Below are positions 1 to 64,000 of a stretch of 64,000 nucleotides of DNA, piece after piece. Where the stretch lies: NCBI GenBank assembly GCA_024277095.1, contig JAJRVX010000401.1, positions 26 to 64,025 of the forward strand. Reading direction: 5' to 3'. The position numbers were made by a program, and so were the translations under genes. The stretch's first letter is position 1, and each line of letters opens with the position of its first letter. The stretch is from Chloroflexota bacterium. Its GTDB lineage: Bacteria; Chloroflexota; Anaerolineae; DUEN01. Below the pieces are notes generated by a model that did no database searches, had not been told where the DNA came from, and was given only the letters and a program-made list of their open reading frames with translations.

Positions 1-1120
1 TGACGCTCTCACTGCCGTAGACGAACTCGGCCCGGGTTTGCTTGATCGCCTTAGCCATCTCCTCCGGGCTGACCGGCTCCTCCTGCAATCGCTCCAGCTC
101 CCGAAGGATCGCCGCCTCCACCTCTGAGGCAGTTCGTCCGGCGCGCACAGTGGTAGTGCAACTATACAGGTAGGGATCGATGGTTGGCAAGAGGAAAGTG
201 GACACATCCAGGGCCAGATCCGTCTCCACCAGGGCCCGGTACAGGCGAGAGCTGCGGCTGGGAGGGCTGCTGCGGAAGACGCCCAACGCCCGTGCGCCGT
301 TGAGCACCGTGTCCATGACCACCAGGGGGAAGAAGTCCTCATGCGAGGCGGGTGGCACATGGAATGCCACCTGCACGTACGCGGTCATGCCGGGCCCGTG
401 CACAGTCAGCCGACGCTCGCCCCGCTGCGGCGGCTCCACGCTTCGCACCGGCGGGACGCCGGGGCCGCGCGGGATCGGCCCGAACAACTCCCGGATCCGC
501 TCCAGCAGCGCATCGGGGGCGAAGCCGCCCACGGCCACCAGCGTGGCGTTGTCCGGCGCATAATACGTGCGATAGTGCTCATACAGCTCGTCCCGGGTGA
601 TCTGCATCAGGTCGCACAACCAGCCGATGGTCTCACGCCGGTATGGGTGCACCCGAATCGCCGTGGCCGTCAGTTCCTCCGAGAGCAGGAACTCCGGGTA
701 GTTCTCGTACCCCTGTCGCTCGGAGATCACCACGGTGCGTTCGGACTCCACCTCCTCCGGGCGGAAGGGGCTGTTGACCATCCGATCCGCCTCGATACGC
801 AGGGCCAGGTCGAAGCGATCCACCGGCAGCGTCTCGAAGTAGGTCGTCCAGTCCAGGTACGTCATCGCGTTGCGATAACCGCCCTCCCGGGCGACCAGCC
901 GATCCGCCTCGCCGGCGGGGAACTGCTCCGTGCCCTTAAAGAGCATGTGCTCCACCCAATGCGAGATCCCGGTGCGCCCATCCACCTCGTTACGGCTCCC
1001 CACGCGATACCAGAGGAAAAGGCTGGCCACCGGCACACCGTCCAACGGCTTCAGGACCACCTTCAGCCCGTTATCCAGTTCCGTTCGAATCACATCACGA
1101 GTATCCAAACTTCCCTCCAC
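1..1120 (-). CDS. M16 (insulinase/pitrilysin) family zinc peptidase; the C-terminus runs off the window
   Basis: There is no stop codon in the window, so it is absent from the ORF track. My own reverse translation from GTG at ~1120 gives ...LDNGLKVVLKPLDGVPVASLFLWYRVGSRNEVDGRTGISHWVEHMLFKGTEQFP (HxxEH motif). Near position 1 it gives ...EEMAKAIKQTRAEFVYGSESV. It is clearly paralogous to 1150..2448. Confidence 0.8.
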   Translation of the reverse strand, partial: MEGSLDTRDVIRTELDNGLKVVLKPLDGVPVASLFLWYRVGSRNEVDGRTGISHWVEHMLFKGTEQFPAGEADRLVAREGGYRNAMTYLDWTTYFETLPVDRFDLALRIEADRMVNSPFRPEEVESERTVVISERQGYENYPEFLLSEELTATAIRVHPYRRETIGWLCDLMQITRDELYEHYRTYYAPDNATLVAVGGFAPDALLERIRELFGPIPRGPGVPPVRSVEPPQRGERRLTVHGPGMTAYVQVAFHVPPASHEDFFPLVVMDTVLNGARALGVFRSSPPSRSSRLYRALVETDLALDVSTFLLPTIDPYLYSCTTTVRAGRTASEVEAAILRELERLQEEPVSPEEMAKAIKQTRAEFVYGSESV

Positions 1121-1149
1121 ATATCCTTTACCCCCTACCCCCACACACC

Positions 1150-2448
1150 TCACGCATCACCCCCCGGCTCATACCACCCCACGACGGCACGCTCTCGCCG
1201 CAGATAGGTCTGAGCCACGCGCTGCACGTCCTCCACCCGCACCTGCGCCAGCCGGTCAAGGAAGCTCTCAAACCACTCGGCCGAGGCGATGACCTCGCTA
1301 TAGCCTAACCAGAACGCCTGGTTGGTCACGCTCTCGCTGCTGTAGGCGAACTGCGCCCGGGTCTGGCGGAGGGCTTTCTCCAGCTCGGTCGATTCCACCG
1401 GCTCTCGGCGGACTCGATCGATCTCGGCCCACAAGGCGTCCTCCACGGCCTGTGGCTCCACGCCCTGACGCACCGCGGCGAAGAACGTGAACAGGTACGG
1501 GTCAATGGAGAGGCTGAGGTTGCATCCGACGCGAGCCGCCAACTCCCGCTCCACCAGCGCTTTGTACAGCCGCGCCGACCGGAACATGGACGCCGGCCTG
1601 CCCCCAAACAGCGTCATCGGGGATGTGCCCCCCAGGATGGCCTTCAGGGCGATCAGAGGGAAGCAATCGGTGTGCACGGCAGGTGGGGATCGAAACCCGA
1701 TCTCGATGTAAGCGTTGCGCTCCTCGCCGGTCACGCGCACGCGGCGCATCTCGGTTTGCGGCGGCTCCGGCTCGACCTCCACCGGAGGTGCGCCCGCAGG
1801 CGGGCTCGGCCCAAAGTGCGCCTCGATCCTCTCCCGCATGTCACCCGGGTCGAAGTCGCCCGCCACGGCCACGACCGCGTGATCCGGGGCGTAGTAGGCC
1901 CGATAGTGGGCGTAGAGATCGTCACGCCCCATGCGCTCCAGGTCCTCCCTCCGCCCGATCACGGGATGGCCGTAGCCGTGGACCTGGAAGGCCGCCTGAT
2001 TCACCGCCTCATGCAGCCGCCAGGTGGGACGATTCTCCAGCCCTGCCCGCTCCGACAGGATGATCGTGCGCTCCGCCTCCACAGCCTCCGGCGTGAACTG
2101 GGCGTTGACCATCCGGTCCGCCTCAATGCGCAGAGCCAGATCGATCTGATCCGTCGGCAACGTCTCGAAATAGCATGTGAAGTCGTTCGAGGTCATGCCG
2201 TTACGGATCCCACCCGACCGGGCGATGAGCTTGTGCACGGTGCCCCCCGGGAATTGCGGCGTGCCACGAAACAACATGTGCTCCACCCAATGAGAGGCAC
2301 CCGTCATGCCCGGCCGCTCGTTGCGCCCCCCAACCCGGTACCAGATCCAGAAGCTGATCACCGGCGCCACACGGGAAGGGCGCAGCAGGATCGTCAGGCC
2401 GTTCTCCAGATGTTCCCGAACGAACGACATCGATGTATCGTGCCCCAT
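1150..2448 (-). CDS. M16 family zinc peptidase
   Basis: 432-aa ORF with HWVEHMLFRGT (HxxEH) near the N-terminus. Its C-terminal half is similar to the downstream paralogue, so this is a tandem M16 pair. Confidence 0.85.
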   Translation of the reverse strand: MGHDTSMSFVREHLENGLTILLRPSRVAPVISFWIWYRVGGRNERPGMTGASHWVEHMLFRGTPQFPGGTVHKLIARSGGIRNGMTSNDFTCYFETLPTDQIDLALRIEADRMVNAQFTPEAVEAERTIILSERAGLENRPTWRLHEAVNQAAFQVHGYGHPVIGRREDLERMGRDDLYAHYRAYYAPDHAVVAVAGDFDPGDMRERIEAHFGPSPPAGAPPVEVEPEPPQTEMRRVRVTGEERNAYIEIGFRSPPAVHTDCFPLIALKAILGGTSPMTLFGGRPASMFRSARLYKALVERELAARVGCNLSLSIDPYLFTFFAAVRQGVEPQAVEDALWAEIDRVRREPVESTELEKALRQTRAQFAYSSESVTNQAFWLGYSEVIASAEWFESFLDRLAQVRVEDVQRVAQTYLRRERAVVGWYEPGGDA

Positions 2449-3765
2449 CTACGACTCTTCCGGTGCAGAATAGCCACGCCCCATCCCCCGATACCGGAAC
2501 CCCAGCTTGCGCATCTGGTCCGGCTCGTAGATGTTGCGACCATCGATCAGAACAGGCTGGCGCATCGAATCCCGGATGCGGACCAGGTCGAGATGCTTGA
2601 ACTCGTTCCACTCCGTGCACACCACCAGCGCGTCACATCCCTCGGCCATCTGATAGGGATCCGAGACCAGTTCCACCCCCGGCAACACCCGGGCGGCCGT
2701 CTCCATGGCGATGGGATCATACCCGCGCACGTGAGCCCCCTCGCTGAGCAACAGGTGAGCGATCTCCACCGAGGGCGCCTCCCGCATGTCATCCGTATTC
2801 GGCTTGAACGCCAGCCCCAGCAGCCCGACGGTGCGATCCCGCAGTGTGCCCAGCAGCTCCCGCAGCTTCAGGATCACCAGGCGGCGCTGATCCCGGTTGA
2901 TCTCCATCACCGCTCGCAGCAGCGACGGGTGAGCGCCATGCACCAGGGCCATGTGCTCCAGCGCCTTCACGTCTTTGGGGAAACAGCTGCCCCCCCAGCC
3001 GATCCCCGCGTCCAGGAACGCGTGGCCGATCCGGCGGTCATACCCCATGCCGATGGCCACCTCTTTGATGTCGGCGCCCAGCCGCTCGCAGATGGAGGCG
3101 ATCTCGTTGATGAAGGAGATACGCGTCGCCAGAAAGGCGTTCGAGGCGTACTTGATCATCTCGGCCGTGCGCAGATCGGTGACGATGATGGGTGCTCGCA
3201 GCGGCAGATGGAGCTGCGCCACCCGTTCGGCCGCCTCCGGGTCCAGCGAGCCCAAGACGACGCGATCGGGATTGAGGAAGTCCTGGATGGCCGAGCCCTC
3301 CCGCAGGAACTCCGGATTGGAGACCACGGAAAAGGGGATGGGCTGCGGCTGATGACGGCGTATGATATCAGCCACCCAATCACCCGTGCCCACCGGCACC
3401 GTGCTCTTGTTGATGATGATCAGGGGATGATCCATGTGCCGGGCGATGGACTCGGCCGCCATGCGCACGTACCGAAGGTCGGCCTCGCCGTCCACGCCCG
3501 CGGGCGTTCCCACAGCGATGAAGACGAACTCGGCGTCCTTCAACCCCTCGGCGTAAGAGGTGGTGAAGAAGAGCCGCCCGGCGGCCTGGTTCCGTCGCAC
3601 CATCTCCTCCAACCCGGGCTCGTAAATGGGCATAATGCCCGCGCGCAGCTTCTCGATCTTCTCCTCGTCGATGTCCACACACGTAACCCGGTTCCCCAGA
3701 TCAGCGAAGCAGGTGCCGGTCACCAGCCCCACATAGCCAGCGCCGATCACACAGATCACCTTCAT
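2449..3765 (-). CDS. ugd: UDP-glucose 6-dehydrogenase
   Basis: 438 aa. N-terminal Rossmann [17 protein letters not shown], and typical UDP-glucose/GDP-mannose dehydrogenase blocks (GGSCFPKDV). It abuts the M16 start. Confidence 0.9.
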
Positions 3766-3864
3766 CCTTTCACCTCACACGGATGCACGATGTTTCCCCC
3801 TGTCCATCAGCCCCATCCCGAATTTCTCACCGGGGACGGAAGCGACAGGCCAGGGGAAGGCCGA

Positions 3865-4872
3865 TCAGGAGGGCGCCTCGATGGCCGCATCGCGCCCACG
3901 GGTCGCCTTTCCCAGATCCGCCCAATGCAACTGCTCACGCCACATGTAATACGCCCCCAGCAGCGTAATGGGGAGCCACAGGGCGACGTGCAGGACCGCC
4001 GTGTACGCCCCCGCGATATCCCGAGCCACGCCAAACGTCACCAGGATCTCGATGCCGGGCAGATCGAAGGTCCCGACATATCCAGGCGCGGCCGGGATCG
4101 TCGTGGCCAGGTTGACGACCCCGTTCATCAACATGAGCACGTAGAACGGGACCGCGAAATCGAAGGCGTGCATCACGAACCAATACTTGACGGTCTCCGC
4201 CAGCCAGATGACGACCGAGGTCCAGAAGAGCATGATCACATCCCGACCGCTGCGCAGGGAGCCCAGGCCGATCAGGAAGCGATCCAGGAGCCCACCCACC
4301 GGCCCCCGGAACCGGCCAGGCAACAGCCGGTCGGCCAGGCGATCGTACAGCGCCCGAACGCGCTGAGGACGGGCGGCCAGCGCCAGGAACACCAGCAAGG
4401 CGCTGAAGAACAGCAGACTGGAGAGGATCACGATCTGTCGGAGCCAGTTTGGCATGGGCGTAAAGGGCAAGGCGATGAACACGAACACCAGCATCACGAG
4501 CCCATCAAAAACCCGCTCCACCAGCACGGTAGCCAAGCTGGCCCCCATGCTGATGCCCTCACGGCGGCGTAACACGTAGCTGCGAATCACCTCGCCCGCC
4601 CGCGCCGGGTAGATGTTATTGCCCATATAGCCGATGCAGACCACCGGGAAGAGCCGGGTCAGGGGGACGGTCTGCATGGGACGCAGCAGATAGTGCCAGC
4701 GCCACGTCCTCGCCCACACGCCGAAGAAATAAACCGCCACGCCGGGGAGGATCCAGATGTATCGGGCCGTGCGCATCGCGTGCCAGACCTGATCGAGCTC
4801 CAGCCGCCGCACCGCGAAGCCCATGAAGACCAAGCTGATGAGGATGCCAATCCAGAATTGTGCCTTACGCAA
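3865..4872 (-). CDS. Flippase-like / lysylphosphatidylglycerol-synthase TM-region family membrane protein
   Basis: 335 aa and polytopic. The N-terminus KAQFWIGILISLVFMGFAVRRLELDQVWHAM... is typical of the LPG_synthase_TM (UPF0104) family. Confidence 0.6.
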   Translation of the reverse strand: MRKAQFWIGILISLVFMGFAVRRLELDQVWHAMRTARYIWILPGVAVYFFGVWARTWRWHYLLRPMQTVPLTRLFPVVCIGYMGNNIYPARAGEVIRSYVLRRREGISMGASLATVLVERVFDGLVMLVFVFIALPFTPMPNWLRQIVILSSLLFFSALLVFLALAARPQRVRALYDRLADRLLPGRFRGPVGGLLDRFLIGLGSLRSGRDVIMLFWTSVVIWLAETVKYWFVMHAFDFAVPFYVLMLMNGVVNLATTIPAAPGYVGTFDLPGIEILVTFGVARDIAGAYTAVLHVALWLPITLLGAYYMWREQLHWADLGKATRGRDAAIEAPS

Positions 4873-5179
4873 AGGGTCTGCCCTTTCTCACTACATTCAG
4901 TCCATGAGGGTCCGACACAACCGCCCCTGCTGAAATAGATCACGCGAAAGGTCCTGCCCCACCCAGGAGAGATGTGCGTACAGAACAGGAGCGGTTCGCA
5001 ACGAGGCAAACAAATCGGGCGGACCGGAGCGCTCTGCTTCACACCCCGGCCCACCCGGCTGTACCCTTTCGGGTTAAGCCGCTCATACCGGGATCGTCTT
5101 CATCGTCCATTATCGCCCGGATAAGCGGCAGTTGCAAATTACCCTTTAGGCCTGATTCGTCCCGATGTGCTCCAGGCCA

Positions 5180-5446
5180 CTATCCGGCAGAGACGTGGCC
5201 CACCGGCTCCTCTGAGGCCATCGCCACCATGGGGGCCAGCAGCTTCTCCAGGGCCATCGTATGGCTGCACCGCCCCCGCTGGGCGAAAAAGCCACAGGTG
5301 CAATGCCAGGCCCCGTCATCATATGTGATCTCGTACACGTCGTGGTTGCCCTGAAACCGGACGGAGAGTGACTTGATGTGGACTCGCTCAGGTTCTTCCG
5401 CATACTGGTGGGCCTTCATGATCTTGCCGATCATGGCCGAATCCAT
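5180..5446 (-). CDS. SWIM zinc-finger protein (small)
   Basis: It contains the CxCxnCxH motif: WHCTCGFFAQRGRCSHTM. The track ORF extends to 5506, but ATG 5446 (MDSAMIGK...) sits behind GAGGAGG. Confidence 0.55.
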   Translation of the reverse strand: MDSAMIGKIMKAHQYAEEPERVHIKSLSVRFQGNHDVYEITYDDGAWHCTCGFFAQRGRCSHTMALEKLLAPMVAMASEEPVGHVSAG

Positions 5447-5944
5447 CTTCGCCTCCTCTTCGGAATATGGAACCTCCCGTTCCTCATGTCCGTCTGCGTG
5501 GGGCATCGTCCGGATCGCCGCTCCCTCACGTCCACAGTCCCCCTAAAAAGCGAAGGCACCAAGACGTAGTTCGCCTTAGTGCCTCGGTTCAGGTCGGACT
5601 CCCACCACGCAACGTGAGTTCACATAGCGCATCCAGCAACGCCTCCCACGGCGACCATTTTCTCTCGGTGCCTCCAGCCCAGCTTTTTGGGGCCCGGGCA
5701 TCGAGTCGTCCTGAGAACACGATCGACGATCACCGTCGAGCCGATCTTCGTCTGCCAGAACCTACCGCATCCATGCAACGGGCGACCGGTGATCGCCGCC
5801 ATTTTCACCCGTGAACCTGCCCCCTTGGGCAGCATAGAACCCGCTATGCAAAATCAGTATAACGCAGGATGTTCCTCCCTGTCAAACCGCCTCGGCGTGC
5901 GGATACATGACGATTGATCTACTGATGAGAGCGCCGCCGCCGAC

Positions 5945-5972
5945 TTGCACACCCTTTGCGCTGTGCTATAAT
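5945..5972 (+). promoter_or_regulatory. Sigma70-like promoter (TTGCAC-16-TGcTATAAT) upstream of the MFS gene
   Basis: ttgcacaccctttgcgctgtgctataat has a perfect extended -10 element. Confidence 0.5.
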
Positions 5973-6034
5973 CGGCGTAGTCCCGCCGTTCCAGGGGATC
6001 CAGGCACAGAGGTCGCCGAGAGGCTTATACCGAC

Positions 6035-7390
6035 ATGAGGCAACACGAGCTTCGCGCCGTCGATGGACGGCGCGTTCCTTTGTCCCTCAACCGCTCACGA
6101 GTGACGAGAGCGCTCTATCGGCTGTGGCTCAGCCTGAAGGTCGCTCTGATCCCGCCTCCCACGGTTCCGCCGGAACAAACCGGCCCCCTGCAACTGTTCC
6201 TGGTGAACGGCATGCTGAACAGCGCCAGCGATCACATCGCGTTGACCTTCACGCCGCTGCTCGCGCTGGCCCTGGGCGCTTCCTATCTCCAATTGGGGAT
6301 GCTGGCCGGGGCGGCCAGCCTGGCAGGAGCGCTCTCGCTGCTCCTCGCCTCGCTCCTGACCGTGCGCTCCCTTCAACATCGCAAAGCCCTGATCCTCCTG
6401 GCGACCGGCACCTCCCGGCTCACCTACCTGGCCCTGGCCCTCCTTCCACTGCTGATCCCATCGGGTATGGCCATCGGCATCCTGATCGCCCTATGGGCCG
6501 CGCGCGCCTTTCTGAGCAACATCATCAACCCCATCTGGGCCTCCTTCTCAGCGGCGCTGGTGCCCCGAAACGCCCGGGACGCCTATCTGCACAACCGCAA
6601 CGACGCGATGAATCTGGCCGCCATCCTGGCGCTACCCATAGCCGGACTGGCCATTCGCCTGATCCATAACCCCGGTTACCCGGTCGGCCTCGCCCTGGCC
6701 TTCCTCGCCGGGCTGGCCGGAGCGATCGTCTTCGCCCGCATCCCGCCCCCCACCGACACCCCCATCCTTCCCCGAGTGACGGCAGCAAGCGTCGCCGCGC
6801 TACGGCTGCTGAAGGGGGAACGCACGTTGCTCACCTTCTGCGCCATCGGCTTCCTCTGGAACCTCTCGCTTCACATCACCAGCCCGTTCCTGAACGTCTA
6901 CCTGGTAGTCGGGCTGAACGCCACCGCGCTGGGCGTGGGCATATTGGCCGCCGTGAGTCTGCTATTCGGGTTCGCCAGCAGCCACGTCATCGCAGAGGCC
7001 GTCCGATACCGGGGCCCCGTCTGGGTGATGCGCCTGTTCGGCCTGCTCATCCCGCTGGTGCCGTGGGCCTGGATCATGGCGACCGCCACCTGGCAGATCG
7101 GCATCCTGAACGCCGTCTCGGGCATCCTGTGGGCGGGATACAACCTGGCGGCATTTCGGGCGCTTATGAGGCTGACGCCCGGATCGGCCCGCCCCCAGGC
7201 GGCGATTCTCTATCAGATATGGATCTTCCTGAGCGCATGCATCGGGGCCCTGATCGGCGGTATGCTGGTCGAGCAGATGGGCTTCCGATCCATCTTCCTG
7301 GTCTCCGGGGCCGGGCGGCTGCTGGCGACGGCGCTGCTCTGGATGCTCATCCGAGAGATCCCAGGGCCTTCCCAAGCTATCACCACGTAA
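6035..7390 (+). CDS. MFS transporter
   Basis: 451 aa with about 12 hydrophobic segments and MFS-like loop composition. Confidence 0.7.
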   Translation: MRQHELRAVDGRRVPLSLNRSRVTRALYRLWLSLKVALIPPPTVPPEQTGPLQLFLVNGMLNSASDHIALTFTPLLALALGASYLQLGMLAGAASLAGALSLLLASLLTVRSLQHRKALILLATGTSRLTYLALALLPLLIPSGMAIGILIALWAARAFLSNIINPIWASFSAALVPRNARDAYLHNRNDAMNLAAILALPIAGLAIRLIHNPGYPVGLALAFLAGLAGAIVFARIPPPTDTPILPRVTAASVAALRLLKGERTLLTFCAIGFLWNLSLHITSPFLNVYLVVGLNATALGVGILAAVSLLFGFASSHVIAEAVRYRGPVWVMRLFGLLIPLVPWAWIMATATWQIGILNAVSGILWAGYNLAAFRALMRLTPGSARPQAAILYQIWIFLSACIGALIGGMLVEQMGFRSIFLVSGAGRLLATALLWMLIREIPGPSQAITT

Positions 7391-7455
7391 GCACCGCGGA
7401 GGCCCCATGAAGGGCCCCTTTCCCACACACAACTGAAGCATAAGGAGGCATCGCC

Positions 7456-8022
7456 ATGGAGGTAACCGTACACTACTTCGAGAAGCCGGGACCGCAGAAC
7501 ACCGACATCACGCTGAAGGCAGCCCTCCGCCGGGCGCAAGAGTTGGGCATCCGCCAGGTTGTGGTGGCGTCCTCGCACGGGCAAACGGCCCTTCGAGCCC
7601 AGGAGCTGTTCGGGCCCGCCGGCATTCGCGTCATCGCCGTCTCCATCTGCCATGGGTTTGAGGATGTGGGCTGGACCATGAAGCCGGAGGAGCGTCAAAA
7701 AGTGGAGGCGGCAGGGGTCACCGTGATCACAGGGATCCACGCCCTGGGCGATGACGTCAGCAGCGCGTTCAGCGCGAAGCACGGCGGTCGAGCCCCCAAC
7801 GAGATCGTTCGAGACACGCTGTACCGGTTCTCGCAGGGCACGAAGGTGGCCATCGAGGTGGCGCTGATGGCGGCCGACGCCGGGCTGTTGAACATGGACG
7901 AGGACGTGATCGCCATCGCGGGCACGGACAGCGGCGCCGACACGGCTCTGGTCATGAAGCCGACTTATCCACGCAAGTTCCTGGACCTCTACGTGCGGGA
8001 GTTCATCGCCAAGCCGCGCTGA
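7456..8022 (+). CDS. Pyruvate-kinase alpha/beta (C-terminal) domain-like protein
   Basis: 188 aa. MEVTVHYFEKPGPQNT...VVVASSHGQTA resembles the stand-alone PK_C-like family. It has an AGGAGG ribosome-binding site. Confidence 0.5.
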   Translation: MEVTVHYFEKPGPQNTDITLKAALRRAQELGIRQVVVASSHGQTALRAQELFGPAGIRVIAVSICHGFEDVGWTMKPEERQKVEAAGVTVITGIHALGDDVSSAFSAKHGGRAPNEIVRDTLYRFSQGTKVAIEVALMAADAGLLNMDEDVIAIAGTDSGADTALVMKPTYPRKFLDLYVREFIAKPR

Positions 8023-8117
8023 TCAGCAGGGAAACAGCGCATCGGCCCTCATGCGCACAGACAGCTCACACAACCGCAGCTCTACACAACGCCGCGGGCA
8101 GATGAGCAGAGGATGAT

Positions 8118-9272
8118 ATGGCCGAAATCCGAGTAGAAGGCGTCTACAAGCGGTTTACAAGGGAGTCCCTCCCCATCGGCCGGAAGGAAAAGGCACCGGC
8201 GGGCGCGGGAACGTCCGCCGGCTCCCACATCGTGGCGCTGGACGGGGTGGATCTGGTGGTTCACGACGGCGAGGCCATGAGCATCGTCGGCCCCTCCGGA
8301 TGCGGCAAATCCACGCTGCTGCGCATCATCGCGGGGCTGGAACAGCCGGATCGCGGCCGCGTCTTGTACGATGGACGGGACATGGCCGACGTCCCACCGC
8401 GGGACCGGGGCATCGGCATGGTCTTTCAGAACTATGCCCTCTATCCTCACTGGGATGCCTACGACAATCTGGGGTTCTTCTTCCGGCTGCGCAAGCGGGA
8501 GAGGGAGATCGCCCCCCGGGTGCGGGAGGCGGCGGAGATCCTGGGCGTCGATTTCAAATACCTGCTGGCGCGCAAGCCCCCCACCCTCTCCGGCGGTGAA
8601 CGACAGCGCGTGGCCGTCGGCCGCTGCATCATCCGTGACCCCACGCTGTTCCTGTTCGATGAGCCGTTGTCCAACCTGGACGCCAAACTGCGATCCAACA
8701 CCCGGGTGCAGATCCGACGGCTGCTCAACCGGTTTCGGGTCACGACCATCTACGTGACCCACGACCAGGCAGAGGCCGTCGCCATGGGCGACCGGATCGC
8801 GGTGATGCGAGAGGGGCGCATCGTCCAGGTGGGCACGTTTCGAGACCTGTACGACCGCCCGGTCGACACCTTCGTCGCCAGCTTCTTCGGGGTCCCCCCC
8901 ATGAACTTCCTGTCTGGCCGCATCCAGGGAGGTCACTTCGTGCATGGCGCCATGCGGATCGCCCTGCCCGAGCGCCTGCGGGCCGGCGCGCAGGAAGGCA
9001 GCGCCGTGCTCCTGGGGATCCGATCCGAGCATCTGCATCTGGTTCCCGGGGAAGGCGGGGCGAGGGCCATCGGCACGGTCGAGGTCGTCGAGCATCTGCC
9101 CTCCGAGCGGGCGCAGTTCGTACATATCCGCCTGGGTGATACCTCCCTGGTCGCCAAAGTTGGCGAGGACATGCCCATCGCCCGAGGCGACTCGGTCGGC
9201 CTCGTCCCGGATCCGGAGTGGGTGTACCTGTTCGACGAGGAGACAGGACAGAACCTGGGCCTTGATCGGTGA
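8118..9272 (+). CDS. ABC transporter ATP-binding protein (MalK/UgpC-like, with C-terminal regulatory/TOBE-like domain)
   Basis: Walker A GPSGCGKST, signature LSGGERQRVAVGR, and Walker B LFLFDEPLSNLD. Confidence 0.9.
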   Translation: MAEIRVEGVYKRFTRESLPIGRKEKAPAGAGTSAGSHIVALDGVDLVVHDGEAMSIVGPSGCGKSTLLRIIAGLEQPDRGRVLYDGRDMADVPPRDRGIGMVFQNYALYPHWDAYDNLGFFFRLRKREREIAPRVREAAEILGVDFKYLLARKPPTLSGGERQRVAVGRCIIRDPTLFLFDEPLSNLDAKLRSNTRVQIRRLLNRFRVTTIYVTHDQAEAVAMGDRIAVMREGRIVQVGTFRDLYDRPVDTFVASFFGVPPMNFLSGRIQGGHFVHGAMRIALPERLRAGAQEGSAVLLGIRSEHLHLVPGEGGARAIGTVEVVEHLPSERAQFVHIRLGDTSLVAKVGEDMPIARGDSVGLVPDPEWVYLFDEETGQNLGLDR

Positions 9273-9398
9273 CGCTCCAGGGACCGATCACCCCGGCCAC
9301 AACCACAAAATGACACGGATGCGGGCCTCCGACCTCGCAAATCTTTTGCTCGGCCTTTTCTTTTGTGCTATCATACCTCGTGAGGAGGAAGCATCGCC

Positions 9399-9611
9399 AT
9401 GCCTGATTGTCCGAAATGCGGCACGTGGAATCCTGACGACAAGCGAGTATGCTGGCGCTGCCAGACACCTCTACCGAAGCCGAAGCCAAAGAAACGCCGT
9501 AATCCGACCACGTTCTGGGGCCTTCCTCTCTGGTCCTGGGTCATCCTGGCGCTCATGACCATCATCCTACTGGCCGGTCAATGCGGCCTGCTACAGACCA
9601 TGCCGCGTTAG
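9399..9611 (+). CDS. Zinc-ribbon small membrane protein
   Basis: CPKCGTWNPDDKRVCWRCQ, followed by a basic linker and one TM helix. Confidence 0.5.
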   Translation: MPDCPKCGTWNPDDKRVCWRCQTPLPKPKPKKRRNPTTFWGLPLWSWVILALMTIILLAGQCGLLQTMPR

Positions 9612-9644
9612 CGCCCCCGACACACCAAGAGGCAACCGTCCATC

Positions 9645-10787
9645 ATGGATGGCTGCACACGAAACCACCGCATGAGTACATCGCCTGCCATACGACATCT
9701 GATCGGTCACCGCCTGCTGGCGTGGGCTGAACGACATCTTCGGGATCTGCCCTGGCGCCATACCCAGGATCCTTACCATATCTGGGTAGCGGAAGCGATG
9801 CTCCAGCAAACGCGAGTCGCCACGGTGATCCCCTACTTCACCCGCTGGTTGGAGCAATTCCCCACCCTCGAGGCCCTGGCCACGGCCCCTCTCGATCAGG
9901 TACTGAAGGCGTGGGAGGGGTTGGGCTACTACGCCCGAGCCCGAAACCTGCACCGGGCGGCTCAGCGCGTCCTGGCGGATTATGGGGGCAACCTGCCCGC
10001 CGACCGGGCACAGCTCCTGTCCCTGCCGGGCATCGGCCCCTACACGGCGGGGGCGATCCTCAGCATTGCCTTCGGACAGGACGAGCCCGTGCTCGACGGG
10101 AACGTGCGCCGCGTATTATGTCGACTCTTTAACGTGCAGGAGCCCCCCCAACGCCCCACCGTACAGCGTCACCTGTGGGAGTTGGCCCGCGCTCTCCTGC
10201 CGCCCGGCCAGGCGGGAGCGTTCAACCAGGCGATCATGGATCTGGGCGCCACGGTCTGCACCCCACGCGACCCCGATTGCTCACGCTGTCCGCTGGCCGA
10301 CCTGTGCGAGGCAGCCCGTTTGGGCCTCCAAACGCAGCGTCCGGTCCCCACGCCCCGCCGCCAGATCCCCCACTACGACGTGACCGCCGCCGTGATCTGG
10401 CGAGATGGCCAGGTGCTCATCACGCAGCGACCGGAGGACAGCATGCTGGGCGGGCTGTGGGAGTTTCCGGGCGGCAAGCGAGAGCCCCAAGAGAGCCTGC
10501 AGGACTGCCTGATGCGGGAGATCCGTGAGGAGCTTCAGATGGAGATCGATGTAGGCGATCCGCTCCCCCCTGTGAAGCACGCCTACTCCCACTTCCGCAT
10601 CACCCTGTACCCGTTCCACTGCCGAATCCGATCCGGCCGCCCGAAGGCGATAGGCTGTGCAGATTGGCGATGGGTCTCCATAGACCAGTTGGGCCGGTTC
10701 GCGTTCGCCGCCGCCGACCGACGCATCATCGCCCATCTGCAGGCGCAGTCCTCACCCCACCCATCACAGGAGGGACGCCGTGCCTGA
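9645..10787 (+). CDS. mutY: A/G-specific adenine DNA glycosylase
   Basis: HhH-GPD block (LLSLPGIGPYTAGAILSIAFG), an Fe-S cysteine cluster (CTPRDPDCSRCPLADLC) and a C-terminal NUDIX-like domain. Confidence 0.9.
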   Translation: MDGCTRNHRMSTSPAIRHLIGHRLLAWAERHLRDLPWRHTQDPYHIWVAEAMLQQTRVATVIPYFTRWLEQFPTLEALATAPLDQVLKAWEGLGYYARARNLHRAAQRVLADYGGNLPADRAQLLSLPGIGPYTAGAILSIAFGQDEPVLDGNVRRVLCRLFNVQEPPQRPTVQRHLWELARALLPPGQAGAFNQAIMDLGATVCTPRDPDCSRCPLADLCEAARLGLQTQRPVPTPRRQIPHYDVTAAVIWRDGQVLITQRPEDSMLGGLWEFPGGKREPQESLQDCLMREIREELQMEIDVGDPLPPVKHAYSHFRITLYPFHCRIRSGRPKAIGCADWRWVSIDQLGRFAFAAADRRIIAHLQAQSSPHPSQEGRRA

Positions 10788-11727
10788 CGTGATCGCATTG
10801 GGAGAGGCCCTGGTCGAGATCATGCGCCCCGGCACGGGGATGCCGCTGGACCGACCGGGGACCTTCCTCGGCCCCTACCCCAGCGGGGCGCCCGCCATCT
10901 TCGCCGATGCCGTCGCCCGACTGGGCGTGTCCTGCGGCTTTATCGGCTGCGTGGGAGCGGATCCCTTCGGGACCTGTCTGGAGCGACGGCTGCGAGAGGA
11001 TGGCGTGGACACCACGTACCTGCAGGCCATCCCGGGAGCCGCCACCGGCGTCGCCTTCGTCGCCTACAACGAGGACGGCAGCCGGCAATTCATCTTCCAC
11101 ATCGCGGACGCGGCGGCGGGCCGGCTGGGCCCGGAGCAGGTAGACGCCGGGTACGTGAAAAGCGCCCGTTGGGTGCACATCACCGGGTCGTCACTCTCCG
11201 TGAACGAGCCCATGCGCCGGGCCTGCTACCGGGCCGTCGAGCTGGCCGCCGAGGCCGGAGCGGCCATCTCCTTCGACCCCAACCTGCGCGCCGAGTTGAT
11301 GGCGCCGGAGCAACTGCGAAGTCTGGTGGAACCGGTGCTGGCCCACGCCACGGTGGTGCTCCCCAGCGGCGATGAAGCGCGCCTGCTCACGGGACAGGAC
11401 GACGACGCGGACGCGTGCCGGGCCCTGCTCCAACGCGGCGTAAAGATCGTAGCGCTGAAGCGCGGCGCCGCCGGGAGCACCCTCTTCACGGAAGATGAAC
11501 AGATCGACGTGCCCGGCTTTCCGGTGGCCGAGGTGGATCCCACCGGCGCAGGCGACTGCTACGCGGCCGGGCTGGCCGCCGGCCTCCTATGGGGATGGGA
11601 TCTGAAGGACGCCGCCCGATTCGCCAATGCGGTGGGCGCACTGGCGGTCACCCAACAGGGACCGATGGAGGGCGCCCCCTACCGTCATGAGGTAACCCGC
11701 CTGATCGACCAAGCCACTACATCCTGA
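10780..11727 (+). CDS. PfkB-family sugar kinase
   Basis: 315 aa. The C-terminal DPTGAGDCYAAG motif is typical of ribokinase/PfkB kinases. It overlaps the mutY stop. Confidence 0.8.
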   Translation: MPDVIALGEALVEIMRPGTGMPLDRPGTFLGPYPSGAPAIFADAVARLGVSCGFIGCVGADPFGTCLERRLREDGVDTTYLQAIPGAATGVAFVAYNEDGSRQFIFHIADAAAGRLGPEQVDAGYVKSARWVHITGSSLSVNEPMRRACYRAVELAAEAGAAISFDPNLRAELMAPEQLRSLVEPVLAHATVVLPSGDEARLLTGQDDDADACRALLQRGVKIVALKRGAAGSTLFTEDEQIDVPGFPVAEVDPTGAGDCYAAGLAAGLLWGWDLKDAARFANAVGALAVTQQGPMEGAPYRHEVTRLIDQATTS

Positions 11728-11744
11728 CCTCCGGGGAGCAATCC

Positions 11745-12959
11745 ATGTCCACAAACCCCAAACTACGCCCAATTCGCACGCAGCCCGTTATCCAGTATGG
11801 CCAGCGGGCCCTGGCATTGCAAGATCCGCTTCAACTGTCCAACCAGGTGGTGATCCTTCCCTACCACCTGGCCCCTCTCCTGTCGCTGTGCGATGGGACC
11901 CGGGATATCGACACGCTGCGCGCCAGCCTGGCCGTGCGCGGCGGCGTGTATCTGACGCCCCACGAGGTAGAGCAGATCATCCGCCGGCTGGATGAGGCGC
12001 TCCTGCTGGACAATGAACGATCCGCCCGGGCCTGCCAGCAGGCGTTGAACGAGTACCACGCGGCCCCCTATCGCCGTCCGGCCCTGGCCGGGCTCTCCTA
12101 TCCGGACAATCCGAACGTGCTGCGCCAGTACTTCGATCAACTGGTGCGCCGCGTCGCCCAGGGAACCACCGCGGCCTCGGAGGTTCGCGCCGTCATCAGC
12201 CCACACATCGACTATCACCGCGGCGGGCCGGTGTACGCGCAAACCTGGGCCCAAGTCGCCCCAACCCTCCCCCAAATCGATCTGGCGGTGATCTTCGGGA
12301 CCGATCACAACGGCAGCCCGGGCCGCATCACGCTCACGAGACAACGATACGCCTCCCCCTTCGGCGCGCTGCCCACCGATCTCGCCGTCGTCGACGCGCT
12401 GGCGGAGGCGATCGGGCCGGAGGCGGCCTTCGCCGAGGAGCTACACCATCGCAACGAGCACTCCGTCGAGCTGGCCGTGAACTGGCTGCACTACTTCCTG
12501 GGAGATCGTGAGGTCCCCGTCGTGTCGATCCTCTGCGGATCGATCGACCATTATATCCAACGGGGAGGCGATCCGGAGACGGATCCCGTGCTCACGGCCA
12601 CGGTGGACACCCTGCGAGAGGTCACAGCCGGACGCCGCGTGCTGTGGGTGGCCGCGGCCGATCTGGCCCACGTGGGGCCGGCCTTCGGCGATCCTCAGCC
12701 GCTCGACCTGCTCATGCGCGCCCGGCTGCAGGCGGCCGACGAAGCGATCCTCAAGGCGATCGAGGCGGGAGACCCACAGGCCTTCTATCACGCTATCCGG
12801 GCGGAAGGCGATCAGTGGCGCGTGTGCGGGCTCACGCCTATCTACCTCACCCTGCGGATGGTGACGCCGGCCCAGGGCCGGATCATCGCCTACGAGCGTT
12901 GCCCGGCCGATGTGGAGAACGGCTCCGTCGTGACCATCGCCGGCGCCCTGCTGACGTAG
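11745..12959 (+). CDS. Memo-like protein (AmmeMemoRadiSam system protein B family)
   Basis: 404 aa. ISPHIDYHRGGPVYAQTW and AADLAHVGP blocks are typical of MEMO1/AmmeMemoRadiSam B. No AMMECR1 or radical-SAM partner is in the window. Confidence 0.7.
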   Translation: MSTNPKLRPIRTQPVIQYGQRALALQDPLQLSNQVVILPYHLAPLLSLCDGTRDIDTLRASLAVRGGVYLTPHEVEQIIRRLDEALLLDNERSARACQQALNEYHAAPYRRPALAGLSYPDNPNVLRQYFDQLVRRVAQGTTAASEVRAVISPHIDYHRGGPVYAQTWAQVAPTLPQIDLAVIFGTDHNGSPGRITLTRQRYASPFGALPTDLAVVDALAEAIGPEAAFAEELHHRNEHSVELAVNWLHYFLGDREVPVVSILCGSIDHYIQRGGDPETDPVLTATVDTLREVTAGRRVLWVAAADLAHVGPAFGDPQPLDLLMRARLQAADEAILKAIEAGDPQAFYHAIRAEGDQWRVCGLTPIYLTLRMVTPAQGRIIAYERCPADVENGSVVTIAGALLT

Positions 12960-12974
12960 CAGGGGATCGGGAGA

Positions 12975-13205
12975 ACGCGTCTCAGGGGCTGAGGGGGGCT
13001 TCGCCCCTCCGGAAAGAGACCTTCTTCCGCCTTCGACCTGCCCGGCCCCGGCCCGAACCCCTGCGGAAAGGGCCGAGAAAGGCAGGTGCAGGCCGGAAAA
13101 GTGGGATTTCCGTGGAGGGGAGGTCCCCTCCACACCTCCCCCTGTGGAGCTGGTAGCTGAGGGAGGCCCCTCAGGCACCTTACCGGTAAATTCTCAGGCA
13201 CGCCC
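12975..13205 (+). repeat. MITE-like structured repeat, copy A (left end degenerate)
   Basis: Near-identical to the reverse complement of 29344..29600. It contains the palindromes ggaggggcttcgcccctcc-like and gtggaggggaggtcccctccac. The right end is ...ccggtaaattctcaggcacgccc followed by TTA. Confidence 0.85.
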
Positions 13206-13214
13206 TTAAGAAAA

Positions 13215-13240
13215 AGCCCGGCGCCTTTCAGCGCCGGGCT
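13215..13240 (-). terminator. Intrinsic terminator hairpin between convergent genes
   Basis: Stem gcccggcgc / gcgccgggc, with a T-run on the minus strand (aaaaa on the plus strand at 13211-13215). Confidence 0.65.
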
Positions 13241-13269
13241 CTCTAATAGGCGACATCACCCTCGCCGCG

Positions 13270-15270
13270 CTACAGGTTCACGTACTCCCCTTTCACGATC
13301 GAATCACGCGGGATGTGCAAGAGCTCCAGCAACTCGCCGATTAACTCCGCCTTGCGAACGGCGTCGGCCGCCGACCAGGTGCGGCTCTTGATCTCCACGA
13401 ACGATCCCTTGCCCTCCGGCTTCGTGATGCGGTCCAGGTTCAAGGCGAACTCTTCTCCCTTATACAGGAAGCGATAGCGCGTTCGCCACTTCACCACCTC
13501 GCGCACCTCGTCCGGCTGGAAATACTCCCGGTAGAAGCGCAGGGAATGGGCCGCGTGCGAGGTGAAGCGGCTTCGGGAGAGGATCGCCAGGCTCTCATAC
13601 TCCCGCTCCTTCTTCGGGCCGATCAACGTCAGCGTGTATTCCGGCACCACCTCCAACGTGAGCCCCAGCGTCTCCACGCCGCCGTTGGTCCGCTCCTGGA
13701 CCACGTTATCCTCACGATACCGCAGGATCTCCGGCTCCGGCCGCCAGAACAGCATGTACGTATCGTACTGTTCACGCACGCTGCGCTTCACCAGCTCCAA
13801 CCCGAGGTCCAGGAAGCGCCTCTCCACCGCGGCCAGATCGTCCACCCGGGCCTTAACCTGCACCTCGAACGTCTCCTGCTGCTCCAGGCCGCCCAATGCC
13901 AACAGCTTGTTCAGCAGGCTGGACTCGCGCTCCTTCAGGAAGGTGTTGATCCCGTCGGCCAATCGCTGGGCCTCGGCCATGACCTCGGGCAGATCGATGG
14001 TGAGCAGCTGGCCATCCCGCAGCAATGGCTGTCCGTCCACCCAGGTGCCCACCACGTCGCTGGCCTTCGCCGTGTAGACCAGGTGAGAATAGATGTTGGC
14101 GTTGCTGAGGCTAAACCGGGGCACTGCGTGGGGCGCATTCAAGGCGATCATGGTGATGTCTGCACGCTTACCCGGCTCCAACGACCCGATGAGTTGATCC
14201 ATGTGGATGGCCCTGGCCGCCTCGATGGTCGCCAGCGCAAACGCCTCCTCCGCCGGCAAAGCGGTGGGGTCGCCCCGGGTGCCCTTCGGCAGCAGCGCCG
14301 CCAGCCGCATCTCCTCGAACATATCCTGGTCGTTGTTGCTGGCACATCCGTCGGTTCCGACGCCCACGTGAATATGGCGCGCGCGCATGAGCACCACAGG
14401 CGCAACCCCACTGGCCAACTTCAGGTTGCTGGTGGGACAATGGGCCACCCCCACGCCGTGAGTTGCCAGCAGCGCCATGTCATCCTCGGTCACATGTACG
14501 CAATGAGCGGCGATGACGCGCGCCTGAAAGACGCCCATGCGCTCCGCATACGCCACCGGCGAGAGCCCATTCCAACGCTGGCGGCTCTCCTGGACCTCAT
14601 GAGCCGTCTCCGATAGATGAGTGATCAGGGGAACATCGAACTCCAACGCCAGCGCGATGGCTTCCTGCCAGATCTCATCGGTGCAGGTATACGGGGCATG
14701 AGGCGCCACGGCCGGGATGATCCGGGGATGCCCTCGCCATCGCTCGATGAACTGACGGCAATGGGATAGCCCCTCATCGTAAGAGGCAGCGTCCGGGGAG
14801 GGAAACTTCAAAATCGTCTCGCCCAGGATGGCCCGCAGGCCGGCCTGCTCCGTCGCCTGGGCCACAACATCCTCGTAGTAATACATGTCGCAGAAGGTCG
14901 TCACGCCGGAGCAGATCATCTCCGCACAAGACAGCAGCGTCCCCCAGCGCACGAACTCGGGCGTGACGCACTCCCGCTCCACCGGCATCATGTAGCCCAG
15001 GAGCCACACGTCCAGCCGCAGGTCATCGGCGAGCCCCCGCAACAGGCTCATGGGCACATGGGTATGGCTGTTGATCAGGCCCGGCGTGACGATGGTCCCG
15101 CGACAGTCCACCACCTCCTCAGCCTCAAACCGGCGGGTGATCTGGTCCGACGGCCCCACCGCCACGATATCCGATCCACGTACGGCAACAGCGCCATCCA
15201 GAAACACGTTTCGGCGGCGGTCCATCGTCACCACGATGCCGCCGGTGAAAAGACGATCTACGGCAACCAC
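13270..15270 (-). CDS. Amidohydrolase (MTA/SAH deaminase MtaD-like) fused to a C-terminal CYTH (class IV adenylate cyclase / triphosphate-tunnel) domain
   Basis: The N-terminal ~430 aa carry HTHVPMSLLRGLADDLRLDVWL and HCVH... blocks. The C-terminal ~190 aa carry FEVQVKARV ... GSFVEIKSR ... KGEYVNL, which is CYTH-like. Confidence 0.7.
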   Translation of the reverse strand: MVAVDRLFTGGIVVTMDRRRNVFLDGAVAVRGSDIVAVGPSDQITRRFEAEEVVDCRGTIVTPGLINSHTHVPMSLLRGLADDLRLDVWLLGYMMPVERECVTPEFVRWGTLLSCAEMICSGVTTFCDMYYYEDVVAQATEQAGLRAILGETILKFPSPDAASYDEGLSHCRQFIERWRGHPRIIPAVAPHAPYTCTDEIWQEAIALALEFDVPLITHLSETAHEVQESRQRWNGLSPVAYAERMGVFQARVIAAHCVHVTEDDMALLATHGVGVAHCPTSNLKLASGVAPVVLMRARHIHVGVGTDGCASNNDQDMFEEMRLAALLPKGTRGDPTALPAEEAFALATIEAARAIHMDQLIGSLEPGKRADITMIALNAPHAVPRFSLSNANIYSHLVYTAKASDVVGTWVDGQPLLRDGQLLTIDLPEVMAEAQRLADGINTFLKERESSLLNKLLALGGLEQQETFEVQVKARVDDLAAVERRFLDLGLELVKRSVREQYDTYMLFWRPEPEILRYREDNVVQERTNGGVETLGLTLEVVPEYTLTLIGPKKEREYESLAILSRSRFTSHAAHSLRFYREYFQPDEVREVVKWRTRYRFLYKGEEFALNLDRITKPEGKGSFVEIKSRTWSAADAVRKAELIGELLELLHIPRDSIVKGEYVNL

Positions 15271-15390
15271 ATTCCACTCCTTGCTATCCCTTCACGCCCC
15301 TGCGAGGTAAACAAAAAGCGCATAGGACCACCCCGTCCTCGCGCCGGGCTTGGCTTCACGAGGCCTATTCCTCTATGTCATCGGTTGTCG

Positions 15391-15660
15391 TTACCACTCA
15401 TCCTCATCGCTCAGAACGAATCCGTCCAGCTCATCCTCTTCTTCTTCCAGCCAATCGTCGTCCTCATCATCCGGCCATATGTCCTCATCATCCAGGAGAT
15501 CCTCGTCGTCCCACATCTCCTCGTCATCCACGATGCCATCCTCAAACTCTTCCATCGTAAGACAGGACAGTTGCTCCGGATCCAGCTCGATCTCCTCCGC
15601 CGAACAGTAGTCATCTTCCCAGAAGACACAGCGGCGCTGCGGACACCGAACTTTGGGCAT
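15391..15660 (-). CDS. DUF1540-like Cys motif protein with an extremely acidic tail
   Basis: MPKVRCPQRRCVFWEDDYCSAEEIEL is followed by a ~60-aa run rich in D, E and W. AGGAGG lies 5 nt before ATG 15660. Confidence 0.5.
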   Translation of the reverse strand: MPKVRCPQRRCVFWEDDYCSAEEIELDPEQLSCLTMEEFEDGIVDDEEMWDDEDLLDDEDIWPDDEDDDWLEEEEDELDGFVLSDEDEW

Positions 15661-16011
15661 GGTCACCTCCTGGCCTCACGAGAGATGATCAAGCAACTCA
15701 CCTTCATACACAACCCACAATGCCACGCTGCGATCCAGACGAGCATGAACCCGGCAGATGTGACGCCCTCTGAGGAACGACGACGGCAGCGATTCCACAC
15801 CGCCGCCCAACCGGGCTGAACACCCGGCCCATTCACGACTCAGTATAATCAGTTACGGAGCCAACGTCAATAGTTTTGCCGAAAAAGATCCACTTTTCCT
15901 CAGAGAGTAAGGCGTGCGACGCCGATTTCCTCGCCTTCCTACCCCGACCCCTCACGTCCGGATCGATGGGGATCCGATCCGGCCCGTCCCATTCAGGTCC
16001 GATGCACCCCC

Positions 16012-16467
16012 TCACATCTCCCCCGGAGGGCACTCCTCCCCTTCGGCCAGGACCTGCCGTGCACGACGCACGACGTTTCGCTCGCTTTCGAACGTGAGCA
16101 GCTCCACCGCCTTATCCCATGGCACCCAGAGAGGCGAGAACTGCTCATCGCCTGCTGGCCGCGCAACCTGCTCCGGGCCATCCAGGCACATCAAGAAGTA
16201 ATGCTCGTGGCGCAGGTAGTGGCGACCATCGTACGGATTGTCGAACTCGACGGTCTGGAGGCCGAGATCCCGTACCACACGCAGCCGGGCGTACCCGGTC
16301 TCCTCACGCACCTCCCGCAGCGCGGCCTCCACCGGGCTCTCCCCGGCCTCCACATGGCCCTTCGGCAGCCGGATCTCGCCGCGACCGGGACGATCCAGCA
16401 GTAACACCTTGTCCCCGCACACCACCACGCCGCCGGCCGCGTAGTACGTCCTCGTCCCCCGTGTCAT
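16012..16467 (-). CDS. NUDIX hydrolase
   Basis: Nudix box GHVEAGESPVEAALREVREETG. The track ORF extends to 16497. Confidence 0.85.
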   Translation of the reverse strand: MTRGTRTYYAAGGVVVCGDKVLLLDRPGRGEIRLPKGHVEAGESPVEAALREVREETGYARLRVVRDLGLQTVEFDNPYDGRHYLRHEHYFLMCLDGPEQVARPAGDEQFSPLWVPWDKAVELLTFESERNVVRRARQVLAEGEECPPGEM

Positions 16468-16675
16468 GTTCGGCCACCTTTCTCCCGGTTCCCGCAACGA
16501 GGCCTATTCAGCCACGATCCAATGCGGCGCTCCCCCATCTCGGACGGGACGTGATTATAGCACTTATGTTGAGAGCGTCAAAAACGCCAACGGAGAACGA
16601 AATCCTTCCACCCTCCAGGCAATTGACAAAGGGTTTTCGTTGCCGTATGATAGCGCCGTGTCCAGAGGGAATGTC

Positions 16676-18169
16676 ATGGTCGGCACACAACCACTACGCA
16701 CGATCGCATGGGACAGCATCATACGCAAGGGCATCGAGCTGCTCGCCCTGTCGGCGCTGGCGGCAAGCCTGGCTTTGGCTCCCCTGCGATGGGAGCTTTC
16801 CCTACTCGCCGGTGCCAGCGTCGTCCTGGCCGTGCTGATCCGCCCCTGGCTCGGGCTCCTCATCATCGCCGTGACGATCCCGTTCGGCCCCCTGATGCCC
16901 CTTCCAATCGGCCAGGCGAACGCGAACATCAACGAGCTGCTCTTCCTGCTGATCATCGGAGGGTGGCTGGCGCGGGGGGTCTCCCGGCGGGCCATCGTGA
17001 TCCCGCATCCACCGCTGCTCTTGCCGGCGCTTCTGCTGTTGGGAGCCTACCTGGCCACCCTGCCGGGCGCCTGGTCCCTGAAGGACGGGCTGGTCGAATG
17101 GATCAAATGGGCGGAGGGCCTGGCCCTGTACCTGGCCGTGGTCGCGCTGCTGCCTCCACGCCGCACGCCCTGGCTCATCGGGGCGATCCTCCTCGCCGGC
17201 GTCGCCGAGGCGGGGCTGGGGATCTACCAGTTCGCCCGGGCGATCGGCCCCAGCCAGTTCGCCATACTGGGCCGCTTCCTGAGGGCCTACGGGACGTTCC
17301 GCCAGCCGAACCCGTTCGGCGGATATATGGGGCTGATCGCCCCGGTGGCCATCAGCCTGGCCTGGTGGGCGTTGGCCGAGGCATGGCGCGGGCGGTGGGC
17401 GCCGGGGCGATTTCGCCTTCTGACGCTGGCAGCCGCCGTCACCGCCGCCGCCGGGATGGTCACGCTCGGACTTCTGGCGAGCTGGTCGCGGGGCGCCTGG
17501 CTGGGATTCGCAGCGGCGCTGGCGGTGATCGTCCTCGCCCGGGGGACGAAGACGACCGGGGCCATCGCCTTGCTCGGAGCGGTCGTCCTATCCGCCCTCC
17601 TCGTCATCGGATACACGGGCGGTGGGCCCGTCTCGGCACTCCAGGGCCGGATGAGCGGGCTCCTGGAATACGCCAAGTTCACCGATCCACGCACCCTCGA
17701 GATCACGGACGCGAACTTTCCCATCGTACAACGGCTGGCACAGTGGTGGGCGGCCTGGAACATGTTCGGCGACCACCCGTGGCTCGGCGTTGGCATCGGC
17801 AACTACGCCGCCGCATATCCTGCCTACGCGCTGCCGCGATGGTATGAGTCGCTGGGACATGCCCACAACTATTATCTGAACACGGCAGCCGAAACCGGGC
17901 TAATCGGGCTAACCGTATATATGCTCGTCGGACTTGCGGCGTTCATCTGGACGGCGCGACAGGCGCGCCGCCTGAGCGGATGGCCACAGGCGCTGGCCAT
18001 CGGCGTGCTGGGCGTGCTCACGCACCTGAGCGTACATAACCTCTTTGACAACCTATACGTGCAACACATGATCCTCCACCTGGCGCTGCTCCTGGGAGCC
18101 CTCGCGGTCCTCAGCACGGCCCGCGTCGGCCGGAGAGCGCCGGGATCGCGCGATGTGATGGCCCCATGA
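16676..18169 (+). CDS. O-antigen ligase (Wzy_C) family membrane protein
   Basis: Polytopic, with a loop WSRGAWLGFAAA and HAHNYYLNTAAETG typical of O-antigen ligase-like proteins. The start is taken at ATG 16676; the track ORF begins at 16466 and overlaps the divergent NUDIX gene. Confidence 0.7.
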   Translation: MVGTQPLRTIAWDSIIRKGIELLALSALAASLALAPLRWELSLLAGASVVLAVLIRPWLGLLIIAVTIPFGPLMPLPIGQANANINELLFLLIIGGWLARGVSRRAIVIPHPPLLLPALLLLGAYLATLPGAWSLKDGLVEWIKWAEGLALYLAVVALLPPRRTPWLIGAILLAGVAEAGLGIYQFARAIGPSQFAILGRFLRAYGTFRQPNPFGGYMGLIAPVAISLAWWALAEAWRGRWAPGRFRLLTLAAAVTAAAGMVTLGLLASWSRGAWLGFAAALAVIVLARGTKTTGAIALLGAVVLSALLVIGYTGGGPVSALQGRMSGLLEYAKFTDPRTLEITDANFPIVQRLAQWWAAWNMFGDHPWLGVGIGNYAAAYPAYALPRWYESLGHAHNYYLNTAAETGLIGLTVYMLVGLAAFIWTARQARRLSGWPQALAIGVLGVLTHLSVHNLFDNLYVQHMILHLALLLGALAVLSTARVGRRAPGSRDVMAP

Positions 18170-18720
18170 TGTCGATGAAGCCTACCATGGAAGAGGAAGA
18201 GGGCGGCAGTCCATCCCTGCGCACCCCCTCAACGTCATCGATCACCTGGGAATGGAGGAACTGGCCGGTGATCCGTTCCGTCATACAACACCCACTCATC
18301 AAGGACTACGTCACCCCAAAGGAACTCACCCGCTTCCTTCGGTTCGCGACGGTGGGAGCCGTCGGCATGATCGTGGATCTGTCGATCCTGAACGCGCTGG
18401 TCAAGCTGGCCGGGTGGCCGCTCCTCTACGCGAACTCCGTATCCTTCTCCGCGGCCGTCCTCAACAACTTCACGTGGAACCGGCTATGGACGTTTCCGGA
18501 AAGCCGCAGTCGTCCCATCCGTACCCAGCTTCCTCAATTCGCCCTGGTGAACATCATCGGCCTGTTGATCAACAACGCCGTCCTGCTGGCCGTTTACTAC
18601 GTGATCCGGGCGTGGATCCCCGACCCATGGGACTACAACCTGGCGAAGATGTTCGCCATCGGTGTGGTGCTGTTCTGGAACTTCGGCGCCAATCGGCTCT
18701 GGACCTATCGTGGCCTGTAG
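18166..18720 (+). CDS. GtrA-family membrane protein
   Basis: FLRFATVGAVGMIVDLSILNALV ... FWNFGANRLWTY. Its start overlaps the previous stop as ATGA. Confidence 0.8.
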   Translation: MMSMKPTMEEEEGGSPSLRTPSTSSITWEWRNWPVIRSVIQHPLIKDYVTPKELTRFLRFATVGAVGMIVDLSILNALVKLAGWPLLYANSVSFSAAVLNNFTWNRLWTFPESRSRPIRTQLPQFALVNIIGLLINNAVLLAVYYVIRAWIPDPWDYNLAKMFAIGVVLFWNFGANRLWTYRGL

Positions 18721-18798
18721 GCAGCGCTGGATGAAACCGACGGGGGTCAATGAGCGCCAGCTTTTTCGGGGGCGAGGTGAGGAGGGAGCAATAGCATA

Positions 18799-19947
18799 AT
18801 GACTACGCGCATCGCCATCCACTATACTCCAGCCCTCTCGCAGACGGCGGGTATCGGCCGGTACACCCGCGGCCTGGTGGATGCGCTGGCTGCGCTCCCT
18901 CCCCCGGACGGGCTCGAATTCCTGCTGTTCGTCATGGGGAAGATCGCCAGCACGCGTCCCTGGCCAGATCACATGGCGTGGCGAGCGATCCCGCTGTCAG
19001 AGCGCACGATGATCCGGGTCTGGCACCGGCTGCACCTTCCGTTGCCCGCTGACTGGCTGACCGGCCCCATCGACCTGTATCACTCGCCGGATTACGTGCT
19101 GCCCCCGCTCCGCCGGGCCATCGGCGTGGTGACCGTGCACGACCTGTCCTTTCTACGAGTGCCGGAGTGCGCCGATCCACGGCTGCGCGCCTTCCTCACA
19201 GCGGAGGTGCCCCAGGCGGTCGCCCGGGCCCGACATGTCCTGGCCGACTCGGAGAGCACGCGCCGGGACCTGATCGAGCTCCTGTCCGTCTCCCCCGAGA
19301 AAGTCAGCGTGGTGCCCGCGGGGATCAGCCCCGCATTCCGTCGCGTGGAGGATGAGGTTCGAAGGAATGCGGTGCGCATCCGTTACGGGCTGCCCCAACG
19401 TTTCATCCTGAGCGTGGGGCGGCTGGAGCCGCGCAAGAACTACGTGCGTCTGATTCAGGCCTACGCGCAGCTACGGCGACGCTGGGCCCCGCCGCAGCAT
19501 CTGGTCATCGCCGGGGGGTACGGATGGCTCTACGAGGACATCCTCCGAGAGCCGGAGCGACAAGGGGTGAGCGATTGGGTGCACTTTCCCGGCTTCGTCC
19601 GGGACGAGGACCTGCCCGCGCTGTACTCCCTGGCCGACGCCTTCGCGTTTCCCTCCCTCTATGAGGGGTTCGGAATCCCGCCGCTGGAGGCGCTGGCATG
19701 CGGCGTCCCCACGGTGGTGGGCGACAACTCCTCGCTGCCGGAGGCCGTGGGCGACGCGGCGTTACGCGTCCAGGCCGAGGACGTGTCCGCATTGGCGGAG
19801 GCGCTGGCCCGGCTTCTGCAGGACGAGGCCTGGCGGGAGCATACCCAGTCGGCGGGTCCCGCTCAGGCTCGACGGTTCACCTGGGAGGCCGCAGCGCAAC
19901 GGCTCGTGACCGCTTATCAAACCGCTCTGGGGAGGGAAGGCGGATGA
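18799..19947 (+). CDS. Glycosyltransferase family 4 (GT-B)
   Basis: The C-terminal block FPSLYEGFGIPPLEALACGVPTVV is the EX7E-type motif. Confidence 0.85.
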   Translation: MTTRIAIHYTPALSQTAGIGRYTRGLVDALAALPPPDGLEFLLFVMGKIASTRPWPDHMAWRAIPLSERTMIRVWHRLHLPLPADWLTGPIDLYHSPDYVLPPLRRAIGVVTVHDLSFLRVPECADPRLRAFLTAEVPQAVARARHVLADSESTRRDLIELLSVSPEKVSVVPAGISPAFRRVEDEVRRNAVRIRYGLPQRFILSVGRLEPRKNYVRLIQAYAQLRRRWAPPQHLVIAGGYGWLYEDILREPERQGVSDWVHFPGFVRDEDLPALYSLADAFAFPSLYEGFGIPPLEALACGVPTVVGDNSSLPEAVGDAALRVQAEDVSALAEALARLLQDEAWREHTQSAGPAQARRFTWEAAAQRLVTAYQTALGREGG

Positions 19948-20606
19948 TCTCCCGGCAGCTCAGGTGGTCCCTGATCCTGACGCTCGCCCTGCTCCTCATC
20001 GCCGCCGGCTACTGGGGGCCATGGGTCGCCCACAAAGCGGCCGCGCTGGTCATCCCCGGCCTGGACCTGGCCGAATACGTCAAGTTCCTGCCGGAATATC
20101 GAGAAGGTCAGATCACCATCTTCCGTGAGGGGTTCTACCTGCCGCTCATCACCCTGAGCCTGGCGCTGAGCACGCTGTCCTGGCATCCCGCCGTGCGATG
20201 GCCCACCCTGCTGCGCACCATCGCCTGGCTGGGCAGTATTCCCAGCGCGCTGGCCATGTTGCCCCCGGCCTGGTCGCCCGTCACCCTGCGCCTGCCGGAG
20301 TTCCGGCTCCAGGTCATCGCCATCGCCATCTGCCTGATCGCCACGGCCGCCGCGCCGATATGGCGCCGGGTGCCCATCGTACGGCTGGGTGGCCTCCTGG
20401 CGCTGCTGAGCCTGACGGCCATCGTGATCCCCATTGGTCAGTTTTGGATCATCCGCCCCGCCCTGGATCACGTCTACGGCCAGCCCATCGCCATCGGCCG
20501 GGGCCCATGGGTCATGGCGCTGGGGGAGATCCTGCTCGCCGCCGGGGCGATCGCGCTAAGCCGGGGCACCCACCCGTCGAGGGAAACGGGAATGGATGAG
20601 GCGTAA
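19944..20606 (+). CDS. Hypothetical polytopic membrane protein
   Basis: ATGA overlap with the GT4 stop. MISRQLRWSLILTLALLLIAAGYW... with 6-7 TM segments. The track ORF 19698.. is an upstream extension. Confidence 0.55.
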   Translation: MISRQLRWSLILTLALLLIAAGYWGPWVAHKAAALVIPGLDLAEYVKFLPEYREGQITIFREGFYLPLITLSLALSTLSWHPAVRWPTLLRTIAWLGSIPSALAMLPPAWSPVTLRLPEFRLQVIAIAICLIATAAAPIWRRVPIVRLGGLLALLSLTAIVIPIGQFWIIRPALDHVYGQPIAIGRGPWVMALGEILLAAGAIALSRGTHPSRETGMDEA

Positions 20607-20655
20607 TTGCATGTTGCGTGCTGCGTGTTGCGTATTGCGTGTTGCGTGCTGCGTA
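20607..20655 (+). repeat. Seven tandem heptamers YTGCRTR filling the intergenic spacer before the aminotransferase RBS
   Basis: ttgcatg ttgcgtg ctgcgtg ttgcgta ttgcgtg ttgcgtg ctgcgta, then agaggagagaggat ATG. Confidence 0.9.
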
Positions 20656-20669
20656 AGAGGAGAGAGGAT

Positions 20670-21833
20670 ATGAAGTTAGCATCCGCTGTGTATCGGCTGA
20701 AGAGCGAATCCGCCTTTGAGGTGCTGGCGCGCGCCCGGGAGTTGGAGGCCCAGGGCCGCACGGTAGTCCACATGCAGATCGGCGAGCCCGATTTCGACAC
20801 GCCCGCCCACATCGTCGACGCGGCGATCGACGCGCTGCAGCGAGGGGAGACCCACTACACCCCCGCGGCGGGCATCCTTCCCCTGCGAGAGGCCATCGCC
20901 GCTTATGTCGAGCGCACTCGAGGATGCCCGGTGAGCCCGGATCAGGTGGTGGTCACGCCCGGCGCCAAACCCATCATGTTCTTCACCATGCTGGCGCTCC
21001 TGGAGCCCGGCGACGAGTGCGTGTATCCGGATCCGGGATTCCCCATCTACGAGTCCATGATCCGTTACCTCGGCGCCAAGCCCGTGCCTGCCCCGCTGCG
21101 CATGGAGAACCACTTCCGATTCGATGCAGACGAGCTGTCCGATCTGGTGAACGACCGCACCAAGCTGCTGATCCTCAATTCCCCTCAGAACCCGACCGGG
21201 GGCGTCCTGCTCCGATCGGACCTGGAGCGGATCGCGGATCTGGCCCAGCGGCACGATTTCTACGTGCTCTCCGATGAGATCTACAGCCGCATCCTGTACG
21301 AGGGGCAGCACCACTCGATCATCACGCTGCCCGGCATGGCCGAGCGCTCCGTGCTCCTGGACGGCTTCTCGAAGACCTACGCGATGACGGGATGGCGGCT
21401 GGGATACGGGGTCTTCCCGCCGGAACTGGTCCCGCACATCGTGCGCCTGCAGGTGAACTCCAACTCCTGCGCGGCCGCGTTCACCCAATGGGCCGGCATC
21501 GCCGCGCTGACGGGGCCGCAGGAGCCAGTGGAACGCATGGTAGCCGAGTTCCGTCGCCGCCGGGACCTCATCGTAGAAGGGCTGAACCGACTGCCGGGCG
21601 TGCGCTGCCTGATGCCGGACGGCGCCTTCTACGCCTTCCCCAACATCGAGGGCACCGGACTGACGTCCAAGGCGCTGGCGGACAAGCTTCTGGAGGAAGC
21701 GGGCGTGGCGACCCTCTCCGGCGCCTCCTTCGGTCGCCACGGCGAGGGGTTCCTGCGGCTGAGCTACGCCACGTCCATCGAGAACATCCAGCAAGGGCTG
21801 GAGCGTATGGAGGCCGCGCTCAGCCGGCTGTGA
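20670..21833 (+). CDS. Class I/II PLP-dependent aminotransferase (aspartate aminotransferase-like)
   Basis: SKTYAMTGWRLGY (PLP lysine) and NSPQNPTGG. The start is taken at ATG 20670 behind GGAGAGAGG. Confidence 0.85.
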   Translation: MKLASAVYRLKSESAFEVLARARELEAQGRTVVHMQIGEPDFDTPAHIVDAAIDALQRGETHYTPAAGILPLREAIAAYVERTRGCPVSPDQVVVTPGAKPIMFFTMLALLEPGDECVYPDPGFPIYESMIRYLGAKPVPAPLRMENHFRFDADELSDLVNDRTKLLILNSPQNPTGGVLLRSDLERIADLAQRHDFYVLSDEIYSRILYEGQHHSIITLPGMAERSVLLDGFSKTYAMTGWRLGYGVFPPELVPHIVRLQVNSNSCAAAFTQWAGIAALTGPQEPVERMVAEFRRRRDLIVEGLNRLPGVRCLMPDGAFYAFPNIEGTGLTSKALADKLLEEAGVATLSGASFGRHGEGFLRLSYATSIENIQQGLERMEAALSRL

Positions 21834-21894
21834 TCCGAACGTGCTCCCATCTGGGATGCCATCGTCCAGCACGGAGGAGGGCATGAGCCGGCCA

Positions 21895-22359
21895 TCACCG
21901 CCGGGGTCTACGCCGTTCCCGCGAGGCGGCCGGCAATCGGCCCGTCGCCGTGCGCAACAGCCACTCCCCATCACGACCGCTCACCGGGATCACGATCCCC
22001 AACAGCCGCCCCTGCGCGTCGATCTCGCAGATGGCCCGCCGGCGCACCTGCTCCGGCGCTCCGTTCCCCGGCCACGAGGTCAGATAAAACGTGCCGATCC
22101 GGGCGGTCTCATCATACGTGATGTATCCCCACGACCAGGTGGGTGGTTCTTCCGTCTGGGTGAACGCCTCCAATCGCTTCCGCAGGCGGAGCCGCTTGTG
22201 GTCTTGCACCTGAACCCGTACCAGCTCGCCCCCCCGCCCGATCTCACAGATCACGTTGGCCCCTATCCGCTCGGCCTCGCCCGGCCGACCGAACCAGATC
22301 TGGATCTGATCCTGATCCTCGTGGTAGACGACCGCCGACTTCCGAAAGTAGATCTTCAT
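21895..22359 (-). CDS. Hypothetical protein, possibly two DUF2283-like repeats
   Basis: ATG 22359 lies behind GGGAGG. MKIYFRK...VICEIGRGGELVRVQV and YDETARIGTFYL...ICEIDAQGRLLGIVIP. Confidence 0.4.
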   Translation of the reverse strand: MKIYFRKSAVVYHEDQDQIQIWFGRPGEAERIGANVICEIGRGGELVRVQVQDHKRLRLRKRLEAFTQTEEPPTWSWGYITYDETARIGTFYLTSWPGNGAPEQVRRRAICEIDAQGRLLGIVIPVSGRDGEWLLRTATGRLPAASRERRRPRR

Positions 22360-22375
22360 GATCCTCCCATTATCC

Positions 22376-23266
22376 CTACATCTCCACCAGGGCGGAGAGG
22401 CCCACCGCCTCCAACGCCTCGTGAAACTCCTCCCGCCTCTCGGCGGGCAGCGGCAGGCCGGGCAGACGAGGCTCCCCGCAGTCAAACCCGAGCATGCGCA
22501 TGACCTCCCGCAAAGCGCCCGGAAATCCGAACGCCTCCAACACACGGGTCACCTGATTCGCCCGGATCTGAAGCTCCAGCCCACGCTCCAGGTCCCCCGC
22601 CTCGTAGCACTGCCGGATCTCCCGATACACCCCGGGCATGAAGTTCAGCGTGGAGCCGATGTTGCCGGTGGAACCCATCATCGCCGCGAACAGGCACTGC
22701 TCATCCATACCGGAGAACGTCGTCCAATCCTGCTCTCGGAGCGTCACGATCTGCCGAAACTCGTGCATGTTCGGCCCCGTATACTTGAGGCCCGCCAGGT
22801 TGGGAATGCACTGCAACAGCTCTCGCATGAAGGCGACCGCATCGGTGGTGCCGCCGAAGATGTACGACAGGACGGGCAGGTCCGGCACCGCCGCTGCGAT
22901 CTCGGCGAAATACGCCACCACGCCGAGCGTGTCCCGATAGAGGGGCGGGATGATGCTGCTCACCGCGGCCGCCCCGGCCTCCCGGGCGTGCCGCGCCAGG
23001 GCGACGGCGTCCCCGGCGGCGACGCTGCCCACATGCACGATGACGGGCACCCGTCCCCTCACCTGATCCAGGACGACCTCCGTCACCCGCCTGCGATCGT
23101 CCGCCGACATGAAGATCCCCTCGCCGGTGGTGCCGCAGACGTAGAACCCGTCCACGCCCTTCCCCAGCAAATACTCCACCAGATCTCGCAGCACCGGCTC
23201 GCCCACCTGCCCATCCGGCATAGAAGGCGTCACCAGAGCGGGCCACACCCCGTGAAATACAGGCAT
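22376..23266 (-). CDS. Dihydrodipicolinate synthase / N-acetylneuraminate lyase family protein
   Basis: 296 aa. GVDGFYVCGTTGEG and a DapA-family (TIM barrel aldolase) layout. Confidence 0.75.
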   Translation of the reverse strand: MPVFHGVWPALVTPSMPDGQVGEPVLRDLVEYLLGKGVDGFYVCGTTGEGIFMSADDRRRVTEVVLDQVRGRVPVIVHVGSVAAGDAVALARHAREAGAAAVSSIIPPLYRDTLGVVAYFAEIAAAVPDLPVLSYIFGGTTDAVAFMRELLQCIPNLAGLKYTGPNMHEFRQIVTLREQDWTTFSGMDEQCLFAAMMGSTGNIGSTLNFMPGVYREIRQCYEAGDLERGLELQIRANQVTRVLEAFGFPGALREVMRMLGFDCGEPRLPGLPLPAERREEFHEALEAVGLSALVEM

Positions 23267-23444
23267 GCATATCCTCCCCAGCGCGATGAAATCGACGCCG
23301 AACCGGGCCCCCTCCGCCCCACAGCGAAGGGAACCGCCCTGTTACGGCATCCGGTCAGCAGTATACCCAAGGTGGAGGAAAAGAGAAAGCCTGTCGCGCC
23401 GTCGGTAGTGTATCCAAAATGGTGGAAATTCCGCCAGGCCCATC

Positions 23445-23625
23445 GCAAGCCACAGGGGAGGTGCAGAGGGACCTCCCGCCGCCAAAACATCCTCTCTTTC
23501 CGCTTTGCACTGGACCTTTCCCGGCCTGATTCGGGTGGCAAGGCCGGGCGAGGCAGGTGAGGGGCGGAAACCGGGAAGTCTCTTTTGAGGGGCTGCGCCC
23601 CTCAAAGCTCCCTGCTGTATTTCCA
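23445..23625 (-). repeat. MITE-like repeat, diverged copy D
   Basis: Shares its module order with copy B: ccacaggggaggtgcagagggacctccc ... gaggggctgcgcccctc. The termini are not recognisable. Confidence 0.55.
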
Positions 23626-23778
23626 CCCGAAAAAGGCACACTACCGCGCCGTCATGGCCTCTCGTCCCCCCACCCGGGCGCGGCGTCGCTCATCCCGAGA
23701 TGCGCTTCTGGACATCTTCGCAAACTTCCGATACCATGCGCCGGGGAGAACCGTATCACATCCGAACGTGGAGGAGCC

Positions 23779-25452
23779 ATGAATTTCGACGCCGTCTTTC
23801 GATCACGCCGTAGCAACGTGATGGCCACGCGTGGGGTCGTGGCCACCAGCCAGCCGCTGGCCGCTCAGGCGGGCCTGGATATCCTGAGGGCCGGCGGCAA
23901 CGCGGCTGATGCCGCGGTCGCCACCGCCGCCATGCTCAACGTCGTCGAGCCCATCTCCACCGGCATCGGCGGCGATTGCTTCGCCCTCTACTACGACGCC
24001 AAGACCAAGACGGTCACGGCGCTGAACGGATCGGGCCGGGCCCCGGCGGCCGCCTCCATCGAGGAGCTGCGCCGACTGGGATACACGAAGATGCCCACCT
24101 TCACCGGCCATACGGTCACCATCCCCGGCACCGTGGCCGGCTGGGCCGATCTGCTGGAGCGCCACGGCCGCATGACCCTGGCCGACGTATTGCAGCTGGC
24201 CATCTGGACGGCCGAGAACGGATACCCGGTCACGGAGCTGATCGCCACCGGTTGGGCGCGCCAGGTGAAGAAGCTGCTGCGCGCCCCCGACTGGGAGAGC
24301 GGCGATCTGGACAACGGGCCGGAGCAGCCCAGCGGCAATGAGCTGCTGATCGATGGCCGGGCGCCGCGGCCGGGCGAGATCATGCGCCTCCCCACCCTGG
24401 CCGAGACGCTGCGCGGCATCGCCGCCGAGGGCAAGGATTACATCTACAAGGGCGAGTTCGCCCGCAAGCTCAGCGAGCACGTGCAGCGATACGGTGGCTG
24501 GATCACGCCCGAGGACATGGCCGCCCACGCGTCCACCTGGGATGAGCCCATCACGGCGGAGTATCGGGGCGTCACGTTGTACGAGTGTCCCCCCAACGGC
24601 CAGGGGCTGGCCGCCATCATCGCCGTGAACCTGGCCGCCGGGTTCGATCTGGCCGCCATGAGCGAGGCGGACCGGCTGCACGTGATGATCGAGTGCATGC
24701 GGCTGGCCTTCGCCGACGCCCAGCAATGGGTGTGCGATCCCCGCGTGGTGAACATCCCGCTGGAGGAGCTGGTCAGCCCCGAATACGCCGACCAGCGTCG
24801 CCGGCGCATCGACATGCATCAGGCGGCCCGGGACGTCCCTTATGGCGATCCCATTGCCGGGTCGGACACGGTGTATCTAAGCGTGGTGGACGGCGAGGGG
24901 AACGCGTGCAGCTTCATCAACAGCCTGTACATGGGCACGGGGACCGGCCTGGTGGTGCCCGGCACGGGGGTCAGCCTGCAGAACCGGGGGGCGCTCTTCG
25001 TGCTCGATCCGGAGCATCCCAACGCGCTGGCACCTAACAAGCGGCCATACCACACCATCATCCCGGCCATGACGACCCGGGACGGCGAACTGCACGCCAG
25101 CTTTGGGGTGATGGGCGGCTACATGCAACCGCAGGGGCATTTCCAGATGCTGGTGAACATGCTGGACCTGGGGATGGCGCCGCAGCAGGCGCTGGACGTG
25201 CCCCGTTGGATGCTGGCGGGGCCGAGTGCCGGGCTGGGCGCCCAGGAGCCGGGCGGCCTGGTGATGATCGAGGAGGGTTGGGATTTCGGCGTCATGGCCG
25301 AGCTGGCGCGACGGGGGCATCGGCTGGCGCCGGTGGACGGGTTCGGCCGGGCCGTGTTTGGCGGCGGGCAGATCATCCTGCGCGACCCGGATACCGGCGT
25401 GCTCATCGCCGGCAGCGACCCGCGCAAGGACGGCTGCGCGGTGGGATGGTGA
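23779..25452 (+). CDS. ggt: Gamma-glutamyltransferase family protein
   Basis: ATG 23779 lies behind GGAGGAG. ATSQPLAAQAGLDILRAGGNAADAAVA and the autoprocessing region GSDTVYLSVVDGEGN. Confidence 0.85.
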   Translation: MNFDAVFRSRRSNVMATRGVVATSQPLAAQAGLDILRAGGNAADAAVATAAMLNVVEPISTGIGGDCFALYYDAKTKTVTALNGSGRAPAAASIEELRRLGYTKMPTFTGHTVTIPGTVAGWADLLERHGRMTLADVLQLAIWTAENGYPVTELIATGWARQVKKLLRAPDWESGDLDNGPEQPSGNELLIDGRAPRPGEIMRLPTLAETLRGIAAEGKDYIYKGEFARKLSEHVQRYGGWITPEDMAAHASTWDEPITAEYRGVTLYECPPNGQGLAAIIAVNLAAGFDLAAMSEADRLHVMIECMRLAFADAQQWVCDPRVVNIPLEELVSPEYADQRRRRIDMHQAARDVPYGDPIAGSDTVYLSVVDGEGNACSFINSLYMGTGTGLVVPGTGVSLQNRGALFVLDPEHPNALAPNKRPYHTIIPAMTTRDGELHASFGVMGGYMQPQGHFQMLVNMLDLGMAPQQALDVPRWMLAGPSAGLGAQEPGGLVMIEEGWDFGVMAELARRGHRLAPVDGFGRAVFGGGQIILRDPDTGVLIAGSDPRKDGCAVGW

Positions 25453-25628
25453 GTGGTAGCGGCGATTCACGAATCGCCGCTACCAGATCGCCGCCACCAG
25501 ATCACCGCTACCGGACCGCCGCCATCAGATCGCTGCTACCTCCAGGAGAGCACCACGGAGCTGAGCGCAACGAGAGGGAACGAACCATACCTCGTAATCG
25601 CAACTCCCTGCGGCTGTCGGTACCTGTC

Positions 25629-26237
25629 TTATCCTATCCCCCCCTGCCAGAGCTGATAAAGGCCGAAGAGGAACAGCGCCACGGCGGACAGGCCGTTCAG
25701 GACGCGGCGAACCCGCGAGCCCAACCGCCCGGCCGTGGCGAAGAGGATGACAAGGGCGGCGAAGCCGCCGACGAGGGCGCCGTAGAAGCCCACCACAAAG
25801 CTGACGCCCAGGCTGGCCGACCGCCGCCATCCATCCAGCAGGATGGGCCCGGCGACGATTCCCCAGAACAGATAGGGATTGGGATTCAGCGCGTTCATCA
25901 CGATCGCCTTGGCCAGGCTCCGCTGCCCGGATTCCGCCGGCCCCCCTACCGGATCTATCGGCCCCCGGGCTACCCGGTAGGCACTCCAGGCCAGGTAGAG
26001 GATGAACAATCCCCCGGCCACCTGCAGGGCGCGCAGGAACCCATCGGGCAGGCGGGTCAACGCCAGAAGCACCAGGGCAATGATGGGACCATCGCTGAAA
26101 AGCGGGGCCAGGGCAGCCGGAAGCGTCCGTCGCCACCCGTTCCGCATCGTTTGCGACAACAGGAACGCCTGAAACGGGCCAGGCGACGCCGCCCCTGAGA
26201 TCCCTAGCGCCATCCCCTGCAACAGATACGCGAACAA
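25629..26237 (-). CDS. LysE-family amino-acid exporter
   Basis: 202 aa with 5-6 TM segments and the N-terminal block GISGAASPGPFQAFLLSQT. Confidence 0.75.
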   Translation of the reverse strand: MFAYLLQGMALGISGAASPGPFQAFLLSQTMRNGWRRTLPAALAPLFSDGPIIALVLLALTRLPDGFLRALQVAGGLFILYLAWSAYRVARGPIDPVGGPAESGQRSLAKAIVMNALNPNPYLFWGIVAGPILLDGWRRSASLGVSFVVGFYGALVGGFAALVILFATAGRLGSRVRRVLNGLSAVALFLFGLYQLWQGGIG

Positions 26238-26255
26238 AGCTCCCTCCCGCCGACG

Positions 26256-26291
26256 AATAGGAAACGCCCGACGCCACCTGGCGCCGGGCGC
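26256..26291 (-). terminator. Probable valS terminator hairpin
   Basis: Stem cgcccgacgcc / ggcgccgggcg, followed on the minus strand by tttcctatt. Confidence 0.45.
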
Positions 26292-26320
26292 CTACACGAT
26301 TCACATCCCCAACGAATCGC

Positions 26321-29041
26321 TCACTCCAACAGGGACAGCCGCTCCTGTAGCCGGGACAGCCGTTCCTTCAGTTCGGCCAGCTTGGCCTCCTCCCGGGCGA
26401 CCACCTCGGCCGGGGCCTTGGTGCGGAAGCCATCGTTGCTGAGCAGCTTCTCGCTGCGCTGGATGTCACGCCGCACGGCCGTTATGGCCTTGCTCAGCCG
26501 GGCCCGCTCCGCCTCCAGATCTACCATGCCGGCCAGCGGCAGGTACACCGTCGCCCCGCCAGCCACGATCGTCACCGCCCGCTCCGGCGCCGGCAACGTC
26601 CCCTCGATCACCAGCCGGTCGGGATCCAGCCGCGCCAGCGAGATCAATACCTCCTGCTGGGATCGCAGCAGCGCCGTCTCGTCGCCGGCGCTGATCATGG
26701 CAGCGATCCGCCTCCCCGGCTCCACATCGTACTCAGCCCGGGCGTTCCGGATGCCACGCACGATCTCCTGCACCAGGTCCATCTGCGCCTCGGCCGCCTC
26801 GTCCAGCGCGCCGGCCTCCGGCCAGCGGGCGATGATCAGCGCCTCGCCCTGATGCGGCACCTGCTGCCAGATCGCCTCGGTCACAAACGGCATGAACGGA
26901 TGCAACAGACGCAACGTGCGCTCCAGCACGTACACCAACACCCGCCGGACCGTCGCCTTGGCGTCGTCATCCTCGCCATACAGGCGGATCTTGGCGATCT
27001 CGATGAACCAATCGCAGAACTCGCCCCAGAGGAACTCGTAGATCCGGCGGCCGGCCTCCCCATACTGGTACGACTCCATCATCTCCGTGATCTCGCCCAC
27101 CAGCCGATGATAGCGGCTGATGACCCAGCGATCGGCCAGGGTGAGGCCCGGATCGTCCGGGCTCATGTCCTCCACCGGCCCCGTGTCGTCCAGATTGGTG
27201 ATCACGAAGCGGGCCGCGTTCCACACCTTGTTGGCGAAGTTGCGCGCCGCCTCCACCTTCTTCACATCCAGCCGGACGTCGTTGCCCGGCGTGCTGGACG
27301 TCATCAGGGTGAAACGCAGAGCATCACACCCGTACTGGTCGATCAGCTCCACCGGATCCAGCGCGTTGCCCAGCGACTTGCTCATCTTCCGTCCCTGGGC
27401 GTCCCGGATGATCCCGTGCAGGTACACCACGCTGAAAGGCGGCTTGCCGGTGAACTTCAGCCCCAGCATGATCATGCGCGCCACCCAGAAGAACAGGATG
27501 TCGTACCCGGTCTCCAGCACGCTGGTCGGATAAAAATACTTATAGTCCTCGGTCTCCTCAGGCCAGCCCAGCGTACTGAAGGGCCACAGCCCGGACGAGA
27601 ACCAGGTGTCCAGCACGTCCGGATCCTGTTCGATGTTCTTGCTGCCGCAGTGTGCGCACTCGGTGGGATCGACGATCTCACACGTCTGTCCGCCGCAATC
27701 CTTGCAGTACCACACCGGGATACGATGCCCCCACCACAACTGGCGACTGATACACCAATCCCGAATATTCTCCATCCAGTTGAAGTAGACGCGAGCGAAG
27801 CGATCCGGGATGATGCGGATGCGCCCATCCCGCACCACGTCGATGGCCGGCTCGGCCAACGGTTTGATCCGCACGAACCATTGGGTGGAGATACGCGGCT
27901 CCACGATAGTACCGCACCGCTGGCAATGTCCGATGGCGTGACGATGCGGCTCCACCTTTACCAACAGCCCTTCCTTCTCCAGATCGGCCACCAGACGCTC
28001 CCGACACTGGAAGCGATCCAACCCGGCGTACGGCCCCGCCTCCTCGCTCATGGCGCCCGTGTCCGTCATCACGTCCACCTGCGGCAGGTCGTGCCGCTGC
28101 CCGATCTCGTAGTCGGTGGGGTCGTGGGCCGGGGTCACCTTCACCGCGCCGGTGCCGAACTCCGGGTCCACCGCGTCATCGGCGACGATGGGAATGCGAC
28201 GGCCCAACGCCGGCAGCACGGCCATACGCCCCACCGTCCGAGCGTAGCGTTCGTCCTCGGGATGCACAGCCACCGCCGTATCGCCCAGGATCGTCTCCGG
28301 GCGGGTGGTCGCCACCTGGATGAATTCGGTCGCCTCCTCGGCCCAGCGGCCCGATCCCCACTCGGCACGTGGCCCATCCCATTCCTCGGTGATCAGCGGA
28401 TAGCGCACATACCACAGATGGCCATCTTCCTCCTCGTGCTCCACCTCCAGATCGGAGATGGCCGACTCGCAGCGAGGACACCAGTTCACCAGATAGGTAC
28501 CGCGATAGATCAACCCCTCCTTGTACAGGGTGACGAAGGCGGTGCGCACGGCGCGAGACCGCCCCTCATCCAGCGTGAACCGTTCCCGATCCCAATCGCA
28601 GCTCACGCCCAGCCGACGGTGCTGCTCCGTGATGCGAGCGCCGTACTCTTCCTTCCAGGCCCACACACGCTCCAGAAACTTCTCTCGCCCCAGGTCGTGG
28701 CGGGTCAACCCCTCCCTGGCCAGTTGGCGTTCCACCACGTTCTGGGTGGCAATGCCAGCGTGATCCGTGCCCGGCACCCATAGCGTAGGAACGCCTTTCA
28801 TACGATGATATCGGATCATGAGATCCTCGACCGCGGCCGTCATAGCATGCCCCAGATGCAGCACGCCGGTCACGTTGGGCGGCGGCATGGAGATCACGAA
28901 CGGTTTCTGATCCCGGCTGGCCAGCCCCTTGGCAAACTGGGTCTCCGGCTTGAAATATTTCTGAGACTCCCACCAATCGTAGATCTGTTGCTCGAACTCC
29001 CTTGGGTTATACGTCTTGGGCATCTCTCTCTGATCAGCCAT
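26321..29041 (-). CDS. valS: Valine--tRNA ligase
   Basis: HIGH region (PPPNVTGVLHLGHA), KMSKS, and a C-terminal coiled coil. ATG 29041 (MADQ..) lies behind GGAAGGAG. The track start is 29059. Confidence 0.95.
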   Translation of the reverse strand: MADQREMPKTYNPREFEQQIYDWWESQKYFKPETQFAKGLASRDQKPFVISMPPPNVTGVLHLGHAMTAAVEDLMIRYHRMKGVPTLWVPGTDHAGIATQNVVERQLAREGLTRHDLGREKFLERVWAWKEEYGARITEQHRRLGVSCDWDRERFTLDEGRSRAVRTAFVTLYKEGLIYRGTYLVNWCPRCESAISDLEVEHEEEDGHLWYVRYPLITEEWDGPRAEWGSGRWAEEATEFIQVATTRPETILGDTAVAVHPEDERYARTVGRMAVLPALGRRIPIVADDAVDPEFGTGAVKVTPAHDPTDYEIGQRHDLPQVDVMTDTGAMSEEAGPYAGLDRFQCRERLVADLEKEGLLVKVEPHRHAIGHCQRCGTIVEPRISTQWFVRIKPLAEPAIDVVRDGRIRIIPDRFARVYFNWMENIRDWCISRQLWWGHRIPVWYCKDCGGQTCEIVDPTECAHCGSKNIEQDPDVLDTWFSSGLWPFSTLGWPEETEDYKYFYPTSVLETGYDILFFWVARMIMLGLKFTGKPPFSVVYLHGIIRDAQGRKMSKSLGNALDPVELIDQYGCDALRFTLMTSSTPGNDVRLDVKKVEAARNFANKVWNAARFVITNLDDTGPVEDMSPDDPGLTLADRWVISRYHRLVGEITEMMESYQYGEAGRRIYEFLWGEFCDWFIEIAKIRLYGEDDDAKATVRRVLVYVLERTLRLLHPFMPFVTEAIWQQVPHQGEALIIARWPEAGALDEAAEAQMDLVQEIVRGIRNARAEYDVEPGRRIAAMISAGDETALLRSQQEVLISLARLDPDRLVIEGTLPAPERAVTIVAGGATVYLPLAGMVDLEAERARLSKAITAVRRDIQRSEKLLSNDGFRTKAPAEVVAREEAKLAELKERLSRLQERLSLLE

Positions 29042-29089
29042 CGCGCTCCTTCCCCCCATGCATGTCCCCTGTCTCCAATCTCAATCTCC

Positions 29090-29325
29090 AACGAAAAACC
29101 CCCTCGCCACAAGGACGAGAGGGTTCTCCCGCGGTACCACCTTGCTTGACGGAAAGCGTTCCGCTTCCCGTCCACTCTGTCGCGATAACGGGCGAACCCG
29201 GGCCTCCCTACTGGTGTTCAGGAGGCCAGCTCCCCGGCGACCTTCGGCGGCGCTTGTCGGGCGAGGCTCCCAGCCGACGACCTCGCCTCTCTGGCGACCG
29301 CGTACCGCCTACTCCTCCGGTTCCC
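29090..29325 (-). promoter_or_regulatory. T-box leader (tRNA-sensing riboswitch) of valS with a terminator
   Basis: The minus strand reads ...caagcaaGGTGGTACCGCGggagaaccctctcgtccttgtggcgagggggttttt. That is the canonical T-box sequence followed by a terminator hairpin and U-run. Upstream there are an AGAGA element and GAAGGUCG (candidate GUC Val specifier). Confidence 0.8.
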
Positions 29326-29343
29326 AGCCATTGTCTCTGTTAG

Positions 29344-29598
29344 AGCGTGTCTGAAAATTTACCGGTTAAGGTGTCTGAGGGGCTCTCTCAGTTACCAGCT
29401 CCACAGGGGGAGGTGTGGAGGGGACCTCCCCTCCACGGAAAACCCACTTTTCCGGCTTGCACCTGCCTTTCTCTGCCCTTTCCGAAGGACTCGGGCCGGG
29501 GCCGGGCAGGTCGAAGGCGGGAGAAGGGCTTTTTCCGGAGGGGCGAAGCCCCTCCGGGCCTCCCCATAGCAGGGATAACGGCATTTCTCAGACACTCT
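29344..29598 (-). repeat. MITE-like repeat, full-length copy B
   Basis: TIRs are gagcGTGTCTGAAAATT... and ...ATTTCTCAGACACtctc (about 15/17 match). They are flanked by TTA / TTA. The internal palindromes are the same as in copy A. Confidence 0.85.
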
Positions 29599-29662
29599 CT
29601 TAGCGATGAAATTATAGCCCCAGGTCAACGGGGTGTCAAACAGGACAAAGCGCGAATGGCGG

Positions 29663-29701
29663 GGGGCTTTTGAGGGTTTGCATCCCCCAAAAGCCCCCTC
29701 C
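29663..29701 (-). terminator. Hairpin downstream of the protease gene
   Basis: 11-bp stem gggggcttttg ... caaaagccccc. Confidence 0.35.
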
Positions 29702-29755
29702 CTCGCCCAGCTCTCCCCTTCCTCACCTGGGCGATCGATCCCATGGTCGCCCTTC

Positions 29756-32700
29756 CTACCGTCGCACCATCGGCAGCCACGACCGGTGGCCCACAAACAC
29801 CCGAATCGTATCCTGCGCGGACAGTCCCGTCTCGTCCTGGGCTGTGAGCGTGATGGTGTGCCATCCAAAACTCAGCGTGGTCTCCAACACCTCTCCCTGA
29901 CCCAGGTCGCCATCCCGGTCCGAAGACCAGTGAAGCGATGCGGGGGACAAGTCTTTGAAGTCTTGATCATAAGCATAGCCTCGCAATACCACCGGTAAGC
30001 CCGGATTCAAGATCCAATCATTCAAGGGCGATGTGATGAAGACCGTGGGCGGCTTGCGCGGCACCCGGAAGGGAGCAGGCACCTGGGCATAGGTGGTGTG
30101 GAAACCATCGGTGGCCGCCACGCGCAGCAGGGCATCGTCCCCGCCGGGCAATTCCGTGGCATCGATGGTCAGCGTCGTGTCGGTGATACCAATGGCGATC
30201 GGCTGCCAGGAGTTGCCGCCGTCCGCGCTGTATTGCACGATGAATTCGAGGGGGTCGCCGTCCGGATCTGAGGCCGTCCATACCATATGAATCGTGTCGG
30301 TGATGGTCTCCCCGCCTAGAGGTGAAGTGATGGTGACGGTGGGCGGGTTGGGACTGGCCTCCAGAGTGGCCAACGCCGCGTCCTCATGTTTGAGCACCAA
30401 TCGCTTCGCCTGAGCGTCATAAGGCATGGTCAGCAAGAAGGACGTCGCTGTAATCGGCCCTCGGCTATCCAGGAACACGTGCGGTGCGAAGGTGCGGGTG
30501 TGCAACACCCGACCGCCGGCGTCCAGAAGCTCCAGAGTGTAGGGCCCGTCGGGCAGATCATCCTGGAAATTGGGATTTTGGATAATGTACAGGGGCTCCA
30601 GCTCGGCCGTCGTCGTGGTGGTAGTGGCGATACTTCCCTGCACCAGGAATCGAGGCTCATCGGCTGCCTCCGTCGCCCGGGCAGTGCTCGCGGTGACGTT
30701 AATGATCGCCTCATGCAAGGCCCTGTAAGTGTAATCGGAAGGCCATAGAGGTAAGCCGATCAGATCGCCGTAACTCATGATGTCAGCCGTCTTGGCGGGA
30801 TCGATAACCCGTCTCCTTCGAACGTCGAAGCCATAATAGTCATTGGCCTGAGCGTGACTAAGCTGACAATTCGGGTAAGGCCAGTGGGGATCAGGTCCGC
30901 CCGGACTCCCGGGACGGCCGGGAGGGGGACAAGGTACATGTCGCCGGCCCAGCGCGTGGCCCAGTTCATGGAGGAAGTTGATCCCCATTGTTCGGCTCGA
31001 GCTCTTATGCTCGAACCACAGAACCCGCGAGGATAGATCTTGAGCCATTCCCTCAGTGGTCGTAAGCCAGGAATCGACATATCCCACGTAGTATGCGTTG
31101 CCCGGCCCAAACCAACGCTCCGACCAGGGACGTTGGGCGTTTAGAATCTCGTGTGGGCACTCATCTACATCCTTGCTTTGTAAGTAGTATTGGTGGTAGC
31201 AATAGCTAAGGAGGGTGGTACCTTTGTACAATCTAACGATACCGCGCCAATACATACGCCAATCGGACGTCGCCATCGGGTATAGCCGCAGCCACTCAAA
31301 AGCCCTTCTGGCCCCGGCTTCTGATGGGTCCGTCCGAATACGGAGGCCATATACATAGAATGCCAGATCGCCACCGTCTACAAATTGTACATTTTGTGCT
31401 TTCGTGTTGTTGCAGTTGCTGTCCGGACGGTCGCACCGCCAGTTGACCTCGGCGACCATCATATAGGACCCCTCCACCCATTGGGCCCCCTGGAGGGGTA
31501 GGCGGAAAAGAAGGCTTTGCTTTACATCACGACGCTCCGCGGTTGTGGGACGGCCTTTGCCCGCCAGGACGCGGGCTGTGACGGGGCGCAGGGGTTGCAA
31601 CGTCCCCCGATCGCTGGTCAGCCTTCCGCTCACGTTGGGCACATCGCAGCCCGCGATGTCGTTGGGATAGCGAGCGCGAAGGTACACACGCACATATGTC
31701 TCCTTGCCCGCTATCAAGGGGGCCTGGTTCGCCAGATTTTGTATAACTTGCGTGACCTCAAAGCCTGTTACCTGGATATCCGGCTTGAGCAACGTAAGGG
31801 CTTTGGGAGGCGTCTGGAAGGGGAATCCCGCGATTTCGCCGCTGGCCTGGTTGATGATCCGCTGGGGCCACCGGTCGTTGGCAAGCCTCATGAGCGTGGC
31901 GCAATCCACCCTGGCCCGGAAGCTGATGACTGCGGTCTGGCCATCAGGGATGGTTCCATTCCATACGATGCTGCGCGAATTCTTGTTGTAGCGAACGGTG
32001 CCAAAATTGGCATGCGCGCTTCCGGCCACGTAAGTGGTGTACTGAGGCAAGGGATCCGTCATCCGGGAAGGCGCGCTGGCACCCGTGGGACTGTCCCAGA
32101 AGAGGCTGATCGTATACGTGATCTCCTGACCCGGCGCGATGCTATCGGCGGGGTTTCCGGGGGGTGGCGCGGCCGCCTTAACCGCCTCGAAGGTGGGCGT
32201 GGGTGTAGGTGTGAGTGTAGGGGTGGGGGTGGGGGTTGGAGTAGCCTGAGCAAGGTAGAAAATGTTCTCAGTGTAAGAACCGGGATCCGGAAGACGGTAT
32301 TCGATGGTGTTGCAATCGACAACCGTGCCGCGGTCCGCAACGGCGCCGGAGCAGGTATAGCCAGGCGGGGGATCCACTACGATACGGTAACGATTGTACC
32401 CTCCATCCCACAGGGAAAAGGAAAAACGGCCATCTGAGGTGGTCGTCGTCTGCTGTAACTGTGTCCAGGAAGTATCCCCCTCTTTACGAGCATGCAGCTT
32501 GACGTTCACCCCTTGCATAGGCGTCGCACCCGGGCCCAGGACCTGTCCGCCAAAGCGATAAGTGGGCGTGGGGGTAGGGGTAGATGTGGGGGTAGGGGTG
32601 GGAGTAGCCGGTGCGTCGTAGAAATTGTTGCCCGCATAGCTCCCCGATGGAGGCCGATCATATCCGATGGTGTTCTCGTCGATGACCCGCCCACCCGGGC

Positions 32701-34096
32701 CCGCCTGAGCGCCGATGGAAACGTAGCCGGGCAGATCCCGTTCGTGGAGGATGTAATACTGGTACCCCTGTACCTCCTGATGGAGGATGGTATACCGTCC
32801 CTGCTGATCTGTGCGCACTCTCTGCAACATCTTCCACGCCTCAGACTCCGTCGTCCGCCCCATCAGCTCCACCAACACGTTCCAGAGGGGGCGCTGGCCG
32901 TCCAGCACGCGCCCCTCAAAGCGATACTCACGCACGGCGGCCAACGTCGGCGTAGGCGTCGGGGTGGGTGTCGGCGTGGGCGTGTCGGTGACGATCACCG
33001 CGCCGCCTGTGGGCGTCGGTGTGGGTGTAGGTGTGGATGTCGGTGTTGGTGTTGATGTTGATGTTGGCGTGGACGTAGAGGTTGCCGTAGGCGTAGCAGT
33101 GGGAAGGGATTGGATGTACTGCAAGATGGTTCCGTTCGCGCCTACTGTATAGGCTGTTGTGTCAGTAGCCCAGACACCATAAAGATGGTTGTTTGTCCCA
33201 CTGGTCATGGGAGTCCACTCGGTTCCATCCCAATGGAGAATGGTGCCGAAAGCCCCGGCCGCATAGATGTCGTTGCTCGCCGTACCGTGCATGTCGTACA
33301 GGGCCTCGGAAGTCCCGGAAGGTGTGGAGTCCCACCCACTGCCGGTCCAGTGGTAGATATTTCCGTAGATGTTTCCGATGAAGAAGTCGGTTTCACTGGT
33401 GCCCCATATGGCGCTCAAATCGCTGGAGCTGGGATTGGTCATGGGAAACCACGGAGAAGGCCCCCAGAGCATAAAGCCCCCATCGCCGATGACAAATACC
33501 GATGAAGCCGTCCCCCAGATATCCCATAGGGGCATTGAATCAGGGGAGTCATACGTACCCGCGTCGATCAGTGTACTCCAGGACGAGCCATCCCAGTGGG
33601 CAACAAACGCCTCATTGGGCGTGCCCGCTATGTCGGCTCCCGCTACGTAAATGTCGTTGACGCCGGTCCCCCAAATTCCCCGCTGTATCTTGCCGGAAAA
33701 CGTTCCCAGAGAGGTCCAACCACCGCCGCTGTAATAGAAGGTTTCCCAGTTGGTCATAACGTAGAGACTGTCAGGTCCGGTCCCCCATATGTCCACGATA
33801 TTGTCCGTTGTGGGAGAGGATAAGGATACCCATGCGGTACCATCATAGTGGAGGATGGTACCATTCGCGCCGCCCGCAAAGACGTCATTGGGCCCGAACC
33901 CCCAGACGGCGTTCAGGTCTTGGGTGGTAGGGCTGGTCATGGAAATCCATGTACCCTGGGAAACGCGTGCTGGCTGAGGGGCACCAGGGGCGCTCAAAAT
34001 AGGAGCAGCGAACAGGGACCCCAAGCCCAAACATATCAAAGCGAAGGCGACGAAAAGGAAGATGTGGCGGCTGCCTCGACGGCGTCGCAAGCGCAT
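29756..34096 (-). CDS. Secreted multidomain zinc metalloprotease (HExxH) with beta-propeller-like repeats, PT linkers and Ig-like domains
   Basis: ATG 34096 lies behind AAAGGAGGT. Signal peptide MRLRRRRGSRHIFLFVAFALICLGLGSLFA. At least 5 repeats of the form WG.G..D(V/I)(F/Y).(G)..GTILH(Y/W)DG..W. Several (PT)n linkers, and FLHELGHALGRRH. Confidence 0.8.
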   Translation of the reverse strand: MRLRRRRGSRHIFLFVAFALICLGLGSLFAAPILSAPGAPQPARVSQGTWISMTSPTTQDLNAVWGFGPNDVFAGGANGTILHYDGTAWVSLSSPTTDNIVDIWGTGPDSLYVMTNWETFYYSGGGWTSLGTFSGKIQRGIWGTGVNDIYVAGADIAGTPNEAFVAHWDGSSWSTLIDAGTYDSPDSMPLWDIWGTASSVFVIGDGGFMLWGPSPWFPMTNPSSSDLSAIWGTSETDFFIGNIYGNIYHWTGSGWDSTPSGTSEALYDMHGTASNDIYAAGAFGTILHWDGTEWTPMTSGTNNHLYGVWATDTTAYTVGANGTILQYIQSLPTATPTATSTSTPTSTSTPTPTSTPTPTPTPTGGAVIVTDTPTPTPTPTPTPTLAAVREYRFEGRVLDGQRPLWNVLVELMGRTTESEAWKMLQRVRTDQQGRYTILHQEVQGYQYYILHERDLPGYVSIGAQAGPGGRVIDENTIGYDRPPSGSYAGNNFYDAPATPTPTPTSTPTPTPTYRFGGQVLGPGATPMQGVNVKLHARKEGDTSWTQLQQTTTTSDGRFSFSLWDGGYNRYRIVVDPPPGYTCSGAVADRGTVVDCNTIEYRLPDPGSYTENIFYLAQATPTPTPTPTLTPTPTPTFEAVKAAAPPPGNPADSIAPGQEITYTISLFWDSPTGASAPSRMTDPLPQYTTYVAGSAHANFGTVRYNKNSRSIVWNGTIPDGQTAVISFRARVDCATLMRLANDRWPQRIINQASGEIAGFPFQTPPKALTLLKPDIQVTGFEVTQVIQNLANQAPLIAGKETYVRVYLRARYPNDIAGCDVPNVSGRLTSDRGTLQPLRPVTARVLAGKGRPTTAERRDVKQSLLFRLPLQGAQWVEGSYMMVAEVNWRCDRPDSNCNNTKAQNVQFVDGGDLAFYVYGLRIRTDPSEAGARRAFEWLRLYPMATSDWRMYWRGIVRLYKGTTLLSYCYHQYYLQSKDVDECPHEILNAQRPWSERWFGPGNAYYVGYVDSWLTTTEGMAQDLSSRVLWFEHKSSSRTMGINFLHELGHALGRRHVPCPPPGRPGSPGGPDPHWPYPNCQLSHAQANDYYGFDVRRRRVIDPAKTADIMSYGDLIGLPLWPSDYTYRALHEAIINVTASTARATEAADEPRFLVQGSIATTTTTTAELEPLYIIQNPNFQDDLPDGPYTLELLDAGGRVLHTRTFAPHVFLDSRGPITATSFLLTMPYDAQAKRLVLKHEDAALATLEASPNPPTVTITSPLGGETITDTIHMVWTASDPDGDPLEFIVQYSADGGNSWQPIAIGITDTTLTIDATELPGGDDALLRVAATDGFHTTYAQVPAPFRVPRKPPTVFITSPLNDWILNPGLPVVLRGYAYDQDFKDLSPASLHWSSDRDGDLGQGEVLETTLSFGWHTITLTAQDETGLSAQDTIRVFVGHRSWLPMVRR

Positions 34097-34131
34097 GTTG
34101 ACCTCCTTTCGATATGATTGCGCACAAAGCC

Positions 34132-34344
34132 TCACACCTGATTCGCTGGTCTCCCTTCTTGCCATTCCATCAGAACCTCTTCCACGAATTCCACCAAGTC
34201 CTCCACACTGCTGAACCCCCAGCGTCGGCCCGTATGCGGCTCCTCCAACGCGATCCTCAACAGTGCGGGTTCGTCTTGCCCCTCCCGCTGTTCTGTCCAA
34301 ACATACAAAAGATAGATGCGAGGACGGCTCATTTGAGCGATCAA
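34132..34344 (-). CDS. Small conserved-looking hypothetical protein upstream of the protease
   Basis: 70 aa: ...LLRIALEEPHTGRRWGFSSVEDLVEFVEEVL.... Same strand as the protease and 36 nt before its start. Confidence 0.45.
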   Translation of the reverse strand: MIAQMSRPRIYLLYVWTEQREGQDEPALLRIALEEPHTGRRWGFSSVEDLVEFVEEVLMEWQEGRPANQV

Positions 34345-34485
34345 GGGAATAGGGGTATAATCTCACGTGACGGATATCACTCACTCCATCATATTCCAAG
34401 AGCGTTGAATAAACGTTGAAAGAGACTGGATCCGCTCATTCTGATCCGGACCGTGAATCGGAAACTTCAGCCTTGACACACGGCC

Positions 34486-37400
34486 ATGGCGCCTATCCTA
34501 TATCTCCGCCTGCTCGGCGGGCCTGAGATCCGGTTAGGAGAGCCCCCCGTTCACCTCGAGACGGCGAAGACGCTCGCCCTGTTGGCCTACCTGGTGATGC
34601 GCCCCGGCGCACATCAGCGGGAAATGCTGGCCGATCTTTTATGGGGCGACCAAGGACCAGCACGCGCGGCACGCAGTTTACGCCGCGCGGTCTGGAATAT
34701 CCGCCGCTCCCTCTGTTCAGACGAAGAATCATGTCCCTACCTCCACGTCTCCCGACATGATATCGCTTTCAACCATCAGGCACCCTACACCCTGGACGTA
34801 GAGACCTTCGAAAACCATCTAAAGGCCGTCAAGTCCACTATCTCCCCTACGACGCATCCCGCCTCCTCAGAGGTGATTCAGTATCTCAACGAATGTGTGC
34901 GCCTGTATCGCGGGGACTTCATGGAAGGGGTGTACGTGGAGGGTTCTTCCGCCTTCGAAGCGTGGCTCCTGGGGGAGCGTGCGTACTACCGCGAGCGTAT
35001 CATCCAGGTCCTCTTCCAATTGAGCGAGATCTACATCGCACGAGGCGAATATGACGATGCTATCCTGGCCCTACAACGCCTCCTGGCCCTCATCCCCTGG
35101 TCCGAACGGGCTCATCGTCAGCTCATGTTCTGTTATGCGCTGGCTGGGCGTCGCGCGGATGCCCTGGCTCAATATGAACGCTGCCGTCGCACCCTACGGG
35201 ACGAATTCGGCACAGATCCTCTGCCCGAGACCATCGAGCTCTATGAGTGGGTTCGAGATCCCCAGCGCTTTCGTCAAGCCCTCCAACAGACTGTTATCGC
35301 CTCCGTCTCGACCAGCCTACGCGCGCCACCTCCGATCCCTTTCCTGGGCCGCGGGGAAGAACATGCATGGCTGCTGGCCCAATGGGAGACCCGGGGATCG
35401 GGGTTGACGTTGGTGGAGGGCACCGCAGGGGTGGGGAAAACCCGGCTGGTGGAAGAGGTGCTCCGACATCTGAGCGGCCGTGGGGTGCCTGTCCTGCGGG
35501 GGCGTTGCCACCAGTTCGGCAGCAGCATCTCCTTCCAGCCCATCACCGACGCGCTGCGTACCCACCTCCATCTCCACCCCCAGGCCCTCGTCCCCCTGGA
35601 GCCCGTCTGGCTCTCCGAGCTCTCCCTGCTCCTACCCGAAGTACGAGCCCTGTACCCCCAGGTCTCTCCGCCGGTCCCCATCGAACGAAGCGCCAGCGCA
35701 CAACAGCGCCTCTTCGAGGCCGTGGCCCAGGCCCTGCTCGCCCTGGCCGATCCGGCTCTCGTCCTCTTCCTGGACGACACCCAGTGGGCTGACCCGGACA
35801 CCGTGGACATGCTGCGCTATCTCCTGCATCGCCTGGAGGGCATGAATATCTGGTTTGTGGCCGCGTATCGCAGGGAGGAAATGGACCCGGGGCATCCCTT
35901 CCTCCTCCTGCGCCGCAACCTGGGGCGAGAACGCCGCGCTTTCGTCCTGCAGCTAAAACCCCTGAGCGAGGAGACCGTCCGACGGATGCTGGGAGGGCTA
36001 CCCGGGCTACCCGGGGATCAGGTTCAAGTACTGGGTGATTACCTCCACACCCGCTCCCGCGGCAATCCCTTCATCCTCATCGAGACCCTGCGCGACCTGG
36101 TGGACCGGGCCATCCTGCGAGAGGAGGACAACGGATGGCGCATGGATATGCGCTGGCTACGAGAGATCCTCAACGATTCGCTTCCCGGGATGGAGGGGCA
36201 CAACAGCGTGCCCCCCGCGGTGGCTCAGATGATCCTGGACAGGGTGGACCGGCTATCCCCACAAGAGCGTTCCCTCCTCGAACTGATCGCGGTGTTGGGA
36301 GAGCCGTTCACGCGCGAGAGGCTTCATGCCCTGGCTGAGGCGCCCTCGCGCGAGGTGGACGCGATCCTCTCGACCTGGGTATCCCGGGGACTGGTATCGA
36401 TGCTCACGGACGACCGCCCCACACCGTATGATTTCGCCCACCCCCTCATCCGGGAAGCCGTGTACGGACACCTCTCTCGAACGGAACGGCGGAGTCTACA
36501 CGGATGGATCGCCGCGGCCCTGGAGCGAATATATGGGGGCCGGGAGGGCGAGGCCGTCGAATCGCTGGCCTATCATTACGCGGAGAGCGGCGACGGGGAG
36601 AAGGCCGTACATTACCTGCTCCAGGCGGGAGAGGCGGCACAGACACGCCAGGCCCAGGAGGCCGCCGTCCATCTTTACACCCGGGCGCTCGATTTCATTC
36701 CGGAGGATGACCTGGAGCGCCGTTATCGCGCGCTGAGCGGCCGAGAGCGAGCGTACAACCAGCTCGCCCGCCGTGAGGAACAGGCGCAGGACCTGGCCGC
36801 CCTCGAGGCTCTGGCGGAAGCCATGGGCAACCCGACGTACCGGGCCGATGTCCTGTATCGCCGCGCGGAATGGGCCATGCGCACGTCTCGTTTCCGCGAG
36901 GGAATAGACAGCGCGGAGGCCGCCCATTCCCTGGCTCGAAAGCATGGAGATATAGGCTTAGCCGTGGATGCGCTGCGCATCAAGGCCATGTGTCACGTGC
37001 GCATAGGTGACTTTGATAGCGGGCTCGTATGTTGCGAGGAGGGATTACACCTGAGCCAGCAGATAGGAGATCGGCGACGGGAGGTACTCTGTCTGGGGAC
37101 ACTGGGCATCATCGACCTGGACCAGAACCGCCTGCCAGAAGCGTTGCAGCATATGGAGGCAGCGCTGGCCTACTGGCGGGAATCCGGTGAGGCATGGCAT
37201 CAGGCCATCGCCTGTAACAACCTCTCCATGCTCTATCATCGCCTGGGTAACTACGGCCGCGCCCTGGCCCTACAGGAGGAGGCCCGTAATCTCATTCCGC
37301 AGACCGGGGACCTGGGCCTGGACGCCTACAGCCTGACCAGCCAGGGCGTCCTCTATTACACCCTGGGGCGCTACGAGGACGCGCTGGCGTGCTACGAAGA

Positions 37401-38025
37401 CGCCCGGCGTCTGGCCCACATCATCTCGGATCAAGGCCTCGAATCCTATATCCAGACCTGCGCCGGGGAAACGCATCTGGCCCAGGGAGACGTCGATGAG
37501 GCTGAGGCCGCGTACCGTCGCGCCCTGGCGATAGAAGAGGATCTGAACGCCTTCGTCTTCCGCCCCCAGATTTGGGAAGGGCTGGCCCGCTGCGCGCTGG
37601 CCCGCGGCGGCCTGGCCGAAGCGGCCGAGCGACTGGAAAAAGCGGATCACTACTATCGGAGCACTCGTGCGCCAGGGCACACGATGACGCTAGCCCTGTA
37701 CGCGTACGTCCAGGCACAGCAAGGAGACGTGGAGGCGGCACGGGCGTTGGTAACCCGGTTTCGGGAGGCGGAAGAAGCCGCGGGCGGGGAGGCGGAACCC
37801 GAAGCCTGGTGGTGGTTGGCCCAGACGCTCAACAGGCTGAACCAGCCCGCAGCCGCGCGGGAGGCCCTGGTACAGGCTGCTACGATCATACGACAGCGCG
37901 CTGCCTCCCTGGATGAGAGGGCCCGCACCCGATATCTCTCTCGTTCTTCTATCTACCAGGATATCCTCACCGCGGCACCTGAGGAGATGCCCGGTAGCTC
38001 CCTCATCGGAAAGGAGATTGTGTAG
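34486..38025 (+). CDS. SARP/BTAD-family regulator with NB-ARC/AAA ATPase and TPR domains (AfsR-like STAND protein)
   Basis: N-terminal winged-helix plus BTAD (LRLLGGPEIRLGE...ALAQYERCRRTLRDEFG), a P-loop GTAGVGKTRL, and C-terminal TPR repeats. Confidence 0.85.
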   Translation: MAPILYLRLLGGPEIRLGEPPVHLETAKTLALLAYLVMRPGAHQREMLADLLWGDQGPARAARSLRRAVWNIRRSLCSDEESCPYLHVSRHDIAFNHQAPYTLDVETFENHLKAVKSTISPTTHPASSEVIQYLNECVRLYRGDFMEGVYVEGSSAFEAWLLGERAYYRERIIQVLFQLSEIYIARGEYDDAILALQRLLALIPWSERAHRQLMFCYALAGRRADALAQYERCRRTLRDEFGTDPLPETIELYEWVRDPQRFRQALQQTVIASVSTSLRAPPPIPFLGRGEEHAWLLAQWETRGSGLTLVEGTAGVGKTRLVEEVLRHLSGRGVPVLRGRCHQFGSSISFQPITDALRTHLHLHPQALVPLEPVWLSELSLLLPEVRALYPQVSPPVPIERSASAQQRLFEAVAQALLALADPALVLFLDDTQWADPDTVDMLRYLLHRLEGMNIWFVAAYRREEMDPGHPFLLLRRNLGRERRAFVLQLKPLSEETVRRMLGGLPGLPGDQVQVLGDYLHTRSRGNPFILIETLRDLVDRAILREEDNGWRMDMRWLREILNDSLPGMEGHNSVPPAVAQMILDRVDRLSPQERSLLELIAVLGEPFTRERLHALAEAPSREVDAILSTWVSRGLVSMLTDDRPTPYDFAHPLIREAVYGHLSRTERRSLHGWIAAALERIYGGREGEAVESLAYHYAESGDGEKAVHYLLQAGEAAQTRQAQEAAVHLYTRALDFIPEDDLERRYRALSGRERAYNQLARREEQAQDLAALEALAEAMGNPTYRADVLYRRAEWAMRTSRFREGIDSAEAAHSLARKHGDIGLAVDALRIKAMCHVRIGDFDSGLVCCEEGLHLSQQIGDRRREVLCLGTLGIIDLDQNRLPEALQHMEAALAYWRESGEAWHQAIACNNLSMLYHRLGNYGRALALQEEARNLIPQTGDLGLDAYSLTSQGVLYYTLGRYEDALACYEDARRLAHIISDQGLESYIQTCAGETHLAQGDVDEAEAAYRRALAIEEDLNAFVFRPQIWEGLARCALARGGLAEAAERLEKADHYYRSTRAPGHTMTLALYAYVQAQQGDVEAARALVTRFREAEEAAGGEAEPEAWWWLAQTLNRLNQPAAAREALVQAATIIRQRAASLDERARTRYLSRSSIYQDILTAAPEEMPGSSLIGKEIV

Positions 38026-38180
38026 CGTCCTCCCGGCAGCCCGCCCCGCTCTTCCCCACGACACCTCGCAGCCGCCACGATGCCACCATATTGGCTTCCC
38101 CCAAGTCGTCCTTCGGCGCTCTGGTGGTGGCTCGATTGACATCCCCGGGAACGCACGTTATGATGCCCACGCGCCCTCAG

Positions 38181-38352
38181 AGCGTATCTGAGAAATGCCG
38201 TTGCCTCTGATATGGGGAGACCCGGGGGACGGAGCTTTCCGGAAAAAGCCCTTCTCCCGCCTTCGACCTGCCGACCTCGGCCAGGGTCCTTTGAAAAGGG
38301 TCGAGAAAGGCGGGAGGGCAGGCATCTTACCGGTAAATCCTCAGATACGCCC
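38181..38352 (+). repeat. MITE-like repeat, internally deleted copy C
   Basis: The ends match copies A and B: gagcgtatctgagaaatgccgtt... and ...cttaccggtaaatcctcagatacgccc. It is flanked by TCA / TCA. The central palindrome module is missing. Confidence 0.8.
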
Positions 38353-38403
38353 TCAAGGACAGGCGGGGACGCATTTGGACGATCCAGAGAGGAGGAAGGC
38401 ACC

Positions 38404-39177
38404 ATGCGATTCGGATGTTGCACGCCCATGGAGAACGCGCCGCTGGTCGCCGAGGCCGGATATGACTTCATCGAGCTCACCGTGGTCCAACACCTGCAAC
38501 CCGAGGCGTCCGATGAGGAGTGGGCCCCTACCCGCTCCGCCTTGGAAGCGATGCCCCTGCCCCCGGCGGCGTTCAACGTTATGCTCCCTCGGGATCTGAA
38601 GGTGGTCGGCCCCGATGTAGATCCCGGCCGCGTACAGCGATACATCCACACCGCATTCCAGCGCGCCGGCCTCCTGGGCGGCGAGGTCATCGTCTTCGGG
38701 TCCGGCGGATCCCGCAACGTGCCCGATGGGTTCCCGCAGGCGAGGGCCTGGGATCAGCTCATCCAGTTCATCCGCTGGGCCGGCGATGCGGCCCAGGCGG
38801 TGGGCATGCAGGTCGCGATCGAGCCGCTCAACCGTGGGGAGTGCAACATCATCAACTCGGTGGCAGAGGCCCTGGACCTGGCCCAGGCGTCCGGCCACCC
38901 GGCCGTGAGGGTGCTGGCCGACCTTTACCACATCGTCGTGGAGAACGAGCCCATGAGCCACATCGCCACCGTTGGCGACATGCTGGCTCACGTGCACGTG
39001 GCGGACACGGGACGCCGCTATCCTGGCAGCGGCTCTTACCCTTACCCGGAATTCCTGAGCACGCTCAAGGCCATCGACTATGACCAGCGCATCTCGGTGG
39101 AATGCCGCTGGGAAGATCTCGCCTCGGAGAGCCGGATGGCGCTGCAATTCCTGCGGGAGGCATGGGCCCGAGCGTAA
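38404..39177 (+). CDS. Sugar phosphate isomerase/epimerase (xylose-isomerase-like TIM barrel)
   Basis: ATG 38404 lies behind GGAGGAAGG. MRFGCCTP...GYDFIELTV ... AIEPLNRGECNIINS ... HVHVADT. The track ORF start 38212 lies inside repeat C. Confidence 0.75.
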   Translation: MRFGCCTPMENAPLVAEAGYDFIELTVVQHLQPEASDEEWAPTRSALEAMPLPPAAFNVMLPRDLKVVGPDVDPGRVQRYIHTAFQRAGLLGGEVIVFGSGGSRNVPDGFPQARAWDQLIQFIRWAGDAAQAVGMQVAIEPLNRGECNIINSVAEALDLAQASGHPAVRVLADLYHIVVENEPMSHIATVGDMLAHVHVADTGRRYPGSGSYPYPEFLSTLKAIDYDQRISVECRWEDLASESRMALQFLREAWARA

Positions 39178-39415
39178 CCCCTTAGCAGAAAACGAGGGCG
39201 TCCGGCACGGCATGATACCGGACGCCCTCTCCGTTATACGCAGGTGCGATCAGGCGATCACGACCCTCCCCGGCCCTCCAAGAGGGCCAATAACGCAGGT
39301 CCTCCGCTCGCTTTGGCGAACGCGGCCCCACGCACTCCGCCCCCACACGAGCATCTCCTCAGGCGATGCAGCGCGGGGCCGCGCCGAGACATGAACATCT
39401 CCGGCCTTCACACGA

Positions 39416-40465
39416 TCAGTACACCTTCGCCCACTCGTCGATATTCTCCGCGTTGAAGCGGAACGGAGGCCCGAGCACGATGTACACGTCATCGCCATCG
39501 GCCTGGATGGTGTACTCGCCCAACCGGCCGGCCTCAAAGGTCTCCCCCGCCTTCCCGGTGATCTCGCCGGCGAGCATCCGATGGGCCACGTAGGCCGTCA
39601 GATACCCCAGATCCACCGGGTTCCACAGGGCGAACTCCTCGCAGCAGCCGTTCTTGACGTACTCGGCCATCTCGCTGGGGAGCCCCAGGCCGGTCAGCTT
39701 GATCTTGCCACACAGGCCGGCATCCTGAAGCGCCCGAGCCGTCGCGGCGATGCCCACGGTCGTCGGCGAGATGATGCCCTTGAGGTCCGGATAGGACTTG
39801 AACAGCCCCTGGGCCTCATTGTAGCTCTTCTCACGCAGGTCATCGCCGTAAACGATGGCCACCAGCTCCATCTTCGAGTACTTCGGATCCTTCAGCTCCT
39901 CCTTCATCCACTCGATCCAGGTGTTCTGGTTCGTCATGGTGGAGGCCGCGCTGAGGATCGCGATCTGGCCCTCATAGCCGATCTGCTCGGCGATCATCTG
40001 GACCTGCACCCGACCGATGGTCTCCATGTCCGCCTGGCTGATGTGGAGCTGGCGCCCGGCCGGGGCGATGCCCGAGTCGAAGCTGATCATCACGATGCCG
40101 GCGTCCATGGCCTTCTTGCCCACGGGGACCAGGGCATCGGGATCGTTCGCCGAGACGGCGATGGCGTCCACCTTCTGGGCGATCAGAGCGTCGATGATCT
40201 CGATCTGCCCCTCGGCCGTGGGGGTCGCCGGCCCCTGGAAGATGATCTCATCACCCAGCTCCTCCGCCGCCTCCTGGGCCCCACGGTTCACCGCCTCGAA
40301 GAAGGGGTTCCCCAGGTTCTTCACCACGATGGCGATCTTGTACCCCCCGGCCGCCTCCTCCGCAGGGGCCTGCTGAGGCACAGGCGTCGCAGGCGGGGCA
40401 CAGGCGGCCAGCAAAGCGACTACCGTCACCATCGCCAGCAGCGCAAAGACCATCCGATGTTTCAT
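39416..40465 (-). CDS. Sugar ABC transporter substrate-binding lipoprotein (RbsB/PBP type I family)
   Basis: Lipobox LLAACAPP. KIAIVVKNLGNPFFEAVNRGAQEAA. Confidence 0.85.
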   Translation of the reverse strand: MKHRMVFALLAMVTVVALLAACAPPATPVPQQAPAEEAAGGYKIAIVVKNLGNPFFEAVNRGAQEAAEELGDEIIFQGPATPTAEGQIEIIDALIAQKVDAIAVSANDPDALVPVGKKAMDAGIVMISFDSGIAPAGRQLHISQADMETIGRVQVQMIAEQIGYEGQIAILSAASTMTNQNTWIEWMKEELKDPKYSKMELVAIVYGDDLREKSYNEAQGLFKSYPDLKGIISPTTVGIAATARALQDAGLCGKIKLTGLGLPSEMAEYVKNGCCEEFALWNPVDLGYLTAYVAHRMLAGEITGKAGETFEAGRLGEYTIQADGDDVYIVLGPPFRFNAENIDEWAKVY

Positions 40466-40610
40466 CGCAGCACCTCCTCCTTACAGGATTGCTTTATCCT
40501 CGCGAACAGGGATGATCACCGCCATTCGCTCTTGAGAATGCCGTATTGATCAATCGGCTCCTTCGCCTGATCCCACCCTTTGCATGAAAAGGGAGGGCCC
40601 GGTCTCTGAA

Positions 40611-41606
40611 TCAAGCGCTCGGCCGTCTGGCGGCCAAGCGACGCAAAAGCTGAGGTAGGAGAATCGCCACGATGAGGAGCATACCGACCACGGTGGTCTG
40701 CACCTGACCCGGCACGTTCTTCAGGCTCATCCCGTAGCGAACGACGCCGATCAGGAACAGCGCCAGCACGACCCCGACCATGTTCCCCTGGCCGCCGAAG
40801 ATATCCACCCCGCCCAGGACCACCGCCGTGATGACGTCCAGCTCAAATCCCGTGGCGATGTTGGGCCGGGTGCTACCGAAGCGGGCCGCCAGGATGATCC
40901 CCGCCAGCGCGGACATGAAGCCGGCCATCATGAAGAGGATGATCTTAATGCGGTCCACCGCCACGCCGGAGTAACGGCAGGCCAGCTCGTTGCTGCCGAT
41001 GGCGAACACATAACGCCCGAACGTGGTTCGGTGCAACACCAAGCCAAAAAGCACGGCCAGCACGGAGAAGAGCACCAGCGGCACGGGCACGGGCGTCCCC
41101 GGGATGTACCCCTGTCCCAGATAGGTGAACTCGGCGGGGTAGCCGGTCACCGCCTTGTCCCCCAGCACCACATAAGCGACGCCCCGATAGAGCGCATAGG
41201 TGCCCAGGGTCACCACCAGGGAGGGTAACCGCACCTTCGCCGTCAGCACGCCGTTGACCCAACCGGCCAACGTGCCAATCCCCAGGCCAAACAGGGCGGC
41301 CAGCCAGATGTTCAGCCCCTTCTGAAAGGTAACGGCCATGAGGACCGTGGACATCGCCAGGGTGGATGCCACGGAGAGATCAATGTTGGCGCTGATGATG
41401 ATGAACGCCATGGGCAGGGCGATGATCGCCCGCTCCATGAAGTTGAACGTCATGTCAAACAGGTTGCGGACATCCAGGAAATACGGGGAAAGGGACGCGT
41501 TGATCACGCACACCAGGATCAGGAGGGCCACCAACAGCCACTCCCAACGCAACAGCATCCCGCTCCACGTCGGGCGTCGTCGGGTCACCATGGCATCAGA
41601 CGTCAC
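40611..41606 (-). CDS. Sugar ABC transporter permease (RbsC-like)
   Basis: 331 aa, polytopic, with BPD_transp_2-like blocks (NIDLSVAS, GGVDIFGGQG). Confidence 0.85.
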   Translation of the reverse strand: MTSDAMVTRRRPTWSGMLLRWEWLLVALLILVCVINASLSPYFLDVRNLFDMTFNFMERAIIALPMAFIIISANIDLSVASTLAMSTVLMAVTFQKGLNIWLAALFGLGIGTLAGWVNGVLTAKVRLPSLVVTLGTYALYRGVAYVVLGDKAVTGYPAEFTYLGQGYIPGTPVPVPLVLFSVLAVLFGLVLHRTTFGRYVFAIGSNELACRYSGVAVDRIKIILFMMAGFMSALAGIILAARFGSTRPNIATGFELDVITAVVLGGVDIFGGQGNMVGVVLALFLIGVVRYGMSLKNVPGQVQTTVVGMLLIVAILLPQLLRRLAARRPSA

Positions 41607-42613
41607 GAGACTTCCCCCCCAGCCTGGGCGCGCACCAGGCGCCGCGAGATCAGCGCATCCGCCACCACAGCCAACAAGATCACCAACCCCTGCACCGCCA
41701 GCTTCCAGAACGGCGAGATCCGCACCAGGTTCAACGCGTTGATAATGATGCCAAGCAGCAACGATCCCAACAAGACGCCCGGCACCGTCCCCGATCCGCC
41801 GAAGATGTTCACCCCGCCCACCACGGCGGCAGCCACCGTCTGAAGCTCAAACCCCATCGCCGAATCGCTCTGCGCCGAGGCGTAGCGGGAGACCCACAAC
41901 ACGCCGGCCATGCCGTACAGCGCGCCCGAGATGACGAATACCAACATCTGCACCCGTCTCACATGAATCCCCGCCACCTGGGCCGCCAACGGATTGCTGC
42001 CCACGGCATAGATCTCCCGCCCCAGCCGCGTATGGTTCAGGAAGTAGTAGGCGACCAGGGCCACCAGGAAGGCGATCAGCACCAGGTTCGGGATCAGCAG
42101 CGGCGTGGCCTGGGCAAAGGCCTTGAAACTCTCCGGCAGCTCGTGGGCGTCCACCCAGGCGCCGCCGCTGATGGCGAACACGAGCCCGCGATAGACGCTC
42201 AGGGTGCCCAGGGTCGCGATGATGGGCGGTACATTCCCCTTGGTCACGACCAGCCCGTTGAAGGCCCCCAGGACGATCCCCACCCCGATTCCCATGGCCA
42301 ATGCCACCAGCGGCGGGATGCCCCAATGGGCGCTGATGGTCATGCCCACGATCATGCCCGAAAGCGCCAGCCCCGAGCCCACGGAGAGATCGATCCCCCG
42401 GGTGAGGATCACCATCGTCTGTCCGATGGCGACGATGACCAACACGCCGATATCCAGCAGGATGTCCCGGAAATTGTCCAGCGTGAGGAAATACGGGCTG
42501 CGCAGGCTGACGACCACCACCAGCGCCACGATGAAGAGCAGGATCCCCACCTCGCGAACGCCAGCGATGACGAGTAGCCAATCGCGGCGGGTCCGTGCAC
42601 CCGACAGGCTCAT
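41603..42613 (-). CDS. Sugar ABC transporter permease (RbsC-like)
   Basis: 336 aa, paralogue of the downstream permease. It has a 4-nt overlap with it. Confidence 0.85.
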   Translation of the reverse strand: MSLSGARTRRDWLLVIAGVREVGILLFIVALVVVVSLRSPYFLTLDNFRDILLDIGVLVIVAIGQTMVILTRGIDLSVGSGLALSGMIVGMTISAHWGIPPLVALAMGIGVGIVLGAFNGLVVTKGNVPPIIATLGTLSVYRGLVFAISGGAWVDAHELPESFKAFAQATPLLIPNLVLIAFLVALVAYYFLNHTRLGREIYAVGSNPLAAQVAGIHVRRVQMLVFVISGALYGMAGVLWVSRYASAQSDSAMGFELQTVAAAVVGGVNIFGGSGTVPGVLLGSLLLGIIINALNLVRISPFWKLAVQGLVILLAVVADALISRRLVRAQAGGEVS

Positions 42614-44163
42614 CCCCTCACTCCTTGCACATGGCCGGTGGCCGCCATCATGATCTTCTCCTGGGTGGCCTCGGCTCGCGTGAACTCCCCGGTCACCCGG
42701 CCCTCATACATCACCAGAATCCGATCGCTCATCCCCAAAATCTCGGGCAGTTCCGAGGAGATCATCAGGATGGCCATCCCCTCCGCGGCCAGCGAGCTCA
42801 TCAACTCATGCACGGCGGCCTTCGTCCCCACATCGATCCCTCGCGTCGGCTCATCCAGGATCAGGATATGCGGACGGGTGGCCAGCCACTTGGCCAGCAC
42901 CACCTTCTGCTGATTCCCGCCGGAGAGCTCACGCACCCGCTGCCACAACCCGGCCGCCCGCACATCCAGCCGCCGGGCGTACTCTCCAGCCAGGCCCTCC
43001 TCCCGGCCCCGATCCACCCATCCCATCCGGGCGAACGACTCCAGGATAGGGAGCGTGATATTCTGCGTGATCGTCATGGGAAGGATCAGCCCCTGCTGCT
43101 GGCGGTCCTCCGGCACGTAGGCGATTCCCATGCTCAAAGCCTCTTGAGGGCTGCGAATATGTACCTCCTGGCCGTCCAGCCAGATCCGACCCTGGTCCGC
43201 CGGCTCCACGCCAAAGATGGCCCGCGCCACCTCGCTCCGGCCCGCCCCCACCAGGCCGGCCAGCCCCAGGATCTCCCCGGAATGCAACTCGAAGGAGACA
43301 TCGTAAAAGGCGCCCGCCTTGGTCAACCCCTCCACGCGCAGGGCCGGATCACCGCGCGGCACCTCCTGCTTCGGGAAGAGGTCCTCCAGCGTGCGCCCCA
43401 CCATCATCCGGATGATCTCATCGGGTGTGGTCTCAGAAGTCAGTCGCGTGCCCACGTAGCGGCCATCCCGCAAAACGGTGATCCGATCCGCCAGCTCGAA
43501 GGCTTCCTCCAAACGGTGGGAGATGAAGATGATGGCCGTGCCTGCGTCACGCAATTGCCGGGCGATACGAAAAAGCTCGGCGACCTCCTGCGGGGTCAAC
43601 GCCGAGGTTGGCTCGTCCATGATCAACACCCGTGCGTCAAAGGAGAGGGCCTTGGCGATCTCCACCATCTGCTGGTCCGCCACGCTCAAACCTCGCAGCT
43701 TCGTCCGAGGGTTCAGGTCGATCCCGAGGGCATTCAGAAGCCGTTCGGACTCAGAGTACATCCTATGCCAGTCGATGCGCCGGGTGACCGGCAACACGGG
43801 CTGATGGCCCATGAAGATGTTCTCGGCGATGTCCAGATCCGGGAACAGCGTGGGCTCCTGATAGATGGTAGCGATGCCATGCTGCAAGGCCGTCAGGGGG
43901 TTGGGGAACGAGACGCGCTCGCCTTGAAAGATGATCTCGCCGGCATCCGGCTGATGTACGCCAGCGATGACCTTGATCAACGTGGATTTGCCCGCCCCGT
44001 TCTCCCCCAGCAGCGCGTGGATCTCGCCGTGGCGAAGCTCGAACGGCACGTCGATCAACGCCTGCACGCCGGCAAACGATTTACTGATGTCGCGTAACTG
44101 GAGGACTGGTTCCGCATCCGCTTGGCTAGCCATGAGTAGACTCACCTTATGGACGGACCGCAA
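42610..44163 (-). CDS. Sugar ABC transporter ATP-binding protein (duplicated ATPase, RbsA-like)
   Basis: Two Walker A/signature sets: GENGAGKST/..., GLVGAGRSE and LSGGNQQKV. Confidence 0.9.
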   Translation of the reverse strand: MRSVHKVSLLMASQADAEPVLQLRDISKSFAGVQALIDVPFELRHGEIHALLGENGAGKSTLIKVIAGVHQPDAGEIIFQGERVSFPNPLTALQHGIATIYQEPTLFPDLDIAENIFMGHQPVLPVTRRIDWHRMYSESERLLNALGIDLNPRTKLRGLSVADQQMVEIAKALSFDARVLIMDEPTSALTPQEVAELFRIARQLRDAGTAIIFISHRLEEAFELADRITVLRDGRYVGTRLTSETTPDEIIRMMVGRTLEDLFPKQEVPRGDPALRVEGLTKAGAFYDVSFELHSGEILGLAGLVGAGRSEVARAIFGVEPADQGRIWLDGQEVHIRSPQEALSMGIAYVPEDRQQQGLILPMTITQNITLPILESFARMGWVDRGREEGLAGEYARRLDVRAAGLWQRVRELSGGNQQKVVLAKWLATRPHILILDEPTRGIDVGTKAAVHELMSSLAAEGMAILMISSELPEILGMSDRILVMYEGRVTGEFTRAEATQEKIMMAATGHVQGVRG

Positions 44164-44831
44164 AAACGCGATATCGCACGCGCTCGAATGCCAAAGCTTA
44201 AAGCCACAGCAGAGAGACAGAGGAACACGCGAGGACGACTCCGCCGAATTCGCGTGTCAGGACTTACCGGGGAACGATCTGCATGATATGTATAGCACGA
44301 AACAGCCGGGCTGTCAACGATCACTTATATAAAAACCGGAATACCCTCCATTATTGCAGCGGTCATGAGGCCCAAGCCCGCCCAGAGGCGAAGGCCACCA
44401 CCAGAATACGGTGTGATCCCCCTGCTAGGCTATTGAACGTTCCACGCCAATATGTTAACGTCATTAGTTGTAGAGCCCATTCCTGACAGTGTAGCACCGC
44501 ACTTGAACGCAGCGATATGGAAAAGGGCATCCCGGTAGATAACGATCGCTCTCCTGAGGAGACCTGGAGGAACGACACCCTCCAGAGCCCCCGTCTTTCA
44601 ACCTCTGACCAGCCCGGCCCGGATAGAATCATCGCCAGGGCTAGGGGCGGCTGGTCACGAGTGGAAAGCAGGGGACGATGCGACATCGTCCCATCCGGCG
44701 GAGGAACCCTTCGTCGCACCTTCCCGATTCCGACGTAAGCACCCTTCCAGTCCTATCACCATCTTGTCATGAAGCGCAGGGCTATGATCCGTTGCGTTCC
44801 GACATCCACGGACGGGTATTGAGGACGTCAA

Positions 44832-46028
44832 ATGCAGAATCACGTTGTAAAGCACCCCAATTCGCCCTCCCGCCGATCACGAGCGTTGTTCGTTCTGGGC
44901 GTCTTGGTCGTATATGCGCTGGCCCTGGTACCCCTCTATCGGGTTCTGGGATCCCAGGCGATCACCTTTTCCATACTTCCCGTGGCCGCGGCAGGATGGC
45001 TCCTCGGCATGGGGCCCGCGATCCTGATGAGCCTGCTGGCTTTCCTGGTGAACGTGTTATTGCTGGCCCTGATCATTCACAATCCGGATGAAGTGATCGA
45101 GGTGTTTCACCGAGGCGGCCTGCTCGGCTCCATCATGGTGATGTTGGTCGGCACGATCATTGGACAATTTCACGACCTACACGAGCGGCTCAAGAGGGAA
45201 TACAACGAGCGGAAACGGGCAGAGGAACGGTTACGGGAGGCCAACGCACAGCTACAGGCAGCCCTGAAAGCCAGGGAGGAGATGCTCCAAAACGTCTCGC
45301 ACGAGCTGCGCACCCCATTGACGCTGATCAAAGGCTATGCGGAGCTATGGAAGGAAGGGATGCTGGGCCCGCTAACCCCAGCACAGGAGAAGGCCGCGGC
45401 CATCCTGAACAGCCAATGCGATCGGCTCCGTTATATGATCGACCGGCTGATCCTCATACAAACCCTGAGCACGACATCCCTCCGGGAAACGCAAGTGGAT
45501 CTCAACCGGCTGCTCCAGGAGGCGGTACAGGCCTGGCAGGCACATGCGGAGAAGGAGGGAATCCAGCTCTCCCTTGAGCTTCCCTCCCATCTGCCTCCCA
45601 TCACAGGAGATCGCAATCTCCTCTCCCACGTGATCTACAACCTCCTGGATAACGCCATCAAGTTCAGCCCGGATGGAGGGGCCGTGAGCGTCTGCGCCCG
45701 ACTGGAGGACGGAGAGCTTCTGATCACCGTCTCAGACCAGGGGATCGGCATCCCACCGGACAAGCTGGAACAGGTCTTCGAGCGTTTCTACCAGGTGGAC
45801 GGCGGCAGCACGCGACGATTCGGCGGGATGGGCATCGGTCTGGCGTTATGCCGTGAGATCATCCAGCTACACGGAGGCCGCATCTGGGCTGAGAGCGAAG
45901 GAGATGGGCGAGGAAGCGCGTTCCACATCAGGCTACCACTAAGGACACCGCCCCCGGGCACGGCATCGCAATGCGCCGCGTCGGCGCAACAGCCGCCTTC
46001 GGGGCAACCGGGGCCCGTAAGGGGATAG
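44832..46028 (+). CDS. Sensor histidine kinase (membrane, HisKA + HATPase_c)
   Basis: H-box SHELRTPLT, N box LLDNAIKFS and G boxes DQGIGI / GGMGIGLALC. No cognate response regulator is adjacent. Confidence 0.85.
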   Translation: MQNHVVKHPNSPSRRSRALFVLGVLVVYALALVPLYRVLGSQAITFSILPVAAAGWLLGMGPAILMSLLAFLVNVLLLALIIHNPDEVIEVFHRGGLLGSIMVMLVGTIIGQFHDLHERLKREYNERKRAEERLREANAQLQAALKAREEMLQNVSHELRTPLTLIKGYAELWKEGMLGPLTPAQEKAAAILNSQCDRLRYMIDRLILIQTLSTTSLRETQVDLNRLLQEAVQAWQAHAEKEGIQLSLELPSHLPPITGDRNLLSHVIYNLLDNAIKFSPDGGAVSVCARLEDGELLITVSDQGIGIPPDKLEQVFERFYQVDGGSTRRFGGMGIGLALCREIIQLHGGRIWAESEGDGRGSAFHIRLPLRTPPPGTASQCAASAQQPPSGQPGPVRG

Positions 46029-46082
46029 GCAGCCCTACGCGCGCCCCTCTCCGGCATCATGACGTGAGAGCCATCGAAAAGT

Positions 46083-46112
46083 TTGACACGCTCAATCACA
46101 TACCGCTATAAT
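46083..46112 (+). promoter_or_regulatory. Near-consensus sigma70 promoter (TTGACA-18-TATAAT) about 260 nt upstream of mgsA
   Basis: tttgacacgctcaatcacataccgctataatg. Confidence 0.55.
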
Positions 46113-46189
46113 GACCGGTGAGAGGTCAGCCCTCCCCCCGAATTGTAGGGGCCTCCTCGTATACCTCGCCGGCGACAGCCCCCTGGCAC

Positions 46190-46350
46190 CCAGGCAGCGA
46201 TCCTGCGCAGAACTGCGGCCCTTTTCACCCTTCGCCAGCCCCGTAAGGCCGTCTGCCGCCCGCTCATGAGCTGCCCGGCCCCGCTCCAGATCTCTGGAGC
46301 CCCCCCACACCTCCCTCTGCGGGGAGTGCTGCCAAACTCTCAGACACGCT
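46190..46350 (+). repeat. MITE-like repeat, degenerate copy E inside the mgsA leader
   Basis: Shares ctgcccggcccc, ccacacctccctctgcgg, and the terminal ctcagacacgc followed by TTA. Confidence 0.5.
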
Positions 46351-46374
46351 TACCGAAAACAATAAGGAGATGAA

Positions 46375-46842
46375 ATGATTCACAAGAAGATCGCCATGGA
46401 ACATGACAAGAAAATCGCCCTCGTGGCACACGACAACAAGAAACGGGACCTGATCCAGTGGGCCAAATACAACCGAGACCTCCTGGCACACCACGAGGTA
46501 TACGCCACGGGCACTACCGGCGAGATCTTAGAGCATGAGCTCGGCTTCAAAATCACGAAGCTGCAAAGCGGACCCTTGGGCGGAGATCAGCAGATCGGCG
46601 CCAAGATCGTCGACGGCGAGATCAACTTTCTGATCTTCTTCTGGGATCCACTTGAGCCCATGCCCCACGATCCCGACGTCAAGGCGCTCCTGCGGATGGC
46701 GGTGGTGTGGAATATCCCGATCGCCTGCAATCGAGCCTCCGCCGACTTCATGATCTCATCCCCCCTCATGGATGGGGAGTACGATCGTCTGGTGGCCGAC
46801 TACGAGGAGTACCGGGCACGAAACATCACCGTGGATGGATAG
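46375..46842 (+). CDS. mgsA: Methylglyoxal synthase
   Basis: [15 protein letters not shown] ... YATGTTG ... [12 protein letters not shown] ... [18 protein letters not shown]. Confidence 0.9.
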
Positions 46843-46863
46843 ATCGCGCCGTGACAACGGCAA

Positions 46864-46953
46864 CTACCGCCTGTGAAGCGCCCGCATCCCCAGCACTACC
46901 AGTCCACTGCCCACCAGCAGGAGGGTGGCGGGTTCGGGAATGAGGTGAACATT
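46864..46953 (-). pseudogene. Orphan PEP-CTERM tail remnant
   Basis: The minus strand reads (TAG) N V H L I PEPATLLLVGSGLVVLGMRALHRR stop. It is a stand-alone PEP-CTERM anchor with a stop immediately upstream. Confidence 0.4.
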
Positions 46954-47030
46954 CTACATCGTGTCCCTCCTGGAAAGAGGAAAGACACAACCTGTAGTAT
47001 CCTCACCGCACAAGAGCACTACACCTCGTA

Positions 47031-47085
47031 GGTAGGGCGGGTGGGATTCGAACCCACACGGGCGCAAGCCCAGCGGATTTTAAGT
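47031..47085 (-). pseudogene. 3' fragment of tRNA-Leu(UAA), from the anticodon loop to the acceptor end; putative att site
   Basis: The minus strand reads CTTAAAATCCGCTGGGCTTGCGCCCGTGTGGGTTCGAATCCCACCCGCCCTACC. That gives an anticodon loop with UAA, a long variable arm, a T-arm and a 3' acceptor. No complementary 5' acceptor strand or D-arm lies upstream. Confidence 0.7.
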
Positions 47086-47769
47086 TCCGGACATTGCGTG
47101 TGACGGATCACACACAACATGTAGTGCCCGAGATACCCCCCACACCCTAGATGCTGTGTCTCCCAAGCTGAAAAATCCTGCGGTTGCTTTCATGTCAAAG
47201 ATAGCACGCAAACTGATGGATGTCAACCATGTGATAATCGTCAAGCGAATTCTACGTATTTACTCTCTCCAACAGATCAGCAGAACGCGAACGACTCAAT
47301 GGACAGCTTGCGCTCCATTCAGCGGGCACAAACCCAGTGGATTTGTATGCACAAGGGCAATTCGCGGCATTGATCGCGCCAACAATGCCCGTGGATGTAT
47401 CGGTGCTTTCCCGGCCTGAGTATAGTACGCATCTGATCGTGGAGCAAACCTCTGCTTAGACCTCATGACTGGTATTCAGCAATGCACAATGTTTTCGCAA
47501 ACAACCGTGGCTTGGCGAAACGGCAACTCCTGTTGACATGACGTGGGAAGGCGTGATATATTGGGGGCGAGGTGTCTTCCTGAGACGATGGCGACAGATG
47601 CAGCAACGGCGGCAACAAGCAGCCACGGCGCGAAAGCAGAACGAGGCTCGATTCAACCCTCGTGGTATACGTGAATCATACTTCGGCTTGGTTCCTAATC
47701 CTCGTGTAGCAGAGCATCAGTGGGTGTAACCATACTGCAGGCGAGGCGCCAATGACTGGAGGCAGAGGG

Positions 47770-48606
47770 ATGAAGCAGGTGGTGAAGGTTGCTGGAGTGC
47801 AAATGGAACCTAAGCTCCTAGATAAGGAGCACAATCTCTCAAAATGCCTTGAAACAATGTATCTGACTGCCGGGAAGGGGGCGCGCCTCGTCGTCTTTCC
47901 CGAGTGCGCCTTGTCTGGCTATGTTTTTTCCAGCCTTGAAGAGGCACTTCCCGTTGCAGAGCCTATCCCTGGGCCGAGCACCGAACGGATCATCGCTGCG
48001 TGCCGCGAGTTGAACATCTTCGCTGTAGTAGGTCTCTTGGAAAGGGATGGAGACAAATGCTACAATGCGGCAGTGCTTCTTGGGCCTGAAGGTCTGGTTG
48101 GGAAGCATCGCAAAGCCCACCTGCCTGACTTGGGGATTGATCGGTTCCTTCATCCTGGTGACTTACCATTTACCGTCTATGATACCGGGATAGGTAAGAT
48201 AGGGATAGCGATTTGCTACGAAGCGTGTTTCCCCGAGCACACTCGCATACTCGCGCTGCAAGGGGCTGAAATTGTTGTACTGCCTACCAATTGGCCTGAT
48301 TGGCCTGTGGTTCGTGTGATTCGCGATCTGTTAGTCCCTGCAAGGGCTGCGGAGAATTTCGTGTACTTTATCGCTGCCGATCGTATCGGCGAGGAAAGGG
48401 ATATCACATTCCTGGGAGGCAGTAGAATTGTTGGGATAGGCGGTGCGATTTTGGCAGAGGTGAAGGAGCATGAGGAAGGCGTTATATTCGCTGACCTCGA
48501 CCTGACAGAAACGCAAGATAAAATGGGCCTCTTGAGTAAGCGACGTCCCGATCTTTATGGTCTCATTGTCCAAGAAATGAGCCATAGCCCATCAAGCTCT
48601 GCTTAA
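47770..48606 (+). CDS. Carbon-nitrogen hydrolase (nitrilase superfamily)
   Basis: Catalytic Glu/Lys/Cys contexts VVFPECALSGY, HRKAHLP and IAICYEACFPE. Confidence 0.8.
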   Translation: MKQVVKVAGVQMEPKLLDKEHNLSKCLETMYLTAGKGARLVVFPECALSGYVFSSLEEALPVAEPIPGPSTERIIAACRELNIFAVVGLLERDGDKCYNAAVLLGPEGLVGKHRKAHLPDLGIDRFLHPGDLPFTVYDTGIGKIGIAICYEACFPEHTRILALQGAEIVVLPTNWPDWPVVRVIRDLLVPARAAENFVYFIAADRIGEERDITFLGGSRIVGIGGAILAEVKEHEEGVIFADLDLTETQDKMGLLSKRRPDLYGLIVQEMSHSPSSSA

Positions 48607-48799
48607 CCTCCACCTGCAAGAGCCTGGAAACAAGGAGACAATTCTTCTCTCCCGAGACCTCGAACGTCTGTAACGGATGATTTGGGAGAAGAAGAAACCC
48701 AGCCGTGTGATCCAGGTATCGGTGTATGAGTTTGCCTGAGAGCCCCTCTCTCATGCAGCCTTCACGGCCTTCAAAGGAGGCACAGAAGAATAGCCCCAA

Positions 48800-49591
48800 A
48801 TGCAACGCTTAAAATTCAGTCTCCTACACAATGCCTTGGACTCGCTAACCCAAGGAATCGAGTTTGCCCTTCAGCATGATAACAAACCAAACAGGCTTAA
48901 ATTAGCTATACTCTTACTCGCCCAGGCCGTAGAGCTTGTGCTGAAGGAGAGATTAAGTCGTGAGCATTGGTCGTTGATATTTGCTCAAGTAGACCAGGCT
49001 TGCCAGAAAGATGCGCGCACGGTTTCTATTCAAGGTGCCAAGAAGCGACTTGTAACTATTGCTGCATTGCGTTTCGACTGTGAGGATGAGAAAGCGATTA
49101 AGAACATAGCGAGAATTCGCAACCGAATTCAGCATTATGAAATTGAGATATCTTACGAGCAAGCGCTGAGTTATATTCACGCAGCCATTGGTTTTCTGAT
49201 CAAGTTTACAAAGGACGAACTTGGGCAGGACATTAAGGACTTACTTACAGAACAACAACATCAACAGTTGATTGAGATCGAAAGCATTCATGCTGCTCTT
49301 AAGCAAGTAGCAGATAGACGGATCGAAGAATTGCGGAAAGAGCATTGGTCTGCAAAGCCCAAGGAATTAATTGACTGGGACTTTGAGGTTATAGAGTGTC
49401 CTGCATGTGGACAGACGTACTATGTGTTTTCTGTTAGTGCGAATCTCTCTCTATGCCAATTCTGTGGTTTCGAGGGTAGGTTTGTGGAAGCAGAATGTGC
49501 ACGTTGTGGCAAGCTATTCTCTGTGGAAGCGGGCTATGAAAGCAAGTTTCCCTTATGTGAGAGTTGCGATATCTATGTCCAGGGTCAGTGA
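48800..49591 (+). CDS. HEPN-like (Rx4H) protein with a C-terminal double zinc ribbon
   Basis: Helical N-terminal domain with IARIRNRIQHYE (R-x4-H at 49118..49135). The C-terminus has CPACG..CQFCG and CARCG..CESC. Confidence 0.5.
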   Translation: MQRLKFSLLHNALDSLTQGIEFALQHDNKPNRLKLAILLLAQAVELVLKERLSREHWSLIFAQVDQACQKDARTVSIQGAKKRLVTIAALRFDCEDEKAIKNIARIRNRIQHYEIEISYEQALSYIHAAIGFLIKFTKDELGQDIKDLLTEQQHQQLIEIESIHAALKQVADRRIEELRKEHWSAKPKELIDWDFEVIECPACGQTYYVFSVSANLSLCQFCGFEGRFVEAECARCGKLFSVEAGYESKFPLCESCDIYVQGQ

Positions 49592-49638
49592 TTCACTAAT
49601 CGCGGGCCGCGAATAGCAGGTGTTATGTAGGTATCCTG

Positions 49639-50259
49639 GTGGGTTGGTTCCAGATGAAACGCATCATCCGGGCGTTCATTCCTGTGATAGGCACCTTGAT
49701 CATAGTCATCTTTTCCTGTGTTACATGCCAAAGCTTTTATGTCTATAACCCACATAGTGAGGAATATACCACCTTGGGAAGATACATCCTCTTTAAGGCA
49801 GCTAGGACGATCTTGATCCAACGCGACTCGTCGCTTAAAGGGTTAGAAGAAGAAGTTGAGCGTAGCGTGGATTACATTGAGCAGACCATGCAGATCAGTA
49901 ATGAGTATGCTAAAGCAACAGAAATCATAGCAAATCAATTGGAAGCGATCGAACGAGATCCGTCACTGTTTGAGGAAACAACTTGGTTTAAGAAGCTCGC
50001 ACTTGGGATGACGATGATAGAGAGAAACAATAGGAAACTTCGCAATATGACCCCTCCTGCGCAACTTAAAGCAGTGCATCGAGAGTGGCTTACCGCGGCA
50101 CAGCACTTTGACAATGCTCTCGATGTACTTGGTGACTGGCTGCGAGGCGGTGGATTGGGTGAACTTGATGAGTATGTGGAGGAGATTCACCGGGCCAGTG
50201 AAGCGATCGAACGCGCGGAAGAGGAACTGCAATCGCTGCTAGACTTACCTGACGAGTAG
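49639..50259 (+). CDS. Membrane-anchored helical hypothetical protein
   Basis: N-terminal TM helix (IIRAFIPVIGTLIIVIFSCVTC) followed by an acidic helical region. Confidence 0.4.
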   Translation: MGWFQMKRIIRAFIPVIGTLIIVIFSCVTCQSFYVYNPHSEEYTTLGRYILFKAARTILIQRDSSLKGLEEEVERSVDYIEQTMQISNEYAKATEIIANQLEAIERDPSLFEETTWFKKLALGMTMIERNNRKLRNMTPPAQLKAVHREWLTAAQHFDNALDVLGDWLRGGGLGELDEYVEEIHRASEAIERAEEELQSLLDLPDE

Positions 50260-50308
50260 GTGTAGTAAATATTCTTGTACTCTCTAGACCCGAAGATAGA
50301 GGTTTACA

Positions 50309-50554
50309 ATGACGATCCTGGTAAGGTTCTTCGGTCTACTTGAACTCGCCGCCCTAGCGGCCTTCGTGTATGGCTTCTTCACTGGAGTGAGCGCTCTAGC
50401 TATCGCGGGTGGGCTTGTGTGCCTATCTGTTGATCTAATGGGCATTTTGACAGGGAAGCTCAAACCCCTATTCCCGATCATTGTCGTCCTGATTCTGTCC
50501 GGGCTTATTAAGCCTTGGTACTTATGGAGTCTTCTGGTTCTCCGCCGCGAATAG
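50309..50554 (+). CDS. Small three-TM membrane protein
   Basis: 81 aa, almost entirely hydrophobic helices. Confidence 0.4.
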   Translation: MTILVRFFGLLELAALAAFVYGFFTGVSALAIAGGLVCLSVDLMGILTGKLKPLFPIIVVLILSGLIKPWYLWSLLVLRRE

Positions 50555-59658: not shown

Positions 59659-59740
59659 TGGAGCCGGCAGGACTCGAACCCGCACCTCTCGGGCGCACTT
59701 CGGCGTTACCCGAGCGTCCTCTCCGTTAGACGACGGCCCC
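59659..59740 (-). tRNA. Atypical tRNA-like gene with a 17-nt anticodon loop
   Basis: GGGGCCG TC GTCT AACGGAGA GGAC G CTCGG GTAACGCCGAAGTGCGC CCGAG AGGT GCGGG TTCGAGT CCTGC CGGCTCC A. The acceptor, D and T arms are canonical. The anticodon stem is a perfect 5 bp, but the loop is 17 nt instead of 7. Confidence 0.5.
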
Positions 59741-59782
59741 AAAAGGGAAGGGTGAGGGCATTATACCCTCACCCCCTGTTTA

Positions 59783-60172
59783 TCAGAAAGGTACGTCCTC
59801 GTCCTCTGCGGCTGGCACGGGCTCGGCAGCGCCGTTCCCGTTACTGCTGTTGCCGCCCAGGAAGCGCACATTGGCAGCTCGTAGTTCCAGCGTGGCGCGT
59901 GCATTCCCGTTCTGGTCAGTCCAGGTGGAAACGTCCACCTCGCCCTCAATGAGCACGGCGCGGCCTTTGTGCAAATACTGGCTGCACACGTCGGCCAGCT
60001 TGCCCCAGGCACTCACACGGAACCAGGTCGTCTTCTCCTGCGGGTTGCCGTCCCGGTCAGTCCACCGCCGGTTTGTGGCAACGCTGAACGTGCATACCTG
60101 CGCACCGCTTGGCGTGTACCGCACCTCGGGGTCGTTTCCCAAACGGCCGGCAATGATGACTTTCTGAAACAT
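59783..60172 (-). CDS. ssb: Single-stranded DNA-binding protein
   Basis: OB-fold block MFQKVIIAGRLGNDPEVRYTPSGAQVCTFSVATN...TWFRVSAWGKLA and an acidic tip EDEDVPF. Confidence 0.9.
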   Translation of the reverse strand: MFQKVIIAGRLGNDPEVRYTPSGAQVCTFSVATNRRWTDRDGNPQEKTTWFRVSAWGKLADVCSQYLHKGRAVLIEGEVDVSTWTDQNGNARATLELRAANVRFLGGNSSNGNGAAEPVPAAEDEDVPF

Positions 60173-60305
60173 GGTTACCTCCTGGGATGTTGGTTTGATC
60201 GGGGCGAATTACCCCACTCCTATCGTCGTCATGGTGTGGGAAACGCCGTGGTTCCCACATCGATTGGCTGCCAGAGAGGATCTCGCCTCCCGCAGCGCAT
60301 AGATG

Positions 60306-60746
60306 CTACCGCAGGAGGCGGGAGGGGTACTGTGCTTCCCCCAGTATGGCCTGGAAGGCCGGGTCTGGCTCCACCTCCCAGGCGGCGTTCACCTGCTCCT
60401 CACCCTTCGCCAGCCTGCCTGCAACGCCCATCGCGTAACGCAGGGCGGTCACGCGGGTGCCAAGCTTCACGCCGGCCTGGGTCAGCTTGGTGAACACGTC
60501 TATCGGCTCCAGGCCATTGGCGATCGCCTCTGCCACCGCTGCCCGTTGCTCGGGCGATAGTGGCCTGCGCAACGTACGATTGCCAGTCGTCGGCTCAAAG
60601 CCGTTCGCAATCCAACCGCCGATGAGCCGAATAAGCTTCTCGTCCATCGGCTTGTAGACCTGGCTGCCGACAACAACCTCGCTGCCGTTGATCTTGACAG
60701 CGATCTCGCGGCGTCCCCGCTTGAAGGTAATCACACGCTCGGCCAT
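60306..60746 (-). CDS. Hypothetical protein
   Basis: 146 aa with GGAGGT before the ATG. No motif recognised. Confidence 0.4.
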   Translation of the reverse strand: MAERVITFKRGRREIAVKINGSEVVVGSQVYKPMDEKLIRLIGGWIANGFEPTTGNRTLRRPLSPEQRAAVAEAIANGLEPIDVFTKLTQAGVKLGTRVTALRYAMGVAGRLAKGEEQVNAAWEVEPDPAFQAILGEAQYPSRLLR

Positions 60747-61462
60747 CTCATACCTCCTGGAAGTGATGTTGACTTTGGGGCCAACTACCCCACCCCTAAC
60801 CGTTCCAGGAGGCCCGCCTGCTCTGGCCGTCCGCCCCCATCCCCGGACGGGTGTCCTCCTCTCCCTCCCGCTCCAAGAACACCCCCCTGTTCATTTCTGA
60901 GAGCATGTGGGATGGTTTAGCACCCCCTTGCACACGGAGGGGTATGCTCGGTTTTCCTCACGCAGAGTACTAAAGCCGAGCACTTGCACATGGAGAGGAA
61001 GCCCGAATCTGCTTCTGACGCGGAGTCCTGATGCGGGTGATACTGTCGACGACGTGCGGAAGTGCAGTGGGGAAGTTAGATAGGTTGATGAGCGGCGGGG
61101 AGGATCTCGTGGTATTCCACAGCGAGGTTAACATTCTCGGTGGCCACACGATCAGGTGGATCTACGCGGAGTTACGGGAGAAGGCTTTGATCCTGAGCGT
61201 GGATGAAGCTAGCGTGGTACGAGAGGTACGTGGCGGGGACGCCGCTTGAGAAAGTGGTAATCGCGCGGGAGATCACCGAGCTCATCTACGAGCGGCTGCA
61301 CATGATTGACGGGGCTCGCATGAGAGAGATACGGGTGGCTATGCGGTAGCTACGGCCTATGTTCAGCGCCATCAACGTCCAGGTCGGTGACTCTATCCCT
61401 TTCACCTACGATCTGACGGTCAATGCCGGAGGCTGACCCGTAACACGATCCGCCGCCGTGGT

Positions 61463-61501
61463 GAGAGAGAGGGGCGTCGATGAGGCGCCCTTTCTCTTTT
61501 T
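61463..61501 (+). terminator. Intrinsic terminator-like hairpin plus T-run
   Basis: gagagagaggggcg tcgatgag gcgccctttctc ttttt. Confidence 0.45.
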
Positions 61502-61695
61502 GGCTCACTGCATCCTCTACGCCCGTTGAGAGAAGTTACATAGACGTTGAGAGGATCCCGAGGGCCTATGGACATGGATAATTTCTTTCATATATAATCT
61601 CAAGCGAGAGGAAAGTCATACCCTTTTGTTTCAAGGTAAAGTGATTCCACAAAGGCCAGCGAAAGGAAAAGCAAAGGCGAAAGGGAGGGGCAGCC

Positions 61696-63873
61696 ATGAA
61701 GAAGCTGCTTAAGTGGGGATGTGTTGGTACATCGGCCGTCGTAGGCCTTGTGGTCGTATTAGCGATCGCTGTTGTGTTGTTTAGCAATAAAGAGCAAGCT
61801 TTCTCTCCGTCAATCACATCGGAAGTCGTTGCGTCTCAGCCAATAATAACATCAGAACAACAGACTATAACGCCTGCTATCGAGGCGGTAAGCACTCATG
61901 AACCCACACTATCGCCTACAGAGCCACCAACCTCACTCCCATCAGCGCCCGCAGCTATACGGACGCCAACTCTCGTATCACAACTACATACACCTGAAAA
62001 GACAGAAGTGCCCCCTATTGAAACCATCCCCGTCTCAACGAGCGATCTAATCGTGTATGTGCCGAATATTCTGGGGAAATCTGTTCAAGAAATCGAAGAT
62101 CAATACGGCCAGGGTGCTATGATCACCCAAATGCCAGCCGGCGCTGTAGATTCAATCCCCGAAGGAGGGGAGATGCGGACATACACCGTCGGGAAGTACA
62201 GCTTCAGCGTAGCATACAACCTTAACGGCGTTGCAAAGGGCTTCCAGGTTATGGATGGACTTTCAGAAGACGACTACCTTCTGAATCAGTGGTCATTGCT
62301 TCTGAACCGCTTCGGTTTCTCCGTGACCGAATCCCCTGATATGCAAGCGCCTATGGCTGTACGCTGGGATAACTTTCACGGGTACAAAATAGAGATTGCC
62401 ACCTCCACCCCAGATGGGCCGGTATGGACGGTGAAGATATCGAAATTGAGAGATGAAGGGGAAAAGCCGATTGCACAACAGAAATCAGAGCCTGGTGCTC
62501 GACCATACGTCCAGGTCAAGGAGGGAGTTGTCAATATACGTCAAGGGCCTGACACATCTTTCCCTATTGTAGGGAAAATGCGGGAAGGTGATCATCACGC
62601 CATTATCGGCAAGACGCTTGACCAACGATGGTGGCAGATATGCTGTGTTAATGAGAATCCTGCGTGGGTGGCCGCGTGGGTTGTTGAAGCTACCGGAGAT
62701 GTAGGGCTTGTCCCTGTGGTACAGGAAATTACATCTACTGCCACGTCTACATTAACACTAACGCCATCCATTATTAAGCCTAAACCAACACCAACTTATC
62801 TGGCTCCTCCTGTTCATGAGATACTTGCCACTTGGCGCGATGAAAGTTTGACTGACGTACAGCGGGACGCCTACCTGAATAGTTTAAAAGGGAAACGTGC
62901 TGTAAATTGGTCGGGGCGTGTGACGAATGTAGACAAGACTCTCTTCTTCTTTTATACCGTTGAAGTGGATGTTACAGGAGATAGTGATTACGATGTTATC
63001 TTTCCAGTCAGTAAAGAAGAGGCTTTGCGAATTAACAAAGGACAACATATCGTCTTCTCTGGCACAATCTCGAGTTTTTCAAGCTTTCTTGGCCTCTCAC
63101 ATACGATTCACCTGAGCAACGTAACTTTTAGGCTCGTAGAAGCCCTCGATCTTACTCAACCATTACCAGGCCCTTACGTTCAGATCAAAGAGAGCCCGGT
63201 CAACATTCGCCAAGGGCCAGGCACATCGTTTCCCATTATAGGGAAGATGGTTGAGGGAAGCCGCTACGAGATTATCGGCAAAACACTTGATGAGAAATGG
63301 TGGCAGATATGCTGCGTCAATGACAAACCTGCCTGGGTCGCTGCGTGGGTAGTAGAGGCGGTAGGCAACACAGAGCAAATTGCCGTCGTTCAAGAGATCC
63401 CCACACCACCGCCGACACCAACACCTAAGCCACAGATGAATCTGGCTGAAGCCTTTCCCGGTATCGGAGAGACCGTCACGGCCAATGGTTGGGAATTCAA
63501 GATCTACGATGTAAAGAAGCGGAAAGCGGTCTATTTCTACGACGAGGCCTATATCGCTCAGGGACACTTCTTACTGGTCTTTATCGAGGCGGTTAATCGG
63601 AAGCCAGGGACTGCCTCCTTTGGCGATTTGGATCCATATGTTGCCGACCTCACAGGCAAGGAGTACGAGTATTCGTCCAAGGGGAGCTGGTATGCTCAAT
63701 GGCAATATGAGGGACTAAGCAGTTATTACGACGACGTGAACCCCGGAAACCTTATCCGGATAGTCCATGCATACGATCTCCCTGACACTGTAGGAGACGT
63801 CACATTTGGGGTAAACACAGGTCAAAAGATCTACTTAGGAAACTTCTCCGCTATGCCTTCTGAGGATAGCTGA
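61696..63873 (+). CDS. Membrane-anchored extracellular protein with two SH3b domains and a C-terminal DUF4352-like domain
   Basis: An N-terminal TM helix and a duplicated block VNIRQGP(D/G)TSFPI(V/I)GKM.EG....IIGKTLD..WWQICCVN..PAWVAAWVVEA. Confidence 0.65.
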   Translation: MKKLLKWGCVGTSAVVGLVVVLAIAVVLFSNKEQAFSPSITSEVVASQPIITSEQQTITPAIEAVSTHEPTLSPTEPPTSLPSAPAAIRTPTLVSQLHTPEKTEVPPIETIPVSTSDLIVYVPNILGKSVQEIEDQYGQGAMITQMPAGAVDSIPEGGEMRTYTVGKYSFSVAYNLNGVAKGFQVMDGLSEDDYLLNQWSLLLNRFGFSVTESPDMQAPMAVRWDNFHGYKIEIATSTPDGPVWTVKISKLRDEGEKPIAQQKSEPGARPYVQVKEGVVNIRQGPDTSFPIVGKMREGDHHAIIGKTLDQRWWQICCVNENPAWVAAWVVEATGDVGLVPVVQEITSTATSTLTLTPSIIKPKPTPTYLAPPVHEILATWRDESLTDVQRDAYLNSLKGKRAVNWSGRVTNVDKTLFFFYTVEVDVTGDSDYDVIFPVSKEEALRINKGQHIVFSGTISSFSSFLGLSHTIHLSNVTFRLVEALDLTQPLPGPYVQIKESPVNIRQGPGTSFPIIGKMVEGSRYEIIGKTLDEKWWQICCVNDKPAWVAAWVVEAVGNTEQIAVVQEIPTPPPTPTPKPQMNLAEAFPGIGETVTANGWEFKIYDVKKRKAVYFYDEAYIAQGHFLLVFIEAVNRKPGTASFGDLDPYVADLTGKEYEYSSKGSWYAQWQYEGLSSYYDDVNPGNLIRIVHAYDLPDTVGDVTFGVNTGQKIYLGNFSAMPSEDS

Positions 63874-63913
63874 AAGTCGATCGAGTACAAAGCCAGGTTC
63901 AAGATGATCTTAA

Positions 63914-64000
63914 TGGAGAGACATGGCAGATGAGGTACACCAGGAATTGGGATGCACGCTAGAGATTGTGCGACGCCCCAAGGGGCAACGCGGGTTTGTG
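63914..64000 (+). pseudogene. C-terminal fragment of an IS5/IS4-superfamily DDE transposase (truncated upstream, runs off the window)
   Basis: The frame opens after TAA 63911 and reads WRDMADEVHQELGCTLEIVRRPKGQRGFV. This resembles the LGW.LE(I/V)V.R....GF.VLPRRWVVERTF region of IS5-like transposases. No DDE domain lies upstream. Confidence 0.4.

Follow-up and report, generated by a model that had tools for sequence, protein, structure and literature searches.

The analyzed window covers 64 kb of contig JAJRVX010000401.1, which comes from a not yet cultivated Caldilineae (Chloroflexota) lineage, has a total length of 64,777 bp and ends within 777 bp of the window end. At 47030-47085, on the minus strand, the window carries a displaced 3' fragment of a tRNA-Leu(UAA) gene, which reads ACTTAAAATCCGCTGGGCTTGCGCCCGTGTGGGTTCGAATCCCACCCGCCCTACCT. 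The fragment begins at A31, the base with which the 5' strand of the anticodon stem ends. It includes the CUUAAAA loop, the long variable arm and the T arm, and goes on through the acceptor 3' strand to the discriminator A, followed by CC plus T. Over all 56 nt it matches, with 100% identity, the 3' part of the intact tRNA-Leu(UAA) genes in four related sequences (L001, L002, L014, L015), and 5' of A31 the window is unrelated to these genes. In this alignment, the insertion point falls exactly between tRNA positions 30 and 31. The preliminary description had recognized here a class II tRNA-Leu from the anticodon loop to the 3' end, in which the 5' acceptor strand is absent, as is the D arm. 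Both points are borne out, by the 56/56 identity with the relatives' genes and by the fact that neither ARAGORN nor Rfam (at the gathering score) calls a tRNA at this position. Its coordinates, 47031-47085, located the fragment correctly except for the start, as the identity block is one base longer. A tRNA-Sec-like match at the fragment stays below threshold (24.4 bits). No second copy was found in the 64-kb window with up to three mismatches allowed, and none of 100 shuffles gave a match to the fragment in a chance test.

The sequence on the left of the fragment is host DNA. An 86-nt segment (46944..47029, minus strand) represents the native flank downstream of tRNA-Leu (B' side); flank and 56-nt core, taken as one block, share 96-98% identity with positions 11912-12053 of L014 and 7822-7963 of L015, where the matching flank comes after the intact tRNA. 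It is followed by a 27-codon remnant of a host PEP-CTERM protein gene (46860..46943, minus strand), which belongs to the host flank and not to the island. Its translation, NVHLIPEPATLLLVGSGLVVLGMRALHRR, is enclosed by two stops, the first directly preceded by M. A 538-bp deletion, seen by comparison with L014 and L015, produced this remnant (positions 12054-12591 of L014 are missing from the window), and its counterpart in L014 is an intact 148-aa gene (12225-12671). The relatives have tRNA-Cys, CSD and QTMAN genes upstream of the tRNA; none of these is present in the window. With the native downstream flank on the left and the upstream genes gone, the inserted element has to lie to the right of the fragment, as had been proposed.

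The visible part of this element (47086..64000) is at least 16.9 kb long and runs off both the window and the contig. Because the contig ends here, the far end of the element is out of view, and with it the presumed regenerated tRNA and integrase. The visible 17 kb are a mosaic. A minus-strand module of the phage early or replication type (SSB, a tRNA-like RNA, a two-barrel RNA polymerase, small ORFans and a tRNA-Met) alternates with accessory genes of low GC, among them one for a nitrilase-family hydrolase, a PDC-S64-like candidate defence gene and genes for membrane proteins. The accessory genes on the plus strand start with that for a nitrilase-superfamily C-N hydrolase (47752..48606; Pfam CN_hydrolase, E 3e-55; GC3 0.53), whose nitrilase-like NCBIfam matches stay below the equivalog cut-offs. 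The next gene (48800..49591, plus strand; GC3 0.44) encodes a DUF3644-like protein (E 2.5e-13) with a C-terminal zinc ribbon. By its matches to the PADLOC models PDC-S64 (E 1.1e-32) and HEC-08 (E 1.6e-15) this protein resembles the products of candidate anti-phage defence genes; its matches in PHROG and Pfam are weak. Four further low-GC ORFs of 206, 81, 93 and 460 aa, taken from the ORF list and its translations, occupy 49639..52463 on the plus strand and have no matches in Pfam, PHROG, PADLOC or NCBIfam. The 206-aa and 460-aa products have a hydrophobic N-terminus, followed in the latter by a Pro/Thr-rich linker. Near the end of the window, a low-GC plus-strand gene (61696..63873) has a product of 725 aa. 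Its translation shows a hydrophobic N-terminus, Pfam detects two SH3_3 domains (E 9e-15), and the C-terminus is DUF4352-like (E 0.0026, below the DUF4352 cut-off). The protein also matches a PHROG amidase, in its SH3 part, and phrog_806, and the gene contains an internal repeat (62503-62690 / 63172-63359).

The minus-strand module includes an element-borne tRNA-Met(CAU) at 52551..52624 (ARAGORN; Rfam tRNA, 59.7 bits) and, downstream of the RNA polymerase gene, small ORFans of 110, 207, 109, 96, 118 and 126 aa (52632..55233), which have no Pfam or PHROG matches. Beyond the polymerase gene and a plus-strand gene for a PEP-CTERM protein (57495..58382; Pfam PEP-CTERM, two repeats of one domain), the module continues with an ORFan of up to 161 aa (58707..59192), for which PHROG, Pfam and PADLOC gave no matches, a tRNA-like gene (59659..59740), the SSB gene (59783..60172; Pfam SSB, E 9e-37; phrog_44, E 2e-46) and a 146-aa ORFan (60306..60746). 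The tRNA-like gene is reported by ARAGORN as 'tRNA-???', and Rfam gives it 46 bits as a tRNA that contains an insert of 17 nt; its abnormal anticodon arm folds into a stem of 6-7 bp and a loop of 13-17 nt. By sequence, a TATAAT lies about 20 nt upstream, where the promoter scan listed no site, and the terminator scan placed a strong terminator after the gene (59622-59652). Gene-poor gaps occur at 47.1-47.7, 58.4-59.6 and 60.7-61.7 kb. The island PEP-CTERM protein shares 41% identity (E 3e-17) with the 148-aa protein of L014; its gene is a paralogue of the host gene adjoining attB.

Most of the gene content read earlier from the letters alone is thus confirmed: the island has its own tRNAs (tRNA-Met and the tRNA-like gene), an SSB supported by Pfam and phrog_44, and a polymerase-like gene that now appears to encode a two-barrel single-subunit RNA polymerase. 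The claimed IS remnant was not confirmed: no ORF or gap ORF matched a transposase or an IS. An integrase or recombinase match was likewise missing from all ORFs and gap ORFs at 47-64 kb, the expected spot beside an intact tRNA being outside the contig, and the window holds no intact tRNA-Leu or second repeat. In the visible 17 kb, searches with Pfam and PHROGs turned up neither lysis genes nor genes for a capsid, portal, terminase or tail, in agreement with the earlier remark on capsid, terminase and tail genes. As the rest of the element is out of view, this absence is compatible with a prophage.

An unusual gene of the island (55244..57424, minus strand) encodes a 726-aa protein that is a predicted single-subunit two-barrel RNA polymerase, with a modelled fold like that of the solved two-barrel enzymes. 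Barrel DPBB-A has its catalytic DxDGD loop in the form GDFDGD, which aligns with GGDLDGD of RDR2; across 19 homologues, residues D400, D402, G403 and D404 of the loop do not vary. The protein scores just under the cut-off of the Pfam RdRP family PF05183 (E 4e-5, 22.9 bits vs 23.8), most of its homologues have a precomputed PF05183 match, and it matches phrog_34895. A Foldseek search with the AlphaFold model (pLDDT 85.5, pTM 0.77) retrieved maize RDR2 (7w82; E 6e-16, TM 0.53), the P74-26 gp62 and gp64-type phage RNA polymerase entries (8f5m and 8f72; E 1e-10) and P23-45 gp96 (8h2m; E 2e-7), followed by beta' subunits at about 1e-3. The two-barrel fold is common to phage RNA polymerases, including gp66 of phi14:2, a crAss-like phage, and to the eukaryotic RNA polymerases of RNAi (RDR2, QDE-1). 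Like the phage enzymes, the island protein is a single chain of about 600-800 aa with the GDFDGD metal-binding loop, encoded in what looks like a phage early or replication region, but its sequence identity to any solved structure is 12-14%. Other phage examples are gp64 (nvRNAP) of the Thermus phage P23-45 and gp62 of P74-26 (PMC10770324), as well as YonO of the Bacillus subtilis prophage SPbeta (PMC5467207); the last shows that a temperate, integrated phage is able to carry such a polymerase.

Homologues of the island polymerase occur on phage-like or IMG/VR contigs of 50-75 kb (67-75 kb for those from IMG/VR), and the phage-like contigs also carry a portal gene, SSB and RNase H. The island SSB is 51% identical to the SSB encoded directly upstream of a polymerase homologue on one IMG/VR contig (L007), and the linkage of the two genes is conserved. 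By these homology and model comparisons, the SSB and the polymerase show phage affinity, with closest relatives on phage genomes. The polymerase family comprises 760 representative clusters and is known only from metagenomes; a tblastn search of 50,697 GenBank phage genomes gave no hit.

Empty sites in relatives, which had been named as a check on the insertion, were found in L014, L015 and J4 (L001/L002). The L014 and L015 sequences show about 95% nucleotide identity to 38.4-47.085 kb of the window; for J4 the identity to the window is about 91%. Each contains, on one contig (78.6 kb in L014), an intact tRNA-Leu(UAA) followed by the same downstream flank and no insert. The gene order in L014 and L015 is QTMAN, CSD, tRNA-Cys, tRNA-Leu, 86-nt flank, PEP-CTERM, MGS, HK and ABC operon, and J4 has the same order. 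Unitigs of the metagenome run X1 agree. There the empty site has a depth of about 42: a 45-nt unitig links the flank to the tRNA 3' end, a 205-nt unitig runs on into the tRNA 5' half, and one unitig (depth 41.5) is exact over window positions 47020-47061. The flank at 97% identity or more has a depth of about 6.4, similar to that of the near-identical island pieces (about 5, range 2.5-8).

These data bear on an assembly chimera, in which a host contig ending at tRNA-Leu (attB) was joined through the 56-nt core to a free phage or plasmid (attP), and the element would not be integrated in this particular genome. The core is close to a common assembler k-mer size, the contig ends soon after, and no read or unitig across 47085/47086 was recovered in the public runs, X1 included. 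However, island and window-type flank are equally low in X1, as opposed to the depth of about 42 for the empty-site strain, and we consider such an artefact improbable. Even a chimera would leave the exact 56-nt tRNA-Leu core, which marks the element as integrating at this site.

The composition of the 47086-64000 segment is foreign. Its GC content is 0.540 vs 0.642 for positions 1-44324, GC3 is 0.44-0.60 in most island genes vs 0.73-0.88 in the flank genes, with a step at the junction from 0.78 (MGS) to 0.53 (the first island gene), and the tetranucleotide distance has z = 6-10 from 47 kb onwards. The A+T-rich DNA to the right of the fragment and the break at about 47.1 kb that had been proposed by eye are therefore seen in all three measures; the stretches singled out at 48.8-50.6, 58.45-58.70 and 61.5-63.9 kb have GC contents of 0.466, 0.418 and 0.491. 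Four island genes, those for the polymerase, the SSB and the 146-aa (GC3 0.80) and 126-aa proteins, have host-like GC3 values of 0.75-0.80, against 0.44-0.63 in the remaining ones.

Since host-like and low GC3 are mixed within the island, it may be composite or decayed. The same insertion could now be a prophage remnant, or a series of tandem or mosaic acquisitions at a tRNA-Leu hotspot, with no excision or virions. Alternating blocks of GC3, the gene-poor gaps and the missing virion, lysis and integrase genes in 17 kb are in line with this scenario, as is the X1 depth of the island, which is about that of the host strain and so gives no sign of induction. On the other hand, the att fragment is still 100% intact, the long ORFs are uninterrupted (the 726-aa polymerase, with its confident model, included), and the window has no second tRNA fragment as a mark of a tandem array. 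Moreover, the phage-like and IMG/VR contigs with related genes measure 50-75 kb, and in one phage-like contig (L005) the portal and other late genes lie at least about 10 kb from the polymerase gene, so the absence of virion genes from 17 kb says little. We regard decay or composite origin as possible, though rather doubtful.

Our favoured interpretation, in which we have considerable confidence, places the distal junction of an integrative element of phage origin, with an anticodon-centred tRNA att site, at 47030-47085, where the native tRNA 3' fragment adjoins the native downstream flank. In this view, site-specific recombination around the anticodon stem-loop would have brought the element, with a tRNA 3' part of its own, into the only tRNA-Leu(UAA) gene of a Caldilineae bacterium. 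The imported 3' part would now make the gene whole again at the far end, outside the contig and beside the integrase gene, and the original 3' part of the chromosome would have been displaced to 47030-47085. From the junction anatomy we infer a tyrosine-integrase mechanism; the integrase and the regenerated tRNA are presumed on this reading, and the total size of the element and the status of a still-inducible prophage are to be taken in the same conditional sense.

The visible junction would look identical if a non-site-specific insertion or rearrangement had simply broken tRNA-Leu at the anticodon, leaving the 5' 30 nt at the other border, no 3' duplication and an inactivated gene; the window alone cannot tell the two apart. 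However, tRNA-Leu(UAA) was found once per relative's locus (the readable loci were searched), and this tRNA is normally required for reading UUA codons. Neither a transposase nor IS ends are present at the border, and the break falls at the anticodon stem-loop, where, for a large class of tyrosine integrases, crossover preferentially takes place (PMC4383910). A simple break is, in our judgement, the least probable of the explanations considered.

The anatomy seen is that of the commonest class of tDNA island, so the insertion event is of an ordinary, very well known kind, and what is unusual is the phage RNA polymerase aboard. Islands and prophages integrated in tDNA with an anticodon-centred att site are reportedly treated by Williams in 2002. 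In the Islander collection they form class 'A'; a 3' fragment was found in 3760 of 3919 islands and an anticodon-centred attP in 2083 (Hudson et al. 2015, PMC4383910). Like class 'A' islands, the present element has at one border a displaced 3' tRNA fragment that keeps the gene's orientation, with the native flank on its 3' side, an identity block from the anticodon stem-loop to past the 3' end, foreign composition, and empty sites at the same position in L014, L015, L001 and L002. It differs from them in its host lineage. Islander also requires the regenerated tRNA and the integrase, and the contig ends before the expected place of either.

Part of the island recurs in another Anaerolineae MAG (GCA_021159845.1, JAGHDS010000196.1), where a contig of just 3.8 kb is syntenic to 53.7-58.0 kb of the window, with a nucleotide identity of about 77%. 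The 118-aa ORF of 54527-54883 is missing from this contig, which shares with the island the polymerase (84% aa identity), the PEP-CTERM protein, whose gene adjoins the polymerase gene there too, and three small ORFs, the 109-, 96- and 126-aa ORFs being kept at 62-90% aa identity.

The minus-strand sequence of positions 47030-47085, ACTTAAAATCCGCTGGGCTTGCGCCCGTGTGGGTTCGAATCCCACCCGCCCTACCT, is the 3' part of a class II tRNA-Leu(UAA). It begins with A31, the last base of the 5' strand of the anticodon stem, and continues through the CUUAAAA loop, the 3' stem strand, the long variable arm, the T arm and the acceptor 3' strand to the discriminator A, followed by CC and then T; the 5' acceptor strand and the D arm are missing. 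The preliminary description had claimed a tRNA-Leu(UAA) 3' fragment at this place, and the sequence bears it out; the location was correct, and the identity block extends one base further than first stated. Neither ARAGORN nor Rfam at gathering score called a tRNA at 47030-47085, and the sole match in a permissive scan was a tRNA-Sec-like one of 24 bits with a mismatched acceptor stem. With up to three mismatches allowed, a 54-nt core occurs as a single copy in the window and in 0 of 100 shuffles. The interpretation of this junction as the boundary of an integrated element is supported.

The tRNA core is a rare sequence: searches with it gave one match among 185,579 species genomes and one in the JGI metagenomes, both from the same Caldilineae MAG (J4, contigs L001 and L002), and no match in IMG/VR. 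In J4 the core sits within an intact tRNA-Leu(UAA), which follows tRNA-Cys, and the DNA downstream of tRNA-Leu is ~91% identical to window positions 44324-39492 (an ABC transporter operon). Two closer relatives were reached from the gene upstream of tRNA-Cys by a search that led to the protein P0174 and then to its cluster mate P0293: L014, a 78.6-kb JGI/NCBI contig, and L015, from GCA_054014895.1. Each is ~95% identical to the window at 38.4-47.085 kb and carries, on a single contig, genes for a QTMAN-type glycosyltransferase and a cold-shock-domain protein, tRNA-Cys, the intact tRNA-Leu(UAA), an 86-nt flank, and genes for a 148-aa PEP-CTERM protein, methylglyoxal synthase and a histidine kinase, followed by the ABC operon. 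In a four-way alignment, the window agrees with its relatives from A31 through the tRNA 3' end and the flank and is unrelated to them 5' of A31; the insertion point therefore lies between tRNA positions 30 and 31. No island DNA was present in the relatives' tRNA-Leu loci in this alignment. An attachment site, tRNA-Leu(UAA) at positions 30/31, is thereby mapped precisely in the Caldilineae, an uncultivated group of Chloroflexota. P0174 itself (378 aa, on a 3,863-bp NCBI contig) is an orthologue of QTMAN that shares 85% identity with its J4 counterpart, and its contig is probably the piece of the source assembly with tRNA-Cys, the intact tRNA-Leu and the other end of the island.

The best explanation is a site-specific insertion of a phage or phage-derived element at tRNA-Leu(UAA). 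Directly shown are the junction with its insertion point, the empty sites, and the foreign composition of the island and its affinity to phages. A temperate phage or phage-derived element would have recombined with the tRNA gene at the anticodon stem-loop by means of a tyrosine integrase; at the far end, the tRNA-Leu gene would be made whole again by the copy of the 3' part that the element carried, and the chromosomal 3' part would have been displaced to 47030-47085. From this scheme we infer the integrase, the regenerated tRNA, and the size and activity of the element, whose visible part is bounded by the source contig (64,777 bp). In anatomy, the junction belongs to the commonest class of elements integrated in tDNA: 3760 of the 3919 islands in the Islander collection have such a 3' fragment, and in 2083 the attP is centred on the anticodon (PMC4383910). 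The integration mechanism is textbook and conceptually brings nothing new. General considerations make it unlikely that tRNA-Leu was simply disrupted with no duplication of its 3' part, although within the window alone the junction would look the same. The data are compatible with a decayed or composite island, a reading that differs from the best explanation only in the present-day activity of the element.

The metagenome run X1 contains the empty site as well as pieces of the island. One of its unitigs matches the window flank exactly at 47020-47061 (depth 41.5), and another matches 47034-47085 exactly (depth 43.2) and continues without a break into the tRNA 5' half (reverse complement); at these depths the empty site is the dominant allele in the X1 community. 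Pieces of the island ~99% identical to the window reach a depth of only 2.5-8, and the host flank at >=97% identity has a depth of ~6.4, values that fit a minor strain with one integrated copy of the island. The same equal depth of island and host strain makes it unlikely that the window is an assembly chimera joined through the 56-nt core, and even a chimera would mean an element with the same att specificity. No X1 unitig spans 47085/47086, which is unsurprising at an island depth of 2.5-8. An alternative tRNA flank in X1 ('...GGGAGACACAACATCTCACAA') was considered as the other end of the island and rejected: its 1,307-nt unitig has a depth of 31, against ~5 for the island, which resembles an abundant second strain, and a unitig of depth 6.4 has a different tRNA-Leu, changed 5' of the crossover.

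The two sides of the junction differ in composition. The GC content is 0.642 on the host side (1-44324) and 0.540 on the island side (47086-64000), and GC3 is 0.73-0.88 in flank genes and 0.44-0.63 in most island genes. Measured against the host profile, the tetranucleotide distance of the island reaches z = 6-10 at 47-54 kb and 6.6-8 at 61-64 kb. Host-like GC3 values (0.75-0.80) were found in the genes for the polymerase, the SSB and the 146-aa and 126-aa proteins. As most island genes have lower values, the island is a mosaic, in which low-GC accessory genes accompany a core adapted to the host.

At its left end the island has plus-strand cargo, comprising a nitrilase-superfamily hydrolase and unassigned proteins with hydrophobic N-termini. 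Also on the plus strand, at 48800-49591, a 263-aa protein resembles DUF3644 and has a C-terminal double zinc ribbon (PADLOC PDC-S64, E 1e-32; HEC-08). The PDC-S64 and HEC-08 families are candidate defence families, and this gene is located at the low-GC end of the island; prophage ends often carry defence genes. The minus-strand block contains, by rising coordinate, tRNA-Met(CAU), six small ORFans and a 726-aa polymerase and then, past a divergent plus-strand PEP-CTERM gene, a 161-aa ORFan, a tRNA-like gene, the SSB gene and a 146-aa ORFan; since these genes lie on the minus strand, the order of transcription is from the last item to the first. The last gene of the window encodes a 725-aa SH3/DUF4352 protein. 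Integrase, transposase, capsid, portal, terminase, tail and lysis genes were not detected in the visible 17 kb. The suggestion of an IS remnant in the island is not supported, as no gap ORF has a Pfam match and the only repeat family (~260 nt) lies in the host part. The motif AGACACAAC.TGTAG flanks the att core on both sides, at 46983-46997, at 47110-47125 (direct) and at 47147-47161 (inverted), and is also present in the downstream flanks of the relatives' tRNA-Leu. As an integrase arm site the candidate ACACAAC[CA]TGTAGT / AGACACAAC.TGTAG was rejected, because it scores no higher than shuffled controls.

The polymerase (55244-57424, minus strand) falls just below the threshold of the Pfam RdRP family (PF05183), and its GDFDGD loop is invariant. 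By sequence, as a single protein or as a profile, it had no significant match in PDB, and tblastn against GenBank phages gave none. Its AlphaFold model is confident (pLDDT 85.5), and the best fold matches of this model are RDR2 of maize (E 6e-16) and Arabidopsis (2e-12), followed by the phage entries P74-26 gp62 (8f5m) and the gp64-type 'phage P32 gp64' (8f72), each at E 1e-10, then by the P23-45 virion RNAP gp96 (E 2e-7) and by bacterial beta' subunits. In BFVD the model matches a Podoviridae 'RdRP', an uncharacterized P23-45 protein (A7XX94) and crAss-like RNAPs. Judged on this predicted structure, fold comparison alone is decisive for the assignment: the island enzyme belongs to the single-subunit two-barrel RNAPs, known from P23-45 (PMC10770324) and from the SPbeta prophage as YonO (PMC5467207). 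Its kin are gp64 of the Thermus phage P23-45, YonO and the eukaryotic RdRPs of RNAi. The family comprises 760 representative clusters at E <=1e-3 among 1.84 billion proteins. Its members are encoded on IMG/VR contigs as well as on phage-like contigs 50-75 kb long that also have a portal gene, genes for SSB and RNase H, and numerous small ORFs. In an Anaerolineae MAG, window 53.7-58.0 kb has a closer relative, with 77% nucleotide identity and, in the polymerase, 84% amino acid identity. A metagenome-only family of single-subunit two-barrel RNAPs is now tied to a concrete bacterial host.

An SSB gene lies 0.1-4.3 kb from the polymerase gene in five lineages. The two are direct neighbours, with gaps of ~100-200 nt, on the IMG/VR contig L007 (4753-7481) and on L013 (9169-12020), and they are 0.75-4.3 kb apart in the other lineages (L008; L004-L006; L011-L012). 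L013 is not phage-like in appearance and encodes CHAT proteins, a group II intron RT and an SMC-like ATPase with a DUF1156 methylase.

It is improbable, in our view, that with this element a temperate phage lineage of uncultivated Caldilineae/Anaerolineae, marked by three unusual features, comes into view for the first time. The first feature is that the conserved pair of SSB and RdRP-like two-barrel RNAP may constitute a module for ssDNA-templated RNA synthesis, of a priming or dsRNA type. QDE-1 acts together with RPA, the eukaryotic SSB; the proposed module would resemble this pair and would not be an ordinary promoter-driven transcriptase.

As the second feature, the element may express a predicted tRNA-shaped RNA without a usable anticodon loop. 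The tRNA-like gene (59659-59740, minus strand) is normal in its acceptor, D and T arms and scores 46 bits with the Rfam tRNA model. Its anticodon arm, with a stem of 6-7 bp and a loop of 13-17 nt (GUAACGCCGAAGUGCGC), shows no evident usable anticodon. A TATAAT lies ~20 nt before the gene, and a strong intrinsic terminator is located after it at 59622-59652; no counterpart of this gene was found in the related loci that were read.

The third feature may be a two-repeat copy of a host PEP-CTERM surface protein, combined with the deletion of the attB-adjacent host gene in the carrier strain. The PEP-CTERM protein of the island (295 aa, 57495-58382, plus strand) is a two-repeat paralogue of the host 148-aa protein (41% identity, E 3e-17), whose gene (L014 12225-12671) directly adjoins attB in the empty-site relatives and is a remnant in the island-bearing strain. 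The window lacks 538 bp, the body of this gene, and retains a 27-codon remnant at 46860-46943. That the gene is on the island and the host copy is lost may be coincidence or may have to do with the biology of the cell surface or of a receptor. The element gains modest interest from its polymerase, its tRNA-like RNA and its PEP-CTERM paralogue. The host PEP-CTERM gene has also shrunk to a remnant in J4, independently.

A further difference beside the tRNA concerns the histidine kinase and methylglyoxal synthase genes (~2.5-2.7 kb, window 44325-46859), located between the tRNA flank and the ABC operon. The window, L014, L015 and X1 all have them, and J4 lacks them (compare L001 4338-4552). Because L014 and L015 carry both genes, they are native and were lost by J4 in a lineage-specific deletion adjoining the tRNA hotspot. 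A second tRNA fragment near 44.3 kb was considered as an explanation for the 2.7 kb missing in J4, and none was found.

In non-coding host DNA, repeats of ~140-260 nt occur in the window at 12995-13206, 29342-29603 and 38176-38314 and in L014 at 4133-4395. They are 80-92% identical, are found in both orientations and are possibly MITE-like. One of them immediately precedes a T-box leader (116.5 bits; 29108-29334, minus strand), which in turn stands upstream of a gene for a 912-aa valyl-tRNA synthetase (26321-29059, minus strand), an ordinary arrangement that fits a Chloroflexota host. A 1547-aa ORF (29756-34399, minus strand) is atypical in composition (GC 0.57-0.60, tetranucleotide z 3.2); its one match, to CarboxypepD_reg, is weak, and its product is probably a large surface protein.
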